DNA of 64,000 nucleotides from an uncultured Prolixibacteraceae bacterium (GTDB taxonomy: Bacteria > Bacteroidota > Bacteroidia > Bacteroidales > FEN-979), in NCBI GenBank assembly GCA_964642545.1, contig CAZXQU010000005.1, positions 1,669-65,668 of the forward strand, given 5' to 3'. Below are positions 1-64,000 of this stretch, in pieces. Made by a program: the position numbers and the translations under genes. Under the pieces are notes generated by a model. The model saw only the letters and a program-made list of their open reading frames with translations. It searched no databases and had not been told where the DNA came from. How positions within the stretch are numbered: the first letter of the stretch is position 1; the number at the start of each line of letters is the position of its first letter.

Positions 1-480
1 GGCATCGGAGAGTACAAGGATCCGGCCTAACATCTCTTGTTCCCTGGACGTGGGACGGAACTGTTTACGGATATCCAAACGTTGAACAAGTGCATTGATG
101 GCATCGTAATCGCAAGGGAATCCTGCGATATCAACAGGCATGATCACTTTTGTGCGAGGGGTTATCGCCTTTTTAATGGCACCCACCGAAATATTAAAGT
201 CCTCGCCAACATCAACAAAAACCACTTTCGCTCCGCAATGGACAACAACATTGGCGGTAGCACAGTAGGTATATGCCGGAACGATCACTTCGTCACCATT
301 CCCAACCCCAAACCACCGCAGCATCAACTCCAGTCCAGATGAACCGGAATTGACACAGAAAGTCACCTTCTGTCCGCCAAACGCTGTGAGATTTTTTTCG
401 AACTGTTTGGTTCTTGGCCCGGTAGTAATCCACCCTGAATAGAGCGCCTCAACGACAGCGTCGGTGATCTTTTTGTCCAT
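1..480 (-). CDS. DegT/DnrJ/EryC1/StrS-family PLP sugar aminotransferase, N-terminal part (gene continues past the left edge)
   Basis: Absent from the ORF track because it is open to the window edge. Reverse-strand translation from ATG (478-480) reads MDKKITDAVVEALYSGWITTGPRTKQFEKNLTAFGGQKVTFCVNSGSSGLELMLRWFGVGNGDEVIVPAYTYCATANVVVHCGAKVVFVDV..., a typical N-terminus of this family. Confidence 0.8.
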   Translation of the reverse strand, partial: MDKKITDAVVEALYSGWITTGPRTKQFEKNLTAFGGQKVTFCVNSGSSGLELMLRWFGVGNGDEVIVPAYTYCATANVVVHCGAKVVFVDVGEDFNISVGAIKKAITPRTKVIMPVDIAGFPCDYDAINALVQRLDIRKQFRPTSREQEMLGRILVLSDA

Positions 481-507
481 ACGGGGTGGGGAAAACGGGA
501 TCAAAGT

Positions 508-549
508 AATTAAGAATTATGAGTTACGATTTACGAATTATCAGTTTAA
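508..549. repeat. 7-nt periodic degenerate array, 6 units (aattaag aattatg agttacg atttacg aattatc agtttaa)
   Basis: Read directly from the sequence. Fills the spacer between the purC stop (550-552) and the aminotransferase start (480). Confidence 0.8.
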
Positions 550-1500
550 TCAGTGTGATTGAAGCCAACGGAGAATATTTTGCTCTACACGTTTGATCAC
601 ATCAGAAGTGTCGGATTTTAAGAAACTCTCACCGGTGATCTTTTCATAGAGTTCAATATACCTTTCCGAAATCTGGTTCACAATGTCATCGGTCATTTCG
701 GGGACCTGCTGTCCGGCGTTTCCCATGAAATTATTCGCCATCAGCCATTCCCTCACAAACTCCTTTGAAAGCTGTTTCTGTTGCTCTCCATTCGCCTGGC
801 GCTCTTCGTATCCGCCGAGGTAGAAATAACGTGAAGAATCCGGGGTGTGGATCTCATCGATCAGATAAATCGTTCCATCGTCGCCTTTACCAAACTCATA
901 TTTTGTATCAACAAGGATCAGCCCTTTCTCTCTTGCCATTTCGGTGCCACGCTGGAACAGTTCCCTGGTGTATTTCTCAAGAAGTGCATAATCTTCAGCA
1001 GAGACAAGACCATGGCTGATGATCTCCTCTTTTGAGATATCTTCATCATGTCCTTCTGTGGCTTTGGTGGTGGGCGTGACGATAGGTTCGGGAAACCGCT
1101 CGTGCTCTTTCATCCCGTCGGGTATTGGCACTCCGCAAATCTCACGTGAACCATTTTTATAGGATCTCCATGAACTGCCAGTCAGGTAGCCCCGGATGAT
1201 CATCTCTACCGGAAAGGGTTTACAGTATTTGCCAATCGTGACGCTTGGGTCGGGACTGTCAATCTTCCAATTGGGACAGATATCTTCCGTCGCATCCAGG
1301 AATTTAATGGCAATCTGGTTCAAAACCTGACCCTTGTATGGAATGCCTCTCGGAAGTACTACGTCAAATGCGCTGATGCGGTCGGATGTGACCATCACCA
1401 AATAGGTGTCATCAATGTTGTATACATCTCTTACTTTCCCTTTGTAGAGGCTTTTTTGGCCGGGAAAACTGAACTCGGTTTTTCGGATTACGTTCTCCAT
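550..1500 (-). CDS. purC: Phosphoribosylaminoimidazole-succinocarboxamide (SAICAR) synthase
   Basis: The N-terminus [29 protein letters not shown]...TSDRISAFD is a PurC hallmark. The ORF-track TTG start at 1527 overlaps a TAacTTTG promoter box, so I take the ATG at 1498-1500. Confidence 0.9.
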
Positions 1501-1524
1501 ATTCACGTGTTGTTTTGTGGTTGA

Positions 1525-1532
1525 CAAAGTTA
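1525..1532 (-). promoter_or_regulatory. Bacteroidota -7 promoter box TAacTTTG for purC
   Basis: Forward caaagtta is TAACTTTG on the minus strand, about 25 nt upstream of the purC ATG. Confidence 0.45.
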
Positions 1533-1553
1533 GGCAAATTAAAAAATTGAAGG

Positions 1554-2495
1554 TTATTTCGAATAAGCTTTTATGATCCGGCCCACCAGCTTATGCCGGA
1601 TGATATCCTTTTCATCCAGGTAAACAAATGAGATTCCCGGCACCTCATTCAGGATCGATTGGGCTTGGATCAGCCCCGACTCCTGTTTCGGTGGCAAGTC
1701 GATCTGAGTAATATCTCCTGTAACAATGAATTTAGCAGAGGCTCCCATTCGTGTCAGGAACATTTTTAACTGTCCTGGTGTTGTATTCTGGGCTTCGTCC
1801 AGGATCGCAAAGGCATTGTTGAGTGTTCGTCCACGCATGAAAGCCAGCGGGGCCACCTCGATGGTGCCATCTTCGAGGAACGCAAGCAGCTTTTGTGTTG
1901 GCAGCATGTCGCGAAGGGCATCATAGAGTGGTTGGAGGTAAGGATCAAGTTTCTCTTTGAGGTCGCCCGGAAGGAAACCAAGGTTCTCACCAGCTTCCAC
2001 TGCTGGCCGTGTAAGGATGATCCGTTGGACCTCTTTGTTTTTTAAGGCCCTCACTGCCAAGGCAATTGCTGTGTAGGTTTTCCCGGTACCAGCTGGTCCG
2101 ATAGCGAGCATCAGGTCATCCTTGTCAATGGCCTCAACCATCTTCTGTTGGTTAGGGGTGCGTGCCCGGATGAGCATGCCGTTCCGGCCATGAACCAGCA
2201 CGCCAGCATGATGCCCCTCTGGCTTCAGTGGGATTGATCCGTTTTCAGCAGCCAGGAGATACGTGATATCTCCCTTCGTAAGCCTGCCAAAATTCTCATA
2301 GTGGAGCAGGAGTGTGGTGAACTTCTCTTCAAACTCAAGCAACAGTGACTCTTCACCCATTGCCTTAATCACATTGTCGCGTGCAACGATTTTCAGTTTT
2401 GGGAAGAAATTCCTTACTTCATAAAGGTTTTGATCATTGACGCCAAAGATCTCCAATGGGTCAACTGATTCAATCCGGATTATTTTTTCGCTCAT
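1554..2495 (-). CDS. phoH: PhoH-family ATPase (PhoH/YbeZ-like)
   Basis: Walker A motif [19 protein letters not shown] and PhoH-type C-terminal region. Start taken at [10 protein letters not shown] (ATG 2493-2495); the longer ORF-track N-terminus runs through the promoter region. Confidence 0.9.
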
Positions 2496-2506
2496 CAAAA
2501 AATATA

Positions 2507-2514
2507 TACCTTTG
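2507..2514 (+). promoter_or_regulatory. -7 box TAccTTTG for the DUF62 gene
   Basis: Exact TAnnTTTG match 25 nt upstream of the ATG at 2539. Confidence 0.45.
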
Positions 2515-2519
2515 ATTCG

Positions 2520-2527
2520 CAAAAGTA
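2520..2527 (-). promoter_or_regulatory. -7 box TActTTTG for phoH
   Basis: Forward caaaagta is TACTTTTG on the minus strand, 25 nt upstream of the phoH ATG. It forms an inverted pair with the box at 2507-2514. Confidence 0.45.
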
Positions 2528-2538
2528 CAAATAAATCA

Positions 2539-3318
2539 ATGCCTGTCATCACACTGACCAGCGACTGGGGAAAGAAGGATCATTACCGCGGAGCCGTTAA
2601 AGGCGCTATTCTGCGCCAACTGCCAAAAGCTGTCATTGTTGATATCTCACATGAGATCCCTCCGTTTGACCTGAACCAGGCAGCTTTTATTATCCGAAAT
2701 TTCTATGCCAACTTCCCGGAAGGCACTGTTCATCTTATCGGAATCAACACCGAAGCCTCTATCGAGAGTCCCCATACCTTAGTGTTCCACAAGGGACATT
2801 ATTTTATCGGGGCCGACAATGGGATCTTCTCCCTTATTTTTGACGAGATACCTGAGCATATTATCGAACTCGACATCATCCAGGATTCCGACTATTTCAC
2901 TTTTTCTACTCGTGATGTCTTTGTAAAAGCTGCCTGTCATATCGCAGCAGGCAAACCCAAGGAGGAACTCGGGCACAAGAAAGAGAAGGTGCTGGTTAAA
3001 ATGGCATTCCAACCGGTGATTAGCGCCGACCAGATCAAAGGAAAAGTGATCTACGTGGATCGTTATGGCAATTCGTTTGCTAATATTACAGAGGAACTCT
3101 TCAATTCAATGGTTAAAAACCGGAAGTTTGTCATCACCTTTCGATCTCCCAATTACCGGATTACCCGCATCAGCAAATCATACCTGGATGTCCATGAAGG
3201 AGAGATGCTAGCTCTCTTCAGCACCAGCGGCTATCTTGAGATTGCCATCAATCGCGGCGATGCCAGCAGCCTGCTGGGCTTAAAGCTGGATACTTCTGTC
3301 CTAATAGAAACTGGGTAG
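2539..3318 (+). CDS. S-adenosyl-L-methionine hydrolase / SAM hydroxide adenosyltransferase family (DUF62)
   Basis: MPVITLTSDWGKKDHYRGAVKGAIL...IDISHEIPPFDL...VIYVDRYGN is a typical DUF62 (chlorinase/fluorinase-like) pattern. The start at 2539 is supported by the upstream -7 box. Confidence 0.8.
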   Translation: MPVITLTSDWGKKDHYRGAVKGAILRQLPKAVIVDISHEIPPFDLNQAAFIIRNFYANFPEGTVHLIGINTEASIESPHTLVFHKGHYFIGADNGIFSLIFDEIPEHIIELDIIQDSDYFTFSTRDVFVKAACHIAAGKPKEELGHKKEKVLVKMAFQPVISADQIKGKVIYVDRYGNSFANITEELFNSMVKNRKFVITFRSPNYRITRISKSYLDVHEGEMLALFSTSGYLEIAINRGDASSLLGLKLDTSVLIETG

Positions 3319-3364
3319 TTGTTGGTTGTCGCGTATCCTTGATCCCTCATCTCAATTTATATTT

Positions 3365-3372
3365 TAACTTTG
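3365..3372 (+). promoter_or_regulatory. -7 box TAacTTTG for gldF
   Basis: Exact motif 23 nt upstream of the ATG at 3395. Confidence 0.45.
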
Positions 3373-3394
3373 CATTCCAAACCAGGCCTGCTCC

Positions 3395-4126
3395 ATGTAC
3401 ACCCTTTTTAAGAAGGAATTGAACGGATTTCTGAACTCCCTGATAGGGTATATAGTAATCGTTGTATTCTTATTGGTTATCGGACTCTTTCTCTGGGTTT
3501 TTCCATTGCAGTTCAATATTTTCGACTTTGGATATGCCAATGTCGATGGCCTCTTTCTGCTTGGTCCGTTCGTTTTTCTGTTTCTGATTCCGGCAATCAC
3601 GATGCGCTCTTTTGCCGATGAGAAAAGGAGTGGGACACTCGAACTACTGATGACCCAACCACTGACTGACCTGCAAGTAATCCTGGCTAAATTCTTTGCC
3701 GGTATGGCACTTGTGATCTTTTCCCTGATCCCTACGCTGGTCTATGTCTATACGGTTTACCAACTGGGATTGCCATCTGGAAATCTCGACATGGGTAGCA
3801 TTTGGGGATCTTACATTGGATTGATCATGCTGGCCGGTGCTTTCGTTTCGATTGGAATCTTTTCATCCTCCCTAACAGATAACCAAATTGTCTCCTTTAT
3901 CCTTGCTGTGTTCCTGAGTTTCTTCATGTACATCGGATTTGAGTTTATCTATACCTTCATCATCTCCGGAAAAACGGGACTTCTGGTCCAGTCCATCGGA
4001 TTGAGCGACCATTATTCCTCCATGAGTCGTGGGGTAATCGATACGCGCGACCTGATCTACTTCCTCAGCGTGATGGCGTTTTTTATACTATTGACAAAGG
4101 TGAAGCTAGAGAGTAGGAAATGGTGA
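3395..4126 (+). CDS. gldF: Gliding-motility-associated ABC transporter permease GldF
   Basis: 243-aa multi-TM ABC-2 permease with N-terminus MYTLFKKELNGFLNSLIGYIVI. It is followed by a GldG-like gene, the canonical gldF-gldG order. Confidence 0.85.
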   Translation: MYTLFKKELNGFLNSLIGYIVIVVFLLVIGLFLWVFPLQFNIFDFGYANVDGLFLLGPFVFLFLIPAITMRSFADEKRSGTLELLMTQPLTDLQVILAKFFAGMALVIFSLIPTLVYVYTVYQLGLPSGNLDMGSIWGSYIGLIMLAGAFVSIGIFSSSLTDNQIVSFILAVFLSFFMYIGFEFIYTFIISGKTGLLVQSIGLSDHYSSMSRGVIDTRDLIYFLSVMAFFILLTKVKLESRKW

Positions 4127-4174
4127 AATAGTGAAAATGGTGAAATAGCGAAATGCGAAAAGCGAAAAACAAAA
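4113..4174. repeat. 7-9 nt periodic array, 8 units ending in GAAA (gtaggaaa tggtgaaa tagtgaaa atggtgaaa tagcgaaa tgcgaaa agcgaaa aacaaaa)
   Basis: Read directly. Contains the gldF stop (4124-4126) and the gldG ATG (4153) plus its first codons (MRKAKNK). Confidence 0.8.
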
Positions 4175-5901
4175 AGTGGGACATTAAGCGGAATAATATT
4201 CTTCAGGTAACCCTGGGGATTGTGATTATTTTGCTTGTGAACATTATCGCTTCCTTTGTTTTTACTCGAGTTGACCTGACAGCCGAAAAACGTTACTCAT
4301 TATCACCTGCTGTAAAAAGCATGCTAAAGGGGCTTGATGACGATGTTTTCTTCAGGGTTTACCTCGATGGAGAGTTGCCTTCCGGATTTCGCCGGCTTGC
4401 CAACGAAACCCGGGATATGCTCAACGAGTTCAGGGCCTACAGTGACCATATTCACTTCGAGTTCATCAATCCATCAGCGAGTCCGAATTCACGTGAGAGG
4501 AATGATACTTACAGACTTCTTGCAGAACAGGGGCTACAACCAACGGATCTTCGTGTAACCAACAAAGGAGAATCATCCCAACTGATCATTTTTCCCGGCA
4601 CTATCGTGGTTTACCGGGGTCGGGAATTACCGGTACAGTTATTAATGACACAGCTGGGTCAGGATCCGCAAAAGGTGCTGAATAACTCCATCCAGGCACT
4701 CGAGTATAACCTGGGTAATGCGATTGACAAGCTCATCAATGCCACGAAACCCAGAGTTGCAATTCTGGAGGGGCAGGGAGAGTTATCGAGGGAGGAGACC
4801 CTGGATATGGAAGATGCACTCTCCGAATACTACAATATTGAGAGAATTGTAATCAACAACAAGATCAACAGCCTGACTGTCAGGCTTAAGACTGATTCTT
4901 CCGGGTCGCCGTTGGTAAACAAATTCAAAGCACTGATTATTGCGGGTCCCGAACGGCGTTTTGATGATCGGGATAAGTTCCTTATCGACCAGTTTATCAT
5001 GCGTGGAGGAAGAGTATTGTGGATGATAGACCCTGTGTTTGCAAAAATGGACAGTTTGCAACAGTTTCCTTCTACCATGGGGATATCAAATGATATCAAT
5101 ATCGATGATATGCTTTTTAGCTATGGCGTGAGACTAAACAAGAACCTTGTCATGGATATGAGCGCGCTGCCGATCCCGGTGAAAACCGGACAAGTTGGAG
5201 ATCAGCCACAATTCGACTTCTTCCCATGGTACTATTTCCCTTTGATCACACCCGCCAGCAATCATCCCGTTGTAAATGGTCTGAATGTTGTAAAAACGGA
5301 GTTTATCAGCAGTATCGACACCGTTGAAGCGCCCGGAGTGAAAAAAACGGTTTTACTTACCTCTTCCCCTTACTCACGGATTGTCAATGCGCCGGTGTTG
5401 ATTGATCTTGAGATCCTTCGCGATGAACCTGATCCGCGAATGTATAATAGCGGGGCACAGCCGGTTGCAGTTCTTCTTGAAGGGGAGTTCACATCGGCAT
5501 ACCTGTTCAGGCTTCCTCCCGAAATAGAGTTGAATAAAGATATCGACTTCCGGAAGAAGAGCAAACCTACACGTATGGTTGTAATTGCCGATGGCGATAT
5601 CGCAAAGAACCAATATCATGTCACCCAGAAGTACCCGTTGCCTCTGGGATATGACCAATTTACCGGCCAGACTTTTGGGAATAAAGAGCTTCTGATAAAC
5701 ATTATGAACTACCTGTGTGATGATTCGGGTCTGATCTCCATCCGATCGAGGGAGCTGAAGTTAAGGTTGCTGGATATGACAAAACTGGCATCTCAACGAC
5801 CTTTATGGCAAGCTATTAATGTAATTCTCCCAATCATTCTGATCCTTGGATTTGGCTTGATTAAGTCCCAGTTGCGGAGAAGAAAATATACCAGAAAATG
5901 A
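4153..5901 (+). CDS. gldG: Gliding-associated ABC transporter substrate-binding component GldG
   Basis: 582 aa with N- and C-terminal TM anchors, in the position after gldF. Sequence is GldG-like (…RYSLSPAVKSMLKGLDDDVFFRVYL…). Confidence 0.85.
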   Translation: MRKAKNKKWDIKRNNILQVTLGIVIILLVNIIASFVFTRVDLTAEKRYSLSPAVKSMLKGLDDDVFFRVYLDGELPSGFRRLANETRDMLNEFRAYSDHIHFEFINPSASPNSRERNDTYRLLAEQGLQPTDLRVTNKGESSQLIIFPGTIVVYRGRELPVQLLMTQLGQDPQKVLNNSIQALEYNLGNAIDKLINATKPRVAILEGQGELSREETLDMEDALSEYYNIERIVINNKINSLTVRLKTDSSGSPLVNKFKALIIAGPERRFDDRDKFLIDQFIMRGGRVLWMIDPVFAKMDSLQQFPSTMGISNDINIDDMLFSYGVRLNKNLVMDMSALPIPVKTGQVGDQPQFDFFPWYYFPLITPASNHPVVNGLNVVKTEFISSIDTVEAPGVKKTVLLTSSPYSRIVNAPVLIDLEILRDEPDPRMYNSGAQPVAVLLEGEFTSAYLFRLPPEIELNKDIDFRKKSKPTRMVVIADGDIAKNQYHVTQKYPLPLGYDQFTGQTFGNKELLINIMNYLCDDSGLISIRSRELKLRLLDMTKLASQRPLWQAINVILPIILILGFGLIKSQLRRRKYTRK

Positions 5902-6962
5902 AAAAAAACAGAATCGTTTTACTTGTTGTTCTGATCCTGGCTATTGTAGCCATTGTTTTATTCTTTTCACGGTCGGATAAGACGTTTCAAAGTTCGCTGA
6001 GTGATTTTGCCATTGCAGATACTGCATCTGTAACCAAGATCTTTATGTCTGATAAAAATAACAACATGGTCACTCTCTCAAGGGAGGCTTACGGAAGCTG
6101 GGGGCTCAACGACAAATATATGGCTTCGAAGTTCAATATGGACATGTTACTTCAAACCTTACACAACCTGGCTGTAAAAGAACCGGTAGCCCTGGCAGCA
6201 CACGACAATGTGATCCGGGAACTTGCTGTCAATTCCGTGAAAGTTGAAATCTATCAGGAGGTATACCGTGTTGACTTGTTCAATACCATCAAGTGGTTTC
6301 CCCATGAGAAACTTACAAAGGTTTTCTATGTTGGCGGTGCAACCCAGAGCAATCGCGGAACTTATATGCTGATGGAAGACTCCTCTACGCCATTTGTAAT
6401 CTTTATACCTGGCTTCAGGGGGTTTGTTTCACCAAGGTTTACTCCAATGACCAATGCCTGGCGCGATTATACTATCTTCAAAAAGGAGTTGCCTCAGATC
6501 TCTTCTGTTAAAGTCGAAATTCCCGTTAAGGATAATGAATCGTATGTAATTACGAACAACCAAAATAGCTCCGTTTCCCTATACTCTTTCCCTGAGATGG
6601 AAATTATCCCTGGTTTCGACACTCTGGCGGTATTGAATTTTCTTACCGGATTCAGAAATCTCAATTTTGAAGGAGTTCTGAGTGATATTGATTCCGGGAA
6701 AAGGGATTCAGTGCTTGCCTCTACTCCGTTTACGATTATTACGTTGACAGACACTGTGGGTTTGAGTAAAACCATTAAAACCTTCTTCAAGGAGGGATAT
6801 GGGGAGGCCGATCTGAATGGAAATGAAATCCCCTATGACCTGGATAGATTTTATGCGCTGGTAAACGATGGCGAAGATTTTGTACTTGTACAATATTTTG
6901 CTTTCGACCGCGTGCTGCGTCCAAGATCTTTTTTCCTGAAGGATCCTCCCCCAATCCACTAG
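5898..6962 (+). CDS. DUF4340-like membrane-anchored protein commonly found downstream of gldG
   Basis: N-terminal TM segment. The ATGA overlap with the gldG stop suggests translational coupling. The family call rests on context and general resemblance only. Confidence 0.6.
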   Translation: MKKNRIVLLVVLILAIVAIVLFFSRSDKTFQSSLSDFAIADTASVTKIFMSDKNNNMVTLSREAYGSWGLNDKYMASKFNMDMLLQTLHNLAVKEPVALAAHDNVIRELAVNSVKVEIYQEVYRVDLFNTIKWFPHEKLTKVFYVGGATQSNRGTYMLMEDSSTPFVIFIPGFRGFVSPRFTPMTNAWRDYTIFKKELPQISSVKVEIPVKDNESYVITNNQNSSVSLYSFPEMEIIPGFDTLAVLNFLTGFRNLNFEGVLSDIDSGKRDSVLASTPFTIITLTDTVGLSKTIKTFFKEGYGEADLNGNEIPYDLDRFYALVNDGEDFVLVQYFAFDRVLRPRSFFLKDPPPIH

Positions 6963-6990
6963 GGATTCTTGTTTAGAAGTTTCAGCAAGT

Positions 6991-8262
6991 ATGATTGATA
7001 TTATCACACGCAAGAAACCATTTTTAACAAATACATTTAAACTTGTCGCCGGTGCAGGCATTGGACAAGCCATCTCACTTGCAATCGCCCCTCTTCTCAC
7101 CCGCATATACTCCCCGGCAGAATTTGGCCTCTATACTTTCTTCATCTCTATTGCCGGTGGTTTTGGTCTTGTGGCAACCTTGAGGTATGAGATGGCGATT
7201 ATTTTGCAGAAACGACCGGATGGGGGAATAAATATGGCTTCCATCTCGCTGACTATCACGTTTCTGATCTCATGCTTACTTATGGCCGGCATTGCACTGC
7301 TAGATCTGTTTTTCCCGAAATTTACCGGCGAGGGAGTGTTACGGCAAATGATTTTCCTGCTACCGCTTCTGGTTTTACTGATCGGTGCCGGAAATATCTT
7401 TCAACATTGGTTCAATCGGCAAGGCAAGTATTCCATTCTGGCAACAGGTAAAGTAATCAACTCATTGGGTAATAACGGTGGGATGCTTTTACTTGGTATA
7501 TTAGGAATGGGCGTATGGGGACTTGTCGGGGGATTTATTTTTGGAGCGGGATTGTTTGTCCTCTTCTTTTTCCTAATTTTTATCTATTACGACCGCCATA
7601 TTCTGAAAGATATCCGCTTATCCTCTTTCCCCATATTACTCAAGAGACACCGAGATCTTCCACTTGCTAACTCTCCCCAGGTTGTGCTGGAGATGCTTCA
7701 AAATTATGGGATAATTTACCTGGCCAAGATTTTCTTTGATGCCGCAGTTGTAGGGTGGTATGCCCTTTCCATGCGTATCATGCAGGCACCCTTGTTACTC
7801 ATTGGTTCATCCATCTCCCAGGTGCTTTATAAAGATGCTGCTGAACAATATAAAGCTACCGGACATATACGCGATATTGTATGGAAGACACTAAAAATAG
7901 CGATACTGGTTGGTCTCCCTTTCTTATTGACACTTCTCGTTGCCGGTCCATGGTTATTCGCACTGGTCTTTGGTGAGACCTGGAAAGAGTCGGGAATTTA
8001 TGTACAAATTCTTGCTCCATGGATGTTCTTTGATTTTATCCGGTATACTATTGCGCAGGTACCACTGATAGTAAATCGTACACGTACGATGTTTTACATT
8101 TCTATTGCAGGGAATGTATTGATGTTACTTTCCATGTGTGCAGGAGGATTATACTTTCACAATGTTATGACAGGATTCATCCTGTTGTCTGTCTCGATGA
8201 GCGTGTATGCCATTGGAGTTATCGTATGGATCTTTTCAATCATAAAACCAACCCGGTCATGA
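6991..8262 (+). CDS. Polysaccharide/O-antigen flippase (Wzx-like, MOP superfamily)
   Basis: 423 aa, about 12 TM segments, N-terminus ...LVAGAGIGQAISLAIAPLLTRIYSPAEFGLY typical of Wzx-type flippases. First gene of the glycan cluster. Confidence 0.8.
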   Translation: MIDIITRKKPFLTNTFKLVAGAGIGQAISLAIAPLLTRIYSPAEFGLYTFFISIAGGFGLVATLRYEMAIILQKRPDGGINMASISLTITFLISCLLMAGIALLDLFFPKFTGEGVLRQMIFLLPLLVLLIGAGNIFQHWFNRQGKYSILATGKVINSLGNNGGMLLLGILGMGVWGLVGGFIFGAGLFVLFFFLIFIYYDRHILKDIRLSSFPILLKRHRDLPLANSPQVVLEMLQNYGIIYLAKIFFDAAVVGWYALSMRIMQAPLLLIGSSISQVLYKDAAEQYKATGHIRDIVWKTLKIAILVGLPFLLTLLVAGPWLFALVFGETWKESGIYVQILAPWMFFDFIRYTIAQVPLIVNRTRTMFYISIAGNVLMLLSMCAGGLYFHNVMTGFILLSVSMSVYAIGVIVWIFSIIKPTRS

Positions 8263-8870
8263 CCGTAACAACCCCTGACAGATCAAAAATTTTAGAAAGA
8301 ATTCTTACGCTTGATAAAGTCTTTATCGAGTTGGGATGCGGATCAAGCAAAAAAGATTCTGCCGCCATTGGTATCGATATGGTAGATCTTCCTGGCGTGG
8401 ATATCGTTTGCAACCTGGAAGAGGGGCTACCATTTCTTCCGGATGAATGTGCTGATAGTGTGTTCTCCTCGCACTTTCTTGAACACCTATCAAACCTTGA
8501 TCTTATGATGTCAGAATCATTCCGGGTTCTTAAAAAAGGGGGAGTGATGAAGGGATGTGTTCCCCATTTTTCCAATCCCTATTTTTACAGCGATTATACA
8601 CATAAAACCTCATTCGGTCTGTATTCCTTTTGTTATTTTTCCAAGGAATCCCCATTCAAAAGGGGGGTGCCAATGTTCTATAATTCGTTTAATTTTAGGA
8701 TTAAAAGAGTTAAACTAGTTTTTTATTCTCCGTTCCTGATACGAAATATTTTCAGAAAGATACTAACCTGGGTGTTCAATTCATCCCGTTTTATGCAGGA
8801 GTGGTATGAAGAGGGATTCTGCTACATGTTTCCTGCGTATGAATTGGAATTTGAACTTGAGAAACTTTAA
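8259..8870 (+). CDS. Class I SAM-dependent methyltransferase (type 11)
   Basis: Motif I ELGCGSSKK and FSSHFLEHL...VLKKGG. The start at ATG 8259 forms an ATGA overlap with the flippase stop. Earlier in-frame Met codons lie inside the flippase gene. Confidence 0.75.
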   Translation: MTVTTPDRSKILERILTLDKVFIELGCGSSKKDSAAIGIDMVDLPGVDIVCNLEEGLPFLPDECADSVFSSHFLEHLSNLDLMMSESFRVLKKGGVMKGCVPHFSNPYFYSDYTHKTSFGLYSFCYFSKESPFKRGVPMFYNSFNFRIKRVKLVFYSPFLIRNIFRKILTWVFNSSRFMQEWYEEGFCYMFPAYELEFELEKL

Positions 8871-8875
8871 TCTGA

Positions 8876-9721
8876 ATGGCAAAGCCAAGGACAGAGACTG
8901 ATCTTAGTATTGTAATTGTAAACTACAATTCCGGCGAGCTCCTGAAGAATTGCCTGGATTCAATCTTCCTTCATATTCAAGGTAGCTATCAGGTAATTAT
9001 TTATGACAATGCCTCTTCTGATGATTCACTCTCTTTTATACAAACCAATTTTTCGGATTCTTTCCCTCTGACACTGATACGGGGAGATGAAAATCTGGGC
9101 TTCTCAAGGGCAAATAATCTGGCTGTACAACACGCCAATGGCAGATTCCTCCACTTCCTTAATCCGGATATGGTTGTCAACAATAACCTCAATCAAGATT
9201 ACCAGGATATCATCCAAGGCAGTACTGAAGGCATTTGGGTCACGAGCTTGGTTGATCAGGAAGGTAGATTGCTGAAGAACAAGCATATGATTCCTCGGTT
9301 GAAGAATTTCCTGAACAGATTGTTTCAGAAGAATCAAGTGGGATACTGGAATATTGGAGCGAGCGTGATCATGAACAGGTCAATATTCGACCGGATAGGG
9401 GGATGGAATGAAGATACATTTATGTACGCTGAGGATCTGGAACTTTTTTACCAGGCCCATCTCAACCAGATCCCGGTTGCCTACCTGGATACCAGGATCG
9501 TGCATATCGGGAAGGGATCTACACAACACAGATGGAATGAGCGGGAACGAGCTCGTGTGATCGAGGAGTCGTTTTTTAAATTTTTTAAAAGACATGAAGC
9601 GGCCTGGGAGTATTATCTGGTACGTCCTATTATGCTGATGTATATCTTGATGAATGAACCGCGCCAATTCGGTATCTACTTCAATGCTTTTTTTCGACGT
9701 TGTTTTAAATGCACAGAATGA
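8876..9721 (+). CDS. Glycosyltransferase family 2
   Basis: LSIVIVNYNSGELLKNCLDS...YDNASSDDS...ED motif, a typical GT2 fold. Confidence 0.85.
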   Translation: MAKPRTETDLSIVIVNYNSGELLKNCLDSIFLHIQGSYQVIIYDNASSDDSLSFIQTNFSDSFPLTLIRGDENLGFSRANNLAVQHANGRFLHFLNPDMVVNNNLNQDYQDIIQGSTEGIWVTSLVDQEGRLLKNKHMIPRLKNFLNRLFQKNQVGYWNIGASVIMNRSIFDRIGGWNEDTFMYAEDLELFYQAHLNQIPVAYLDTRIVHIGKGSTQHRWNERERARVIEESFFKFFKRHEAAWEYYLVRPIMLMYILMNEPRQFGIYFNAFFRRCFKCTE

Positions 9722-10818
9722 GAGTTCTACTGCTGTCGGATGTAAATTCAATTCATACCCGTAGGTGGGCTGCATCACTGAAGGAAGCCGGTGTTGATCC
9801 TGGAATATTTAGCCTGGCAGAGCCAAAGGAGACCTGGTGTGAAGATTATGGGATTCCACTTTTTTTATCCAGATGGCAACCAAAGAGAAGTTTCTTTAGT
9901 AAGGCTTTTTCTAAAATTTTTTACCCCCTTCAGATCTGTTCTCTCAAAAAGGCCATCCAAACCTATCATCCCGATATAATTCATGCACACTATGCATCCA
10001 GCTATGGACTTCTCGGGGCCCTCTCAGGATTTCATCCATTCATTTTGTCTGTATGGGGATCTGATATCTTTGAATTCCCGAAAATCTCTTTTTTCCATAG
10101 GATGGTTCTTCGATACAACCTTGCCAATGCGGATAAAATTCTTTCCACCAGTCAGGCAATGGCCAGAGAAACAAACAAATATATAAACAAGAATATTGAG
10201 ATAACCCCTTTTGGAGTAGATCTAACCCATTTTATACCCCAAAAAGTCGATTCGTTATTTAATGAAAAGGATATCGTTATCGGGACGGTAAAAGCACTGG
10301 AGCCAATCTATGGAATACGTTGTCTGATGAAAGCTTTTCAGATCGTCAAAGGAAACAATCGTGAATTACCTCTCAAACTCTTAATCGTTGGCAGTGGATC
10401 AGAGGAGATGGATCTCAAAAAGTTGGCGAAGGATCTGGCAATTCAGAACGATGTTGTTTTTACTGGCAGGGTCGGGTTTTCAGATGTGCCCCGATACCAT
10501 AATATGATATCCATTTATGTTGCGTTATCAACATTTGAAAGTTTTGGTGTGTCGATTGTTGAGGCTCAGGCAACGGAGACACCGGTTGTGGTTTCCAATG
10601 TGGGCGGATTGCCGGAAGTAGTCGAGGACGGTGTGACAGGTTTTGTTATTGAGCCCAAAAACCCTGTTGCTGCAGCAAAAGCGATCGAATCCCTTGTACA
10701 CGACAAAGCGTTGCGTGAAAGAATGGGAAAAAACGGGAGACAACGGGTTATTGCGAACTATAACTGGAATGATAGTCTTGCACAGATGATCGCCATATAT
10801 CGGGAGGTGATGAGATGA
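9718..10818 (+). CDS. Glycosyltransferase family 4 (GT-B, group 1)
   Basis: MRVLLLSDVNSIHTRRW... and C-terminal SxFESFGVSIVEAQATETPVV..GGLPEVV (EX7E region). ATGA overlap with the upstream stop. Confidence 0.85.
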   Translation: MRVLLLSDVNSIHTRRWAASLKEAGVDPGIFSLAEPKETWCEDYGIPLFLSRWQPKRSFFSKAFSKIFYPLQICSLKKAIQTYHPDIIHAHYASSYGLLGALSGFHPFILSVWGSDIFEFPKISFFHRMVLRYNLANADKILSTSQAMARETNKYINKNIEITPFGVDLTHFIPQKVDSLFNEKDIVIGTVKALEPIYGIRCLMKAFQIVKGNNRELPLKLLIVGSGSEEMDLKKLAKDLAIQNDVVFTGRVGFSDVPRYHNMISIYVALSTFESFGVSIVEAQATETPVVVSNVGGLPEVVEDGVTGFVIEPKNPVAAAKAIESLVHDKALRERMGKNGRQRVIANYNWNDSLAQMIAIYREVMR

Positions 10819-12050
10819 GAATCCTCTTTTTAACACAATATTATCCCCCTGAAGTGGGTGCTCCGCAGAATCGCCTTTCAGAGCTCGCCATCCGGTTCCG
10901 CATGGAAGGAAACCATGTTGAGGTTTTAACTGCAATGCCCAATTATCCTTTCATGAAGGTGCTTGATGACTATAAAGGCAAATGGTATGTAAGGGAGGAG
11001 ATGGATGGGGTCATAATCAACAGAGCCTGGATCTTTGTCAGTCAGAGCCAGGCTATACCGGTTCGGTTAATGGTCTATTTTTCTTTTGTATTTTCCTCCC
11101 TTTGGGTAGGCCTCTTCAACCTGAAACGGTTTGATCTCATCATTTGTGAGTCACCTCCATTATTTCTGGGCATTGCGGCGTGGATCCTGAAAAAGTTGAA
11201 ACGGTCCAAATTACTTTTTAATGTCTCGGATCTCTGGCCCGAAAGTGCGGAGAAATTGGGATTGGTTACAAACCGGTTTTTTCTCCGAATATCGAAATAC
11301 TTAGAAGAGTTTCTTTACAGGCACTCCGACCTGATAAGCGGGCAAACTCAGGGGATCGTCACAAACATATCGGTGAGGATGCCCCGGAAAGAGGTTTTCT
11401 GGCTGAAAAACGGAGTGGATCTCAGTTTTTACTCACCTGGGAAAGGAATTCCTGGCTGGAGGAACGAGAATGGGTTCGCTGCGGATGATTTCGTTGCTTT
11501 CTATGGAGGCATCCTTGGTCATGCTCAAGGTCTTGAAGTCATTCTTAAGGCTGCCCTGAGCCTGAAGAACATGGAGAAAATAAAGTTTGTCATTGCCGGA
11601 GAGGGCCCTTTAAAGAAGGATCTGATGGATCAGGCCGTTAGTATGGATTTGACCAATGTCACTTTTCTGCCTGCTTACCCTAAGCGCAGGATGCCTGATG
11701 TAATCTCCGGGATTGATATCTCAATCATCCCACTCCGGAAACTGGATCTTTTCCTTGGAGCAATTCCTTCGAAGATTTTTGAGAGTCTGGCGATGGGAAA
11801 ACCTATTTTGCTTGGTGTGGAGGGGGAGGCAAAAGAGCTTTTTATCAATCAGGGAAACTGTGGGTTGGATTTTAAACCAGAGGATCCGGCGTCGCTTGCC
11901 GAAGGGCTCAGAAGACTCTGTTCCGACAAAGCACTGTACGACAGGTTGTCTAAAAATGCCTATTTTTACGTGTCGGAGAATTTCGATCGTGATACAATCT
12001 TCGTTGAGTTTCAGCAATTCATTCAACTTTACCTGAATGCAGGAAAATAG
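10815..12050 (+). CDS. Glycosyltransferase family 4 (WcaI-like)
   Basis: MRILFLTQYYPPEVGAPQNRLSELA is a typical WcaI-like N-terminus. ATGA overlap with the upstream stop. Confidence 0.85.
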   Translation: MRILFLTQYYPPEVGAPQNRLSELAIRFRMEGNHVEVLTAMPNYPFMKVLDDYKGKWYVREEMDGVIINRAWIFVSQSQAIPVRLMVYFSFVFSSLWVGLFNLKRFDLIICESPPLFLGIAAWILKKLKRSKLLFNVSDLWPESAEKLGLVTNRFFLRISKYLEEFLYRHSDLISGQTQGIVTNISVRMPRKEVFWLKNGVDLSFYSPGKGIPGWRNENGFAADDFVAFYGGILGHAQGLEVILKAALSLKNMEKIKFVIAGEGPLKKDLMDQAVSMDLTNVTFLPAYPKRRMPDVISGIDISIIPLRKLDLFLGAIPSKIFESLAMGKPILLGVEGEAKELFINQGNCGLDFKPEDPASLAEGLRRLCSDKALYDRLSKNAYFYVSENFDRDTIFVEFQQFIQLYLNAGK

Positions 12051-13335
12051 AGGTAACAGATTCAGCTGGTTACAACTTTGGGATTGGATCGCCCTTTTTC
12101 ACAGGGTTGTTTATATTCTGCTCTTTCTTGCGCTAGGATTTGCAATCCCGGTCAAAAACCGCATGGCCACATGGGTGATTGGCTTCATTGTGATCAACTG
12201 GGCCGCCGAGCTGCGTTTCTGGGACAAGTTGAAAAGGGTATTACAGGATTGCCGGCGACAACGACTTCTTCTGTTTACGATTCTGTATTTTATTTACCTG
12301 ATAGGACTCTTCTATACTAAAAACATGGAGTATGCACGGTTTGACGTTACAGTGAAACTCTCCCTGCTGGTTTTTCCCCTCCTGTTTGCCACTATTGATG
12401 GTCGGGTTTTTTCATTTCTCAGGATCAACTACATCTTTCTAACCTATATTGCCGGATGCCTCGCCGCTTCTATTGCATGCCTTGTAAATGCTTATCTGGG
12501 GTATCTGAGGACAGGTGATTCCAGCTTGTTTTTCTATATGACCCTATCGTTCCTGCATCACTCCGGCTACCTGGCTATGTTTATTAATTTTGCGATTGTA
12601 CTGATTGTGTTTTTGACACTCAAAAATCTTCATATTTTCCACTGGTGGCATCTGGTTTTTATCACCCTTCTTGTGGTTTTTTTCAACCTGATGGTCGTGC
12701 TTCTCTCGTCAAAAATGGGAATTCTAAGTCTGCTTGTGATTTACCTGATGATGGCATTACTTTTCTTCTTCAAGAAGTCGACCCGCATGAAAGCCATCTT
12801 TCCGCTTGCGATGATGGCAATTCTGCTGCTTTTCTTGCTATTCCTTCCTCAAGCGATGGCACGGGTTGAAGGTGGAACAAAAGTTGTGGAGAATATGGAT
12901 TCGGTAAGAGCCGATTCGGATGAGTCGACCGGTGAACGAATCCTGGTATGGAAGTCGGCCTGGAATATCATGAAGCAGCACCCGCTTTTTGGTGTAGGAA
13001 CCGGTGATGTGAAGGATGCACTGCTTGATGAGTATTCCAAACGTGGGATCAAATATGCTTATTCCAGGAATCTGGATGCCCATTCCCAGTACCTGCAGAC
13101 CTATCTCTCTGTGGGTTTAGCCGGGTTTATTGTGCTGGTTGCTATGCTGGCATGGCCTGCTGTCCTGGCATTTTTCAGGAAAGATTACATCTACTTCTTT
13201 TTTATCCTTCTTTTCGCCATGAACATTCTAACGGAATCAATGTTCGAGAACCAGGCAGGGGTTGTCTTTTACGCATTTTTCAATGCATTACTTTTCTATT
13301 ATATGCCATCCGGCAAAAACAGAGGGCTGTCCTGA
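12037..13335 (+). CDS. O-antigen polymerase/ligase family membrane protein (Wzy_C domain)
   Basis: About 10 TM segments with a periplasmic loop ...ERILVWKSAWNIMKQHPLFGVGTGD...NLDAHSQYLQTYL. Overlaps the upstream gene by 14 nt. Confidence 0.75.
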   Translation: MQENRGNRFSWLQLWDWIALFHRVVYILLFLALGFAIPVKNRMATWVIGFIVINWAAELRFWDKLKRVLQDCRRQRLLLFTILYFIYLIGLFYTKNMEYARFDVTVKLSLLVFPLLFATIDGRVFSFLRINYIFLTYIAGCLAASIACLVNAYLGYLRTGDSSLFFYMTLSFLHHSGYLAMFINFAIVLIVFLTLKNLHIFHWWHLVFITLLVVFFNLMVVLLSSKMGILSLLVIYLMMALLFFFKKSTRMKAIFPLAMMAILLLFLLFLPQAMARVEGGTKVVENMDSVRADSDESTGERILVWKSAWNIMKQHPLFGVGTGDVKDALLDEYSKRGIKYAYSRNLDAHSQYLQTYLSVGLAGFIVLVAMLAWPAVLAFFRKDYIYFFFILLFAMNILTESMFENQAGVVFYAFFNALLFYYMPSGKNRGLS

Positions 13336-13350
13336 AATTCAGAACAGCCC
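13324..13350. terminator. Hairpin between convergent polymerase and gdhA genes (gggctgt / acagccc stem, 13-nt loop)
   Basis: A 7-bp perfect stem read directly. It overlaps the polymerase stop codon. The flanking T-run is weak. Confidence 0.3.
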
Positions 13351-13381
13351 AGCTGTCATATTTAAATGAGTATGTGAGAGT

Positions 13382-14785
<1,404 letters not shown>

Positions 14786-14966
14786 TTAAGGAAAAGATTT
14801 CATTCGGAACGAAAATTTCACCTTGTTTTTTAATATTATTTACTTATTTTCAGGAACTTACGAGATATTCGGACGTTGTTTAGGTGTTTTACTGATGCCA
14901 ACTTCGGTATAATTCGTATTGTGCTCATTGACCGTTTTTTAATTTTTTCAGTTCCGAAAGTTGTGT

Positions 14967-14974
14967 TAATTTTG
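14967..14974 (+). promoter_or_regulatory. -7 box TAatTTTG for the 1290-aa sensor/PPDK_N gene
   Basis: Exact motif 24 nt upstream of the ATG at 14998. Confidence 0.45.
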
Positions 14975-14997
14975 GCACGACCATCCCCCATTTTAGC

Positions 14998-17900
14998 ATG
15001 CCAGGTAAGGACGAAAGAAAACGTGCAGGAAGAACTCCTGTCAACTCGAACGACGTTGAGAAACTCCTGCTGGATAATCGCGAAAGGCTCAAAGAACTTA
15101 CAGCGATTAACCATACCACGGCAATACTCAAGGAAAATAAGTCGATCCCTGATACGCTAACCCGAATTTGCCAGATTCTTCCAAAAGCATGGCAGTACCC
15201 AAAATATACTGTCATTCGTATCAGGTTTGATGAGATGGAGTTTACAAACAACAACTTCCGGGAAACTGCATGGAAGCAAGAGCAGGTATTTGAGACCATC
15301 GACAACCTGGTAGGCTCTCTGGAGGTCTTCTATGTGAAGGAGTTTCCGAAAGCATATGAAGGTCCTTTTCTGAAAGAGGAGCGCAACCTGATCAATACTC
15401 TCACCAGTTTAATTGAGGGTTACCTGAACGCCATCAAGGGGAAAGAAGGGAGGTATGTGACCACCGAAAGGCTGAAAGAGTTATCGGCGATAAATCAAAC
15501 CACCAGTATTCTCAGAACAGGAGCACCGCCCGATGAAGCACTGCATCAGATCTGTATGATTATTTCCAGGGCATGGCAGTATCCCGAATTTGCGGTTTGT
15601 AAGATCAAACACGGAAATATTGAAGTCCAAAGCCCCAATTTTCGCGAGACCCAATGGAGGCAACTACAGGTTTTTGAGACGATTGACAACCAGACCGGAT
15701 CTATTGAGATCTGCTATATAAAAGCATTCCCACAAGCGTTTGAAGGCCCTTTTCTGGAAGAAGAACGCGATCTGATCATCAACCTCTCCAACCTGATTGC
15801 AGGATATCTCAACTCTATCAAGGGAAAGGCAATCCTGAAAAAGAGCACACCCCATGCCGAGGAACCGGATAACGCCGATCGGGGAGGTGTTGATGGACAT
15901 TATAGCCGGCGACTCCTGCAGTCGTTCCTCAACCGAACAAACAACAACCGGGATATCTATCACGACCTGATGCCATTCAAGGTAAGGGAGATTCTGTTGG
16001 TTGCCAATCTGTATGATGCCTATAGCATAGAAAAAGAGGGACGGTTCTCGGAACATGTGTTGGGGCAGTTTTACCAGCTAAGCCTTAGCACGATGCCTCG
16101 AATCACCGGAGTCTCCTCCATCGAGGAAGTAATGGAACAGCTTCGTTCTAAGCACTACGACCTGGTCATTATCATGATGGGAGTTGACAAGCAGTTTCCT
16201 ACCGAACTCAGCACTGCCATAAAAAATGAATTCCAATACATCCCTGTATTCATGCTGTTAAACAGCAATACCGACCTGGCTCAGCTTGAAAAGGAACCAG
16301 ATCGGCTAAACTGGATCGATCGTGTATTTGTGTGGAATGGAGATACCCGGATCTTTTTTGCTATGATCAACTACCTGGAAGACAAGATCAATGTAGAGAA
16401 TGATACAAGACTGGGTATGGTAAGGGTGATCTTGCTCGTGGAAGACTCACCACAATATTATTCGCTTTATCTCCCGATGCTCTATAACATCGTACTGGAG
16501 CAAACCAAACACATCATTGAGGATGTCACAACGGATGAGCTTTACCGAATTCTTCGCCTCAAGGCCCGCCCGAAAATCCTGCTGGCTTCTACCTACGAGG
16601 AGGCAATGTATATCTTCAATAAATACAAGGAGTTTATTCTCTGCCTCATCTCAGATGTCAAATTTAAAAAGGATGGTAAGCTCAATGAAAATGCAGGAAT
16701 CATGCTTGTCAACCAAACCCGGAAAGAGGCCCGTGAGTTGCCAATAGTACTACAGTCCTCTGATGATTCCAATGCAGCAAAAGCCTATCAATTAAAAGCT
16801 TCCTTTATCAATAAAAATTCAGAGACCCTGTTGGTTGACTTCAGGAGTTTCATTACCCACTATTTGGGGTTTGGGAACTTCATTTACCGCGATAACGAGG
16901 GAAAACAGATCGGACTGGCAAAGTCTCTCAAAGAGTTCGAAGACCGGCTGAAAACAATCCCCGAAGAGTCGCTTTTATACCATGCCCGGAAAGACCACTT
17001 CTCCCTGTGGCTGACAGCACGCGGAGAGATCCAGGCTGCTAAGATACTCAACCCGGCCAAAGTTACCGACTTCAAGGATGCTGCAAGCTTGCGTGAATAC
17101 CTCATCTCGGTCATCTCCCATTTCAGAAATGAACAGAGCCGTGGGAAGGTAATCCCGTTCGAAGAATCATCCATCACCGATGCCACCAACATTGTCAGCT
17201 TAACTGAAGGAGCTCTGGGAGGGAAAGGTCGGGGACTGGCGTTTGTCAATACTCTGATATACAACTATGACTTCTCCCGACATGTCCCGAACATCAATAT
17301 ACTGACTCCAACTACCTCCATCATTGGAACGGATGAGTTTGAGTACTTCCTTGACAGGAACCATCTCAGGGAGAGAGCTGTTCAGGAGAGTGACTACCAA
17401 ATTATCCGTAGTTGGTTTGTGGAGGGGAAACTCTCGGAAACTCTGATCCGTAAACTGAGATTGCTGATCAGGCATCTGAACAAGCCGCTTGCCATCCGCT
17501 CCTCCGGACTATTTGAAGACTCCCTGAACCAACCTTTTGCAGGCATTTTTGAAACGTACCTGATCCCCAATGATCATCCAGATTCCAAAGTTAGGCTGGA
17601 ACAACTGAAGGATGCCATCAAACTCGTTTATGCATCTGTTTACTCTCCCACAGCCAAAGGGTATATTGAGGCCGTCAACTACCGTATCGAACAGGAGAAG
17701 ATGGCTATTGTGATCCAGGAGGTGGTTGGGAGCCAGCACGAGGATGTTTTCTATCCCCATATCAGCGGAGTTGCACAGTCGTATAATTATTATCCTTATG
17801 CCCACATGAAGCCTGAAGAGGGATTTGCCGTGATCGCGTTGGGCTTGGGACGTTTTGTGGTGGAAGGAGAAAAGGCGTTCAGATTTTCACCACATTATCC

Positions 17901-18870
17901 CGACCTGGAGATCAATTCGGCTGAAGATCAGCTAAAGGGGAGCCAGGTTCACTTCTACGGTGTTGACCTGGCAAAGAGCGATGTGAATCTGCTGGAAGGC
18001 GAAGATGCCGGACTCAGAAAAATGTATATCGACGATGCAGAACGACATGGAACTCTAAGACACCTCGCCTCCGTCTTCAGTCCCGAGAACAACAGAATCA
18101 TCCCGGGGTTAAGTCACTCTGGCCCAAGAGTAATTAATTTCGCTGACATTCTTAAATACAATTATATCCCCCTGGCCAAAACTATTGATGTAGTGCTTGA
18201 TGTAGTTCAGGAGGCGATGGGATCACCCGTCGAAATTGAGTTTGCCGTTGATCTGAACAAAGACAAAGAGAACAAAGCATCATTTTACCTGCTTCAGATT
18301 AAACCTCTGATTGGGAATGCAACTGATTTTGTGATTGACATGAAATCGATATCCAACGAGGAGATCCTGCTTTATTCGGAAAAAGAGATGGGGAACGGAC
18401 TTGTCAGTGATATCCATGATGTGATATTTGTGGATCCCGATACCTTTGATAAAACCAAAACCATGGAGATGGCAGATGAGATGGGAAAGATCAATTCTGA
18501 GATGTTGCAGGAGAAAAGGAAGTACATCCTGATAGGTCCGGGAAGATGGGGGACACGTGACAAATGGATTGGGATTCCAATCTCCTGGCCCCAAATATCC
18601 AATGCCAAAGTGATTGTGGAAACCAGTTTGGAAGGATTTCCCCTTGATGCCTCATCAGGTTCGCATTTCTTCCACAATGTGACTTCGATGAACGTGGGTT
18701 ATTTCTGTGTTCAGCCCGAGCTCTCAAAGAGTTTCATCAGGTATGATGTCCTGAAGAGACAATCAAAAATAGTAAAAACAGAGTTTTTCTCCATCGCCCA
18801 CTTTAAGAAACCACTGACAATTCGGATGGATGGGAAAAAGCGAATTTCCGTAATTACATTTGAACAATAA
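14998..18870 (+). CDS. Multidomain protein: 2 tandem GAF-like sensor domains + pseudo-receiver + receiver + PPDK_N-type (PEP/pyruvate-binding, ATP-grasp) domain + conserved C-terminal module. Not a canonical dikinase.
   Basis: Receiver motifs ILLVEDS...LISDVKF...PIVLQSSD...FINK. ATP-grasp region GGKGRGLAFV...AIRSSGLFEDS...FAGIFETY...MAIVIQEVV. C-terminus GPGRWGTRDKWIGIPISWPQIS...SGSHFFHN. No GGxTSHAA-type phosphohistidine motif. Confidence 0.75.
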   Translation: MPGKDERKRAGRTPVNSNDVEKLLLDNRERLKELTAINHTTAILKENKSIPDTLTRICQILPKAWQYPKYTVIRIRFDEMEFTNNNFRETAWKQEQVFETIDNLVGSLEVFYVKEFPKAYEGPFLKEERNLINTLTSLIEGYLNAIKGKEGRYVTTERLKELSAINQTTSILRTGAPPDEALHQICMIISRAWQYPEFAVCKIKHGNIEVQSPNFRETQWRQLQVFETIDNQTGSIEICYIKAFPQAFEGPFLEEERDLIINLSNLIAGYLNSIKGKAILKKSTPHAEEPDNADRGGVDGHYSRRLLQSFLNRTNNNRDIYHDLMPFKVREILLVANLYDAYSIEKEGRFSEHVLGQFYQLSLSTMPRITGVSSIEEVMEQLRSKHYDLVIIMMGVDKQFPTELSTAIKNEFQYIPVFMLLNSNTDLAQLEKEPDRLNWIDRVFVWNGDTRIFFAMINYLEDKINVENDTRLGMVRVILLVEDSPQYYSLYLPMLYNIVLEQTKHIIEDVTTDELYRILRLKARPKILLASTYEEAMYIFNKYKEFILCLISDVKFKKDGKLNENAGIMLVNQTRKEARELPIVLQSSDDSNAAKAYQLKASFINKNSETLLVDFRSFITHYLGFGNFIYRDNEGKQIGLAKSLKEFEDRLKTIPEESLLYHARKDHFSLWLTARGEIQAAKILNPAKVTDFKDAASLREYLISVISHFRNEQSRGKVIPFEESSITDATNIVSLTEGALGGKGRGLAFVNTLIYNYDFSRHVPNINILTPTTSIIGTDEFEYFLDRNHLRERAVQESDYQIIRSWFVEGKLSETLIRKLRLLIRHLNKPLAIRSSGLFEDSLNQPFAGIFETYLIPNDHPDSKVRLEQLKDAIKLVYASVYSPTAKGYIEAVNYRIEQEKMAIVIQEVVGSQHEDVFYPHISGVAQSYNYYPYAHMKPEEGFAVIALGLGRFVVEGEKAFRFSPHYPDLEINSAEDQLKGSQVHFYGVDLAKSDVNLLEGEDAGLRKMYIDDAERHGTLRHLASVFSPENNRIIPGLSHSGPRVINFADILKYNYIPLAKTIDVVLDVVQEAMGSPVEIEFAVDLNKDKENKASFYLLQIKPLIGNATDFVIDMKSISNEEILLYSEKEMGNGLVSDIHDVIFVDPDTFDKTKTMEMADEMGKINSEMLQEKRKYILIGPGRWGTRDKWIGIPISWPQISNAKVIVETSLEGFPLDASSGSHFFHNVTSMNVGYFCVQPELSKSFIRYDVLKRQSKIVKTEFFSIAHFKKPLTIRMDGKKRISVITFEQ
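15085..15468 (+). other. GAF-like sensor repeat 1 (128 codons) inside the 1290-aa protein
   Basis: RLKELTAINHTTAIL...AWQYPKYTVIRIRF...NFRETAWKQEQVFETIDN..GSLEVFYVKEFPKAYEGPFLKEERNLINTL. Confidence 0.6.
15469..15828 (+). other. GAF-like sensor repeat 2 (120 codons), a tandem duplicate of repeat 1
   Basis: RLKELSAINQTTSIL...AWQYPEFAVCKIKH...NFRETQWRQLQVFETIDN..GSIEICYIKAFPQAFEGPFLEEERDLIINL. Colinear with repeat 1; roughly half the positions are identical by eye. Confidence 0.6.
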
Positions 18871-18882
18871 AAACAGATTTTT

Positions 18883-19401
18883 ATGCGAGTTGCAAGAATT
18901 TACAGAAAAGAGGTCGTCACTGATGCGGATGAGATCGATCTCACCTTACTCGATCCTCTGATCAATAAATACAAAGGCAAAAAGGGGAATGTCATCCCCC
19001 TTCTTCAGGGAGCCCAAGAGTTATATGGATTTATCCCCCGTGCAGTGTTTGATTGGATCTCGGCAGGAACCGGGCTTCCCCTTAGCGATATGTTCGGTGT
19101 TGCGACTTTCTATGCCCAGTTTCGCCTGAAGCCGGTGGGAAAGCACATCGTGAAGGTATGCCATGGTACTGCCTGTCATGTGCAGAATGCCAAAGAAATT
19201 ACTGAAGCGATTGAGGAAGCCCTCAAGGTCAAGGATGGGGAGACCACCGAAGACCGCCTCTTCACCCTCGAATCGGTAGCCTGCCTCGGTTGTTGCTCCC
19301 TCGCCCCGGTGATGATGATCGGCGACCAGACTTATGGCAAACTGACCGGAAATGAAGCGATCAAAGTGATCAAGAACATCAGACTGGCAGAGAAAAACTA
19401 G
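18883..19401 (+). CDS. NuoE/HydC-like [2Fe-2S] thioredoxin-fold subunit
   Basis: CHGTACH...CLGCCSLAPVMMI cysteine pattern of the NuoE family. Only 12 nt downstream of the preceding gene. Confidence 0.9.
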   Translation: MRVARIYRKEVVTDADEIDLTLLDPLINKYKGKKGNVIPLLQGAQELYGFIPRAVFDWISAGTGLPLSDMFGVATFYAQFRLKPVGKHIVKVCHGTACHVQNAKEITEAIEEALKVKDGETTEDRLFTLESVACLGCCSLAPVMMIGDQTYGKLTGNEAIKVIKNIRLAEKN

Positions 19402-19412
19402 TTGCTAGTCCA

Positions 19413-19455
19413 CAGTTTGCAGTCTGCAGTTTTTGTAATTCCTGCCAACTGCCAA
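19413..19455. repeat. Two adjacent heptamer arrays (cagtttg cagtctg cagtttt ... ctgccaa ctgccaa)
   Basis: Read directly, in the nuoE-like/nuoF-like spacer. The CTGCCAA unit recurs at 60618-60652. Confidence 0.7.
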
Positions 19456-19471
19456 CGAAGGACTTGTTAAA

Positions 19472-19511
19472 TAAAGAAACCAATATTAAAGAAACCAATA
19501 TTAAAGAAACC
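19472..19511. repeat. Perfect 15-nt tandem repeat taaagaaaccaatat, 2.7 copies
   Basis: Copies at 19472-19486 and 19487-19501, plus a partial copy at 19502-19511. Ends 4 nt before the ATG at 19516. Confidence 0.9.
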
Positions 19512-19515
19512 TCGT

Positions 19516-21291
19516 ATGAGTACTACCGTAACTGTCGGACTTGGAAGCTGCGGAATTGCTGCCGGCGCTAATAAAACCTATGAAAAGATCAAGGCCCTGA
19601 AGGAGAGCGAAAACCTCGACTTTGATCTCAAGAAAACTAGTTGCATCGGGATGTGCTACCGCGAACCTCTGGTAGAGATTGTTGACGATACCGGAACCTA
19701 TATTTATGGAGATGTAAATGCCGAGCGTGCAATCGAAGTCATTGAGAAACATGTCACCCAGCACGACCCGATTCGGGATTATATCGTATACACCGACCTT
19801 TTTGATGCACCCGAGAATAGCTTCATGAACTCACAGGTAAAGATCGTGTTGCGAAACTGTGGCTATATGGACCCTGAGTCGATTGATGAATACGAAGCCC
19901 GCGACGGATACAAGGCAATCAAAAAGATCACAGTGGAGAAGATTCCTGCCGATCAGGTCATCGAAACGATACTCAAATCGGGTCTTCGTGGCCGCGGTGG
20001 TGGTGGATTCCCTACTGGGCTGAAGTGGAAGTTTGCCAGAGCGAATAAATCCGATGAGAAATATGTGATTTGTAATGCCGACGAGGGCGACCCCGGAGCC
20101 TTTATGGATCGCAGCATCCTTGAAGGCGACCCGCACTCGGTTTTGGAAGGGATGATCATCGCAGCTTATAGCATTGGAGCCACAGGCGGGGTCATCTACT
20201 GCCGAGCCGAATACCCACTGGCAATCAAACGCCTCAATATCGCACTGGCTCAGGCCCGTAAACGGGGATACCTCGGGAAAGAGATTCTCGGCATCAAGGA
20301 TTTCAATTTCGATATTTATATCAAGGAGGGAGCCGGAGCATTTGTTTGCGGAGAAGAGACTGCCCTTATCGCCTCCGTTGAAGGAGAACGAGGGATGCCT
20401 CGTAAGCGGCCGCCATTTCCTGCCGAATCGGGATTGTGGCGTAAACCTACCAACATCAATAACGTAGAGACCTTAAACAACATCCCCTGGATTGTTTTGA
20501 ACGGAGCTGAAGCCTTTGCCAAATACGGGACAGAGAAGAGTAAGGGAACAAAAGTATTCGCCCTCGCCGGGAAGGTCAGGAATTCGGGATTGGTAGAGGT
20601 GCCAATGGGTATCACCATCAACGAAGTGATCATGAAACTCGGTGGTGGGATCAAGAACGACAAAAAGTTCAAGGCGGTTCAGTTGGGCGGTCCTTCGGGA
20701 GGCTGTATCCCACAGTATCTTTCAGAGACTATAGTGGATTACGACTCGGTAAATGCTACCGGGGCGATCATGGGATCAGGCGGGATGGTTGTGATGGACG
20801 AAAGTACCTGCATGGTCGATGTGGCTAAATTTTTCCTCGATTTCACCTGTAAAGAGTCTTGTGGAAAGTGTACTTTCTGCCGGGTTGGAACGGTAAGGAT
20901 GCTGGAAATCCTCGAACGCATCACCAACGGCGAAGGGCGCGAAGGGGATATAGAAAAGCTTGAGGAACTGGCATATGAGATCAAGGATAACTCTCTGTGC
21001 GGGCTCGGTCAAACAGCGCCTAATCCTGTACTCACTACCATCAAGTACTTCAGAGATGAATATGAAGCGCACATTGTCCATAAAAAATGCCCCGCGAAAG
21101 TGTGCCGTCCATTGCTGACTTACACCGTTGATCAGGAGAAATGTACCGGTTGCATGGTTTGTTTGAAAAACTGTCCGGCCAACGCCATTACAGGAGAGCG
21201 CAAGCAACCACACCTCATCAACCAGGATCTCTGCACTCAGTGCGGCGTGTGTTATACAAAATGTAAGTTCGACTCGATTATCCTGACATAA
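19516..21291 (+). CDS. NuoF/HydB-like NAD(H)- and FMN-binding subunit with N-terminal thioredoxin-like 2Fe-2S domain and C-terminal 2x[4Fe-4S] ferredoxin extension
   Basis: GLRGRGGGGFPTGLKWKF, ICNADEGDPGAFMDR and ESCGKCTFCR (N3 cluster), followed by CTGCMVCLKNCP...CTQCGVCYTKC. Confidence 0.9.
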   Translation: MSTTVTVGLGSCGIAAGANKTYEKIKALKESENLDFDLKKTSCIGMCYREPLVEIVDDTGTYIYGDVNAERAIEVIEKHVTQHDPIRDYIVYTDLFDAPENSFMNSQVKIVLRNCGYMDPESIDEYEARDGYKAIKKITVEKIPADQVIETILKSGLRGRGGGGFPTGLKWKFARANKSDEKYVICNADEGDPGAFMDRSILEGDPHSVLEGMIIAAYSIGATGGVIYCRAEYPLAIKRLNIALAQARKRGYLGKEILGIKDFNFDIYIKEGAGAFVCGEETALIASVEGERGMPRKRPPFPAESGLWRKPTNINNVETLNNIPWIVLNGAEAFAKYGTEKSKGTKVFALAGKVRNSGLVEVPMGITINEVIMKLGGGIKNDKKFKAVQLGGPSGGCIPQYLSETIVDYDSVNATGAIMGSGGMVVMDESTCMVDVAKFFLDFTCKESCGKCTFCRVGTVRMLEILERITNGEGREGDIEKLEELAYEIKDNSLCGLGQTAPNPVLTTIKYFRDEYEAHIVHKKCPAKVCRPLLTYTVDQEKCTGCMVCLKNCPANAITGERKQPHLINQDLCTQCGVCYTKCKFDSIILT

Positions 21292-21350
21292 CCCCTCCCC
21301 AACCCTCCCCTAAAGGGGAGGGAGTAAGTCCCCTTTAGGGGATTTAGGGG
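21290..21350. repeat. 61-nt double-hairpin REP-like element, copy A
   Basis: aacccctccccaaccctcccctaaaggggagggagtaagtcccctttaggggatttagggg. Stems are ccctcccc/ggggaggg (loop taaa) and tcccc/gggga (loop ttta). 59 of 61 positions match copy B at 42451-42511. Confidence 0.85.
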
Positions 21351-21387
21351 CAAAAAGAAACCACAAAACATCAAAAAAATCATTGTA

Positions 21388-24300
21388 ATGTCTGAACAAT
21401 CACTAAACATCATATTGGACGGAAAAATCGTTAAGGGAACCCCCGGCGAGACCATTCTGCAACTTGCCACACGAAATGGGATCGAGATCCCTACACTTTG
21501 CAATGATAACCGCCTCGAACCCTATTCCTCGTGTTTCGTCTGCGTTGTTGCTGTAGAGGGCATGAGGGGTCATCAGCCTTCCTGTTCCACACGGATTACG
21601 GAAGGGATGAAGATCACCACCTTCAACGAATCAATCCGAAAATCCCGTAAGATGGCGCTGGAGCTGATGCTGAGCAACCATTATGCCGACTGTATCGGGC
21701 CATGCAAGCAGACATGTCCGGCCGGTGTCGATGTACAGGGGTACATCTCACTGATCGAGAAAGGCAACTACTCAGATGCCATTGCCCTTATCAAGGAGAC
21801 TAATCCCTTACCCGCCATTTGTGGCCGTGTTTGTGTACGCCCGTGTGAAAAAGAGTGCCGCAGAAACCTGCTGGATGAAGGATCGCCCGTTGGTATTGAT
21901 TACCTGAAACGATTTGCAGCCGACTGGGATTTGGCATCCCCGGATAAATTTGTTCCCGACATCAAGCCCTCTACCGGGAAAAAGGTGGCTGTGATTGGTG
22001 CCGGGCCGGGAGGATTGTCCGTTGGCTATTTCATGCAAATACAAGGGCATCAGGTGGATATCTTTGAAGCGGCTCCCCATCCGGGCGGATGGCTTCGTTA
22101 CGGAATTCCCGAATACAGACTGCCTAACGACATCCTGGATCAGGAGGTGAAAAATATTACCGATCTCGGTGTTCAGATCTTCTATAACAAGAAGCTGGGT
22201 GAAAATCTGAGTTACAAGGAGATTGCTGAAAAATACGATGCCACAGTTCTTACTATCGGTTCGCAGATCGGAACCGGGGTTGGATGCGAGGGTGATGATG
22301 CCGGGAATGTTTTTTCGGGGATCGACTTCCTGAAGAACATGGAGGTAACCGAACAACATTATGACTTCAGCGGAAAGACTATAGCCGTGGTTGGTGGCGG
22401 AAATACAGCTATGGACTGCTGCCGTACCTCCATCAGGTGTCATGCCGATAAAGTTTATGTGATCTACCGTCGAACGGAAAAGGAGATGCCTGCCAACCCG
22501 ATTGAGATCCATGAATCGAAATTGGAAGGAGTAGAGTACCTGTTCCTGACCCTTCCACAGAAGATCAACAAAAATGCAAAGGGAGAGGTCGAGACAGTTA
22601 CTTGTATCCGGATGGAATTGGGTGAACCCGATGCTTCTGGCCGTCGTCGGCCGGTTCCCATAGAGGGTTCCGAATTTGATATCAAGGTGGACTACATCCT
22701 GGCTGCCATAGGGCAGAAGACCGATGTAAACTGCATCGACGACATCAATACTACTACTTCAACCGGAGAACTGAAGATCAATAAATGGGGCGATATCGAT
22801 GCCGACCGGAATACACTTCAAACAGGCATTCCATCGGTGTTTGCCGCTGGTGACGGGGTTACCGGACCGGCAACCATCATTGAAGCGATAGCCCAGGCAC
22901 GCGTAGCGGCACACAGTGCGAACCAATACCTCATGGGAGAGGAGATTACACCGGGTAACAAGCCATTTACAAGCAAGCGCGAGAATTTTAAAAAGCAGGT
23001 CAAGGAGGATTTTCTTGGGGCCTTTGACAGCCAGATAAGGGAAGAGATGCCGGTACTGGATGCTGATCAGCGGATGAATTTCGATGAAGTGGAACTCGGT
23101 TACGCCGGGGAAGAGGTTGCACTGCATGAAACCCAGCGTTGCCTAGAATGTGGTTGTAATGCCTTTTTCGATTGTGACCTCCAGCAATATTCTACAGATT
23201 ACAATGCTGATCAAAAGGGATTTGCCGGGGCATATAAGGAGTACCAAGTTGACTTCCGTCATCCCTATATCGAAATCGACAATAACAAATGTATCCTTTG
23301 CTCACGCTGTGTCCGCATTTGCCGTGAAGTGGTTGGCGCCAATGCCCTGGGTCTCGTTAACCGGGGATTTGAAACCTACGTCTCACCAAGTATGGGAGAT
23401 TCTCTCCAGGATACCTACTGCGAATCATGCGGGATGTGTATCTCGACATGTCCAACCGGAGCCATTAGTGAAAATGTGCTCTTCAAACCAGGGCCGGTAC
23501 GCACCACCGCTGCCGAAACCATTTGCAACTACTGTTCGATTGGTTGTTCATTAAACCTGAATCACCTGAACGGTTTCGTGATGAATGTGACAGGAACCAC
23601 CGGATTGGTTAATGAAAAAGGAAATATCTGCCGGTTCCCCCGGTTTGGATACTCCTATCTGAACGATAGAAACCGCATCATCTCTCCTATGAAACGGGTC
23701 AATAGAAAATTTGAAAAGATCACCTTTGAGGAGGCGTTCAGGATCATGTTTGAGAAAATCAGATCGGTAGATCCGGATGATAATGTTTTTTTTGCGGGAG
23801 CACGGCTAACCAATGAAGAACTTTACCTGGTCCAAAAGCTGGCCCGCGCTGGTGCCAAGACCGGAAATATCGGAAGTTTCCATTACCTTAGTAGATGGCA
23901 GGCTTACCGAATGGATGAATCGATGAACACCTCATTTGGTGAGATTGATCAGGCCTCCAAAATTTTCTTGGTTGGTTCAGAAATAAACAGAGATAATGCT
24001 GTTGCAGGATTCATGGTCAGCAATGCCCGTGCAATGAAACATATTCCTGTAGTACTTGTTACAACCCGGGAAGAGAATGCCATGGCCCATAAAGTAGACA
24101 AGATTATCGAGGTAAAATCATACTACTACTTCACTAAAGCCGTAAATCATTTTCTCTTGACAAACAAGATGGAAAATACACTGTTCCTGCGTGATAGGGT
24201 GGATGGCTTGAGTGAATACAAAGAGCAGATGGCAACCGAGGATTATCCTGCACTGTTAGCTAATGCCGGAATAACGGCTGAGGTGGTAAAAAACTTTGCT

Positions 24301-25101
24301 GAAGAGTACAACAATGAGTTGAACGGGATTATCCTCTATTCTGAAAAGGAGGTTTCCGGCAATGGCGCCATCGCCCTGATGAATTTGGCTATGATCACCG
24401 GGAAACTTGGAAAAACCGCCAACGGGTTGATTGTCCTGAAAGAGAAGAATAACGCACAGGGGCTGTTCGACATGGGTATCAACCGGAAGTATGGCGTAGG
24501 GGGCAGGAGCCTGACTGATACAGCCTACCTGAAACACCTCATGGAAGCCTGGAAGGTTGATTCAATACCGGGTCCTGATCTTGTATGCCTCAAAACGAAC
24601 CTCACGCTAGGGAAGATCAAAAACATCTTTATCTTTGGGGAAGATCCCGTGGGATGCGACATTACCGGATCCTATTCCACATTGATTGAACAAATCCCGT
24701 TCAAAGTAGTTCAGGATTATTTCATGACGGATACGGCGAAGATGGCCGACCTGATTCTGCCAGCTTCATTCCCAACGGAAATTGGGGGCACCTTCTCCAA
24801 TACACAGAAGGTAATCCTGGAGTTTGACAAGGTTTTGCCTTCCCGTTTGGCGATGGATTCCATTCAGCAGCTCATCAAGACCCTGAAACGTTTCGGGTTG
24901 AATGGAGTGGAGAGCAGGGAGGATGTTTTCTCTGAGATCATCCAGCTGCTGCCGCAAACGGAGGAGGAGATGCCGGTTGAGAAACTCTCGCTGACGTACA
25001 GCGTTGACGATAATCCCAACCGTGCCTTTAACTTCGGATGCGACTACCTTGTGAAGCGATTTGAAGAGGAGTTTGAAAACCGAATGAAAAATGGAAATTA
25101 G
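21388..25101 (+). CDS. 1237-aa fusion subunit: N-terminal plant-type 2Fe-2S, then a GltD/NfnB-like FeS + FAD/NAD(P)H module, then NuoG/FdhA-type FeS cluster domains, then a truncated degenerate molybdopterin-oxidoreductase-like domain
   Basis: LNIILDGKIV..IEIPTLC..SCFVCVV. CPAGVDVQGYI..ETNPLPAICGRVCVRPCEKEC. KVAVIGAGPGGLSVGY...AVVGGGNTAMDC. CILCSRCVRIC, CESCGMCISTCP, CNYCSIGCSL. No Cys/Sec-His active-site motif and no C-terminal molybdopterin-binding barrel. Confidence 0.85.
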   Translation: MSEQSLNIILDGKIVKGTPGETILQLATRNGIEIPTLCNDNRLEPYSSCFVCVVAVEGMRGHQPSCSTRITEGMKITTFNESIRKSRKMALELMLSNHYADCIGPCKQTCPAGVDVQGYISLIEKGNYSDAIALIKETNPLPAICGRVCVRPCEKECRRNLLDEGSPVGIDYLKRFAADWDLASPDKFVPDIKPSTGKKVAVIGAGPGGLSVGYFMQIQGHQVDIFEAAPHPGGWLRYGIPEYRLPNDILDQEVKNITDLGVQIFYNKKLGENLSYKEIAEKYDATVLTIGSQIGTGVGCEGDDAGNVFSGIDFLKNMEVTEQHYDFSGKTIAVVGGGNTAMDCCRTSIRCHADKVYVIYRRTEKEMPANPIEIHESKLEGVEYLFLTLPQKINKNAKGEVETVTCIRMELGEPDASGRRRPVPIEGSEFDIKVDYILAAIGQKTDVNCIDDINTTTSTGELKINKWGDIDADRNTLQTGIPSVFAAGDGVTGPATIIEAIAQARVAAHSANQYLMGEEITPGNKPFTSKRENFKKQVKEDFLGAFDSQIREEMPVLDADQRMNFDEVELGYAGEEVALHETQRCLECGCNAFFDCDLQQYSTDYNADQKGFAGAYKEYQVDFRHPYIEIDNNKCILCSRCVRICREVVGANALGLVNRGFETYVSPSMGDSLQDTYCESCGMCISTCPTGAISENVLFKPGPVRTTAAETICNYCSIGCSLNLNHLNGFVMNVTGTTGLVNEKGNICRFPRFGYSYLNDRNRIISPMKRVNRKFEKITFEEAFRIMFEKIRSVDPDDNVFFAGARLTNEELYLVQKLARAGAKTGNIGSFHYLSRWQAYRMDESMNTSFGEIDQASKIFLVGSEINRDNAVAGFMVSNARAMKHIPVVLVTTREENAMAHKVDKIIEVKSYYYFTKAVNHFLLTNKMENTLFLRDRVDGLSEYKEQMATEDYPALLANAGITAEVVKNFAEEYNNELNGIILYSEKEVSGNGAIALMNLAMITGKLGKTANGLIVLKEKNNAQGLFDMGINRKYGVGGRSLTDTAYLKHLMEAWKVDSIPGPDLVCLKTNLTLGKIKNIFIFGEDPVGCDITGSYSTLIEQIPFKVVQDYFMTDTAKMADLILPASFPTEIGGTFSNTQKVILEFDKVLPSRLAMDSIQQLIKTLKRFGLNGVESREDVFSEIIQLLPQTEEEMPVEKLSLTYSVDDNPNRAFNFGCDYLVKRFEEEFENRMKNGN

Positions 25102-25134
25102 GAAATTAGGAAACTAGGAAATTAGGAAAATAGG
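25093..25134. repeat. 8-nt array, 5 units (ggaaatta ggaaatta ggaaacta ggaaatta ggaaaata)
   Basis: Read directly. Contains the last two codons and the TAG stop (25099-25101) of the 1237-aa gene. Confidence 0.85.
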
Positions 25135-25149
25135 TTATTTAAGTTTTAC

Positions 25150-25178
25150 ATGAAACCTGAAACCCTGAAACCTGAAAC
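25150..25178. repeat. 7-8 nt array, 4 units (atgaaac ctgaaac cctgaaac ctgaaac)
   Basis: Read directly, 10 nt upstream of the rubrerythrin-like ATG. Confidence 0.8.
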
Positions 25179-25187
25179 AAACCAAAT

Positions 25188-25643
25188 ATGATCGAATTTA
25201 ACAACATCAGCGATGTTCTCGATTTTGCGATCGGGGAGGAACAGGCAGCTGTAGAGTTTTACCTGAAACTGGCAGAATTGTCGAAAAATGAACAGGTTCA
25301 AAAAATCTTCTATGATTTTGCCGAAGAGGAGATGAAGCACAAGGCGAAATTAATAGAGGTGAAGATCAATGGTGCAACGGTGTTTGGGAACATTCCCATT
25401 GTTGACATGAAATTAGCGGATTACCTGGTAGATGTAAAAGCAACACCAGATATGTCATACGAGAAAGCCCTGATACTGGCAATGAAAAAGGAGAAGGCTG
25501 CTTTCAAGCTCTATACTGCATTGGCCGACCGTGCCAAACAACCGGAGATGCAGGAGATGTTCCGTCATCTGGCGATGGAAGAGTCAAAACACAAGATGCA
25601 GTTTGAAATTGAGTACGACGACTATATCCTGAGGGAAAATTAA
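25188..25643 (+). CDS. Rubrerythrin/ferritin-like di-iron four-helix-bundle protein (no rubredoxin domain)
   Basis: Two E-x-x-H motifs (AEEEMKHK and AMEESKHK) plus upstream Glu residues, in a 151-aa helical protein. Confidence 0.8.
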   Translation: MIEFNNISDVLDFAIGEEQAAVEFYLKLAELSKNEQVQKIFYDFAEEEMKHKAKLIEVKINGATVFGNIPIVDMKLADYLVDVKATPDMSYEKALILAMKKEKAAFKLYTALADRAKQPEMQEMFRHLAMEESKHKMQFEIEYDDYILREN

Positions 25644-25931
25644 GAGATATACTCCATGATCCCGAAGTAGATATGCCACGCCAGCTCCTTCTGAAACTCA
25701 GGATCTTTGTCTTTGTCCCCATCTGAGAAATCATATCGCAGCTTAAGGCTTAGGTTGTTATAAAGGAGCTCTACTTTAATTGCAATCATCTCTGCAAGTC
25801 GGTCTGACTTGGTTGTTCCCTTTGTTATGTATATCTCGAACCCTCTGGCCTGGCTGTTAAATGCATTTGAGTGGATGGAGATAAAATCTTCATTATCTTT
25901 GAATCCGCAGGAGAGAAAATTAGATCGTAAT
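25640..25931 (-). pseudogene. Remnant of an Amidase_3-type N-acetylmuramoyl-L-alanine amidase (C-terminal part only, apparent internal deletion, no start codon)
   Basis: Minus-strand frame reads ...DFISIHSNAFNSQARGFEIYITKGTTKSDRLAEMIAIKVE...LKLRYDFSDGDKDKDPEFQKELAWHIYFGIMEYIS*. An in-frame stop lies upstream at 25932-25934, and the N-terminal zinc-ligand half is missing. Confidence 0.45.
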
Positions 25932-25935
25932 CAAG

Positions 25936-28917
25936 ATGACAGAGAAGGCCAAAACAAGATCAATACTGGATCATAAAAAGTACTATTTCGCTGATACACA
26001 GTTCAACCTGATGATGGAGAAGCGAATTTACCAGATTCTGCTGATCTCAAGTACGTACGATGCCTTTATGCTGGAAGAGGATGGCCGTATTGATGAACAG
26101 ATCTTCATGGAGTATGTCTCCCTGAACCTACGGTACCCCCCACAGTTTATCAAGGTAACATCTGAAGAGGAGGCCTTTGCCGTATTGGAAGACAAACATG
26201 TGGAGCTGATTATTTCGATGCTAAGCATTGAGAAATCAGATACATTCGACCTCGCTCTTCGGATTAAAGAGAAGTACGCAAAGATCCCGATCGTTGCTCT
26301 AACGCCTTTTTCCCGAGAATCTAGCCTGAAATTAACCCAGAAAGACCTGAGTGCTATTGATTATGTCTTCTCCTGGTTGGGGAATGCTGATATCATGTTG
26401 GCGATCATCAAGTTGATTGAGGATAAAATGAATATTGATCAGGATGTCAGGCAGGGAGTGCAGGCAATCTTGCTGGTTGAGGACTCCATCCGGTTCTATT
26501 CAAGTTACCTTCCTAACATCTATAAAATCATCTTCAAACAATCCAAGGCATTTATGGCAGAAGGGTTGAATGAACACCAGAAGATGCTCAGAATGAGGGG
26601 TCGGGCTAAAATATTGTTGGCAACGAATTATGAGGAGGCAGTGGAGTTATGGGAAAAGTACCACCATAATTTGCTTGGAATTATTACCGATATCAGTTTT
26701 AAACGCCAGGGAGAAACGGATAAAACAGCTGGGATCAAGTTTGTAAAGAAGATTCGATCAGAAGATGAGTTTATGCCGGTCCTGTTTCAGTCTTCCGATG
26801 CAGAATACAAGGAAGTAGCACACCAGATGAGAGTGGGTTTTGTTAATAAAGTTTCCAAAACCCTTTCAATGGAGTTGCGAAATTATATTAACGAGCACTT
26901 CTCCTTTGGTGATTTTGTTTTCATTGACCCCAAAAATGGCCGGGAGATAAGCCGCGTGGCTGATTTGCGAACGATGCAGGAACGTATCTTTGAAATCCCC
27001 GACGACTCGCTACTCTATCTCATGCAGCGAAATAGGTTTTCTAAATGGCTAAACGCTAGGGCATTATTTCCGATAGCGGAATTGTTCGCCGAAGGATCTG
27101 TTTCCCACTTTCAAGATATGGATGAAGCCAAACGCTACATCTACGACTCAATTAAAGCTTTCAGGATCAATAAGGCGAGAGGAGTCATTGCTGATTTCGA
27201 TCGGGAACGATACGATGAATTCCTCCATTTCGGCCGGATTGGAGAGGGGTCAATTGGTGGGAAAGCAAGAGGTTTGGCTTTTCTCGACTCGTTGATTAAA
27301 CGTAACAGGTTAGCCGATAAATACAATGGGGTGACCATTTCGATTCCGCGTACGGTAGTGATTGGAACTGATATCTTTGATGAATTCATGGAGGAGAACA
27401 ATTTATATGAGATTGCTTTGTCGAATCGCAGTGACAGAGAAATTCTGGATCATTTTGTTGCCGCCCGGTTGCCATTCAGGATCCACGAAGATCTCTATAC
27501 CTTTATCACCTGCATCCGTAACCCTGTGGCAATCAGGTCCTCTTCTTTACTTGAAGATTCCCACTACCAGCCATTTGCCGGGATCTATTCGACATATATG
27601 ATTCCGAATATCCGGTTCAACGACCGGTTAATGATTGAGAAGCTGAGTGAAGCAGTCAAAAGCGTTTATGCATCTACCTTCTTCCATGACAGCAAAGCAT
27701 ACATGGCCGCAACGTTGAATATGATTGATGAGGAGAAGATGGCGATTGTTCTTCAGGAGGTTACCGGCAAGCAGTATGGTAACCGTTTTTATCCTACGAT
27801 TTCAGGTGTCGCCCGATCGATCAACTTTTATCCTATCGCACCTGAGGAGCCGGGAGATGGCATTGCAAATATTGCTTTTGGACTTGGAAAGTATATTGTC
27901 GATGGCGGAAACGGTATCAGATTCTCTCCGCGTTACCCGAAAAAAATATTACAACTCTCCACTCCTGAGTTGGCACTTACTGAAACCCAGAAAACCTTTT
28001 ATGCATTGGATTTGAATCCTGACAGTTTCCATGCTGATTGTGATGAGACGATCAATTTACTTAAACTTAAAGTCAAAGATGCCGAGAGCGATCCTGTGTT
28101 GAAACTGGTGGCATCAACCTACGATTACAACGCACACTCACTTCGGGATGGCATGCTGGCATCCGGGAAACGGTTGATTACCTTCTCAAATATTCTGACA
28201 CACGACACATTCCCTCTGGCAAAGATTCTACAAGAGATTTTAGAGATTGGACAAAAGGAGATGAGTAAACCGGTGGAGATTGAGTTTGCAGTGAATCTAG
28301 ATGTTCCAAAAGGGGAACCACGACTGTTTAGCATCCTTCAGATCCGTCCGATTGCCGGGCGTGATGAAACCCTTCACCTCGATCCCAAAACGATAGAGCA
28401 GGATGAGACTATCCTAATCTCAAATGCAGCATTGGGCAATGGGATTATCAATGATATCTCAGACATTGTTTACATCAAGCCTGAAGTTTTTGATGCTTCA
28501 AAAAGTATGCAGTTCGCGGCTCAGTTGGAGAAAATCAATGATCGTTTTCTGGAGGATAAAAAAAACTACATTCTGATTGGCCCTGGCCGTTGGGGTTCCA
28601 GTGATCCCTGGCTTGGCATTCCCATCCGATGGCCACAGATCTCTGCTGCCCGACTCATTGTGGAGTCAAGCCTGGAAAACTACCGGATCGATCCCAGTCA
28701 GGGAACACACTTCTTCCAGAATCTAACCTCTTTCCGGGTCGGATATTTCACAATCAACTCATTTATTGGAGAGGGTTCATACAATATCGGTTTCCTGAAC
28801 AGCCAGCCCGCATTATGGGAGAATGAGTTCATCAGGCACGTTCGGTTTGAGACAAATTGCAAAATTGCCCTGGATGGAAAAAAGAGCTTTGGGGTGGTAT
28901 TCAAGCCAATCCTATGA
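25936..28917 (+). CDS. Paralog of 14998-18870 without the GAF pair: pseudo-receiver + receiver + PPDK_N-type ATP-grasp + conserved C-terminal module
   Basis: ILLVEDS...IITDISF...PVLFQSSD...FVNK. GGKARGLAFL...AIRSSSLLEDS...FAGIYSTY...MAIVLQEVT. GPGRWGSSDPWLGIPIRWPQIS...SQGTHFFQN. Colinear with the first paralog. Confidence 0.75.
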   Translation: MTEKAKTRSILDHKKYYFADTQFNLMMEKRIYQILLISSTYDAFMLEEDGRIDEQIFMEYVSLNLRYPPQFIKVTSEEEAFAVLEDKHVELIISMLSIEKSDTFDLALRIKEKYAKIPIVALTPFSRESSLKLTQKDLSAIDYVFSWLGNADIMLAIIKLIEDKMNIDQDVRQGVQAILLVEDSIRFYSSYLPNIYKIIFKQSKAFMAEGLNEHQKMLRMRGRAKILLATNYEEAVELWEKYHHNLLGIITDISFKRQGETDKTAGIKFVKKIRSEDEFMPVLFQSSDAEYKEVAHQMRVGFVNKVSKTLSMELRNYINEHFSFGDFVFIDPKNGREISRVADLRTMQERIFEIPDDSLLYLMQRNRFSKWLNARALFPIAELFAEGSVSHFQDMDEAKRYIYDSIKAFRINKARGVIADFDRERYDEFLHFGRIGEGSIGGKARGLAFLDSLIKRNRLADKYNGVTISIPRTVVIGTDIFDEFMEENNLYEIALSNRSDREILDHFVAARLPFRIHEDLYTFITCIRNPVAIRSSSLLEDSHYQPFAGIYSTYMIPNIRFNDRLMIEKLSEAVKSVYASTFFHDSKAYMAATLNMIDEEKMAIVLQEVTGKQYGNRFYPTISGVARSINFYPIAPEEPGDGIANIAFGLGKYIVDGGNGIRFSPRYPKKILQLSTPELALTETQKTFYALDLNPDSFHADCDETINLLKLKVKDAESDPVLKLVASTYDYNAHSLRDGMLASGKRLITFSNILTHDTFPLAKILQEILEIGQKEMSKPVEIEFAVNLDVPKGEPRLFSILQIRPIAGRDETLHLDPKTIEQDETILISNAALGNGIINDISDIVYIKPEVFDASKSMQFAAQLEKINDRFLEDKKNYILIGPGRWGSSDPWLGIPIRWPQISAARLIVESSLENYRIDPSQGTHFFQNLTSFRVGYFTINSFIGEGSYNIGFLNSQPALWENEFIRHVRFETNCKIALDGKKSFGVVFKPIL

Positions 28918-28987
28918 ATGTTTAAAAAAAATTAAATCCAACGTATAACCTTTTGCCCCTTAACCGGATTAATGGCTAAAAAAAGCC

Positions 28988-29551
28988 ATGAAAACAACAA
29001 TTCTGGAGCCGGGTAAATTTTATCACATTTATAATCGGGCCAAAAACGGGAACCCATTATTCCCCGAAGACGAAGACATCCAGTTCTTCCTGAAACTCTA
29101 CAAAACACACATCGTCCCTGTTGCGGAGACTTGGGCATACTGTATCCTCGACGACCATGTCCATTTTCTGGTTAGATTAAAAGAGGATCTGAATGGCAAT
29201 GCATACAAACCATTTGCGTTGCTCTTCAACTCCTACGCTAAGGGCTATCACAAGAAAAACGGAAGTGAGGGAAAACTTTTCAAATTCAAACTCAAGCGTG
29301 TTGAGATCCACAGAGAAACGGTCTTACGGGATGTGATCCGTTACATCAACCAAAATGCCCGCAAACATGGGTTGGTTGAGGATTGTTCCCGGTACAGGTA
29401 CTCCTCCTTTCGCGCTACTGTCACCACCTGGCCTACTTTGATTCCTAAGGAAGAGATTCTCAGGCGATTTGGCAATAGGGAGATGTTATCTCATATCCTG
29501 GCCGAACCAGTGAAGGAGAAAGGGTTGAAGATGTACCTGCTTGAAGAATGA
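28988..29551 (+). CDS. HUH/Y1 transposase of the IS200/IS605 TnpA - REP-associated tyrosine transposase (RAYT) type
   Basis: GKFYHIYNRAKNGNPLF, HUH motif DDHVHFLV, and catalytic-Tyr helix VIRYINQNARKHGLV. Confidence 0.8.
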   Translation: MKTTILEPGKFYHIYNRAKNGNPLFPEDEDIQFFLKLYKTHIVPVAETWAYCILDDHVHFLVRLKEDLNGNAYKPFALLFNSYAKGYHKKNGSEGKLFKFKLKRVEIHRETVLRDVIRYINQNARKHGLVEDCSRYRYSSFRATVTTWPTLIPKEEILRRFGNREMLSHILAEPVKEKGLKMYLLEE

Positions 29552-29570
29552 CGAATTACGAATTACGAAT
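29543..29570. repeat. Heptamer array, 4 units (gaagaat gacgaat tacgaat tacgaat)
   Basis: Read directly. Contains the transposase TGA stop (29549-29551). The same word family occurs at 508-549 and, as reverse complement, at 37181-37208. Confidence 0.8.
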
Positions 29571-29653
29571 GAGGGATGTGTTGATAGGATTATAGGTTGG
29601 TCTCAAGAAAGGAAGCGACAGCTCTGAGGCAGGATCTGCAGGTTTCAGTATAG

Positions 29654-29746
29654 TCAATATTCTTTGCCATAGGTAGCGAGAATCGATTGGGCGCAGTTGT
29701 ATCCCTGTTTGAATTGATCCATGGTTTCTTCCGTTCTGTTTTGCAT
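29654..29746 (-). pseudogene. Truncated remnant of a C_GCAxxG_C_C-family gene (first 30 codons only)
   Basis: MQNRTEETMDQFKQGYNCAQSILATYGKEY* matches the family N-terminus (GYNCAQS). Downstream frames are broken. Confidence 0.35.
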
Positions 29747-29751
29747 AGTAA

Positions 29752-32469
29752 TTAGTTGTTTATGAGTTTTATAGCGGTTTGATACAGTGAAGTAGTGATG
29801 GAAAAAATGTAAAGTCCTGTGGCGAATCCCGAAAGGTCAACCGGGTAAATATTATCTCCCGGAACTCCCGATATTGCCTTGGTAAAAAGATCCTTTCCGG
29901 ATGCCTGATACAGGCTTAGGGTACCAGTGAAGTCCGTTTCGCTGTGGTATATTACTTCGTAATTCCCATCTCCCAGGTTTCTCACTACCAAGGGCTCCTC
30001 CTTGTTTGAGGGTTGTTCCTCCCTCCCCTCAATAAATTCGGCTGTAAACTTACAGGCTGATGCAAAACGGATCCACAACAAGGAGTTTGTCTCATCCGGA
30101 TAATACTCCAGAATATTTCCGGATGTAGGCACGAACTCACTTGGATAGGATGAATAGAACCCCACCCAACCCGAATCGCTTACATAACCCGAATGAAGCA
30201 TATCAGATTCGATCTGGTAGCATACATCCATCCGATGGCTGCAAATAATGTAGTTTTGATCAATTGTCCTAAGGGAATCTCCATGTTCCAGGAAAAACAG
30301 GGATGGATTGATGAAATCGACCTTAACAAGGTTTAGGGTGCCATTCCCCTGGATTGGCCCCTGAAAACCACTTGCCGTTGCAAGGACTGTTACCATGACG
30401 GAGTCCTGCTGAGTAAAAATCAGGTTCTGAAAAGTCCCATCCACAACCTGGATGGCATTGACAGATAATCCTGCATCCAGGGTGGTGACTTCGGGTGGTG
30501 TATCGTTAAACGGAAAAAGAACGGAAAGAAACTGAGTGTTCTCGATACTTTCTTTTTGTATAAGCATTTTACTGTAATATCGGTATTGATTGGTACCGGT
30601 GGCAAGGCTGTCAATAGCTGCTGAATAATTTGTTGCGCCGCCGGCTGAGATGGTATGCACAAGAAGTTGGGTTGAATCTCTTGACCAGATGCCCTGGTGG
30701 TTGGTAAAATCAGGGGTGAAAGCTCCTTCAGGAGTGCCGGAAATCCCCCCTTCAAGCCCGTTTCCCTGAAGCTGGAATGTGTATGTATTTGGGCTAACTG
30801 AAGTGATAAAATCGGCTACGATAATATAACGGTCCCTAACAAAGAAGCTCTTCCGGATGATATCAGCACCAAAATAGGCTGTCCGGATCTCTCCGTAATC
30901 GAGCTCGGGTGTATCAAAATAGTTCTCAATCCAGCAGGTGTTTGTTGCAATACTCACCGCTTCACCCACCGGAGGCAGTGGCCCGAATCCGTTCACCAGT
31001 ATCAGTGAGTGGTTGGAGGCGTTGTTCACGGCCGATGATTCCTGGTATCCGGGATATCCGGGATCCACTGCAAGGAGTTCTCCATTGGCCATCAGCGAGA
31101 AACTGCTGGCATCCCCCTGGTGATGGGCTTTGGCGCCGGATAATGCGATACCATGTTTCCCGATGAAATGCATAAATAGGGCATCGGGATCATGTGACGA
31201 CCGAAAAATGAGGCTGCCGGCTTCGGGGAGCGCCCTGAAAAGGGTGTCGGGGAAGAGGCCCTCCTCCACATTCGTGCTGATATATTGCGTACGCCACATC
31301 ACATCTGTAGGGGGGAAGTGTGGATTGGGAATATTAAACCGGCTGTTGCCTGAAAGAGTGGTGATGCTGGTTCCAAACCCGATCGGACTGTCATGGATTG
31401 CGGGAGAGCTTCCGTCGGGCATACGGATCTGGATCATCCATTCGTAGAGGTTAGCGTAATTGGGGTCATACCATGGATTGCGGATATTCCTTGTCACCAT
31501 ATTGAATGTCATGGGATAAGTGGCATCCGGGAGGAAGTTCCAGAAAGCGCGGATAAAGGGAAAAGCATTCTCGAACCCATATTCAAAATAGGCTGGTCCT
31601 TCAGCATATCCTGCGATCGTATCAGGTTCGGAAACCCTTGGGTAGACTCCATTTTCCCGCCAGAGAGTGTTATCCAGGTTCCACAATCCGGCATCGATCC
31701 AGTTTTGCGGCTGGTAATCGGGATCGCTGCTTTCGTTGTCGTTCAGCACAATTGCTGCCAGGCCAAGTGCCGAAGCGGTCATGATGCTATGGTTGTTGAA
31801 CTGGAATTCGAAAAACTTGAACTGCCAGATGAGAACCGTATAGGTCGCCATCGCCCGGTTATACAAATGGGCTGAAAACTCAATCAACGAATCCTTTGCC
31901 AACTGCAGACTGTCAACTGCCAACTGTTGTCCCATCAGCAGATCGTAGGCGATGAGGTAGTTAATCAACTCCTTCGACCGGTGTTGCCACTCCTGGTAGA
32001 AGATCCAGCCCGACTGGAATCCGACAACCGTGTTGATCTCCTCAAGAAGCTGTTTACTTTTCGCTGTTAGTTGTTCACGTTCGGTTGGGGTCAGTGGAAT
32101 AATGGAGCTGGATGAAGGCTTTCTGTCCATCAGTGCAGCAAATGCTGCCTCTTTGGCGATCGTTGACCGGGTGAACCGTTCACCGTTGGTTGTGTTCCCT
32201 GATGGAATGTCGCTGTTCGCATGACTCCATACCAGTTCATAAATGGAATAGATTTTCGGATCTGTCAGAGTGTTTTTGATTACCTCTATCTGAGTGGTAT
32301 CAAGTAAGGTGCGCGGAAAGGTCAGGTCGGCACCGGGAGGATTCCAGGAGCCCTGCGATAGAGAAGTCAGTGGGGTTGCCAGGACTAAAAATAAGGCAGT
32401 ATAGGTCACCCATCTCTTTAAATCAGTTGTGGTTGATTGTATTCTTCCGGAGATTGAGAGAAGTTGCAT
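29752..32469 (-). CDS. Heparinase II/III-like (polysaccharide lyase-like) secreted protein with T9SS C-terminal sorting domain
   Basis: Signal peptide. Central HHQGDASSFSLMANGELLAVDPGYPGY (Hepar_II_III pattern). The last 80 or so aa (...GTLSLYQASGKDLF...GLYIFSITTS..IKLINN) look like a T9SS CTD. Confidence 0.7.
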   Translation of the reverse strand: MQLLSISGRIQSTTTDLKRWVTYTALFLVLATPLTSLSQGSWNPPGADLTFPRTLLDTTQIEVIKNTLTDPKIYSIYELVWSHANSDIPSGNTTNGERFTRSTIAKEAAFAALMDRKPSSSSIIPLTPTEREQLTAKSKQLLEEINTVVGFQSGWIFYQEWQHRSKELINYLIAYDLLMGQQLAVDSLQLAKDSLIEFSAHLYNRAMATYTVLIWQFKFFEFQFNNHSIMTASALGLAAIVLNDNESSDPDYQPQNWIDAGLWNLDNTLWRENGVYPRVSEPDTIAGYAEGPAYFEYGFENAFPFIRAFWNFLPDATYPMTFNMVTRNIRNPWYDPNYANLYEWMIQIRMPDGSSPAIHDSPIGFGTSITTLSGNSRFNIPNPHFPPTDVMWRTQYISTNVEEGLFPDTLFRALPEAGSLIFRSSHDPDALFMHFIGKHGIALSGAKAHHQGDASSFSLMANGELLAVDPGYPGYQESSAVNNASNHSLILVNGFGPLPPVGEAVSIATNTCWIENYFDTPELDYGEIRTAYFGADIIRKSFFVRDRYIIVADFITSVSPNTYTFQLQGNGLEGGISGTPEGAFTPDFTNHQGIWSRDSTQLLVHTISAGGATNYSAAIDSLATGTNQYRYYSKMLIQKESIENTQFLSVLFPFNDTPPEVTTLDAGLSVNAIQVVDGTFQNLIFTQQDSVMVTVLATASGFQGPIQGNGTLNLVKVDFINPSLFFLEHGDSLRTIDQNYIICSHRMDVCYQIESDMLHSGYVSDSGWVGFYSSYPSEFVPTSGNILEYYPDETNSLLWIRFASACKFTAEFIEGREEQPSNKEEPLVVRNLGDGNYEVIYHSETDFTGTLSLYQASGKDLFTKAISGVPGDNIYPVDLSGFATGLYIFSITTSLYQTAIKLINN

Positions 32470-34319
32470 TATTTCTCTGATCGTATCATATTCCTGGGAT
32501 CCAGTACCCGCTCCAACTCCTCCTTCGACATCAACTTCTTTTTTAGGACGAGATCATACACACTGTCTTCTGTCTCAAGTGCCTCTTTTGCTATCAGCGA
32601 ACTATTCTCGTAGCCAATATAAGGGTTGAGCGCAGTAACCAGTCCGATGCTGTTTTCGACCATCTTGCGGCAGTGCTCAGCATTTGCTGTGATGCCGTCA
32701 ATGCACCGGTACCGAAGTGAGTCCATGCCGTTCTTCAGCATCTCGATCGATTCGAGCAGGCTTTGCACGATCACCGGCTCCATCACGTTGAGTTCAAGCT
32801 GGCCGGCTTCAGCGGCAAAACTAACTGTTAGGTCGTTCCCAATCACTTTGAAGGCGATCTGGTTCACGACTTCAGGGATAACGGGATTAACTTTGCCGGG
32901 CATTATGGTAGAACCCGGCTGCATGGGAGGGAGGTTAATCTCATTCAAGCCGGCACGGGGCCCTGAGGAGAGTAGCCTGAGATCATTACAGATCTTACTA
33001 AGTTTGATTGCCAGACGTTTTACAGCGGATGAATAAATTACGTATTGCCCGGTATCCTGGGTCGCTTCAACAAGGTCAACCGCGAGCACGATGTCCAGTC
33101 CGGTTATCTTTCGAAGATATTCCACCACTTTCCCGCTGTATTGAGGGTTGGCATTCAGTCCGGTACCAATCGCAGTTCCCCCCATGTTGATCTCCAGAAA
33201 GAGGTTTGCATTCTCGTTCAGTCGTTCAATCTCTTCCCCCAGGGTGGTAGCGAACGCCCCAAAGGTTTGTCCCAGTGTCATGGGTACCGCATCCTGCAAC
33301 TGGGTTCTTCCCATTTTGATAATAAGGGAGAATTCGACCGATTTTTTGCGGAAGGAGTCGATGAGCTGTTTGAGTACATTCACCAGCTTTTCATTACTCC
33401 GGAAAAGAGCGAGCTGGATAGCAGTAGGATAGACATCGTTTGTCGATTGCGACAGGTTAACGTGGCTGTTGGGATGACAGTACGTGTATTCGCCTTTTTT
33501 ATGCCCGAGTAACTCGAGTGCACGATTGGCTATCACCTCGTTGGCATTCATGTTTGTGGAGGTGCCGGCTCCTCCCTGAATCATGTCCACTACAAAGTGG
33601 TTCAAGAAACGGCTGTCGATAATCTCAAGGCAGGTGCGAATGATGGCATCTGCCATATCTTTTGGAAGCAGTCCAAGGTCATAATTGGCTTCTGCAGCTG
33701 CCATTTTCACAATTGCCAGGGATTTCACCAGTTCGGGGTAAGAATTGAGCCTGACGCCGCTGATATTGAAATTCTCCAGAGCCCGGAGTGTTTGAATGCC
33801 ATAGTAGTATTCATAAGGAACCTCGCGTTCGCCAAGCAAATCATGTTCAGTGCGGGTTCGGCCCGATTCATACTGGGCCGAATCGTCGGAGCTGAGATGA
33901 ACAGCATAACGCAATCTCCGGGAAATAACCCTTGAGATGTTCGACATCACCTTGACAGCAATTGCCCCGTGATGAGAAAAAAAGTCAATCCCCAGGCAAA
34001 GTGTTGTGCTCTCTTCCAGGGCACGCGCCGATGTTGAGTGCGGGTATGTGTCGAGGAGAGACCCTTCACCCAGAAAGTCATATTCGCGGAAGGAGGTGAT
34101 GAACTTCTCCTTTCCAGAAGTTGTCGCCTTAAACAATTCGATCTTTCCGCTCACGACAAAAAAGATCTCTTTTCGGGGTTCGTTTCTTTTGAAAAGGAAC
34201 TCACCGGGTTCAAATGTCTTGAGTGTAACCAAATCGGCTGTGACTGCAATCTCTTCATCCGTGAGATCACGAAAAAGTTCGACTTGGTGCAAAAATTCTT
34301 TGATCTTCAGAAAATCCAT
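32469..34319 (-). CDS. aspA: Aspartate ammonia-lyase with an N-terminal cyclic-nucleotide-binding-like (CAP effector) domain fusion
   Basis: From residue 155 or so it is colinear with E. coli AspA as I remember it (EHDLLGEREVP..YYG.QTLRA.ENF; GRTQLQDAVPMTLGQ; KICNDLRLLSSGPRAGLNEINLP; GSTIMPGKVNP). Residues 8-135 have the cNMP-binding fold pattern. Confidence 0.9.
   Translation of the reverse strand: MDFLKIKEFLHQVELFRDLTDEEIAVTADLVTLKTFEPGEFLFKRNEPRKEIFFVVSGKIELFKATTSGKEKFITSFREYDFLGEGSLLDTYPHSTSARALEESTTLCLGIDFFSHHGAIAVKVMSNISRVISRRLRYAVHLSSDDSAQYESGRTRTEHDLLGEREVPYEYYYGIQTLRALENFNISGVRLNSYPELVKSLAIVKMAAAEANYDLGLLPKDMADAIIRTCLEIIDSRFLNHFVVDMIQGGAGTSTNMNANEVIANRALELLGHKKGEYTYCHPNSHVNLSQSTNDVYPTAIQLALFRSNEKLVNVLKQLIDSFRKKSVEFSLIIKMGRTQLQDAVPMTLGQTFGAFATTLGEEIERLNENANLFLEINMGGTAIGTGLNANPQYSGKVVEYLRKITGLDIVLAVDLVEATQDTGQYVIYSSAVKRLAIKLSKICNDLRLLSSGPRAGLNEINLPPMQPGSTIMPGKVNPVIPEVVNQIAFKVIGNDLTVSFAAEAGQLELNVMEPVIVQSLLESIEMLKNGMDSLRYRCIDGITANAEHCRKMVENSIGLVTALNPYIGYENSSLIAKEALETEDSVYDLVLKKKLMSKEELERVLDPRNMIRSEK
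33915..34319 (-). other. cNMP-binding-like domain of the AspA fusion
   Basis: LFRDLTDEEI...FEPGEFLFKRNEPRKEIFFVVSGKIELFK...DFLGEGSLLDTYPHSTSARA. The phosphate-binding-cassette Arg is replaced by His. Confidence 0.7.
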
Positions 34320-34348
34320 ATGGCAGCTGATTTTACACTACGAAGGTA

Positions 34349-34356
34349 CAAAGTTA
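34349..34356 (-). promoter_or_regulatory. -7 box TAacTTTG for the aspA fusion
   Basis: Forward caaagtta, 30 nt upstream of the ATG at 34317-34319. Confidence 0.45.
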
Positions 34357-34451
34357 AACTGCGTTTTATCCAAAGTTTTAAACATTCCACTTACAAACGT
34401 TCCGATTATCGTAGTTTTACAGAAACCAGCAACCAAAAATCAAAAACCATT

Positions 34452-35852
34452 ATGGGCGGCATTTTCGGAACAATTTCCACAACAGATTGTGTAAACGATC
34501 TCTATTACGGAACGGATTATAATTCACACCTCGGAACCCGTCGTGGAGGGATGGCAGTTTATTCAGGCAGTGGATTTACCAAAGCAATTCATAACATCGA
34601 AAATTCTTATTTCAGGACCAAGTTCGAATCAGACCTTCCAACGTTTATTGGAAAAAGCGGGATCGGGGTGATCAGCGATACCGAATCGCAACCAATCATC
34701 ATACGGTCACACCTGGGAGAGTTTGCTATCGTTACTGTAAGCAAGATCAAAAACATCGAAGAGCTAACTTCAAGGGCTTTGAAGCGACATCAGCATTTTT
34801 CTGAAACCGGAACCATCGGCACCAGTCCCACTGAACTGGTGGCCATTCTGATCAATGAAGAGGAATCTATTGAGAAAGGGATTGAGAATGTTTTCGAAAA
34901 GGTTCAGGGATCCTGCACGATGCTCCTCCTCACCAATAAAGGAATCTTTGCAGCGCGTGATAAACTGGGACGAACTCCTATCATCCTGGGAAAGAAAGAG
35001 GGGGCCTACGCAATCAGTTCGGAGAGCAGTTCTTTTGATAACATTGGCTTTGAGATCGAAAAGTATATTGGACCCGGAGAGATCCTGTTTATCACAGCTG
35101 ATGGAGTAGAACAGTGCAGGAAACCAAATGATAAGATGCAGATCTGTGCATTTCTCTGGGTCTACTATGGCTATCCCAGTTCCTGCTACGAAGGGATCAA
35201 TGTGGAGGCCTGCCGGTACAGATGTGGTGCGGCCCTGGCTAAGCGTGATAAAGAGGTGGTGGATTTTGTGTCGGGCGTTCCTGATTCGGGCATCGCACAT
35301 GCCATCGGCTATTCGAATGAAAAGCAAATCCCTTATAAGCGGGCCTATGTGAAATATACTCCCACCTGGCCACGTAGCTTCATGCCTCAGAATCAGGAGA
35401 TGCGGGATCTCGTTGCCCGGATGAAACTGATCCCTGTCAAGGAGCTGATTGAGGGAAACCGGATCGTTTTCTGTGATGACTCAATCGTTCGGGGTACCCA
35501 ACTTAAAGATACCGTTAAAATACTCTATGACTGTGGTGCAAAGGAGATCCATATCAGGCCTGCGTGCCCAACACTCATCTACCCCTGCGAGTTCCTCAAC
35601 TTCTCAACCTCCCGCACAACGTTCGACCTCGCCGGACGAAGAGCCATTGACCAATTGGGGGAAGGCGAAGAGCACCTCAACGAGTATGCCACACCTGATA
35701 CAGACCGCTATTATGCCATGATAGAAAAGATTCGTGAAAGTCTCGGGGTTACAACACTCCAATATCAGCACCTTAATGATCTGATTGATGCAATTGGTTT
35801 GCCGAAAGAGCAGGTTTGCACACATTGCTGGGACGGAAGTTCCTATTTTTAA
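34452..35852 (+). CDS. Amidophosphoribosyltransferase-like protein (PurF fold) lacking the N-terminal Cys nucleophile
   Basis: Starts MGGIFGTIS (codon 2 is GGC, Gly). PRTase motif VFCDDSIVRGTQ. Gn-AT II-like N-domain. The 604-aa ORF-track version carries a spurious 5' extension antisense to aspA. Confidence 0.8.
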   Translation: MGGIFGTISTTDCVNDLYYGTDYNSHLGTRRGGMAVYSGSGFTKAIHNIENSYFRTKFESDLPTFIGKSGIGVISDTESQPIIIRSHLGEFAIVTVSKIKNIEELTSRALKRHQHFSETGTIGTSPTELVAILINEEESIEKGIENVFEKVQGSCTMLLLTNKGIFAARDKLGRTPIILGKKEGAYAISSESSSFDNIGFEIEKYIGPGEILFITADGVEQCRKPNDKMQICAFLWVYYGYPSSCYEGINVEACRYRCGAALAKRDKEVVDFVSGVPDSGIAHAIGYSNEKQIPYKRAYVKYTPTWPRSFMPQNQEMRDLVARMKLIPVKELIEGNRIVFCDDSIVRGTQLKDTVKILYDCGAKEIHIRPACPTLIYPCEFLNFSTSRTTFDLAGRRAIDQLGEGEEHLNEYATPDTDRYYAMIEKIRESLGVTTLQYQHLNDLIDAIGLPKEQVCTHCWDGSSYF

Positions 35853-35910
35853 ATAGCGAAATGGTGAACCGGAGCGAAGCGGAGTTCGGCATAGCCAAAT
35901 AGCGAAATAG
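35851..35910. repeat. Composite repeat: aaatagcgaaatggt + 25-nt hairpin core gaaccggagcgaagcggagttcggc (35866-35890) + atagcc + aaatagcgaaatag
   Basis: Read directly. The core is identical to 51205-51229. Direct repeats of aaatagcgaaat flank the core. Begins inside the purF-like stop codon. Confidence 0.85.
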
Positions 35911-35952
35911 TTTTTTTCGTGTCTTCGTGTCTTTGTGGTGAAGTCTTTGTTT

Positions 35953-37148
35953 ATGTGCAGGATTCAAATAGTATTCTTCTTTCTTTGTCTTCCGCTTTTG
36001 TTATCTGCCCAGGAGAAGGGGGCCATACAGGGCCGGGTGACAGATGCTGCCACTGGAGAACCGATGCCCTATGCACAGGCTGCATCGGAAAGAACCACCC
36101 TGGGAACGGTTACCAATGAGGATGGAATTTTCAGATTGAAGTTGCCTGATGCCGGATGCCCGGATGCCAATTATCCGGATAGCCTGATGGTTTCGTTTCT
36201 GGGATTTCAGACGGAAAAACTTCAGGTTTCCTCAGTTGATACAGGAACACTGGAGATATTCCTGATCCCTGTTTCTCTCAATCTTCGGGAGGTAGAAATC
36301 ATTGCCTTGTCGTCCCAGGAAGTGCTTCGTAGAGCACTCGACAGCATCTCTGTCAACTATGGGGTTGATCCCGTCATCCTGACTGCTTTTATCCGGACAC
36401 AAAAGATGGTCAATAAAAACTGGCCGAATATACGGAAGCCATTGTGGAGAACCTGATAGACGGATACTATTTATACAAAACCGGAGAGGTAGGAGCGAGC
36501 GCACGATGCCTGGGGTGTAATTTCGTCAGGGATATTGCTGAGTTTCCCTACGAGACAGTACTTGATGAACGGGATAAGAAGCACTATACGTTAAAAATGG
36601 AGGAATTGGTTAACCCCGAAGGAGGCAAGATCTACCGGATCAGGTTTGATCAGAATGAGAAAACGACCAAAACATTATACCAGGGAGAGATCCTGATTGA
36701 TTCCCGTGATTTTGCCATCCTCCAAATCACCTACAAGCCAAGCTACAAAGCATACGATAGTTACGAAAGGAAAAAATACAACCACGTCTGGTACCTGAAC
36801 AGCCAACCCGGCTGGATCCAGGAAATGCCTTTTGGGGAAACTACTGTGACTTATTCTAAACGAGGAGATTATTGGTGTTTGAATACCATTCGTCAACAGT
36901 ATTGGGTCACCTATAACCATCCGCAAAACAGTCAGCGTATCAGCTATGGTTACAAAAACGAAGTTGTCGTCACCAATATCACCCGTGATCCAGTGGTCAT
37001 CCGGGCTTTTGAAGGCGATAAATCGATGGGGGTCAACCAACGCTGGGATGAAGTTGTCGGCGAAACCGATGAAGCTTTCTGGGAAAATTTCAACTACCTG
37101 CCAATTGAGGCGACACTTCAGAAAGAGCTTAACAAGTTGGACAAGTGA
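35953..37148 (+). pseudogene. CarboxypepD_reg-domain protein split by a frameshift in an A5 run (36415-36419)
   Basis: ORFs 35935-36456 and 36444-37148 are adjacent frames. Adding one A to aataaaaac joins ...QKMVNKKLAEYTEAIVENLIDGYY... Signal peptide MCRIQIVFFFLCLPLLLSAQE, then GRVTDAATGEPMPYA. Confidence 0.6.
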
Positions 37149-37180
37149 AACAGGTTGTTGATGCTGAAGGGGATTCTTTT

Positions 37181-37208
37181 AATTCGTAATTCGACATTCG
37201 TAATTCTA
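37181..37208. repeat. Heptamer array, 4 units (aattcgt aattcga cattcgt aattcta)
   Basis: Read directly. Reverse-complement word family of 29543-29570. Contains the stop codon (37206-37208) of the minus-strand phosphatase gene. Confidence 0.8.
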
Positions 37209-37922
37209 AATATCCCTGTTGTCCTGTATCACCATCTCCATATTGGTGAGTTCCAAAGCGACGAGGTTCCCGAAGCCGGTTCGTCCCTGCATATAAGGGC
37301 CATTGTCGATGTCGATGAACTTATAAAAACTATTTTTCACCGACAATGTGATCAGCTCAAGGTTAACGGGCACGTGGCCATGAATGATGCGCCGGTTTCC
37401 GATTTTCTCGGGGATGATCTCGTAATCACGGAACCATAGCATTGCCTCTTTATCCTCATAGGGATCCTCCTTTTTGAAGTTCAGTCCGGCATGAACCAGC
37501 ACGAAATCATCCAGTTCCACATAGTACTGCAGGTTCCGCATCCATTCAATGTAATCGGGAGGGATATCCTTAAGGTGACTCACCTTAAAGCTTTCAAGAG
37601 TGGCTTTCCCGCCGATGGAATTCCATGCTTTACGCTTCCGTTTTGCAAAATTGAAGAGCCAGGAGGTGCCCGAACTCACCTCTACATCGTACAGTTCCAC
37701 CATGAAGTCTTCGTGATTTCCCTTCAGTGGAATAACGGAATATTCATCATTTTGTAACCCCCTGATATAGTCGATCACACCTTTGGAATCGGGCCCCCGG
37801 TCGATATAATCCCCCAGCAGGTAGATCTCATCGTACCTGGCCGGCCGGATGATCTCCTCAACCAAACACCTCAGGGTCTTCGCATAACCATGCAAGTCGG
37901 GAATTACCCATTGTCGTCTCAT
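37206..37922 (-). CDS. Metallophosphoesterase (PPP-family Ser/Thr phosphatase / ApaH-like)
   Basis: IPDLHG...[10 protein letters not shown]...GNHE...HGH motifs. The ATG overlaps the gpmA stop (ATGA). Confidence 0.8.
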
Positions 37923-38665
37923 TTCTTCTTTGCTTGGTTTGCCACCTCTTCCATCAATTTCTTAATCACCTCCGGATCTCCCAGGAAATAGTCCTTTACC
38001 AGATTCATTTCATCATCAAATTCAAACACATAGGGGATGCCGGTGGGAAGATTTAGCCCGGGAATATCTTCGTCGGAGATGTTTTTAAGGTACTTAACAA
38101 TGCCCCGAAGAGAGTTCCCGTGGGCAGCCACTACAACCTGCTTATGTTCTTTCAAACTCTTACGAATCTCATCCAGCCAGTAAGGGACTATCCGCTCCAC
38201 AGTGTCTTTCAGCGCTTCGGTAGCGGGAATCTCCGATGGCTTCAGGTCTTTGTAACGCGGATCAAACCGGGGATGCCGGGGATCGTCTTCAGAGAGTGGA
38301 GGCGGAGGGATGTCGTAGCTTCTCCGCCAGATGTGCACCTGTTCATCACCGTATTGCTCGGCCATTTCCGATTTATTCAGTCCTTGCAGAGTGCCGTAAT
38401 GCTTTTCATTCAGCCTCCACGATTTATACACAGGAATCCACATCAGATCCATCTCATCCAGCACCAGGTCGAGGGTCCTGATAGCCCTGGTCAGGTATGA
38501 TGTATAGGCAACTTTAAATTCAAATCCTGCCTCTTTCAATGTTTTTCCAGCCTCTTTTGCTTCCCGGATGCCTCTTTCCGAAAGGTCTACATTGGTCCAG
38601 CCCGTAAAACGGTTCTCTTTGTTCCACTGGCTCTCACCGTGTCTGATTAAAACGAGTTTATGCAT
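37919..38665 (-). CDS. gpmA: 2,3-bisphosphoglycerate-dependent phosphoglycerate mutase
   Basis: [20 protein letters not shown]...AAHGNSLR. Confidence 0.95.
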
Positions 38666-38718
38666 GGGTGTCGTTCGTGTTTAGGATGTCAAAAATAAGA
38701 AAATTGCTTAACTTATAC

Positions 38719-38726
38719 TATCTTTG
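38719..38726 (+). promoter_or_regulatory. -7 box TAtcTTTG for the DUF2723 gene
   Basis: Exact motif 23 nt upstream of the ATG at 38749. Supports that start over 38668. Confidence 0.45.
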
Positions 38727-38748
38727 CCCTCCTTCAAATCCTTTATCC

Positions 38749-41700
38749 ATGAAGATCTACAATCGCCTGAATAACATCATTGGCTGGGGTGTCTTCCTGA
38801 TCGCCACGGTAGTTTTCATCATCACCTCCGAACCCACGATGAGTTTCTGGGATTGCGGCGAATATATCGCAACTGCCTATAAGCTGGAAGTTGGTCACCC
38901 TCCGGGAGCTCCGCTGTTTCAGATGCTGGGCAGGTTTTTCTCTCTCTTTGCGATGGGAGATGTAACCCTTGTTGCCCGGATGGTCAATACCATGTCGGCA
39001 CTCTCCAGTAGCTTCACCATCCTCTTCCTTTTCTGGTCGATCACGATGATCGCAAAAAAAATTGTCCTGCGCAATAGGGAGACGATGAACGAAGGGAGAA
39101 TGTTTGCCATCATGGGCGCCGGGTTGGTTGGTTCGCTGGCCTTTACCTTCAGCGATTCGTTCTGGTTTTCAGCTGTTGAAAGTGAAGTTTACGCGATGTC
39201 CTCATTCTTTACGGCGATTGTCTTCTGGGCGATCCTGAAGTGGGAGGAGCATGCTGATGAAGGCCACTCTTACCGCTGGCTTATATTGATCGCCTACCTG
39301 ATGGGTCTCTCCATCGGGGTGCACCTTCTCAACCTACTGGCAATCCCTGCCATCACGCTGGTCTATTATTTCAAGAAGTACAAGAATCCAAACTGGAAAG
39401 GAATCACCCTGGCATTCGGTGTCTCTGTCATCATCCTGGCTGTGGTGATGTATGTTATCATTCCATTGATTGTGAGGCTGGCAGGCTGGTTTGAATTCTT
39501 CTTTGTGAATACCCTGGGACTTCCGTTTAACATCGGGCCTGTGGTTTATTTCATTCTCCTGATCGGACTGATCGTTTGGGCGCTCATCTATACCCGCAGA
39601 AAACTCAAACCTGTTCTCAACGCCATCGTTCTCTCACTCACTTTCATATTGATTGGCTACTCTTCTTTCTTTTTGCTGGTGGTTCGAAGCAATGCCGATC
39701 CACCCATCGACGAAAACAATCCGGAGAATGCCATGTACCTCCTCTCTTACCTCAACAGAGAGCAGTATGGTGACTGGCCGCTTTTAAAAGGGCAGTATTT
39801 CAATGCCCCGGTTGTTGGGCGCGAGGATGGGAGCCCCATCTATGCCAAAGACGAGAAAACAGGAAAGTATGTGGTTGTGGATGAGCGAAAAGGAACTGTT
39901 CCTGTCTATGATGAGCGGTTTATGACCATTTTCCCCCGCATGTGGGCCAATATGGAGCAACGGTATCAGGACGAATACATGCGCTGGGCACAGATCAAGG
40001 GCATCCCGATGCAGGTTACCGATGGTGACCAGAAAAAAACAGTTGCCCGGCCTACCTTTTCCGAGAACCTTCGTTTTTTCCTTAGATATCAGGTGGTACA
40101 TATGTACTACCGTTATTTTATGTGGAACTTTGCCGGCAGGCAGAATGATGTTCAGGGGTTGGGGAATAAAATCAATGGCAACTGGAAAAGTGGAATTCCA
40201 TTCATCGACAGATGGCGGTTAGGCCCTCAGGATAAGCCTGAGAGTATGAATAGCAATGCCGATAACAGCTTTTACTTTCTACCGTTGATCTTAGGTATTA
40301 TTGGCATCTGGTTTACAATCCGAAAAGATTACAAAAGTGCCATTGTGATCGCGCTTCTATTTTTGATGACAGGCCTGGCGATTGTCTTCTACCTGAATCA
40401 GTATGCCCCGCAGCCTCGGGAACGGGATTATGCCTACGCCGCTTCATTTTATGCCTTTGCCATCTGGATGGGACTGGGCGTGCTGGCACTCTTTGAGTGG
40501 ATCTCCAGGAAGCTAAATCCCAAGGTCACTGCTATCGTAGTTACCCTGCTTACCCTATTGCTTGTACCTGGTATCATGGCTCAACAAGGGTGGGATGATC
40601 ACGACCGCTCGGGGCGCTCATCTGCCCTTGCCATCGCGATCAACTACCTAAATTCATGTGAGCCCAATGCCATCCTCTTTGCCAATGGCGACAATGACAC
40701 ATTCCCCCTTTGGTATGCACAGGAAGTGGAAGGGATCCGTACCGATATTCGGGTAGTTAACCTGAGTTTGCTGAATACCGAATGGTATATCGATCAGATG
40801 AAACGGAAAGCCTATGACGCCGACCCGGTACCGTTCTCACTTACAAAGGATAAGTACCGGATAGGAAATCGGGATGTGACCTATCTGATGGATGATCCTG
40901 CATTGAAGGGTATGTACATCAATGTAAAAGATATTTTTGATGTGATCGACAAAAACGAGGAGAGGTTGAAGATGAACACTCAGGTTGGGAAGATAGACTA
41001 TTTCCCTACCAAGAAGTTCATGGTGACATACGACTCTGCAGCGATGGTTCGCAATGAACTGATTCCAACATTCCTGGCCGACAGAATGGACACCATCCGC
41101 TGGACGATTAACCGGCCGGCAATCGAGAAGAATAATCTGATGATTCTCGACCTCCTTGCTACCAACAACTGGAAACGGCCCGTCTATTTCGTGATGACTA
41201 CCAGTCCGAGTACATACCTGGGTCTCGATCCCTGGTTTTTCATGGAGGGTCTCACTTACCGGTTGCTCCCGGCCAAAGCGATGCCTTCGCCTGATGGACA
41301 AACCGGCGAGATAAATACCGACCTGATGTATGACCATGTTGTGAACAAGTTTACCTGGGGAAATATGGAAAAACCCGGAGTAAATATCGATGATAATAAT
41401 GCCCGGATGGTCATGAATCTCAGGAATCTGATGAGCCGTCTGGCTATGGCCCTGGTTGATGAAGGGAAGCTGGATTCGGCTAAAGTGGTGATGGATCTCT
41501 CACTGGAGAAGATGCCTGATGCGAAGGTGCCTTACGACTATTTTGTAATGCCGTTGGCCAGAGGGTACTTTGCTATTGGGGATACAGCAACCGGCATGGA
41601 AATTCTGGAGCGGATCAGTAAGTATAAGACAGAGGAACTGGCCTATTACTTCAGCTTTCCTGATGCCGATCTTCCCGCACTGGACATGAGCATCCAGGAG

Positions 41701-41829
41701 GCGCTATTTACAGTTAACAAGCTGGCAGAGGCAGCCACAGCGGTGGGTGTTGTCAACATTGCCGATGAATCGGAAGCTACCCTGAATCAGTATTATGATC
41801 AATACATGAAGAAAGTCTACCGGCCTTGA
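38749..41829 (+). CDS. DUF2723-family large integral membrane protein (glycosyltransferase-like, PMT/ArnT-type fold suspected)
   Basis: N-terminus MKIYNRLNNIIGWGVFLIATVVFIITSEPTMSFWDCGEYIATAYKLEVGHPPGAPLF is characteristic. Many TM segments plus a soluble C-terminal part. Confidence 0.75.
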   Translation: MKIYNRLNNIIGWGVFLIATVVFIITSEPTMSFWDCGEYIATAYKLEVGHPPGAPLFQMLGRFFSLFAMGDVTLVARMVNTMSALSSSFTILFLFWSITMIAKKIVLRNRETMNEGRMFAIMGAGLVGSLAFTFSDSFWFSAVESEVYAMSSFFTAIVFWAILKWEEHADEGHSYRWLILIAYLMGLSIGVHLLNLLAIPAITLVYYFKKYKNPNWKGITLAFGVSVIILAVVMYVIIPLIVRLAGWFEFFFVNTLGLPFNIGPVVYFILLIGLIVWALIYTRRKLKPVLNAIVLSLTFILIGYSSFFLLVVRSNADPPIDENNPENAMYLLSYLNREQYGDWPLLKGQYFNAPVVGREDGSPIYAKDEKTGKYVVVDERKGTVPVYDERFMTIFPRMWANMEQRYQDEYMRWAQIKGIPMQVTDGDQKKTVARPTFSENLRFFLRYQVVHMYYRYFMWNFAGRQNDVQGLGNKINGNWKSGIPFIDRWRLGPQDKPESMNSNADNSFYFLPLILGIIGIWFTIRKDYKSAIVIALLFLMTGLAIVFYLNQYAPQPRERDYAYAASFYAFAIWMGLGVLALFEWISRKLNPKVTAIVVTLLTLLLVPGIMAQQGWDDHDRSGRSSALAIAINYLNSCEPNAILFANGDNDTFPLWYAQEVEGIRTDIRVVNLSLLNTEWYIDQMKRKAYDADPVPFSLTKDKYRIGNRDVTYLMDDPALKGMYINVKDIFDVIDKNEERLKMNTQVGKIDYFPTKKFMVTYDSAAMVRNELIPTFLADRMDTIRWTINRPAIEKNNLMILDLLATNNWKRPVYFVMTTSPSTYLGLDPWFFMEGLTYRLLPAKAMPSPDGQTGEINTDLMYDHVVNKFTWGNMEKPGVNIDDNNARMVMNLRNLMSRLAMALVDEGKLDSAKVVMDLSLEKMPDAKVPYDYFVMPLARGYFAIGDTATGMEILERISKYKTEELAYYFSFPDADLPALDMSIQEALFTVNKLAEAATAVGVVNIADESEATLNQYYDQYMKKVYRP

Positions 41830-42488
41830 AGACAAAATTCATCAAACGACCTTTCATCTGTCGCTTTTTCAGCAGGGAGCATCTTATCTGTGATGTCCCA
41901 ACCACGGAAAAAGAGATTTTCCTGACCTTCGACGATGGTCCGGTTCCCGAAATTACTCCAGTGATTCTGGATATCCTGAAAGAGCGGAATGTGAAAGCCA
42001 CATTTTTTTGTGTTGGGGCCAATGTGGCTGCAAATCCCGAACTCTTTGAACGACTCATTGGAGATGGTCATGCAGTTGGAAATCACACCTATCATCACCT
42101 GCATGGGTGGAAGAGTCCGCCCGGTGCCTATGTAGAAGATGTTACACGTTGTGAGGCCCTGTTTCAGACAAACCTGTTTCGTCCGCCATACGGAAAGTTT
42201 ACCCCATCACAATACCTGCTTTTAAAGGACAAATACCTCTTTGTGATGTGGAGTGTCCTAACCCACGATTACAGCCGTCGGGTGAAGCCGGAACAATGCC
42301 TCGACATCGCGATTCAGAATACCCGTCCCGGCTCCATCGTCCTCTTCCACGACAGCATCAAGGCATCAGAGAACGTGTTGTATGCTCTCCCCAGATTTCT
42401 GGATCATTTTCTGGAGAGGGGATATAGGTTTAAGGTGCTGGAGGGCCGACAACCCCTCCCCGGCCCTCCCCTAAAGGGGAGGGAGTAA
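41826..42488 (+). CDS. Polysaccharide deacetylase (CE4/NodB family)
   Basis: IFLTFDDGP...TFFCVG...GNHTYHH motifs. TTG start overlapping the upstream TGA. The last 12 or so codons (…PLPGPPLKGRE*) and the stop are supplied by REP-like copy B. Confidence 0.8.
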   Translation: MKTKFIKRPFICRFFSREHLICDVPTTEKEIFLTFDDGPVPEITPVILDILKERNVKATFFCVGANVAANPELFERLIGDGHAVGNHTYHHLHGWKSPPGAYVEDVTRCEALFQTNLFRPPYGKFTPSQYLLLKDKYLFVMWSVLTHDYSRRVKPEQCLDIAIQNTRPGSIVLFHDSIKASENVLYALPRFLDHFLERGYRFKVLEGRQPLPGPPLKGRE

Positions 42489-42511
42489 GTCCCCTTTAGG
42501 GGATTTAGGGG
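42451..42511. repeat. 61-nt double-hairpin REP-like element, copy B
   Basis: aacccctccccggccctcccctaaaggggagggagtaagtcccctttaggggatttagggg. Differs from copy A only at 2 adjacent positions (gg versus aa). Confidence 0.85.
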
Positions 42512-42527
42512 TTAAATGGACATTCCC

Positions 42528-43226
42528 CTACATCATCCCCTGGTCCGAAAAACTGAAAAAATCCCCATCTGTAACGATGATGTGATCAAGAACCGATAGT
42601 TCCAGGAGTTTGCCTGCTTCCACGATTTTGTGGGTTATCCGGATATCTGATTCACTGGGTTTTGTGTTACCCGAAGGATGGTTATGGCCGAGGATGATCC
42701 CCGTGGCATGATAATCCAGGGCAATCTTGAAGATCTTCTTTGGGTCAACAACCGTACCTGAGATACCCCCTTCACTGATGCACTCTTTCCGGATGAGCCT
42801 GTTGGCACGATTCAGCAAAAGGATCCAGAATTCCTCATACGGTTTATCCTGCATAACGGTTTTCAGCAATGAGAATGCATCCTGACTCCTTTTCACAAGA
42901 GATTTTCCGGGAGGAACAGATTCATTTCTGCGTCTTCCCAGTTCCAATGCAGCAGAGATAGTTATCGCCCTGGCCGGACCAACACCATGATTCTTTTGCA
43001 GATCCTTCACGGAGAGTTTCCCAAGTTCAGTCAGGTCATCATTGACATCCTCGAGAATCACTTTTGCGATCTCCACCGCCGACATCTCCTGGGTTCCTGA
43101 TCCAATAAGGATAGCAATCAACTCTGCATCGCTTAGGGCGTGTCTCCCCTTCAGCATCAGTTTCTCCCTTGGGCGGTCTTCTTCAGCCCACTGTTTGATG
43201 GTAACATGTTTTAAATACTTTTGCAT
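42528..43226 (-). CDS. radC: RadC-family JAB/MPN-domain protein
   Basis: ...HNHPSGNTKPSESD (JAMM motif) with an HhH N-terminal region. Confidence 0.85.
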   Translation of the reverse strand: MQKYLKHVTIKQWAEEDRPREKLMLKGRHALSDAELIAILIGSGTQEMSAVEIAKVILEDVNDDLTELGKLSVKDLQKNHGVGPARAITISAALELGRRRNESVPPGKSLVKRSQDAFSLLKTVMQDKPYEEFWILLLNRANRLIRKECISEGGISGTVVDPKKIFKIALDYHATGIILGHNHPSGNTKPSESDIRITHKIVEAGKLLELSVLDHIIVTDGDFFSFSDQGMM

Positions 43227-43264
43227 CTTTTTCCCCGTTAATCGGGAAAGAGGTTAAAAGGTTA

Positions 43265-43272
43265 TACATTTG
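43265..43272 (+). promoter_or_regulatory. -7 box TAcaTTTG for birA
   Basis: Exact motif 18 nt upstream of the ATG at 43290. Confidence 0.4.
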
Positions 43273-43289
43273 GTTGAAAAAAAGTCGTT

Positions 43290-44036
43290 ATGGGGGAAAT
43301 CGGTTATGTCATAATTGAACTTGAAGAGGTTGACTCAACCAACCTATATGCCGAAAGGTTGCTCAGTAAAGGAACTGTTGAGGAGGGGACAGTAATCCAG
43401 GCGAAACACCAGATCGCTGGAAAAGGGCAGGGGGAGAATCGCTGGGAGAGTTTGCCCGGACAAAACCTTACCTTCTCAATCGTGTTGCATCCCAGGTTCC
43501 TGGAACCCGGTTGTCAGTTTCATCTCAATAAAGCAATCTGCCTTGGGATACTGGATTTTTTATCCGCATATGTTGATAGAGCGGTTGTAAAGTGGCCAAA
43601 CGACATCCTGATCGATTCAAAAAAGGTTGGAGGTATCCTGATCCAGCATAGTGTTGAAGGTGAAATTCTTGAGACTACTATCGTTGGGATCGGACTGAAT
43701 GTCAACCAGACGAAATTTGATCATAACCTTACGCGGGCTGCATCCCTCTTTCAGATCCTTCATCAGGAGTTGAAGCTGAAAGAGGCGCTGGTTCTGCTTT
43801 GTAATGCGATTGAAGGACGTTATTCCCTGTTAAGGGGGAATGAGATAGAAAAATTGGAGTTTGATTTCTGCGAAGCATTATTAGGTTTTCAGGAAAAGAG
43901 AATTTTCCTTTTAAATGGAGAGGAAATTCAGGGCATCATAAGAGGTGTAGATGAATTCGGCCGGCTTCTGGTGGAGCATCCGGGAAACAACACCAAAACA
44001 TACGCCCATAAAGAGATACAGTATTTGATGAAGTAA
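43290..44036 (+). CDS. birA: Biotin--[acetyl-CoA-carboxylase] ligase (group I, no HTH domain)
   Basis: QIAGKGQGENRWES...KWPNDILIDSKKVGGILI motifs. Confidence 0.85.
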   Translation: MGEIGYVIIELEEVDSTNLYAERLLSKGTVEEGTVIQAKHQIAGKGQGENRWESLPGQNLTFSIVLHPRFLEPGCQFHLNKAICLGILDFLSAYVDRAVVKWPNDILIDSKKVGGILIQHSVEGEILETTIVGIGLNVNQTKFDHNLTRAASLFQILHQELKLKEALVLLCNAIEGRYSLLRGNEIEKLEFDFCEALLGFQEKRIFLLNGEEIQGIIRGVDEFGRLLVEHPGNNTKTYAHKEIQYLMK

Positions 44037-44067
44037 TGGGGTCATGAAGTCATTTGGCAAAATAAAT

Positions 44068-44128
44068 ACTTCGTCCTTCGTACTTCTAACTTACTTCTAA
44101 CTTCTAACCTCTAACTTCTGACTTCTAA
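44068..44128. repeat. Heptamer array, 8 or so units of the CTTCNNN type (acttcgtc cttcgta cttctaa ctta cttctaa cttctaa cctctaa cttctga cttctaa)
   Basis: Read directly. Contains the stop (44125-44127) of the minus-strand gene. Related to the array at 48657-48705. Confidence 0.85.
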
Positions 44129-44892
44129 TTGTACCGTTTCCCAAACGTAAAACTAAGGTAGAGTGTCACGAATAGGTTCTGCTTGTGATTGAATGCCATG
44201 ATAGGAATTCCTATCGGTGAGACGTCGAGGCATGCTCCTACTTCCAGCGCCTTAGGCCGTTTGTTTTTATTCCCAAATTCGAACTCCAGTCCACCTTTGG
44301 CATAGATGCCAGGATGGAAACTCAATTCGAATAGACCGGCAAGCAGTGGTCCTCGTCCGTAGATGTCCTCGGCAAAATGATTGGCCGGATCGTACCGCTC
44401 CTCTCTGATTTCGTATTCATTCAAATTTACAGGATAGATGATATACAGGTACATCGGCTTTGCAAAACCAACCGAGACGCCTCCCATCCACAAAATGCTC
44501 AGCTGAACACCTCCCCAGTAGGGTTTTCGATTCAGGATATACTGCTGTCCTGTTCCGACACGAAGAAAGGAGACGGAATTCACTTTTCCGTAGATATAAC
44601 TTTTTGAATCCGGATAATAGGGATTGAGGACACGGATCTCTTTGGACGATTTATAGGTAGAGTATTCTGCCTCCCACATCCAGATCCTGAGTGCAGTGCG
44701 GCTTGTGCCATAGCGGAACTTTAACCCCCATCCATTGGTGTGAATAAGTAAGCCGAGAGCCCATTGTTTCTCTGTCAGAACATTATCGGGCATCGTATCG
44801 GGCTCTGCCTGATACTGAGCATGAGCTGAACTTCCAAGAAGGCAACTTAAGGGCACAAGAATCAAGATCAGATATGCCTGTACTCGTTTCAC
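44125..44892 (-). CDS. Hypothetical outer-membrane beta-barrel-like protein with signal peptide (GTG start)
   Basis: Signal peptide MKRVQAYLILILVPLSCLLGSSAHA, alternating-hydrophobicity strands, C-terminal aromatic residue. No family recognised. Confidence 0.5.
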   Translation of the reverse strand: MKRVQAYLILILVPLSCLLGSSAHAQYQAEPDTMPDNVLTEKQWALGLLIHTNGWGLKFRYGTSRTALRIWMWEAEYSTYKSSKEIRVLNPYYPDSKSYIYGKVNSVSFLRVGTGQQYILNRKPYWGGVQLSILWMGGVSVGFAKPMYLYIIYPVNLNEYEIREERYDPANHFAEDIYGRGPLLAGLFELSFHPGIYAKGGLEFEFGNKNKRPKALEVGACLDVSPIGIPIMAFNHKQNLFVTLYLSFTFGKRYN

Positions 44893-44917
44893 TTGCAGTA
44901 GAGATAGTGTATTGATG

Positions 44918-44925
44918 CAAAGGTA
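44918..44925 (-). promoter_or_regulatory. -7 box TAccTTTG for the 44125-44892 gene
   Basis: Forward caaaggta, 26 nt upstream of the GTG start. Confidence 0.4.
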
Positions 44926-44930
44926 AAAAT

Positions 44931-44966
44931 AAAAGTAGGGGCAATTGAGAAATTGCCCCTACTTTT
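44931..44966. terminator. Strong bidirectional intrinsic-terminator-like hairpin (16-bp stem aaaagtaggggcaatt/aattgcccctactttt, loop gaga) with T-runs on both strands
   Basis: Pairing checked base by base. ttttt follows on the plus strand and ttttattttt on the minus strand. Confidence 0.55.
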
Positions 44967-45239
44967 TAATTGTATAAACCGTAAATTCGTTAGTGTCGTT
45001 CTACCTGATACCGGCTTCGTTCACCATATGCTGCACAGGCCTGGCCAGAAGAGCATGAAGAAACAATCATGCCAACTACTATGATTGTCATAATCATGAT
45101 AACGACTTTTTTCATATTTTTGACGGAGAGATTCATAGTAAGAGATTTGGTTGCAAAATTATACATTTCTTAGTTACTAACAACAAATTTCAAGAGTGAT
45201 TACGTAAAGTTATTAACTGTCAATCGTTCATAATTCCAA

Positions 45240-45920
45240 ATGGAACAAATCAACCCAAGCATTGAAGCAAGTTGGAAGGTAGCTCTCAGCCAGGCTTTTG
45301 ATCAACCTTATTTTGGAGAATTGAAAGAGTTCCTTTTAAGGGAGAGGAGTCGGTTTAACGTGTTCCCTCCCGGCTCTTTGATTTTTAATGCATTCAACCA
45401 CACTCCATTTGATCAGGTAAAGGTGGTAATCCTTGGACAGGATCCATACCATGGACCCAGACAAGCTCACGGGCTATGTTTCTCAGTGCCTGAAGGGGTA
45501 CCGGCACCACCATCTCTTGTCAATATTTTCAAGGAAATCAAAGCCGATTTAGGTATATCTCTACCTGCTAACGGGAATCTCATACACTGGGCGGATCAAG
45601 GTGTATTGTTATTGAATGCGACACTTACCGTTCGGGAGAACCAGGCTGGATCACACCAGGGTAAAGGGTGGGAACAGTTTACCGATGCAGCGATCCGGGC
45701 TTTATCAGAGAACCGTGAAGGGTTGATATTCCTTCTCTGGGGGAATTTCGCGATTGCAAAAAGAGAACTGATTGATGCTTCGAAGCATTTTATCCTTACC
45801 GCACCTCATCCATCGCCATTATCGGCATCCCGTGGTTTTTTCGGTTGCCGTCATTTTTCCCAGGTCAACACATTGTTGAAACAAATGGGAAAAGAGGAAG
45901 TAGATTGGAACCTCTCTTAA
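45240..45920 (+). CDS. ung: Uracil-DNA glycosylase (family 1)
   Basis: VVILGQDPYHGPRQAHGLCFSV...HPSPLSA motifs. Confidence 0.95.
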   Translation: MEQINPSIEASWKVALSQAFDQPYFGELKEFLLRERSRFNVFPPGSLIFNAFNHTPFDQVKVVILGQDPYHGPRQAHGLCFSVPEGVPAPPSLVNIFKEIKADLGISLPANGNLIHWADQGVLLLNATLTVRENQAGSHQGKGWEQFTDAAIRALSENREGLIFLLWGNFAIAKRELIDASKHFILTAPHPSPLSASRGFFGCRHFSQVNTLLKQMGKEEVDWNLS

Positions 45921-45927
45921 TGACAGT

Positions 45928-47148
45928 ATGGCCCCATTCCTTCTATTTGAGATAATCCGTAACTTCGTAGTTCTATTGATGGTCTGCCAAATGCTAATAA
46001 CTTATAGCGAAAAACGAATTCTAAAAACCATATCCTGTTTTACAGCGATCTTTGTGCTATTGGTATCCTGTAAAAAAAACGATCCCCCCGCACTCTCTTA
46101 TCAACCGACTTTATACCAGATCGAGATCCCTTTCCGGTTTCCAACTCAATTGAATATCCCCTCTGACAATCCTATGACAGTAGAGGGAGTTGAACTTGGC
46201 AGGAAACTTTTTTATGACGGACGGATTTCGGGAAGTACCCACCCCGACTCGATGATGTCCTGCAGTACATGCCACCTGCAATCCCGGTCGTTTGAATGTG
46301 GCATTGATCATCCTAAATTTATCGATGGACATCCATTTGGTGTAACCGGGATCCTCACACCACATTTCATGATGCCTTTAATCAATCTTGTATGGACCCA
46401 TTCGGGATACCTGTGGAATGGTAGAGTTTATCCGGATAACCCGGCATCCGGCATCCGGCAACTGGAAGATCTGGTATGGATGGGTATTGTCGCTCCGCAT
46501 GAGATGAACAGCGATACGGTCAGGTCAAAAGCATTAATCCAGAGTATTCCCGGATATCCGGAGTTGTTTGAGAAGGCATTCGGGAGTTCGACCGTGACGG
46601 TGAAAAACATGGGAAGGGCGATCGCTCAGTTTGTACGAACCCTGATCAGCGCAAACTCCAGGTTTGACCAATATCTCAGGGGCGAAGTTCAACTGACGCC
46701 AAATGAACTTCACGGATATGTCCTTTTCATGACCGAACAAGGGGGAGATTGCTTCCATTGCCACGGAGGAGAGGGTAACCCGCTTTTTACGACCAATCTC
46801 TTCTACAACAACGGAAAGGACTCTGTTTTTACTGATCTGCGCGACCGGTACCAGGTATCAGGCGCACTGGGCGATATCGGTGCTTATAAGGCTCCAACGC
46901 TTCGCAATCTGGTTTTTACAGCACCTTACATGCACGACGGGCGGTTCAAAACCATCGATGAAGTAATCGATTTTTACAGTTCAGGTCTGGTCTGGTCCCC
47001 TTATGTCAACCCGCTGATGCACCATATCGCTACAGGAGGGAACCAATTGACACCGGTTGAAAAAGCAGACCTTAAGGCGTTTCTGATGACGCTGACAGAC
47101 AGTTCCTTCGTGAACAATCCGGACTTTGCGATGCCTGAACTTCCCTGA
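45928..47148 (+). CDS. Di-haem cytochrome c peroxidase / MauG family
   Basis: Two CxxCH sites (CSTCH, CFHCH) and APYMHDGRFKTIDEVIDFY. The true start may be the Met at 45991 (lipoprotein-like ...FVLLVSCKK). Confidence 0.85.
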   Translation: MAPFLLFEIIRNFVVLLMVCQMLITYSEKRILKTISCFTAIFVLLVSCKKNDPPALSYQPTLYQIEIPFRFPTQLNIPSDNPMTVEGVELGRKLFYDGRISGSTHPDSMMSCSTCHLQSRSFECGIDHPKFIDGHPFGVTGILTPHFMMPLINLVWTHSGYLWNGRVYPDNPASGIRQLEDLVWMGIVAPHEMNSDTVRSKALIQSIPGYPELFEKAFGSSTVTVKNMGRAIAQFVRTLISANSRFDQYLRGEVQLTPNELHGYVLFMTEQGGDCFHCHGGEGNPLFTTNLFYNNGKDSVFTDLRDRYQVSGALGDIGAYKAPTLRNLVFTAPYMHDGRFKTIDEVIDFYSSGLVWSPYVNPLMHHIATGGNQLTPVEKADLKAFLMTLTDSSFVNNPDFAMPELP

Positions 47149-47202
47149 AAGGCTCCACTCTCCAGCCTTGTCGTGTGTTCTTCAAGTCAGCTGGTGAGGA
47201 GT

Positions 47203-47745
47203 CTATTCGTTGCAGTACTGACTGACTTTAATCAGGTTTGCTAACTCAAAGCCATTCTCTTTGGCTTTTTGGAGCAATCCAAGATAGATTTCATCAGATA
47301 TAAATTTCGTTCGGGCAAGCACCCATAAGTATTTGTGGTTCGGAGAACCAACCAACACATATTGGTACTCAGGATCAAGATCAATGATCCAGTAATCTCC
47401 GGCAAAGGGCCAGAAAAACCTTACTCTCAGTTTTGCTGGTTGTGCTGGATCTGGCACCCAGGCTACACCTTTGGCTTCGTCCGATTTGGTGGGGTCTTCC
47501 ACCTTGATTCCACGGTTGATCACGGTTACCCTGCCATCATCACGGAGTTCATAAGCGGCAGTCGTACATTTCAATCCTCGCTCAAATGAGTTGGGTAAAC
47601 GAGCTATTTCGTACCAGGTTCCCATATAACGGTTGAGGTCAACGTGGGAAACCACTGTTACCGGCTGCTGTGCCGATGTTGATCTGAATATGCTGAGCAT
47701 AAGAAAAAGGATAATGAATCGGTTCATTAGATTTGGATTTATCAA
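47203..47745 (-). CDS. blc: Bacterial lipocalin (Blc-like)
   Basis: YMGTWYEIARLPNSFE and a TD..Y-type lipocalin core in 180 aa with a signal peptide. Confidence 0.85.
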   Translation of the reverse strand: MINPNLMNRFIILFLMLSIFRSTSAQQPVTVVSHVDLNRYMGTWYEIARLPNSFERGLKCTTAAYELRDDGRVTVINRGIKVEDPTKSDEAKGVAWVPDPAQPAKLRVRFFWPFAGDYWIIDLDPEYQYVLVGSPNHKYLWVLARTKFISDEIYLGLLQKAKENGFELANLIKVSQYCNE

Positions 47746-47772
47746 TTTTGTAAAGATACACCAGAAATACTA

Positions 47773-47812
47773 ATTTTACATTTTACCATTTTACCATTTT
47801 ACCATTTTACAT
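47773..47812. repeat. 8-nt array, 5 units (attttaca ttttacca ttttacca ttttacca ttttacat)
   Basis: Read directly. The reverse complement (ggtaaaat) resembles the GTGAAAT family at 4113-4174. Its last unit merges into the ispE -7 box. Confidence 0.85.
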
Positions 47813-47815
47813 TTG
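47808..47815 (+). promoter_or_regulatory. -7 box TAcaTTTG for ispE
   Basis: Exact motif 11 nt upstream of the GTG start at 47826, which implies a very short leader. Confidence 0.35.
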
Positions 47816-47825
47816 ACTTGACTCC

Positions 47826-48638
47826 GTGATCTGTTTTCCCAACGCTAAAATAAACCTCGGCCTTCATGTCACAGAAAGGAGGCCGGATGGCTTTCATACG
47901 ATTGAAACTATATTCTACCCTGTCGAAATGTGTGATGTGTTGGAGATCGTTCCTTCTGAAAATGGGGGCGTTGAATTTACCTGCACAGGGATTTCCATTC
48001 CTGGAGATCCGGAATCAAATCTGGTATTGAAGGCTCTTGGTCTGATTAGAGATACGCGATATGCGATGCGCGATACCCAAACAGGCATCGTTGATCTCGA
48101 ATCGCAAATCGCAGATCCCGGATCCCACATCCATTTACATAAAGTTATCCCTACCGGCGCCGGGCTGGGTGGTGGCTCTTCTGATGCAGCCTATTCCTTA
48201 AAATTGATGAACGATTTATGGAAGTTGGAGTTATCGGTTACGCAGTTACAGGATATCGCCAGACAACTCGGCAGTGACTGCGCATTTTTCATTGAGAACA
48301 AGCCGGTGTTTGCCTCAGGCCGGGGCGATCAGTTCGAACCAATTGACCTGGACCTCTCAGAATACAAAATAGTGGTTGTTGCTCCTCCGGTTCATGTAAG
48401 GACACAGGAGGCTTATGGGATGGTAACTCCCCGGAAACCCCGGCACTCCCTTAAAGAGATCGTAAGGCTGCCAGCAGATCGCTGGAGGAGATTACTCTCC
48501 AACGATTTTGAGGAGCCGGTCATGAAAAAGTATCCCGTCATCCGGGAAGTCAAAGAGGAACTTTATCGTCGGGGGGCCATTTATGCAGCCATGAGCGGAA
48601 GCGGGTCGGCGGTATTTGGGATCTTTAGCAAGCACTAA
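47826..48638 (+). CDS. ispE: 4-diphosphocytidyl-2-C-methyl-D-erythritol kinase
   Basis: FPNAKINLGLHV...KVIPTGAGLGGGSSDAA...MSGSGSAVFG (GHMP kinase motifs). GTG start. Confidence 0.9.
   Translation: MICFPNAKINLGLHVTERRPDGFHTIETIFYPVEMCDVLEIVPSENGGVEFTCTGISIPGDPESNLVLKALGLIRDTRYAMRDTQTGIVDLESQIADPGSHIHLHKVIPTGAGLGGGSSDAAYSLKLMNDLWKLELSVTQLQDIARQLGSDCAFFIENKPVFASGRGDQFEPIDLDLSEYKIVVVAPPVHVRTQEAYGMVTPRKPRHSLKEIVRLPADRWRRLLSNDFEEPVMKKYPVIREVKEELYRRGAIYAAMSGSGSAVFGIFSKH
48051..48131. repeat. In-frame heptamer arrays inside ispE (gatacgc gatatgc gatgcgc gataccc ... tcgaatc gcaaatc gcagatc ccggatc ccacatc)
   Basis: Read directly. Encodes DTRYAMRDTQTGIVDLESQIADPGSH, located between NLVLKALGLI and IHLHKVIP. 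Confidence 0.8.
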
Positions 48639-48656
48639 GCAGCAGGCAGTTTGATT

Positions 48657-48705
48657 CTTCGTCCCTCTTCCCTCTTCCCTCTTCCCTCGTCCTTCGTCCT
48701 ATCTC
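48657..48705. repeat. Heptamer array, 7 units (cttcgtc cctcttc cctcttc cctcttc cctcgtc cttcgtc ctatctc)
   Basis: Read directly, between convergent ispE and the permease gene. Contains the permease stop (48699-48701). Confidence 0.85.
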
Positions 48706-49775
48706 GGTGTCTTCCACAACATGTAAGCTGCGATCACCATGAACAATATATTTGGCAGCCAGACGGCCAGCATCGGGGGGACAGTGCCAAAGATTCCGAA
48801 TACAGCTGAAATCTGCATGAAGAGGATGTAGAAAAAGGTGAGGGCGAGGCCTAACCCAAGGTGATACCCGATGCCTCCCCGTACTTTTCGAGAAGAAACT
48901 GCCACTCCGATTAAGGTGAGAATGATGGTGGCGAAGGGATGAGCGATGCGTTCGTATTGCTTCACCTGGTAATGCACCGCATCAGGATCCCCGCGCAGAA
49001 GTTTTTTCGCGATCATATCCTTTAGCTTCCGGTATCCCAGTACCTTTATCTCCTCAACATCCTCAATGAAATCTCCTGGTTTGATTGGCAACAAGGTGTC
49101 GATGCTGGTGCCTTTTATGATCGACTCTTCCAGTCCATTGATTTCCCTTGTAAAGTAGTTTTCGATCCGCCATTTTTCAGTAAGTGAGTCGTACGCAATT
49201 TTATCTCCTTTGAGTTTGAACACAAGAGTTTGCCCCTCAAATTTTTCCAGAGAGAACTTCCAGCCGGTGTTGTTCTTGAGGTTAAAATTTTCCATGTAGA
49301 TAAAGGTGCCCGGACTGATCTGCTTATGGACGTTCATGTCGCTGTATCTTCTTGGATCGCGGATGTACTTATTCTCAAATGCAAACATCGTTTGATTGGT
49401 GTAGGGAATGATAAAGTTGGCCAGCAGAAACGAAAGGACACCGAGTATAAGGGCGGAAACGATAAACGGGACAAGCATCCGCCAAAAGCTGATTCCACTA
49501 CTCAGGATGGCAATGATCTCGCTCCGGGAAGCCATCCGGGAGGTAAAAAAGATGACGGCGATGAATGTGAGAAGATAGCTGAAAAGGTTGATGAAGTAAG
49601 GGATAAAGTTGAGGTAGTAATCGATGATGATGGCTCCGAACGGTGCGTCGTTTTTCAGGAAATCATCGATCTTCTCAGAGATGTCGAACACAATCACGAT
49701 AAAAATCAACAATAGGAGGGTAAAGAAAAATGTCCCTAAAAACTTCTTGATAATATAGAGGTCTATTTTCTTCAC
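48699..49775 (-). CDS. LptF/LptG-family (YjgP/YjgQ) LPS export permease
   Basis: 358 aa. N-terminus IDLYIIKKFLGTFFFTLLLLIFIVIVFDISEKIDDF, 6 TM segments and a periplasmic beta-jellyroll insert. Confidence 0.85.
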   Translation of the reverse strand: MKKIDLYIIKKFLGTFFFTLLLLIFIVIVFDISEKIDDFLKNDAPFGAIIIDYYLNFIPYFINLFSYLLTFIAVIFFTSRMASRSEIIAILSSGISFWRMLVPFIVSALILGVLSFLLANFIIPYTNQTMFAFENKYIRDPRRYSDMNVHKQISPGTFIYMENFNLKNNTGWKFSLEKFEGQTLVFKLKGDKIAYDSLTEKWRIENYFTREINGLEESIIKGTSIDTLLPIKPGDFIEDVEEIKVLGYRKLKDMIAKKLLRGDPDAVHYQVKQYERIAHPFATIILTLIGVAVSSRKVRGGIGYHLGLGLALTFFYILFMQISAVFGIFGTVPPMLAVWLPNILFMVIAAYMLWKTPR

Positions 49776-49778
49776 GTA

Positions 49779-50909
49779 TCAGAGTCGTTGCATCAGTTGA
49801 ACAACCATTTTTTCTTTCCAATTCCGGAAATTTCCCTCAATGATCTGTTTTCGGGATTCCCGCATGAGCCACATGTAAAATCCGAGGTTGTGGGTAGTGG
49901 CAATCATGGCTGCAAGCATCTCTTTTGCGATAAAAAGATGCCGGAGAAAGGCCCTCGAATAATCCTGATCCGTAAAAATCTCGCCTTCGGGATCCAACGG
50001 GGAGAAATCGTCCCTCCATTTTTCGTTTTTGATGTTGATGATCCCCTGGCGGGTAAAAAGCATTCCGTTACGCCCATTACGGGTCGGGATTACACAATCG
50101 AACATGTCAACACCCAATGCGATATTTTCCAGGATATTGGCCGGGGTTCCTACTCCCATGAGATATCTGGGTTTATCGGCAGGAAGGATCCGCGTTACAA
50201 CTTCAGTCATCTCATACATCACCGGTGCAGGTTCACCCACAGATAACCCTCCGATGGCATTCCCATCTGCATTGAAGGAAGCGATAAATTCAGCTGATTT
50301 TTCACGCAGATCCTTGTAAACACTTCCCTGAACAATAGGAAAGAGGCTCTGGGTGTAGCCATGAGGACAGGCTGTTGCATCGAAATGGCTGATGCACCGT
50401 TGAAGCCATCGATGGGTTCGCATCATCGATTGGGAGGCGTTGTCATATTCACAGGGGTATGGTGTGCATTCATCGAATGCCATGATGATATCGGCACCAA
50501 GCGCTCGCTGGATGTCGATGGCAGACTCGGGTGTGAAGGTGTGTTTTGATCCATCGATGTGCGACTGAAACACTACTCCATCCTCCTTGAATTTTCGCAT
50601 AGCGGCTAACGAATATACCTGGTAGCCACCACTATCGGTCAAAATGGGTTTGCTCCAGCCATTGAACCGGTGGATCCCCCCGGCAGCAGATACGATCTCC
50701 GTTCCCGGCCGTAAATAGAGATGGTAAGTATTGGAGAGCATGATCTGGGCCTGGACGTCATCCCGTAACTGGTTCATATGAAGCGCTTTGACAGCTCCGG
50801 CTGTCCCCACTGGCATGAAAAAGGGAGATTCAATGGCCCCGTGATCGGTTTGCAGTAAACCGGCCCGGGCCGAAGTTCCAGGATCTGTATGGGTAATGGT
50901 GAAGGTCAT
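49779..50909 (-). CDS. tgt: Queuine tRNA-ribosyltransferase (tRNA-guanine transglycosylase)
   Basis: FMPVGT...LSNTYHL...TDSGGYQV...GLSVGE...MFDCV.PTR motifs. Confidence 0.95.
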   Translation of the reverse strand: MTFTITHTDPGTSARAGLLQTDHGAIESPFFMPVGTAGAVKALHMNQLRDDVQAQIMLSNTYHLYLRPGTEIVSAAGGIHRFNGWSKPILTDSGGYQVYSLAAMRKFKEDGVVFQSHIDGSKHTFTPESAIDIQRALGADIIMAFDECTPYPCEYDNASQSMMRTHRWLQRCISHFDATACPHGYTQSLFPIVQGSVYKDLREKSAEFIASFNADGNAIGGLSVGEPAPVMYEMTEVVTRILPADKPRYLMGVGTPANILENIALGVDMFDCVIPTRNGRNGMLFTRQGIINIKNEKWRDDFSPLDPEGEIFTDQDYSRAFLRHLFIAKEMLAAMIATTHNLGFYMWLMRESRKQIIEGNFRNWKEKMVVQLMQRL

Positions 50910-51008
50910 GAATTGCGAAGGATCTTCTCTTTGAATGCTCTGAAAGCACGGATATTAATGGTTATCGCAATTTTTTGTCAAAGGTAGGTTTTATTTTAGG
51001 ATTATGAA

Positions 51009-51016
51009 TAAATTTG
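51009..51016 (+). promoter_or_regulatory. -7 box TAaaTTTG for the GT2 gene
   Basis: Exact motif 27 nt upstream of the ATG at 51043. Confidence 0.45.
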
Positions 51017-51042
51017 CCGTTTCCCCTGTTAAATCTTGTTAA

Positions 51043-52245
51043 ATGCCAGATGCCTTCATCAACCCAAACCCGTTTCTTCTTGCACTATTTATCCTCTATG
51101 GATTTTGCTTCCTGGTGCAGATGGTATTTTACTGGGCAGTCTTCTTCAGAGTTGGGATAAAAGATAAGAGATCCGCGATTCGCGATATGCAATCCTCGGA
51201 TCCCGAACCGGAGCGAAGCGGAGTTCGGCGAAGCCAATCCCGGATCCCGGATCCCGTAATCGGTGTTTCCGTCGTCATCTGTGCCCATAACGAGTATCAA
51301 CAGTTGCAAAGTAACCTGCCGGGGATCCTCGAGCAGGACTACCCAATGTATGAAGTGGTGGTAGTGGATCATGCTTCGGATGATGATACGTCGTTTTTAC
51401 TCTCGGATCTGAGTGAGAAATATAAACACCTTAAAGTTGTCTCTATTCAACGTGACCTCAACTTTTTCACCGGGAAGAAGTTCCCCCTCTCCATCGGAAT
51501 TAAATCTGCAAAGCATGAGATCATTCTCCTCACGGATGCCGACTGCCGCCCTGCCGGGAACCAATGGGTGCGACTGATGCAGGAAGCTTTTACCGATGAC
51601 AAAGAGATCATCCTTGGTTACGGGCCTTATGAGATGCGTAAAGGCCTCTTAAATGCACTGATCCGTTTCGAAACCATTCAGGTGGCTATCCAGTACCTCT
51701 CTTTTGCGTTAGCTGGAATCCCATACATGGGAGTAGGGAGGAATCTGGCATACAGAAAAAGACTCTTTTATCAGGAGAAAGGATTCATCTCACACTATCG
51801 GATCAACAGTGGTGATGACGACCTGTTTATCAACCGCGTAGCCCATAAGAAAAATACTGGAGTGCAGCGAAATCCAGGATCCTTCACCTATTCTGAACCA
51901 AAAGTATCGTTGGGAAAGTGGTTCACCCAGAAAAGACGTCATATGACAACCGGCTCGCATTATAGATTTATACACAAGCTCCTGCTCGGTTTATATGGGT
52001 TCACCCAACTACTTTTTTGGGTACTGCTTGTTCTGTTGCTTGCCTGGAAATTCGCCTGGGTATTTGTTTTAAGTGTACTTTTGCTGCTATGGGTCAGCCA
52101 ATATATTGTGATTGGCAGATGCATGAAGAGGCTTCAGGAAAAGAGGCTGATTGCCTGGATTCCTCTACTTGAGTTGATGACACTCACTCTCCAGATTGTG
52201 ATCACAGGGACCAATTTCATTGTCAAACCCCATAAATGGAAGTAG
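51043..52245 (+). CDS. Membrane-anchored glycosyltransferase family 2
   Basis: N-terminal TM segment, VSVVICAHNEYQQL...VVVDHASDDDT...LTDADC, and C-terminal TM bundle. A repeat-derived linker lies between the TM segment and the catalytic domain. Confidence 0.8.
   Translation: MPDAFINPNPFLLALFILYGFCFLVQMVFYWAVFFRVGIKDKRSAIRDMQSSDPEPERSGVRRSQSRIPDPVIGVSVVICAHNEYQQLQSNLPGILEQDYPMYEVVVVDHASDDDTSFLLSDLSEKYKHLKVVSIQRDLNFFTGKKFPLSIGIKSAKHEIILLTDADCRPAGNQWVRLMQEAFTDDKEIILGYGPYEMRKGLLNALIRFETIQVAIQYLSFALAGIPYMGVGRNLAYRKRLFYQEKGFISHYRINSGDDDLFINRVAHKKNTGVQRNPGSFTYSEPKVSLGKWFTQKRRHMTTGSHYRFIHKLLLGLYGFTQLLFWVLLVLLLAWKFAWVFVLSVLLLLWVSQYIVIGRCMKRLQEKRLIAWIPLLELMTLTLQIVITGTNFIVKPHKWK
51170..51261. repeat. 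In-frame composite repeat inside the GT2 gene: heptamers (gatccgc gattcgc gatatgc aatcctc ggatccc) + 25-nt hairpin core (51205-51229) + gaagccaatc + cggatcc cggatcc cgtaatc
   Basis: Read directly. The core is identical to 35866-35890. Encodes about RSAIRDMQSSDPEPERSGVRRSQSRIPDPVIG. Confidence 0.85.
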
Positions 52246-52844
52246 CAGTACATCTCACAGAAAAGGCTCAACGCGATTACAGGTTGGTTATTGCTGCCCG
52301 GGAGTACGGGGACCAGAAAGCATATGCTGAGTTGCTGAACAACTACCGCGATTCACTCTACTTCCTTCTTCTGAAGATGACAAATAATCCCACAGATGCC
52401 GAAGATCTGACGATCGAGGCTTTCGGGAAGGCATTCAGGAAACTTCACCAATACTCACCCGATTATGCCTTTAGTACCTGGCTTTTCAAAATTGCTGCAA
52501 ATAACTGTATCGATTTTCTTCGGAAATCGAAGCGAATCATCTTTGCCGATAATTCTGGAGGCGATAATGATGAAAGGGATGATTATCCAACAAACATGGT
52601 CGCCACTACACTCGATCCGGAAGAGAAGGTGATCGAAAAGCAGAAGATCAAACTGATGCGGGAGGTTGTAGAGAAACTGAAACCGCATTACCGCAACCTG
52701 ATTGAACTACGTTACTTCAAAGAGTGGTCATACGAAGAGATCGCTACCGAACTCGACCTGCCCCTGGGTACCGTCAAAGCCCAACTCTTCCGTTCCAGGG
52801 AGTTTCTTTATCAGATCCTGAAGCATGCGGAGGAGAAGATTTAG
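52236..52844 (+). CDS. RNA polymerase sigma-70 family (ECF-type) sigma factor
   Basis: Region 2 (...DAEDLTIEAFGKAFRKL...STWLFKIAANNCIDFLRK) and region 4 (YRNLIELRYFKEWSYEEIATELDLPLGTVKAQLFRSR). Overlaps the GT2 stop by 10 nt. No anti-sigma gene is adjacent. Confidence 0.85.
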   Translation: MEVAVHLTEKAQRDYRLVIAAREYGDQKAYAELLNNYRDSLYFLLLKMTNNPTDAEDLTIEAFGKAFRKLHQYSPDYAFSTWLFKIAANNCIDFLRKSKRIIFADNSGGDNDERDDYPTNMVATTLDPEEKVIEKQKIKLMREVVEKLKPHYRNLIELRYFKEWSYEEIATELDLPLGTVKAQLFRSREFLYQILKHAEEKI

Positions 52845-52849
52845 TGGAT

Positions 52850-54790
52850 CTATAGCACCACGATTTTTCTGATAAATGTGCTTGTTCCGGATTTGAATCG
52901 GATAAAATAGAACCCTTTCGCTCTCCCTTCAAAGTTGAGGGAGATAGATCGCATGTTGCTAGCATCCCTCTGCTGAACTGATTTGCCTGATTCATCCAGA
53001 ACTTCAATCATCATTTGTTCGAATGGTTTGGAAAACTGAACTGAAAGAATCTCGTGCACTGGATTTGGCATCAAGGAGATATACTGTTCAAGATTATTCT
53101 CAGTAATGGCTCCGATCACCGAATTATTCGCTGAGATCAGCCAGAGTTCCGGATCCAGGATCGCCGAATCGGCCTGGAATGGGACAGCTATCTGAAATGT
53201 CTCACCGCTGTAGGTATGATCAAGTCGCACAACCATATCGGTCGATCCGTTTTTTATTTTTATTGGAAGCGGGAGCTCAAAAAAGGATACAGATGTGTGC
53301 GATTGGGTCTGATTGATCTGCAGGGTCAACGTGTCGCCTGTTTGGTCCCATTGTATCTGGTAAGAAGGGAATCCCTGGCCTGTATACCAATCATCGAAAT
53401 ACCATGTGAGGTCCTGGCCGGTTGTTGCTTCAAGGTGAGCCTTTAAATCAGATGTATGGGCAAATCCATAAGCCAGAGCCGGATCATACAGGAAGTTGTT
53501 GGTGGCAGCAAAAAAAGAGGAATCACCAATAACCCACCGAAGCTGATGCAGGATCATGGCTCCTTTGGCATAGCTGAGCCGCGAATCGAATATGCGACCA
53601 ACACTGGTAGTGTCATCACACCATACTGATCCCCCTGGTTGACTGGTCACCTTGTCCATCCTGTTTCTTAAAAATGGCATCCACCATGCTCCGTTGAACA
53701 TGTGTTCATAAGTGAGTCCCGAAAGGTATGTGGCAAACCCTTCATTCAGCCAGATATCTTCCCAGCTGGCACAAGTAACCATATCGCCAAACCACATATG
53801 AGCCAGTTCATGTGCCACCAGTTCATGTCCGAATGATCCCATAAAGGTAAATGTCTGATGCTCCATTCCTCCTCCCCAGTTGAACTGGCAGTGGCCATAT
53901 TTCTCATTGGCGAATGGGTAAAGGCCAAACAGTGTATCATAGAGTTGCATGATCGGGATCACACCCGGAGTTTGGGAAGCAGCTGAAGCAGAATCTTCGG
54001 GATAGACATAGTTCAACACCTCAACCACACTTGTTCCAAAGGGCACATAGTCGGAATATCTTGCGTAGTTGGTAACGGCCAGGCAAACCAGGTAAGTAGC
54101 TATGGGGTAACGGTGTTTCCAGTGGCAGGTAATATCTGACCCGGTAACCATCTTAGAAACTAAAAGCCCGTTACTAGCTCCTCTGTATCCTATCGGATTG
54201 GTGATATAAATATCCAGCGAATCGGCTTTGTCGGTGAGGCCGTTTTTGCAGGGCCACCAGTCACTGGCTCCGTAAGGCTCCGAAAGTGTCCACATCACCG
54301 GAACCCCATTGTGCTCCTCTGTGTTGAACGACCCGAAGCCTGTACTGTCTGGAACTCCGTGGTAAAAGACCGAAATGGAATCAAGCACAGATATGCCAAT
54401 TGTTGATGGCAGCGGGATAGTAAGCATCTCACTTGCATGAGTAAAGGGGATAGAGACGGAATGATACATCACCGCATCAACCTTAAGGGAATCGCTGAGG
54501 TTGAAGCGAAGGGTATCAAAACCTGTTGATATTGGGACAAACCAGGTGGTCACCTCTCCCTGGATATAGCGCTGGGCAGGATCGACTTCCCATACGCACC
54601 GGTGGTACCGGATGTCGTAATCGGTGATCAAGTTTCCGGCAGGTCGATAAAACATTCCCAGATTCGCCTTCATCTCCATCGCGGCGATCTCATCAAACTG
54701 ATCCATATTTGGCTTCTGTTGAGATGAGGCGACAAGGGATATACAGCAAAGGATTATTAAGAATGTGAATTTATTCCATAGTGTTTTCAT
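52850..54790 (-). CDS. M1-family zinc aminopeptidase with T9SS C-terminal sorting domain
   Basis: HELAHMWFGD...WLNEGFATY. C-terminus ...MPNPVHEILSVQF...GFYFIRFKSG..IRKIVVL is CTD-like. The start at MKTLWNKF (signal peptide) is supported by a -7 box. Confidence 0.85.
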   Translation of the reverse strand: MKTLWNKFTFLIILCCISLVASSQQKPNMDQFDEIAAMEMKANLGMFYRPAGNLITDYDIRYHRCVWEVDPAQRYIQGEVTTWFVPISTGFDTLRFNLSDSLKVDAVMYHSVSIPFTHASEMLTIPLPSTIGISVLDSISVFYHGVPDSTGFGSFNTEEHNGVPVMWTLSEPYGASDWWPCKNGLTDKADSLDIYITNPIGYRGASNGLLVSKMVTGSDITCHWKHRYPIATYLVCLAVTNYARYSDYVPFGTSVVEVLNYVYPEDSASAASQTPGVIPIMQLYDTLFGLYPFANEKYGHCQFNWGGGMEHQTFTFMGSFGHELVAHELAHMWFGDMVTCASWEDIWLNEGFATYLSGLTYEHMFNGAWWMPFLRNRMDKVTSQPGGSVWCDDTTSVGRIFDSRLSYAKGAMILHQLRWVIGDSSFFAATNNFLYDPALAYGFAHTSDLKAHLEATTGQDLTWYFDDWYTGQGFPSYQIQWDQTGDTLTLQINQTQSHTSVSFFELPLPIKIKNGSTDMVVRLDHTYSGETFQIAVPFQADSAILDPELWLISANNSVIGAITENNLEQYISLMPNPVHEILSVQFSKPFEQMMIEVLDESGKSVQQRDASNMRSISLNFEGRAKGFYFIRFKSGTSTFIRKIVVL

Positions 54791-54816
54791 ATGAGGCATC
54801 CCGTTTTTAGTCCACT

Positions 54817-54824
54817 CAAAGTTA
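54817..54824 (-). promoter_or_regulatory. -7 box TAacTTTG for the M1 peptidase
   Basis: Forward caaagtta, 27 nt upstream of the ATG at 54788-54790. Confidence 0.45.
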
Positions 54825-54945
54825 ACGATTTCTTGGATCCCCATGGCAATCGATTGCAATCCATGTCAATTCACGTGCAAGGATGTTCAATTCTTTTGTA
54901 TTTTTACTTCATAGCCAACCAAATCAAAACCATTTATCCCCACCC

Positions 54946-57900
54946 ATGAACACAAGATCCTGGTTTATCGCCGGCGTTGCATCCATACTTGTTGCAGCCA
55001 TCGTAATTTTCTTTTTTCTATCCCCCTGGAAACAGTTTAAAACGAAGGTCTTTTCTCCGGATCAGGTCAACCCGGCCTATCAGCAATATGTTCAGGCATT
55101 CACATCGGGAGTGATCTCCAGCCAGTCGACAATACTGGTTGTCCTTGCCGACGATGTTGCCGATTCTGCTCTTTTTTCCGGTATTGATTCAGAGAAGCTT
55201 TTTGAGTTCACCCCAGGCATCAGTGGCCAGACATTCCGGGTCAATAACCGCACCATCGAATTCAGGCCCAATAATGTTCTTCCTTCCGGAGAATCTTTTC
55301 GTGCTGTACTCAAATTATCGGAATTGTTTGACGTGCCGGATTCGATGTCTCTGTTCGAATTTGGCTTCAGCATCATGAAACAGCAGTTCGAAGTGGAGGT
55401 GTTGAATCACAAAGCCTATAACAACAAGGATCTCTCCCGAGAACGTTTGTTCGGGACACTGCTCACCTCCGACTTTGCCTCTCAGGAGGCGGTGGCGGGG
55501 ATCGTGGGAGTTACACAGAATGGTCTTGAATTACCCGTTACCTGGACACACGAGCCGGGAGGAAGGACCCATTATTTCAGAGCTGATTCCATCGTCAGAA
55601 GCCAGGTTCGGGGAGAAGTAATGGTGCGCTGGAATGGAGAATCTATCGGAGCTGACCAGAAGGGAGAGGAGCAGGTAGTTATTCCGGCATTGGATCAGTT
55701 TATCTTTCTAAACGCCAGGATGGTACAGGCACCCGACCAAAAAGTCATCGTTCAATTCTCAGATCCATTGGATCCGAAACAGAACCTGAAGGGGATGTTC
55801 AGTTTGGGAGGATCCCGCGATCTCCGTTACGCTGTGGAGGATAACGAATTGGTAATCTACCCGGCTGAGCTTCATGGTGATTCGGTCCAGCTTGTGATAG
55901 AAGCAGATATACGGAATCTGGCAGGCAAAAAACTCGGTTCACGGGTTACTGATTCTTCATTGCAAACACTTGCCGGCAAAGGCGTTGTTATGACCCTACC
56001 TGTTGTGGTAACTATGCCAGCTGTGCGTTTTCTGGGCGACGGGGTGATCATGCCAGGCTCGTCGGGTCTGCTATTCCCTTTCGAGGCGGTTAACCTGAAA
56101 GCTGTCGACATCATGGTGATCAGGATCTTTGAAGAGAATATTCTGCAATTTCTCCAGGTAAATGGTTTGGGAGGAAGTAATGAACTGTACCGGGTAAGTC
56201 GCGTGGTACTCAAGAAACGAATCCCGCTGACGAATGTTGTCGATTACAGCTCCTGGAACCGTTTTTCCATCGATCTGAATGATCTGATCAAAGCTGAACC
56301 CGGGGCGATTTATAATATTCAGCTGAGTTTCAGGAAAGAATATTCGACTTACCCGTGCGGTCAAACCACCGCTGAGAGGGATATTCCAGTGCTGATGAAA
56401 GCGTACGATCCCGACTCCATCAACGATCGGAACTGGAACTATTACAGCGATTACACCTGGTACGACTATGAAGATTACGATTGGCAGGAGCGCGACAACC
56501 CGTGCAAGCCCACTTATTACATGGATAAATCAATCTCCCGGAATGTCTTTGCCTCAAATCTCGGGCTGATTGCCAAGATGGGTAGTGGGAACAGGTGCCA
56601 GGTTTATGTAACGGACCTCATAACAGCACAACCTGTATCTGGTGCAACGGTGGAAGTCTTTAATTACCAGCAGGTCAAGCTAGGGAAAACCAGTACGAAC
56701 AGCGATGGAATTGCCGTGATTGATCTTTCCCAGAAGCCCTATTTCATTGTCGCTTCCCGGGGGAGGGAAACCGGTTATCTCACGCTTACCGACGGGGGAG
56801 CACTTTCGCTCAGCATGTTTGATGTTGGTGGAGAGGTTGTACAGCACGGCATCAAAGGTTTTCTTTACGGTGAACGGGGAGTATGGCGGCCTGGTGATTC
56901 ACTCTTCCTCACATTTATCCTGGATGACCAGGCTGGAACATTGCCCAAAAATCATCCGGTGAATTTCTCATTTTACAATCCAAGAGGGCAGTTGATGAAA
57001 TCCCTTGTCAAGGCTCCAACCCTTGGGAACTTCTACACTTTCCACGTAGCCACAGCTTCTGATGCCCCCACGGGCAACTGGATGGCAAAGGTGAAGGTAG
57101 GGGGTGCCGAGTTTAAGAAACTGCTGAAGGTCGAGACAGTTAAACCCAACAGGCTAAAAATCCTTATTGATGTGCCTGGCAACAAACTGATTGCCGGCAG
57201 CATCCCCGAGATCACCATGAAGGTAAATTGGCTAACAGGTCCCATCGCGGCAAATCTGAATGCATCTGTAAACCTTACATTAACGAAAAGCAGCTCCCCC
57301 TTTACGAAATTTCCGGGATACATTTTTGATTTCCCCTTCTCCGGCTTCAGTTCCGAAAACACAGCCATCTTTACCGGGAGGTTAAATGAGAAAGGAGAGG
57401 CGAAATTCCTTCCTGAGATCCATCTGACGGCATCCGCCCCGGGCGTACTGAAGGCCAGCTTTGAGACCATGGTATTCGAAGAGGGAGGCGGCTTTAGTGT
57501 CGACCGCTTTTCAGTGCCCTATTTCCCGTATCCCACCTATGCAGGCATCAGTGTCCCTCAACCCACAAAAGGGGCCTACGCACTTGTTGCCGGGAAAGCC
57601 TATGATATCTCATTGTTGAACATTACTGCTGAAGAGAAGGTAGTACCTTCGGGCAAGTTGAAGGTTGAGGTTTTCAAACTCGACTGGCGATGGTGGTGGG
57701 ATGATACCGAGTCGGGATATTCGGCGAGTTTTATAGCCAACCAGAGCCATAACCTCAAGGCTCAACAAGTCCTGCAGGCAACTGACGGCAAGGCCATTTA
57801 CAGGTTCCTGACTGATCGTGAGGAATGGGGCCGCTATCTAATCAAGGTGACGGATATTGCTTCAGGTCATTCAGCCGGGAAGGTCGTTTATGTTGACTGG

Positions 57901-60552
57901 GAAGGTTACTTCCGGATGCCGGGAGGCGAGAAGCAGGCTGCCACCATGCTCACATTTACTTCCGACAAACCGAAATATAAGGTTGGAGACCATGTAAAAC
58001 TTTCCATCCCTTCGGCAACGGGTGGAAGAGCCCTTATCACTCTCGAAAATGGTTCACAGGTAATTCGGTCGATCTGGGTCCCTACGGAACAAGGGCAAAC
58101 CGATGTCACATTTGAGGTTACAGGCGAGATGGCACCCAACATTTATGCGTTTGTCACCCTGCTGCAACCGCATGCACAAACAGTAAATGATTTGCCGATA
58201 CGACTGTACGGGGTCCTTCCTATCCTGGTTGAAAATCCCGGGACACATCTGAAGCCGGAGATCCAGATGAAGGAGGTTCTTGTTCCCGGCACCGATGCTA
58301 CCATCTCCGTGAAGGAGGCATCGGGGAGAGCCATGACATACACTCTTGCCATTGTTGACCAGGGGTTACTCGACCTTACCCGGTTCAAGACCCCCGATGC
58401 CTGGAATGTCTTTTACAGCCGCGAGGCGCTGGGTGTGAAAAGCTGGGATCTGTTTGATCTGGTGATGGGTGCTTATTCGGGAGAGTTGCAGCGGATACTC
58501 AGTATCGGCGGCGATGAGGAAAATGCCCTCCAGGGAAGCCTGAAGGCGAACCGGTTTGTGCCAATGGTTCGTTTTCTTGGGGTTTTTCAGCTGAAGAAGG
58601 GGCAAACGCAAGCCCATACCTTCCGGATGCCCGACTATATCGGAGCGGTAAGGGTGATGGTAGTGGCAGGAGAGGGAGAGTCGTTTGGCTCGGCGGAAAG
58701 TTCTGCCTTTGTGCGGAAACCTCTGATGGTCATGGGAACCCTCCCCAGGGTACTCGGACCCGACGAAACGGTGAAACTTCCGGTTACTCTCTTTGCGATG
58801 GAGAACAAGGTGAAAGAGGTGAAAGTCACCATCAAACCAAATGAGTTTTTCACAGTTGTTGGAAAATCAAGCCAACAGATCACATTCATAACTCCCGGGG
58901 AACAAGTAGCCATGTTTGAACTTCAGGTTCGGCCACAGGTGGGAGTGGGAACAGTAGAGATAGAAGCCATAGGCGGCGGGGAGATTTCAACGCAAACCAT
59001 TGAAATCGACATTCGAAATCCCAATCCTCCAATCAGTTCCGTGATCAGCAAAGCGATCCAGCCAGGAGCTTCATGGAGTACACCTTTCAAACCAATTGGA
59101 ATGGCTGGAACGAACACCGGCTCACTTGAGCTGTCAACCATTCCTCCAATGAATCTTGAGAAGTGGATGACCTACCTTATTCGATATCCATATGGCTGCA
59201 TCGAGCAAACCATCTCCGCTGCATTTCCACAGCTCTACCTGAATACGCTGATGGATACGTCAGATGAAAAGAGGGGGGAGGTTGAAACCAACATCCGCGA
59301 AGCGATCAAGCGGTTAAACTCCTTTCAGGTTCCGGGTGGAGGGTTCTCCTATTGGCCCGGGTCATCCTATCCCAATGACTGGGGAACCAATTATGCCGGG
59401 CATTTCCTGATAGAAGCCGAAAAGCAGGGGTATGCTGTCCCAGGAAACCTGCTTGGAAACTGGAAAACATTCCAGCACCGGAAGGCGGCTACATGGGAGA
59501 CCAACCTGAGTTATGCCAACAACGACCTGATCCAGGCTTACCGTTTGTTTACCCTTGCTCTGGTGGGTGATGCCGACCTTGGCGCGATGAACAGGTTGCG
59601 GGAATGGAACAGCCTGTCGAACACCGCGCGCTGGTATCTTGCCGGAGCTTACCAGGAAGCCGGAAAGCCTGAAGTTGCCATGGCTCTGATTGAACGGGCA
59701 ACGCATGATGTGAAACCTTACAATGAGCTTTCGGGGACATTCGGCTCTACCCTGAGAGATCAGGCAATCATCGCTGAGGTGTTGTGCCTGATGAACATGC
59801 AGACAAAGGCAACCCCGCTGATCCAGGAGATTGCCGGAAAGCTTGCCGGCAGTGGGTGGTACAGCACTCAAACGACTGCCTTCGCATTGATGGCTGTTGC
59901 TGAATATGCCGGGAGTAAAGATGGGAGCGGTGTAACTGCCAGCTACAGGTATGGCCTTGATAAGATGCAGGAAATTGCCTCATCCAAGAGTATGGCACTG
60001 ATCGATATTCCAGGTCTGGATACATCTCCTCCAGGATCGGTGGAGGTTCAAAACAGAGGGAAGGGTGTGCTTTTTGCCCAACTCATCCTGAACGGGATTC
60101 CCCTTCCCGGGCTGGAAGCTGCAGCGTCCAACGATCTGCGCATCTCTGTAAAATGGATGGACCTGAAAGAACAACCAATAAATCCGGCAAAGCTCCCTCA
60201 GGGGATGACCTTCCTGGTAGAGGTGACGGTTTCAAATCCAGGCTTAAGGGGGGATTACGAACAGCTTGCACTTGCACAGACCTTTCCTTCCGGATGGGAG
60301 ATCATCAATGCCCGTATGAGCGCTATGGCCCAGGCGGAAGAGACCACATCCCAGTTTGATTACCAGTACATTGGTGACGACAGGGTGAATACATTCTTTT
60401 CACTGAAGGCTGGAACAGGCAAACGTTTCCGGATCATGCTCAACACAACTTACCTTGGACGGTTCTATCTTCCAGCTACAAGCTGCGAAGCGATGTATGA
60501 TCATACCATCTATGCCCGGGATGCGGGGGGATGGGTGGAGGTTGTTAAGTAG
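54946..60552 (+). CDS. Bacterial alpha-2-macroglobulin family protein (YfhM/ECAM-like), thioester-containing, TM-anchored
   Basis: About 1870 aa with repeated MG-like beta domains. Thioester motif YPYGCIEQTIS, followed by an alpha/alpha-toroid (TED) and a C-terminal receptor-binding-like domain. Start taken at MNTRSWFIAGV (TM anchor). Confidence 0.9.
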   Translation: MNTRSWFIAGVASILVAAIVIFFFLSPWKQFKTKVFSPDQVNPAYQQYVQAFTSGVISSQSTILVVLADDVADSALFSGIDSEKLFEFTPGISGQTFRVNNRTIEFRPNNVLPSGESFRAVLKLSELFDVPDSMSLFEFGFSIMKQQFEVEVLNHKAYNNKDLSRERLFGTLLTSDFASQEAVAGIVGVTQNGLELPVTWTHEPGGRTHYFRADSIVRSQVRGEVMVRWNGESIGADQKGEEQVVIPALDQFIFLNARMVQAPDQKVIVQFSDPLDPKQNLKGMFSLGGSRDLRYAVEDNELVIYPAELHGDSVQLVIEADIRNLAGKKLGSRVTDSSLQTLAGKGVVMTLPVVVTMPAVRFLGDGVIMPGSSGLLFPFEAVNLKAVDIMVIRIFEENILQFLQVNGLGGSNELYRVSRVVLKKRIPLTNVVDYSSWNRFSIDLNDLIKAEPGAIYNIQLSFRKEYSTYPCGQTTAERDIPVLMKAYDPDSINDRNWNYYSDYTWYDYEDYDWQERDNPCKPTYYMDKSISRNVFASNLGLIAKMGSGNRCQVYVTDLITAQPVSGATVEVFNYQQVKLGKTSTNSDGIAVIDLSQKPYFIVASRGRETGYLTLTDGGALSLSMFDVGGEVVQHGIKGFLYGERGVWRPGDSLFLTFILDDQAGTLPKNHPVNFSFYNPRGQLMKSLVKAPTLGNFYTFHVATASDAPTGNWMAKVKVGGAEFKKLLKVETVKPNRLKILIDVPGNKLIAGSIPEITMKVNWLTGPIAANLNASVNLTLTKSSSPFTKFPGYIFDFPFSGFSSENTAIFTGRLNEKGEAKFLPEIHLTASAPGVLKASFETMVFEEGGGFSVDRFSVPYFPYPTYAGISVPQPTKGAYALVAGKAYDISLLNITAEEKVVPSGKLKVEVFKLDWRWWWDDTESGYSASFIANQSHNLKAQQVLQATDGKAIYRFLTDREEWGRYLIKVTDIASGHSAGKVVYVDWEGYFRMPGGEKQAATMLTFTSDKPKYKVGDHVKLSIPSATGGRALITLENGSQVIRSIWVPTEQGQTDVTFEVTGEMAPNIYAFVTLLQPHAQTVNDLPIRLYGVLPILVENPGTHLKPEIQMKEVLVPGTDATISVKEASGRAMTYTLAIVDQGLLDLTRFKTPDAWNVFYSREALGVKSWDLFDLVMGAYSGELQRILSIGGDEENALQGSLKANRFVPMVRFLGVFQLKKGQTQAHTFRMPDYIGAVRVMVVAGEGESFGSAESSAFVRKPLMVMGTLPRVLGPDETVKLPVTLFAMENKVKEVKVTIKPNEFFTVVGKSSQQITFITPGEQVAMFELQVRPQVGVGTVEIEAIGGGEISTQTIEIDIRNPNPPISSVISKAIQPGASWSTPFKPIGMAGTNTGSLELSTIPPMNLEKWMTYLIRYPYGCIEQTISAAFPQLYLNTLMDTSDEKRGEVETNIREAIKRLNSFQVPGGGFSYWPGSSYPNDWGTNYAGHFLIEAEKQGYAVPGNLLGNWKTFQHRKAATWETNLSYANNDLIQAYRLFTLALVGDADLGAMNRLREWNSLSNTARWYLAGAYQEAGKPEVAMALIERATHDVKPYNELSGTFGSTLRDQAIIAEVLCLMNMQTKATPLIQEIAGKLAGSGWYSTQTTAFALMAVAEYAGSKDGSGVTASYRYGLDKMQEIASSKSMALIDIPGLDTSPPGSVEVQNRGKGVLFAQLILNGIPLPGLEAAASNDLRISVKWMDLKEQPINPAKLPQGMTFLVEVTVSNPGLRGDYEQLALAQTFPSGWEIINARMSAMAQAEETTSQFDYQYIGDDRVNTFFSLKAGTGKRFRIMLNTTYLGRFYLPATSCEAMYDHTIYARDAGGWVEVVK
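59198..59209 (+). other. CIEQ thioester motif codons (tgc atc gag caa)
   Basis: Read directly in frame within ...RYPYGCIEQTISAAFP... Confidence 0.85.
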
Positions 60553-60612
60553 GGAGGTAGGGAAGAAGGAAAGTAGGTATGAGTATATGAGGGTATGTGT
60601 GTATGAGGGAAA
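60547..60612. repeat. Loosely 7-nt periodic purine-rich array (aagtagg gaggtag ggaagaa ggaaagt aggtatg agtatat gagggta tgtgtgt atgaggg)
   Basis: Read directly. Contains the A2M TAG stop (60550-60552) and the candidate pbpC start codons. Periodicity is weaker than in the other arrays. Confidence 0.55.
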
Positions 60613-63002
60613 ATTTACTGCCAACTGCGAACTGCCAACTGCGAACTGCAAGGCACTGGCTGATCAGGCTGTCGCCGGTTATCCTTTTCGCCATACTACT
60701 TTCCTGGTGGTTATGGCTGCCTGATCCCCTCTTTCACGACCCGACATCAACCGTATTAACAGATCGGGATAATCGGCTTTTGGGAGCACAGATCGCTTCC
60801 GACCAGCAATGGCGGTTCCCGGAGAGTTACTCGACTCCTTTAAAATTCAGGAAGGCGATAACCACCTATGAGGATCGGTGGTTTTACTTTCATCCCGGAA
60901 TCAACCCGGTTGCCTTGATCAGGGCATTGAAGCTGAATATCGAACACGGAGAGGTGGTTAGTGGCGGAAGCACCATTTCGATGCAGGTGATCAGACTTAC
61001 GAGGAAAAACCGTCCTCGCACCTATTTTGAGAAGCTCCTGGAAGTATTGCTGGCACTCAGGTTAGAGCTTGGTTATTCGAAAGAGGAGATCCTTGGATTG
61101 TATGCATCACACGCCCCTTTCGGTGGGAATGTGGTAGGACTGGAAGCTGCATCATGGCGTTATTTTGGAGTCAAACCCGACAATCTTTCCTGGGGTGAAG
61201 CTGCCACTCTTGCGGTTTTACCAAACAGTCCCGGTTTGATCTATCCGGGTCGGAATCCCGAGAAACTTCGTGAGAAACGAGCCCATTTACTCGACCTCCT
61301 GGCGATTCATGGAGAGATCGACCAACAGACCTGCGATCTGGCTAAAGCTGAGGTACTCCCAGGGATGCCGCTTCCCTTACCTCAGCTGGCGCCCCATCTC
61401 CTCGTGCGTGCAATGCGCGAAGGATATAAGGGGGAGAAGATCCATAGTACCCTTGACTATACACTTCAGCAAACTGTGTCGGATATTCTTTCCCGCCACG
61501 CCTTGTACCACAAAGCAAACGAGATTTATAATGCAGCTGCACTGGTTTTATCGGTGAATTCGGGAGAAGTACGGGCTTATGTCGGGAATATTCCCGGCGA
61601 CGGGACAGGTAGCCACGGCAGTGCCGTTGATATTATTCCGGCAAACAGAAGTACAGGCAGTCTTCTGAAACCCTTTCTCTTTGCTGCCATGCTTAACGAC
61701 GGACTGTTGCTGCCAACCACCCTTGTTCCGGATATTCCTACCCAGATGGGTGGTTTTGTGCCGGAAAACTACAACCGGACATATGATGGGGCGGTTCCGG
61801 CTAAACGGGCATTGGCACGTTCGTTGAATATCCCGGCGGTAAAAATGCTTCAGGCCTACGGTTATGAGCAGTTTTACGGACTTCTCAGGAAGATTGGGAT
61901 GAACTCACTTTCGAAGCCGGCCGACCATTATGGACTGGCTATGATCCTTGGCGGAGCTGAATCATCCCTCTGGGAGATGACCGGCATTTATGCATCCATG
62001 GCACGCACCCTGAACCACTACCTGGCTGACAGTTCTGGTTATTCGAAACAGGATTTTCATCCTCCGAACTATTTGGCTCAAGAGACCCCATTTCCCCCAC
62101 CTCTGGATGCTACTTCCTGGTTTGATGCCGGCACGATATGGCTCACTTTTGAAGCGATGGTGGAGGTGGCTCGGCCGGAGACGGATATGCAATGGCAGCA
62201 ATTTGCCTCATCCAGCAGAATAGCCTGGAAAACAGGAACGAGCTTTGGGAACCGGGATGCCTGGGCAATAGGTGTTACACCAGAATATGTGGTTGGCGTG
62301 TGGGTTGGAAACGCAACAGGAGAGGGGAGACCCGGATTGACAGGCTTGGGAATGGCTGCTCCCATTCTGTTTGAGATTTTCGATGCCCTGCCTGCGGGCG
62401 GATGGTTTGCCATGCCCGGATCAGCGTTAGACTCATTGGCCGTTTGCCGCTATAGTGGTTATCGTGTCTCCTCCCTCTGTGAGCTGGTGGATACCATACT
62501 GGTACCCAAGAGAGGAGTCGAAACGGGAGCCTGCCCTTTTCACCACCTGGTTCACCTCGACCCATCAGAAAACTATCAGGTCAATTCCAGCTGCATCTCT
62601 CCAAGCCAGATTATCCACAAGCCCTGGTTTTTACTTCCTCCTGTTCAGGAATATTATTTCAGCCGGAAAAACCCCTTTTACAAAAATCTTCCCCCATGGC
62701 TTCCGGGATGTGAACCATCTGCTGTCAAGAGTTCCATTGGTATGATCTATCCGAAAAACAACAGCAGCATTTACATTCCTGTCGAGTTGGACGGAACGCC
62801 TGGAGCAGCCATTTTCAGAGCGGCACATCACAATCCTGACGGAATCCTTTACTGGCATCTTGACGAGACATACCTTGGCAGCACGACTGGTCTCAACCAG
62901 ATGGAACTTTCACCTACACCAGGCTGGCACACCCTCACCCTCGTCAACCAGCAGGGAGAGATGTTGGAGATCCGGTTTGAAGTGATGGGGAAGCGGGAAT
63001 GA
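60603..63002 (+). CDS. pbpC: Penicillin-binding protein 1C (bifunctional glycosyltransferase/transpeptidase-like)
   Basis: GT51 motifs EDRWFYFHPGINP and GGSTISMQ. Transpeptidase-like motifs STGSLLKP, SLNIPAV and KTGTSFGNRDAW. PBP1C-type C-terminal domain. Start at ATG 60603 (or GTG 60597). Confidence 0.9.
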   Translation: MRENLLPTANCQLRTARHWLIRLSPVILFAILLSWWLWLPDPLFHDPTSTVLTDRDNRLLGAQIASDQQWRFPESYSTPLKFRKAITTYEDRWFYFHPGINPVALIRALKLNIEHGEVVSGGSTISMQVIRLTRKNRPRTYFEKLLEVLLALRLELGYSKEEILGLYASHAPFGGNVVGLEAASWRYFGVKPDNLSWGEAATLAVLPNSPGLIYPGRNPEKLREKRAHLLDLLAIHGEIDQQTCDLAKAEVLPGMPLPLPQLAPHLLVRAMREGYKGEKIHSTLDYTLQQTVSDILSRHALYHKANEIYNAAALVLSVNSGEVRAYVGNIPGDGTGSHGSAVDIIPANRSTGSLLKPFLFAAMLNDGLLLPTTLVPDIPTQMGGFVPENYNRTYDGAVPAKRALARSLNIPAVKMLQAYGYEQFYGLLRKIGMNSLSKPADHYGLAMILGGAESSLWEMTGIYASMARTLNHYLADSSGYSKQDFHPPNYLAQETPFPPPLDATSWFDAGTIWLTFEAMVEVARPETDMQWQQFASSSRIAWKTGTSFGNRDAWAIGVTPEYVVGVWVGNATGEGRPGLTGLGMAAPILFEIFDALPAGGWFAMPGSALDSLAVCRYSGYRVSSLCELVDTILVPKRGVETGACPFHHLVHLDPSENYQVNSSCISPSQIIHKPWFLLPPVQEYYFSRKNPFYKNLPPWLPGCEPSAVKSSIGMIYPKNNSSIYIPVELDGTPGAAIFRAAHHNPDGILYWHLDETYLGSTTGLNQMELSPTPGWHTLTLVNQQGEMLEIRFEVMGKRE
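60618..60652. repeat. Heptamer array, 5 units (ctgccaa ctgcgaa ctgccaa ctgcgaa ctgcaag)
   Basis: Read directly. Lies inside the pbpC reading frame (encodes LPTANCQLRTAR). Same unit as 19442-19455. Confidence 0.85.
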
Positions 63003-63006
63003 GGGA

Positions 63007-63642
63007 TTATTTCTTCCCAACAATCAGAAATACGGTGTACTCCTGTTTTCCTTGTTCTCCTCTCTCTTTGACAACGGTGGTGGCAGTCATGTCGCGTATT
63101 TCAACGAAACCTGCTTGACTGAGAAGCCGCTTGAGGTAATCCCGGTCAAATCCCTGGTGGTGGACTCCTTCATTATTCTCGTGGAATGAACCATCTTCTT
63201 GATCGAGATCTGCAAAAGCAAGATATCCGCTCGGAAGAAGAATCTTGAAACATTGGTTGATCACCTCATCAGGTTTCTCCAGATGATGAAAGGTCATGCT
63301 GCTGACAATCAGGTTGAACTTTCCATGTAGAAGAGCTCCCCCGTCAAGGTCCACCAACTGAGTTTGAATATTTGTCAGCCGTTGGTCAGCGACCTTTTGA
63401 TGCAGAACTTCAAGCATTTTCCCTGAACTGTCGGCTCCTGTAATATGTTTTACGAGTGGTTGAAGCCTGAGAGTGAGAAGGCCTGTCCCGCAGCCGAGAT
63501 CCAAAACAACCATATCCTTTGTTGGGTTGGTTTCTCGGATAATGACATCGGCCACATCACTTGCAAGTTTAACTCGTCGGGACGTCTCGTCCCAGCTGGA
63601 AGCCCGGAGATCAAAGGGATTCTCCTGTTGCTTGTTTTTCAT
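63007..63642 (-). CDS. Class I SAM-dependent methyltransferase
   Basis: VLDLGCGTGLLTL, DSSGKML and a FHH-type motif, in a 211-aa protein. Confidence 0.8.
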   Translation of the reverse strand: MKNKQQENPFDLRASSWDETSRRVKLASDVADVIIRETNPTKDMVVLDLGCGTGLLTLRLQPLVKHITGADSSGKMLEVLHQKVADQRLTNIQTQLVDLDGGALLHGKFNLIVSSMTFHHLEKPDEVINQCFKILLPSGYLAFADLDQEDGSFHENNEGVHHQGFDRDYLKRLLSQAGFVEIRDMTATTVVKERGEQGKQEYTVFLIVGKK

Positions 63643-63662
63643 CTGCTTTTCAGTTCATTACT

Positions 63663-63678
63663 TATCTTTGCAAAGATA
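63663..63678. promoter_or_regulatory. Perfect 16-bp palindrome TATCTTTGCAAAGATA, i.e. two abutting -7 boxes (TAtcTTTG on each strand) for divergent hutU and the methyltransferase
   Basis: Read directly. Each box is 29 nt from its ATG (63699 on plus, 63642 on minus). Confidence 0.5.
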
Positions 63679-63698
63679 TTCCGAAAAACCATTACGAT

Positions 63699-64000
63699 AT
63701 GACTTTCAAGGACGAAATCCTCCAGGGTATCCCCAACGGGCTTCCAGAGCCACAACCATATGATCCCGATGCAAACCATGCTCCTGTGCGGAAAGATATT
63801 TTATCTGCGGATGAGAAACAACTGGCATTGAAGAATGCCCTCCGGTATTTCGATAAAAAGCATCATGCAACACTTGCTCCCGAATTTGCAGAGGAGCTTA
63901 AAAAATATGGCCGGATATACATGTACCGCTTTCGGCCAACCTATGCAATGTTTGCGCGACCTATCAGTGAGTATCCACATCAATCCATCCAGGCTTCTGC
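63699..64000 (+). CDS. hutU: Urocanate hydratase, N-terminal part (runs off the right edge)
   Basis: MTFKDEILQGIPNGLPEPQPYDPDANHAPVRKDILSADEKQLALKNALRYF...YGRIYMYRFRP, an N-terminus typical of the long Bacteroidota-type urocanase. Confidence 0.8.
   Translation, partial: MTFKDEILQGIPNGLPEPQPYDPDANHAPVRKDILSADEKQLALKNALRYFDKKHHATLAPEFAEELKKYGRIYMYRFRPTYAMFARPISEYPHQSIQAS

What the first reader, a model, noticed from the sequence alone, without database searches (positions are those of the whole stretch)
34452..35852. PurF-like amidophosphoribosyltransferase without the catalytic N-terminal cysteine
Ntn-type glutamine amidotransferases, including PurF, use Cys1 (exposed after Met removal: MCG...) as the glutaminase nucleophile. 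This protein begins MGGIFG (codon 2 is GGC at 34455-34457, one transversion away from TGC). The usual LQHRGQ(D/E).AGI segment is replaced by NSHLGTRRGGMAV, whereas the PRTase motif (VFCDDSIVRGTQ) is intact. So the glutaminase half looks inactive or repurposed. It could be ammonia-dependent PRA synthesis (gdhA and aspartase are nearby nitrogen-metabolism genes), a regulatory pseudo-enzyme, or a different PRPP-dependent reaction. It may be a lineage-wide variant rather than a local mutation.
Basis: partly seen in the sequence, partly recalled or inferred. Interest (0 to 1): 0.55.

Follow-up and report, generated by a model that had tools for sequence, protein, structure and literature searches.

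The report
Cysteine-less PurF, probably ammonia-dependent
This gene encodes a widespread, conserved relative of the first purine-synthesis enzyme (PurF) that has lost its whole glutamine-splitting site but kept its sugar-phosphate transfer site, so it most likely makes phosphoribosylamine directly from free ammonia, and in some anaerobic Bacteroidales it is the only PurF present.

Summary
Window 34452-35852 (+) encodes a 466-aa PurF homologue that starts MGGIFG (codon 2 is GGC).

It is not a sequencing error. All full-length N-termini among the 120 closest database homologues have Gly or Ser at this position, and Ala and Thr also occur in more distant members.

The loss covers the whole glutaminase site:
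- Cys1, Arg26, Asn101-Gly102 and Asp127 (E. coli numbering) are replaced.
- The Arg73-Tyr74-Thr76 loop is deleted.
- The PRPP loop, the flexible-loop residues and four Fe-S cysteines are conserved.
- The AlphaFold model (pLDDT 92) superposes on solved PurFs at TM 0.82-0.85.

The family is an old, well-supported clade. It occurs in 61 of 201 sampled genomes of the window's order, and also in Desulfobacterota.

It usually accompanies a glutamine-type PurF. This genome has a 648-aa Cys-bearing one.

Ten purD-positive genomes lack any glutamine-type PurF, and eight of them carry this protein. purL, and sometimes carB, lies next to it.

Best reading (about 0.62): an ammonia-dependent PRPP aminotransferase isozyme. 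No assay exists, and I found no paper on the bacterial family. The only precedent is the untested crenarchaeal "PurF'" (PMC3261824).

First readers of this scan noted the same feature on at least five other genomes.

The parts
34452..35852 (+). Coding sequence of the Cys-less PurF paralogue (466 aa plus stop), protein P0001
   Evidence: TIGR01134 purF scores 201.7 bits, below its 350-bit cut-off. Best solved relative is B. subtilis PurF, E 1e-48. AlphaFold pLDDT 92.3, TM 0.82-0.85 to solved PurFs.
34455..34457 (+). Codon 2 (GGC, Gly), at the position of the Ntn nucleophile Cys1
   Evidence: This position is Gly, Ser or Ala in orthologues and also Thr in more distant family members.
34452..35135 (+). 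Vestigial Ntn (class-II glutaminase-like) domain, residues about 1-228. The fold is kept and the catalytic and glutamine-binding residues are lost.
   Evidence: PF13537 GATase_7 scores 41.6 bits. Against E. coli numbering: C1>G, R26>L, Q28>T, a 9-residue deletion covering R73/Y74/T76/S79, N101-G102>V-S, and D127 not conserved. Mean pairwise identity is 58.6%, against 63.1% for the C-domain, the same ratio as in canonical PurFs.
35136..35849 (+). Type-I phosphoribosyltransferase domain with C-terminal extension, residues about 229-466
   Evidence: P302, D303, S304, K326, R332, F334 and D366-T373 (E. coli numbering) are conserved. Family invariants include K301, R308, S309, R318, K325, D343, S344, R347 and Q350.
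35466..35501 (+). PRPP-binding loop VFCDDSIVRGTQ (residues 339-350)
35145..35147 (+). Cys232, the first of four putative [4Fe-4S] ligands. The others are Cys379 (35586-35588), Cys456 (35817-35819) and Cys459 (35826-35828).
   Evidence: These align with the cluster cysteines of B. subtilis-type PurF. C232, C379 and C459 are invariant and C456 is at least 90% conserved in 39 family members. That these residues are the cluster ligands in B. subtilis PurF is established knowledge, not tested here.
34320..34451 (.). 132-bp intergenic region shared with the divergently transcribed aspA; presumed promoter region
   Evidence: No Rfam family matches 33800-36200 at E<=1. Only weak sigma-70-like consensus matches were found. 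Function is inferred, not shown.

Best explanation
The gene encodes an ammonia-dependent PRPP aminotransferase. It is an isozyme of PurF that makes 5-phosphoribosylamine (PRA) from PRPP and free NH3, without hydrolysing glutamine.

Shown here:
- The glutaminase nucleophile, oxyanion hole and glutamine-binding residues are all absent.
- The PRTase catalytic residues and the four Fe-S cysteines are conserved.
- The predicted fold is that of a two-domain PurF.

Inferred:
- NH3 from the cytoplasm reaches C1 of Mg-PRPP and displaces pyrophosphate. It may enter through the former glutamine pocket, which the 9-residue deletion of the loop that closes over bound glutamine would leave open.
- The dead N-domain is kept because it forms the lid and scaffold against which the PRTase flexible loop closes, and because it forms oligomer contacts.
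- PRA then passes to PurD.
- The enzyme normally works beside a glutamine-dependent PurF. It saves the ATP cost of glutamine where ammonium is plentiful, as in anoxic sediments, digesters and guts. In some Bacteroidales it has become the sole route into purine synthesis.
- The retained Fe-S cluster fits its restriction to anaerobes.
For: (1) The active-site dissection is: the glutaminase residues are lost and the PRTase residues are kept.

(2) The fold is kept: pLDDT 92.3, TM 0.82-0.85 to PurF structures 1ao0, 6lbp and 1ecb.

(3) The family is under purifying selection in both domains and forms a supported clade (SH-aLRT 96-99). It is not a decaying pseudogene.

(4) Gap-filling across 201 genomes of the order:
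- Long PurF is in 177 genomes and canonical PurF in 10, never together. The Cys-less form is in 61.
- Ten purD-positive genomes lack any glutamine-type PurF, and eight of them carry the Cys-less form (odds ratio 10.5, Fisher p 0.0013).
- The four genomes with no PurF of any kind also lack purD.
- In seven genomes that are 98-100% complete, a TIGR01134 search finds no other PRTase-bearing PurF homologue.
- purD is present in all seven. A PurM-like gene and purH were found in all five of them that were tested.

(5) purL is adjacent in 7 of 41 loci from at least five families. In five of these it is co-directional with a gap of about 100 bp.

(6) Established knowledge, as cited in PMC3261824: E. 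coli PurF with Cys1 replaced loses glutamine-dependent activity but keeps ammonia-dependent activity.
Against: - No biochemical or genetic test exists for any member.
- The neighbourhood is variable in most loci, and the gene is patchy even within genera. It is dispensable in most lineages.
- PRA can arise non-enzymatically or from side reactions, so being the sole PurF homologue does not prove that the protein makes PRA.
- The sole-PurF genomes are drafts, and related genomes are not independent, so the Fisher p overstates the case.
- Two purD-positive genomes have no PurF at all (95% and 77% complete). Assembly gaps do occur.
- The dead domain is as conserved as a live one. This could instead mean that it has gained a new ligand-binding role.
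Confidence: 0.62

Rival explanations
1. It is a PRPP-dependent transferase for a nucleophile other than ammonia. The dead N-domain would be repurposed to bind or deliver a different amine, serving a pathway other than purine synthesis.
For: The TIGR01134 score is well below the equivalog cut-off. Distribution is accessory and patchy. Neighbours vary and include carB immediately upstream in Bacteroidales G430 and three Desulfobacterota, and pepT-gcvT downstream in five loci. The N-domain is as constrained as in active PurFs, with family-specific conserved residues (D22, Y23, H47, S75).
Against: It is the only PurF-type gene in eight purD-positive genomes. purL is adjacent in seven loci. The PRTase site is almost identical to PurF's. 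No partner gene recurs consistently enough to define another pathway.
Confidence: 0.17
2. It is a catalytically silent or regulatory pseudo-enzyme. It would form mixed oligomers with the glutamine-dependent PurF, or sense nucleotides or PRPP, to tune purine synthesis.
For: It co-occurs with a glutamine-type PurF in 53 of 61 carriers and in four Desulfobacterota. PurF enzymes are oligomeric allosteric proteins (established knowledge).
Against: All PRTase catalytic residues and the Fe-S ligands are conserved across a deep family. It stands alone in eight genomes with no PurF partner. The partner differs between lineages: the long form without Fe-S cysteines, or the canonical form. That makes a conserved hetero-oligomer unlikely.
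Confidence: 0.1
3. It is still glutamine-dependent, using either another nucleophile in cis or a separate glutaminase subunit in trans.
For: Some members have Ser or Thr at position 2, residues that serve as nucleophiles in other Ntn hydrolases (established knowledge).
Against: Position 2 is Gly or Ala in most members. The oxyanion hole and both glutamine-anchoring residues are gone, and the loop carrying Arg73/Tyr74 is deleted. No glutaminase gene is a conserved neighbour. Seven of the eight sole-PurF genomes even lack carA.
Confidence: 0.04
4. It is a sequencing error or a recent inactivating mutation of an ordinary purF.
For: A single transversion separates GGC from TGC.
Against: More than 100 homologues share Gly or Ser at this position, and at least five further glutaminase-site changes accompany it. 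The family is an old clade.
Confidence: 0.01

Closest known systems
Glutamine PRPP amidotransferase PurF, Fe-S type (B. subtilis 1ao0/1gph; Arabidopsis 6lbp)
   Same: Same two-domain fold (TM 0.83-0.85). Same PRPP loop, flexible-loop residues and four cluster cysteines. About 26% identity over the full length.
   Different: No Cys1. Arg26, Asn101-Gly102 and Asp127 are replaced, and the Arg73-Tyr74 loop is deleted. It scores 201.7 bits against a 350-bit equivalog cut-off. It cannot hydrolyse glutamine by the Ntn mechanism.
Crenarchaeal PurF' (Brown et al. 2011, Biol Direct 6:63, PMC3261824)
   Same: A PurF paralogue that lacks the N-terminal Cys (Ala or Val there), co-exists with a true PurF, and was proposed but not tested as an ammonia-dependent PRPP aminotransferase.
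   Different: PurF' was described only in Crenarchaeota and lies close to purF and other pur genes. The family here is bacterial (Bacteroidales, Desulfobacterota and others), is usually not in a pur cluster, and can be the sole PurF. Whether the two share one origin was not tested, because no crenarchaeal sequence could be fetched.
E. coli PurF Cys1 substitution mutants
   Same: Loss of Cys1 abolishes glutamine use but leaves NH3-dependent PRA synthesis (cited in PMC3261824). This is the mechanistic model for the natural protein.
   Different: Those are laboratory point mutants with the rest of the glutamine site intact. Here the whole site has been dismantled and fixed by evolution.
Bacteroidota long PurF (648 aa in this genome, L002:1123-3069)
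   Same: Same reaction family and same genome. PRTase motif DDSIVRGTT.
   Different: It keeps Cys1 (after a short propeptide), Arg26, Arg73, Tyr74, Asn101 and Asp127. It has large insertions and lacks the Fe-S cysteines. It is present in 177 of 201 genomes of the order. It is presumably the glutamine-dependent housekeeping enzyme.
Other ammonia-using counterparts of amidotransferases, and AsnB homologues with a dead Ntn domain (AsnA versus AsnB; NH3-dependent NadE; beta-lactam synthetase, e.g. 1mbz)
   Same: These show the same evolutionary theme: the synthetase half works without glutamine hydrolysis, and in beta-lactam synthetase a Cys-less Ntn domain is retained as a scaffold. This is recalled from established knowledge; 1mbz appears only as a weak fold match.
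   Different: They are different enzyme families and reactions. They serve as an analogy only.

Membership tests
PurF, glutamine-dependent amidophosphoribosyltransferase (TIGR01134 equivalog, EC 2.4.2.14) | Score at or above the curated equivalog cut-off (350 bits) | tested here: not met
   201.7 bits; 193 bits in the six-frame genome search.
PurF, glutamine-dependent amidophosphoribosyltransferase (TIGR01134 equivalog, EC 2.4.2.14) | N-terminal nucleophile Cys1, exposed by removal of Met or a propeptide | tested here: not met
   Gly2 aligns with Cys1. The position is Gly, Ser, Ala or Thr across the family. No upstream start can supply a Cys.
PurF, glutamine-dependent amidophosphoribosyltransferase (TIGR01134 equivalog, EC 2.4.2.14) | Glutamine-site residues: Arg26, Arg73, Tyr74, Asn101-Gly102 (oxyanion hole) and Asp127 (E. 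coli numbering) | tested here: not met
   R26>L/M; the R73-Y74-T76-S79 segment is deleted; N101-G102>V-S/A/G; D127 is variable. The roles of these residues come from established knowledge of E. coli PurF.
PurF, glutamine-dependent amidophosphoribosyltransferase (TIGR01134 equivalog, EC 2.4.2.14) | Type-I PRTase domain with PRPP loop (DDSIVRGT) and flexible-loop Lys/Arg | tested here: met
   D366-T373, K326, R332, F334 and P302-S304 are conserved and invariant in the family alignment.
PurF, glutamine-dependent amidophosphoribosyltransferase (TIGR01134 equivalog, EC 2.4.2.14) | Two-domain PurF fold | tested here: met
   AlphaFold pLDDT 92.3, pTM 0.91. TM 0.82-0.85 to 1ao0, 6lbp, 1gph and 1ecb.
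PurF, glutamine-dependent amidophosphoribosyltransferase (TIGR01134 equivalog, EC 2.4.2.14) | Catalyses PRA formation in purine biosynthesis | not testable with these tools
   Indirect support only: it is the sole PurF homologue in eight purD-positive genomes and lies next to purL.
Class-II (Ntn) glutamine amidotransferase domain (Pfam GATase_7, PF13537) | Domain profile match above the gathering score | tested here: met
   41.6 bits against a 25-bit cut-off, residues 75-195.
Class-II (Ntn) glutamine amidotransferase domain (Pfam GATase_7, PF13537) | Catalytic N-terminal Cys | tested here: not met
Crenarchaeal PurF' (PMC3261824) | PurF paralogue without the N-terminal Cys, co-existing with a Cys-bearing PurF | tested here: met
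   This genome has both. So do 53 of 61 carriers in the order.
Crenarchaeal PurF' (PMC3261824) | Same phylogenetic cluster as the crenarchaeal PurF' sequences | not tested
   No crenarchaeal sequence could be obtained.
Crenarchaeal PurF' (PMC3261824) | Located close to purF and other purine genes | tested here: not met
   In the window no pur gene is adjacent. Across loci purL is adjacent in only 7 of 41.

The most novel reading that the evidence does not exclude
The Cys-less proteins are a distinct, ancient enzyme class: obligately ammonia-dependent, Fe-S-containing PRA synthases of anaerobes. In some Bacteroidales lineages this enzyme has fully replaced glutamine-dependent PurF. Seven of the eight such genomes also lack carA, and in G430 carB sits directly upstream of this gene. 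The entry steps of both purine and pyrimidine synthesis would then run on free ammonia rather than glutamine. The conserved dead domain would act as a permanently open ammonia port and lid.
Probability: 0.4. Interest if true: 0.7.

Novelty: new variant of a known kind. Interest (0 to 1): 0.58.

Why it matters
- **Annotation.** Databases name these proteins 'amidophosphoribosyltransferase', so metabolic models assume a glutamine-dependent step. If the family uses ammonia, nitrogen and ATP budgets for many anaerobic Bacteroidales and Desulfobacterota are mis-stated. Some of these organisms would enter purine synthesis without glutamine.
- **Enzyme evolution.** The family is a natural experiment on how an Ntn amidotransferase sheds its glutaminase chemistry yet keeps the domain under full constraint. 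That bears on what the domain contributes besides catalysis, such as channel, lid or allostery.
- **A testable old proposal.** It gives a bacterial, experimentally accessible counterpart to the PurF' hypothesis raised for Crenarchaeota in 2011 and apparently never tested.
- **Ecology.** It may mark adaptation to ammonium-rich anoxic habitats.

Tried and rejected
- **Sequencing error or local mutation:** rejected, because the change is family-wide.
- **Earlier start or propeptide supplying a Cys:** rejected. The aligned position is Gly whatever the start, and upstream sequence is not conserved.
- **Riboswitch or other RNA element in the leader:** no Rfam match in 33800-36200 at E<=1.
- **Functional link to neighbouring nitrogen genes in the window:** aspA is adjacent but not a conserved neighbour, and gdhA is 20 kb away.
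- **Relaxed selection on the dead domain:** not found. The N/C-domain identity ratio equals that of canonical PurFs.
- **New strictly conserved catalytic-looking residues in the N-domain:** none are convincing. Invariants in the wider family are mostly Gly and Phe.
- **General association between the Cys-less PurF and absence of carA:** not found (carA is present in 42 of 61 carriers and 66 of 140 non-carriers). Only the sole-PurF genomes stand out.
- **Adjacent PurL also glutamine-dead:** no, its Cys-His-Glu motifs are intact.
- **Literature:** six full-text searches found no paper on a bacterial Cys-less PurF. Two further papers were opened for PurF residue roles and gave nothing usable.
- **3D mapping of conserved residues:** not possible, because model coordinates are not exposed to scripts.

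Full report
**Observation**

Window 34452-35852 (+) is an open reading frame of 466 codons plus a stop. It begins ATG GGC GGC ATT TTC GGA, which reads MGGIFG.

The protein matches the purF equivalog model TIGR01134 over its whole length, but at 201.7 bits against a curated cut-off of 350. Pfam finds only the class-II amidotransferase domain above threshold (GATase_7, 41.6 bits). The PRTase match is weak. The best solved relatives are B. subtilis PurF (1gph/1ao0, E 1e-48), then the Arabidopsis, other and E. coli PurFs. In that alignment Gly2 pairs with the mature N-terminal Cys1.

**Not an error, and not only one residue**

- Of the 120 best homologues in the large protein collection, 118 begin MGG(F/I/L)FG or MSGFFG.
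- Orthologues taken directly from other genomes begin MGGFFG, MSGFFG or MAGFFG. Their upstream sequence is unrelated, so the start codon is sound and no propeptide could expose a Cys.

I aligned the protein with E. coli PurF (taken from NC_000913), with nine Cys-bearing PurFs of the same phylum, and with this genome's own long PurF. In E. coli numbering:

| Residue(s) | In this family |
|---|---|
| Cys1 | Gly, Ser or Ala |
| Arg26 | Leu or Met |
| Gln28 | Thr |
| Arg73, Tyr74, Thr76, Ser79 | deleted (9-residue gap) |
| Asn101-Gly102 | Val-Ser/Ala/Gly |
| Asp127 | not conserved |
| Pro302-Asp303-Ser304, Lys326, Arg332, Phe334, Asp366-Thr373 | all kept |

By established knowledge of E. coli PurF, the lost residues are the nucleophile, the oxyanion hole, the two anchors for glutamine and the gate of the ammonia channel.

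Four cysteines align with the [4Fe-4S] ligands of B. subtilis-type PurF: C232, C379, C456 and C459. They are invariant or nearly so in 39 family members.

An AlphaFold model built on that alignment is confident (pLDDT 92.3, pTM 0.91). It superposes on solved PurFs at TM 0.82-0.85. The protein is therefore a well-folded two-domain PurF with a dismantled glutaminase site and an intact transferase site.

**The family**

A search of 1.84 billion representatives found 992 proteins at E<=1e-30. Dozens of full-length clusters at 34-59% identity start MGG, MSG, MTG or MAG and share a GTDYHSHLG-like motif in place of LQHRGQ.

A maximum-likelihood tree of 73 sequences gives these results:
- The Cys-less proteins form one clade (SH-aLRT 96, core 99).
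- That clade is nested in a 100%-supported group with a few short Cys-bearing PurFs. It is separate from the canonical PurFs of the phylum and from the E. coli type.
- The window's protein groups with Desulfobacterota sequences (support 95).

A scan of species-representative genomes found orthologues at 63-67% identity in Desulfofustis glycolicus DSM 9705 and in Desulfatitalea, Desulfosarcina and Desulfobacula MAGs. It also found many uncultured Bacteroidales from sediments and digesters. The tree and this distribution imply transfer between phyla.

The dead domain is not decaying. Mean pairwise identity is 58.6% for the N-domain and 63.1% for the C-domain among orthologues. For canonical Fe-S PurFs of the same phylum the figures are 61.1% and 65.8%.

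**Genome context**

The window's genome (91% complete) holds three TIGR01134 matches:
- this gene;
- GlmS;
- a 648-aa long PurF with ...HHE-CGIALV and HNRGQDGAG. This one keeps Cys1, Arg26, Arg73, Tyr74, Asn101 and Asp127 but lacks the Fe-S cysteines.

In the window, the upstream divergent gene is an aspartate ammonia-lyase with an N-terminal cyclic-nucleotide-binding domain. gdhA is 20 kb away.

Across 81 loci from other genomes the neighbourhood is mostly variable. The recurring neighbours are:
- **purL:** adjacent in 7 of 41 loci, and co-directional with a gap of about 100 bp in five of them.
- **carB:** immediately upstream and co-directional in one Bacteroidales genome and three Desulfobacterota.
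- **pepT-gcvT:** downstream in five loci.

No Rfam element lies in the leader.

**Phyletic pattern**

I searched the same 201 genomes of the window's order with five queries (tabulated).

| Gene | Genomes with it |
|---|---|
| Long PurF | 177 |
| Canonical PurF (over cut-off) | 10, never together with the long form |
| Cys-less PurF | 61 |
| purD | 191 |

- Ten purD-positive genomes have no glutamine-type PurF, and eight of them carry the Cys-less protein.
- The other two of the ten have no PurF at all. They are 95% and 77% complete.
- The four genomes with no PurF of any kind also lack purD.
- Among purD-positive genomes that do have a glutamine-type PurF, 50 of 181 carry the Cys-less form.
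- The odds ratio is 10.5 and Fisher p is 0.0013. The eight genomes come from seven families, and relatedness inflates this statistic.

In seven of the eight (98-100% complete), a direct TIGR01134 search found only the Cys-less gene plus GlmS- or AsnB-like N-domain matches. purD is present in all seven. The PurM-like gene and purH were found in all five tested. The four Desulfobacterota carriers examined also hold a canonical PurF.

**Interpretation**

The simplest account is that this is a PRA-forming enzyme that takes ammonia directly. The chemistry has a precedent: E. coli PurF without Cys1 loses glutamine-dependent activity but keeps ammonia-dependent activity (cited in PMC3261824).

Its usual role would be as a second isozyme beside a glutamine-dependent PurF in anaerobes from ammonium-rich habitats. 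In some lineages it is the only one.

Three parts of this account are inference:
- The N-domain is retained because the PRTase flexible loop closes against it.
- The loop deletion opens the old glutamine pocket as an ammonia entrance.
- The Fe-S cluster ties the enzyme to anoxia.

The rivals cannot be excluded without an assay. They are a different nucleophile, a regulatory pseudo-enzyme, and a trans glutaminase. The gap-filling pattern, the purL adjacency and the intact catalytic site weigh against all three.

**Comparison with what is known**

Six literature searches found one precedent. Brown et al. 2011 described crenarchaeal PurF' proteins that lack the Cys. They suggested, without testing, an ammonia-dependent aminotransferase.

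I found nothing on the bacterial family. NCBIfam has no model for it, and sources name it simply amidophosphoribosyltransferase.

Whether the bacterial clade and PurF' share an origin was not tested. An atlas look-up hints at related clusters in methanogens and Bathyarchaeota, which is a lead only.

First readers of this scan had already noted the same feature on at least five other genomes, and one had noted the carB adjacency. None of those notes carried a follow-up.

**Limits**

- Model coordinates could not be analysed.
- All functional statements are inferences from sequence and distribution.

Noticed in passing
window 32469-34319 (-): Aspartate ammonia-lyase (aspA, 714 bits over residues 156-613) fused to an N-terminal domain of about 150 aa that resembles cyclic-nucleotide-binding domains. 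It is transcribed divergently from the Cys-less PurF. The fusion suggests ligand-controlled aspartase. The adjacency is not conserved in other genomes.
   Followed up: partly
201 genomes of the window's order; G430:C11 (locus L069): carA (the glutaminase subunit of carbamoyl-phosphate synthetase) was found in only 108 of 201 sampled genomes of the order. Seven of the eight genomes whose only PurF is the Cys-less form lack it. In G430, carB sits 19 bp upstream of the Cys-less PurF. This suggests ammonia-dependent carbamoyl-phosphate synthesis in many of these anaerobes.
   Followed up: partly
L129:2526-5843, L130:2757-5960, L132 (Desulfofustis glycolicus DSM 9705 and Desulfatitalea MAGs): carB with no carA next to it is directly followed, on the same strand, by the Cys-less PurF. 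This apparent carB-purF' operon recurs in a second phylum.
   Followed up: partly
G000 contig 10 (L002:1123-3069): This is the 648-aa Bacteroidota long PurF. It has a short propeptide before Cys1, large insertions, Gly102>Phe and no Fe-S cysteines. It scores only 110 bits on TIGR01134. It is the common glutamine-type PurF of the order (177 of 201 genomes) and never co-occurs with the canonical form.
   Followed up: partly
window 21388-25101 (+): A 1237-aa fusion protein. The N-terminal half resembles the small subunit of NADPH-dependent glutamate synthase (GltD), and the C-terminal half resembles NuoG or formate dehydrogenase alpha, a molybdopterin oxidoreductase. A NuoF-like gene (19516-21291) precedes it.
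   Followed up: no
window 28988-29551 (+): A weak match to REP-associated tyrosine transposase (51 bits, below the 80-bit cut-off).
   Followed up: no
window 35935-36456 and 36444-37148 (+): Two overlapping ORFs in different frames lie directly downstream of the PurF gene. The first has a domain resembling a SusC/RagA N-terminal domain. They may be one gene split by a frameshift.
   Followed up: no
window 35866-35890: An earlier agent of this scan reported a 25-nt copy of a 30-nt mobile insert of Bacteroidia just after the PurF stop codon (note e1-4911606). I did not examine it.
   Followed up: no
representatives P0221, P0233, P0248, P0258: Some PurF-like proteins lack Cys1 (MAG, MTG or MGG starts) but still carry a QHRG- or QDRGQ-like motif. 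They branch at or outside the base of the Cys-less clade. They may be intermediate or independent losses of the nucleophile.
   Followed up: no

Follow-up and report, generated by a model that had tools for sequence, protein, structure and literature searches.

The window, that is, the whole 64,000-nt stretch of DNA analysed here, carries the exact 25-mer GAACCGGAGCGAAGCGGAGTTCGGC at two sites, 35866-35890 and 51205-51229, both on the + strand. This identity had been reported in the first-pass annotation and holds up well: 100 dinucleotide shuffles give an expectation of 0, the window contains no further match to the 25-mer at up to 3 mismatches, and a repeat finder extends the shared stretch to 33 nt (35866-35898 versus 51205-51237, with 31 of 33 positions identical). 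The two copies differ solely at two adjacent bases, denoted NN below, which read ..GGC AT AGCCAA versus ..GGC GA AGCCAA. One copy follows purF, whereas the other lies within a family-2 glycosyltransferase (GT2) gene, and the features at the two loci are as follows.

34452-35852, + strand: purF, amidophosphoribosyltransferase (homologues of 466 aa with up to 96% identity at 100% coverage; synteny in L162-L166)
35851-35865, + strand: left part of the array hosting copy 1, composed of 8-nt words (AAATAGCG AAATGGT..) and beginning within the purF stop codon
35866-35898, + strand: element copy 1, a 33-nt conserved block GAA-CCGGAGCGAAGCGGAGTTCGGCATAGCC-AA
35899-35910, + strand: right part of the array hosting copy 1 (ATAGCGAA ATAG), in register after 30 nt are removed
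51043-52245, + strand: GT2 gene, encoding an N-terminal TM helix, a hypervariable array-encoded linker and a catalytic domain
51163-51204, + strand: heptamer array N-terminal of copy 2 (GATAAGA GATCCGC GATTCGC GATATGC AATCCTC GGATCCC)
51205-51237, + strand: element copy 2, GAA-CCGGAGCGAAGCGGAGTTCGGCGAAGCC-AA, with a net 30-nt insertion at 51208-51237
51238-51255, + strand: heptamer array C-terminal of copy 2 (TCCC GGATCCC GGATCCC)

At both loci the block interrupts an array of short words that resumes beyond it, as had been noticed at first pass, and in each case the resumption is in register once 30 nt are deleted. Copy 1 sits in the 101 nt that separate purF from the gene that follows. Its host array abuts the purF stop codon (35850-35852), immediately after which the layout is AAATAGCG AAATGGTG AA^..^ATAGCGAA ATAG, where carets mark the junctions. 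Because the bases AA are common to both junctions, the net 30-nt insertion can be placed at 35869-35898 or, equivalently, at 35867-35896. Words of this array recur at 4118-4168 in the window. Copy 2 has the layout GGATCCC GAA^..^TCCC GGATCCC GGATCCC within the GT2 open reading frame, where it reads ..SSDPEPERSGVRRSQSRIPDP.. and is translated in frame as EPERSGVRRSQ, in the linker that connects the hydrophobic N-terminal helix to the catalytic domain; homologues of this gene match Pfam families PF00535/PF13641/PF13506/PF13632. Arrays of 7-8-nt words are abundant across the window as a whole and are drawn from a common vocabulary of words.

Comparison with relatives reveals empty counterparts of both window sites. 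GT2 homologues are mostly 377 aa in length, and the close relatives range from 379 to 436 aa because their linkers are translated arrays, as exemplified by DPGSRIPDP, the translation of (GGATCCC)n. The linkers of L040, L042 and L043 consist of such arrays without the insert, which supports the earlier description of copy 2 as a translated linker insert and argues against its being ancestral sequence. Specifically, L043 and L042 are collinear with the window at the DNA level, including the heptamer array at 51163-51204, and read through without interruption (GGATCCC GGATCCC TTATCCC .. in L043 versus GGATCCC GAA(30 nt)TCCC GGATCCC .. in the window). The nearest GT2 relative is L040, with 88.9% protein and 85.8% DNA identity outside the linker. 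A more distant orthologue, L008 (76.5% DNA identity to the window gene), carries the element; there it is opposite in orientation relative to the gene, reading GLASPNSASLRF, while having the same orientation as in the window relative to the word GGATCCC, and it is embedded in a 56-nt block that matches the window exactly. L040 is also the empty counterpart of L008 (GATCCGG GATCCGG GATCCGG GATCCGA versus GATCCGG GATCCGG GAT(30 nt)TCGG GATCCGC). With the window and L008 filled and L040 empty, the filled state is therefore polyphyletic, and we read the two GT2 copies as the product of two independent insertions into arrays of one kind, or of a lateral replacement. The GT2 protein of the window, with its insert, is encoded in identical form on 7 contigs, which derive from at least 4 independent samples, so the gene evidently works with the insert.

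Similar results were obtained downstream of purF. The orthologous loci L162-L166, in which purF is 89-96% identical, have an 8-nt array starting from the stop codon in 5 of 5 cases and the core in 0 of 5, and the array words vary among them (GTGATGGA, AAATGGTG and others). L164, which reads AAATGGTG AAATGGTG AAATGATG without an insert, represents a near-perfect empty site for copy 1. Since orthologous loci have arrays without the element, the element colonises arrays and does not seed them, and the seeding role considered at first pass is abandoned. Empty paralogues were sought by fusing the sequences on either side of each filled site and comparing the fusion with the collected locus DNA. Exact cases, with 0 mismatches, are L117 versus L055:2551 and the filled and empty tandem-repeat units within L129, and near-exact cases are many. 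Finally, a Nudix-like protein possesses ten extra codons, ..NKE^PERSGVRQSQ^SFYLF.., in L014, L023, L032, L072, L108 and L110, which are missing from a second L072 copy, L082 and L105; no array is present at this insertion site.

The host arrays also define the length of the inserted unit. For the 26 copies in strict arrays, deleting 30 nt restores the array phase with a mean cross-junction identity of 0.75, compared to at most 0.39 when 28, 29 or 31-36 nt are deleted; the sole secondary peak, at 37 nt (0.60), corresponds to 30 nt plus one heptamer. Placement of the boundaries is uncertain by two bases, since AA both precedes CCGG and closes the block; GATTTAC arrays, whose copies of the block end in ..GCCAT, point to a unit of AACCGG..GCC or ACCGG..GCCA. 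Among 149 non-redundant copies, AACC is preceded by G in 77% of cases and by C in 17%, and ..GCCA is followed by A (91%), then T/A (95%), then C/T (81%). The left flank is thus NAA in all copies and GAA in 77%. These flank statistics indicate a target of roughly GAA^WY, with the insertion point directly after the (G>C)AA of a GAAWY-like site, and in over 140 unrelated contexts the boundaries agree to the exact base. The element ends, AACCGGAG.. and ..GGAGCCAA, are not inverted repeats. The first-pass annotation had regarded the flanks as duplicated. At non-array sites, however, no direct duplication was found beyond the ambiguous, shared A/AA, and the apparent duplication is confined to array hosts, where it equals the array period; we therefore attribute it to host-array periodicity and reject target-site duplication. 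Some filled and empty pairs differ by one junction-adjacent base (GGAT, GCAT or GAGT versus GAA..AAT), which would suit a stringent selection of targets as well as a process based on homology or microhomology.

Beyond the window, a scan of one genome per GTDB species with the central 21-mer returned 39 loci, nearly all of which lie in MAGs of Bacteroidales, Prolixibacteraceae, 'Prevotellaceae' or other Bacteroidia; exact copies reach 6 in a single MAG and number 5-6 in several. The few matches in other phyla are missing the 3' part and look like chance. A metagenome scan that allowed the two commonest variants yielded at least 118 stretches. Overall, 178 copies comprising 63 distinct sequences were collected from 1.1 Mb of locus DNA, at up to 6 mismatches to the 33-mer and with 8-14 kb around each copy examined, and the two window copies are thus far from the only ones. 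The family consensus is GAA-CCGGAGCGAAGCGGAG(T/C)TCGGC(G/A)NAGCC-AA, and the net insertion unit is AACCGGAGCGAAGCGGAG(Y)TCGGC(R)NAGCC or, equivalently, CCGG...GCCAA; the T variant occurs in the window and the C variant is commoner in metagenomes. A within-genome subfamily is apparent in L046, where G17T is common to 3 of 4 copies. In addition, five longer relatives keep the termini (AA)CCGR ... GAGCTCGR-CGAAGYCAA and have the centre swapped for other, longer hairpins, and one of these, in L058, occupies a host site of the same type as the 30-mer. A search of the accessible literature with a 15-mer of the element, in either strand, found no paper. Rfam gave no family at gathering score in the window and none around copy 1 at E<=10, IMG/VR viral contigs contained 0 exact matches to the element, and blastn matches to it in plasmid and phage records were non-significant throughout. 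The element is a widespread 30-base mobile DNA of uncultured Bacteroidia that has apparently not been described so far. The suggestion, made from two copies, of an inserted miniature mobile element, here read as copy-and-paste, is thereby substantiated by many copies in many genomes and by empty sites both orthologous and paralogous.

The association with word arrays proposed at first pass is likewise upheld, albeit not for every copy: strict arrays hold 18% of insertion sites, whereas in the same DNA they hold 2.9% of GAAWY sites and 1.3% of positions drawn at random, and 41 of 145 sites are array-associated under a looser criterion. Words of the host arrays are GAAATAGC / GAAATGGT, GAATTAC, GATTTAC, GGATCCC, GAATTGA, GAATGAG, GAAATCC, GAAACCT, CCAATTA and GCATCCT, plus words with 13-16-nt periods, and the array resumes in register beyond the element in every array case. 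Two types of palindromic host were also observed, namely the GTCATTGCGAG..GCGAAGCAA^TCTC elements of 'Prevotellaceae' MAGs and TTGTTCATTTCTTTTG..CAAAAGAA^ATGAACAA hairpins; in both types the palindrome arm is restored by taking out 30 nt. The remaining settings are unique intergenic DNA, coding sequence and non-array sites. Three copies lie within a single array of L083, and six within a 172-nt tandem repeat of L129; once inserted, the element can be amplified passively with its host repeat. About a quarter of copies lie in long ORFs, on either strand. Copies in genes survive as extra linker peptides because 30 nt correspond to ten codons and most variants are stop-free. Six-frame stop-freeness was rejected as a selected property, given that stops are also lacking in 38-58% of shuffles matched for composition; at least one frame of window copy 1 contains a stop.

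Internally, the element reads AAC-CGGAG-CGAAG-CGGAG-CTCGG-CGNAG-CCAA, a run of CGNAG pentamers in which GCGAAGC occupies positions 9-15 and GCGNAGC positions 24-30, the C variant adding GCGGAGC at 14-20. CGGAG, CGGAG and CGNAG begin at positions 5, 15 and 25 of the block, a spacing of exactly 10 nt, or one helical turn. The oligonucleotide d(GCGNAGC) forms unusually stable GNA-triloop mini-hairpins, and nearest-neighbour models may under-score GNA triloops. Two structures can be drawn for the element: CCG(G)AGC can pair with GYTCGG in a 6-bp stem that has a single bulge, and GGC-GNA-GCC can form a mini-hairpin. Predicted DNA fold energies of both window loci and of the core are no better than those of shuffles (z = +0.1 to +1.4), and DNA or RNA hairpins of the element, in either strand and for the T or C variant, do not rise above dinucleotide shuffles (z = -0.3 to +0.7); the same applies to folds of the reverse complement and of the longer relatives. 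With predicted folds at shuffle level, a hairpin is not supported as the defining feature. The fold claimed at first pass survives in part: its GCGAAGC centre stands, whereas the outer GAAC/GTTC or CCGAAC/GTTCGG stem is weak at the above z-scores, with the CCGAAC arm present solely in the GGATCCC context. The most variable internal positions, in a count for which positions 4-24 are constrained by the search patterns, are 7, 20, 26 and 27; among them are the N in two of the CGNAG units and one position of G-T/G-C wobble. Twelve copies free of that bias exhibit scattered changes, none of them compensatory, and are too few for covariation. Indirect support for a structural requirement comes from the variable N of CGNAG/GCGNAGC and, better, from the centre-swapped longer relatives. 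DGR-type adenine mutagenesis was rejected by inspection as the source of the variable NN bases, because other A positions are invariant.

We consider it probable that these observations reflect a large family of very small non-autonomous mobile elements that spread by copy-and-paste, perhaps with an HUH-type enzyme acting in trans. Copies would arise from master copies inside each genome, and the most likely catalyst would be an HUH-type enzyme, comparable to IS200/IS605 TnpA or RAYT, that acts on single-stranded DNA with specificity for both sequence and structure. It might recognise the 3' tail CGNAGCCAA together with either the imperfect stem-loop CCG(G)AGC-GAAGCGGA-GYTCGG or the GCGNAGC mini-hairpins, and would attach the element on the 3' side of the short target (GAA). 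As the specific mobilising step, a trans-acting HUH-type enzyme is a tentative choice made by analogy. It is ranked first among mechanisms because insertion occurs 3' of a motif, without duplication or inverted repeats and with a stem-loop plus tail, and also because the element end (CAA) resembles the target (GAA). No mobilising gene was found between inverted copies in L130 and L046, where the ORFs are housekeeping or capsule genes, and all-against-all clustering of 2,610 flanking ORFs revealed no transposase-like family; the clusters obtained were judged from sequence to be AAA-ATPase-like, four-helix-bundle-like and similar proteins. A crude HUH motif screen of the 1.1 Mb of flanks identified one Y1_Tnp (RAYT-like) gene, in L038 (PF01797, E = 7e-19), which is flanked by its own, different CCCCCGG hairpin repeats. 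Copies of mixed orientation occur within single short loci, a pattern that a strictly lagging-strand-directed IS200/IS605-like mechanism does not predict. A host function is not implied, and the element behaves as selfish or neutral DNA.

The main rival dispenses with a dedicated enzyme and has the element pass between repeats prone to slippage, either through template switching during replication or through gene conversion over short patches. Here, stable GCGNAGC mini-hairpins would stall synthesis, and the nascent strand would enter and leave the donor at 1-3-nt microhomologies, GAA on the left and AA(T/A) on the right. Several observations are as such a process would have them, namely the strong link to tandem arrays and other repeats, the mixed orientations within a locus, and flanks in which a transposase-like gene was not found. 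The junctions bear on it in two ways. The only bases common to donors and recipients are the AA on both sides, and the one-base changes from GGAT, GCAT or GAGT to GAA..AAT resemble a donor overwriting its target; yet microhomology of 2-3 nt would be expected to yield ragged ends, and the ends are exact to the base across all of the unrelated contexts, including unique coding DNA (the Nudix-like gene) and non-array sites. Moreover, the persistence of 30 near-unchanged nucleotides across distant Bacteroidia is more easily understood through recognition by a conserved protein. On balance, we regard spread without a dedicated enzyme as rather unlikely, albeit a serious competitor.

That near-identical sequence recurs across families and habitats, with CGGAG/CGGAG/CGNAG one helical turn apart, could alternatively point to a functional cis-element kept by selection, for instance a protein binding site (three CG(G/N)AG at 10-nt spacing) or a small structured RNA signal. 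Many copies do lie near gene starts or ends, but the distance to the start or stop is not fixed, and orientation is unbiased both relative to the host gene inside ORFs (25 same, 17 opposite) and between co-directional genes (18 versus 12). Copies in coding regions on either strand, close relatives that are empty at the same loci and otherwise unchanged, and the lack of an Rfam family match also speak against this view. A purely functional cis-element is therefore improbable, because positional and orientation constraints are absent. Finally, it is scarcely credible that no insertion took place and that the core is a locally made word array, (CGNAG)n or a repeated 10-mer, with convergent or ancestral copies in the window: the core is indeed internally periodic (CGGAG CGAAG CGGAG CTCGG CGNAG; CGAACCGGAG x2 by TRF), but the same 30 nt with the same ends recur in more than 140 contexts and many genomes, orthologous and paralogous sites are exactly empty, the element also lies in non-repetitive coding DNA, and no partially grown versions of the core were seen in arrays, so that this reading is already contradicted.

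Returning to a mobile element, a bolder proposal is that the 30-nt element of CGNAG/GCGNAGC mini-hairpin motifs represents the smallest mobile DNA class yet seen outside cyanobacteria. We advance this as a speculative possibility, in which the element would spread via an unrecognised enzyme or hairpin-driven template switching and would specifically colonise GAA-punctuated Bacteroidia tandem arrays, continually remodelling intergenic regions and protein linkers. If true, it could explain the origin and turnover of arrays and of the small dispersed repeats (SDRs) of cyanobacteria.

In terms of kind, the element belongs with the class of very small non-autonomous dispersed repeats. A MITE dependent on a DDE transposase was rejected, as the ends are not inverted repeats, no duplication exceeds A/AA, and the length is 30 nt versus the usual 70-300 bp. 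A CRISPR-like repeat-spacer unit was likewise rejected, as the 30-nt insert is constant and the flanks variable, with no duplication outside arrays. Heptamer and octamer arrays (STRR, LSSR, TAACTGA repeats) occur in cyanobacteria, Beggiatoaceae and some Bacteroidetes, in intergenic DNA and by start or stop codons (PMC4679880). They are the host type of many copies, and hence a substrate rather than the element itself, and a dispersed 30-nt insert that invades them in Bacteroidetes has not been reported. The element shares with the Rickettsia palindromic elements (RPE), reportedly described by Ogata and colleagues in 2000, the property of a selfish repeat lying in frame inside protein genes without destroying them. 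RPEs differ in being larger (said to be 100-150 bp), palindromic and known only from Rickettsia, and in having no known association with arrays.

Members of the IS200/IS605 family such as IS608 and ISDra2 insert as single strands 3' of a short specific target, without duplication, and have hairpin-containing ends. The 30-nt element resembles these and their miniature derivatives (PATEs) in its insertion 3' of GAA without duplication, its ends that are not inverted, and its CAA terminus resembling the target. It differs in that two subterminal hairpins barely fit in 30 nt, in its mixed orientation and in having no linked tnpA. Every described PATE is, to our knowledge, several times larger. The two GCGNAGC mini-hairpins of the element are present without energy or covariation support.

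REP and REPIN sequences, which are associated with RAYT (TnpA_REP, a Y1 HUH protein), consist of a 20-40-nt imperfect stem-loop and a conserved single-stranded tag (PMC3116915; PMC3733652). In size and architecture they are the closest match, and they share with the element tens to hundreds of copies, non-autonomy, genome subfamilies, and the lack of inverted ends or target duplication. However, the GTAG/CGTC tag is missing from the 30-nt consensus on both strands, with GTAG occurring only in the NN=GT variant. In contrast to REPs, the element is not confined to extragenic space, and it occurs mostly as single units rather than inverted doublets; the only close inverted pair is in L012, with starts 78 nt apart. 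No flanking RAYT was seen for it within the 8-14 kb examined per copy, the RAYT-like gene of L038 having other repeats, and exact insertion into tandem arrays is not described for REPs.

The closest behavioural match is provided by the SDRs. SDR4/5/6 of Nostoc and related cyanobacteria, reportedly described by Elhai and colleagues in 2008, are said to be 21-27 nt in length. SDRs have no coding capacity, are nested in other repeats and vary in presence or absence at orthologous sites, and their host genomes are rich in heptamer arrays. SDR5 sits between nucleotides 3 and 4 of HIP1 (PMC4390886). The Bacteroidia element is similarly very small (30 nt) and non-coding, inserts precisely within a short motif, nests in other repeats, and is present or absent at orthologous sites. 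It differs in phylum, in its probably unrelated sequence built of CGNAG/GCGNAGC motifs, and in targeting GAAWY words rather than HIP1; in further contrast to SDRs, it is documented in frame in protein genes, and in both orientations of the same linker. As the phyla differ and the comparison is one of behaviour, we treat the SDRs as a probable analogue and not as members of the same family. If confirmed, the finding would add to cyanobacteria a second phylum, one that is ecologically dominant, in which very small repeats are mobile. There, the element could affect the annotation of Bacteroidia MAGs, through spurious peptides (EPERSGVRRSQ, ASPNSASLRF) and variable linkers and intergenic lengths, and could be used to tell strains apart and to follow array dynamics. 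Compared with the SDRs, it offers the cleaner case, with an exact 30-nt unit, a defined target, many empty sites and in-frame inserts in both orientations, and hence a tractable system for studying how DNA too small for transposase-binding ends moves.

An 8-nt word array begins exactly at the purF stop codon in all six of the genomes compared, namely in the window (35850-35912, the array in which copy 1 of the 30-mer lies) and at the orthologous purF loci L162-L166. The words of which these arrays are composed differ even between genomes with 96% identical purF. The position of the purF-downstream arrays is conserved, and array turnover is very fast. The long 604-aa GTG-initiated ORF listed for purF is over-extended in its upstream part (window 34038-34451); homologues start at 34452 and give 466 aa.

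The gene 3′ of copy 1 is present as two overlapping ORFs (window 35935-36456, 173 aa; 36444-37148, 234 aa), and a short TGCCGGA array lies within it (36143-36168). At L162, L164 and L165 the orthologue is one undivided gene of 423-436 aa with a CarbopepD_reg_2 domain, and at L166 it is likewise split. The split may reflect a frameshift or a variable gene.

Close relatives carry the array-built linker of the GT2 gene in either of two opposite orientations (window 51163-51255 versus L040 10100-10190 and L008 6850-6960, of which L008 carries the insert and L040 does not). Specifically, (GGATCCC)n lies on the C-terminal side in the window and in the insert-free relatives L042 and L043, whereas (GATCCGG)n lies on the N-terminal side in L040 and L008. 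The window linker aligns better to the reverse complement of the L040 linker with a score of 67, compared to 41 for the forward strand. The difference may have arisen by inversion, or by regeneration, of a segment inside an intact gene.

Many further arrays of this type are spread across the window.

Tandem arrays of 7-8-nt words (window coordinates)
508-540
4117-4176
25086-25178
29546-29570
31900-31927
37180-37206
44067-44128
47773-47814
48051-48076
48659-48699
60576-60649

Most array words carry GAA on one strand, and identical words are reused at several loci, in some cases inverted: GAATTAC occurs at 29546 and its complement at 37180, ACTGCCA occurs at 31902 and 60617, and the words GAAATAGC/GAAATGGT are common to 4118 and 35851.

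The 30-mer is also found amplified within longer tandem repeats, or placed in successive words of one array. In L129, filled and empty repeat units (with and without the 30-mer) neighbour each other.

Multiple 30-mer copies at compared loci
L129: six copies, spacing 172 nt
L083 3052-3250: three copies
L104 6216-6285: adjacent copies
L156 4231-4310: adjacent copies

One sub-variant, found in GAATGAG arrays (L047, L053, L069, L078, L097, L099, L100, L118 and L160), carries an internal, slippage-like duplication within its 3′ hairpin, which there reads ..GGCGAAGCGAAGCGAGCCAA or ..GGCGAAGTGAAACGAGCCAA. Longer relatives of 42-47 nt (L030 300-400, L114, L058, L014 6200-6260 and L023) share the termini of the 30-mer (GAACCGR ... 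GAGCTCGRCGAAGYCAA) around a different, longer central hairpin, and in L030 and L114 an inverted 30-mer copy adjoins them. The window holds a further dispersed repeat of 66 nt (21290-21355 and 42451-42516, 94% identical), a side-by-side hairpin pair (CCCCTAAAGGGGAGGG / GTCCCCTTTAGGGGA) with relatives in L119 and L125 that are altered in loop and stem.

CCCCCGG..CCGGGGG hairpin repeats in locus L038 have no sequence relation to the 30-mer. These repeats belong to and border a RAYT-like Y1 transposase gene (L038 1310-1755; PF01797, E = 7e-19), and gene and repeats together lie ~0.9 kb from a 30-mer copy.
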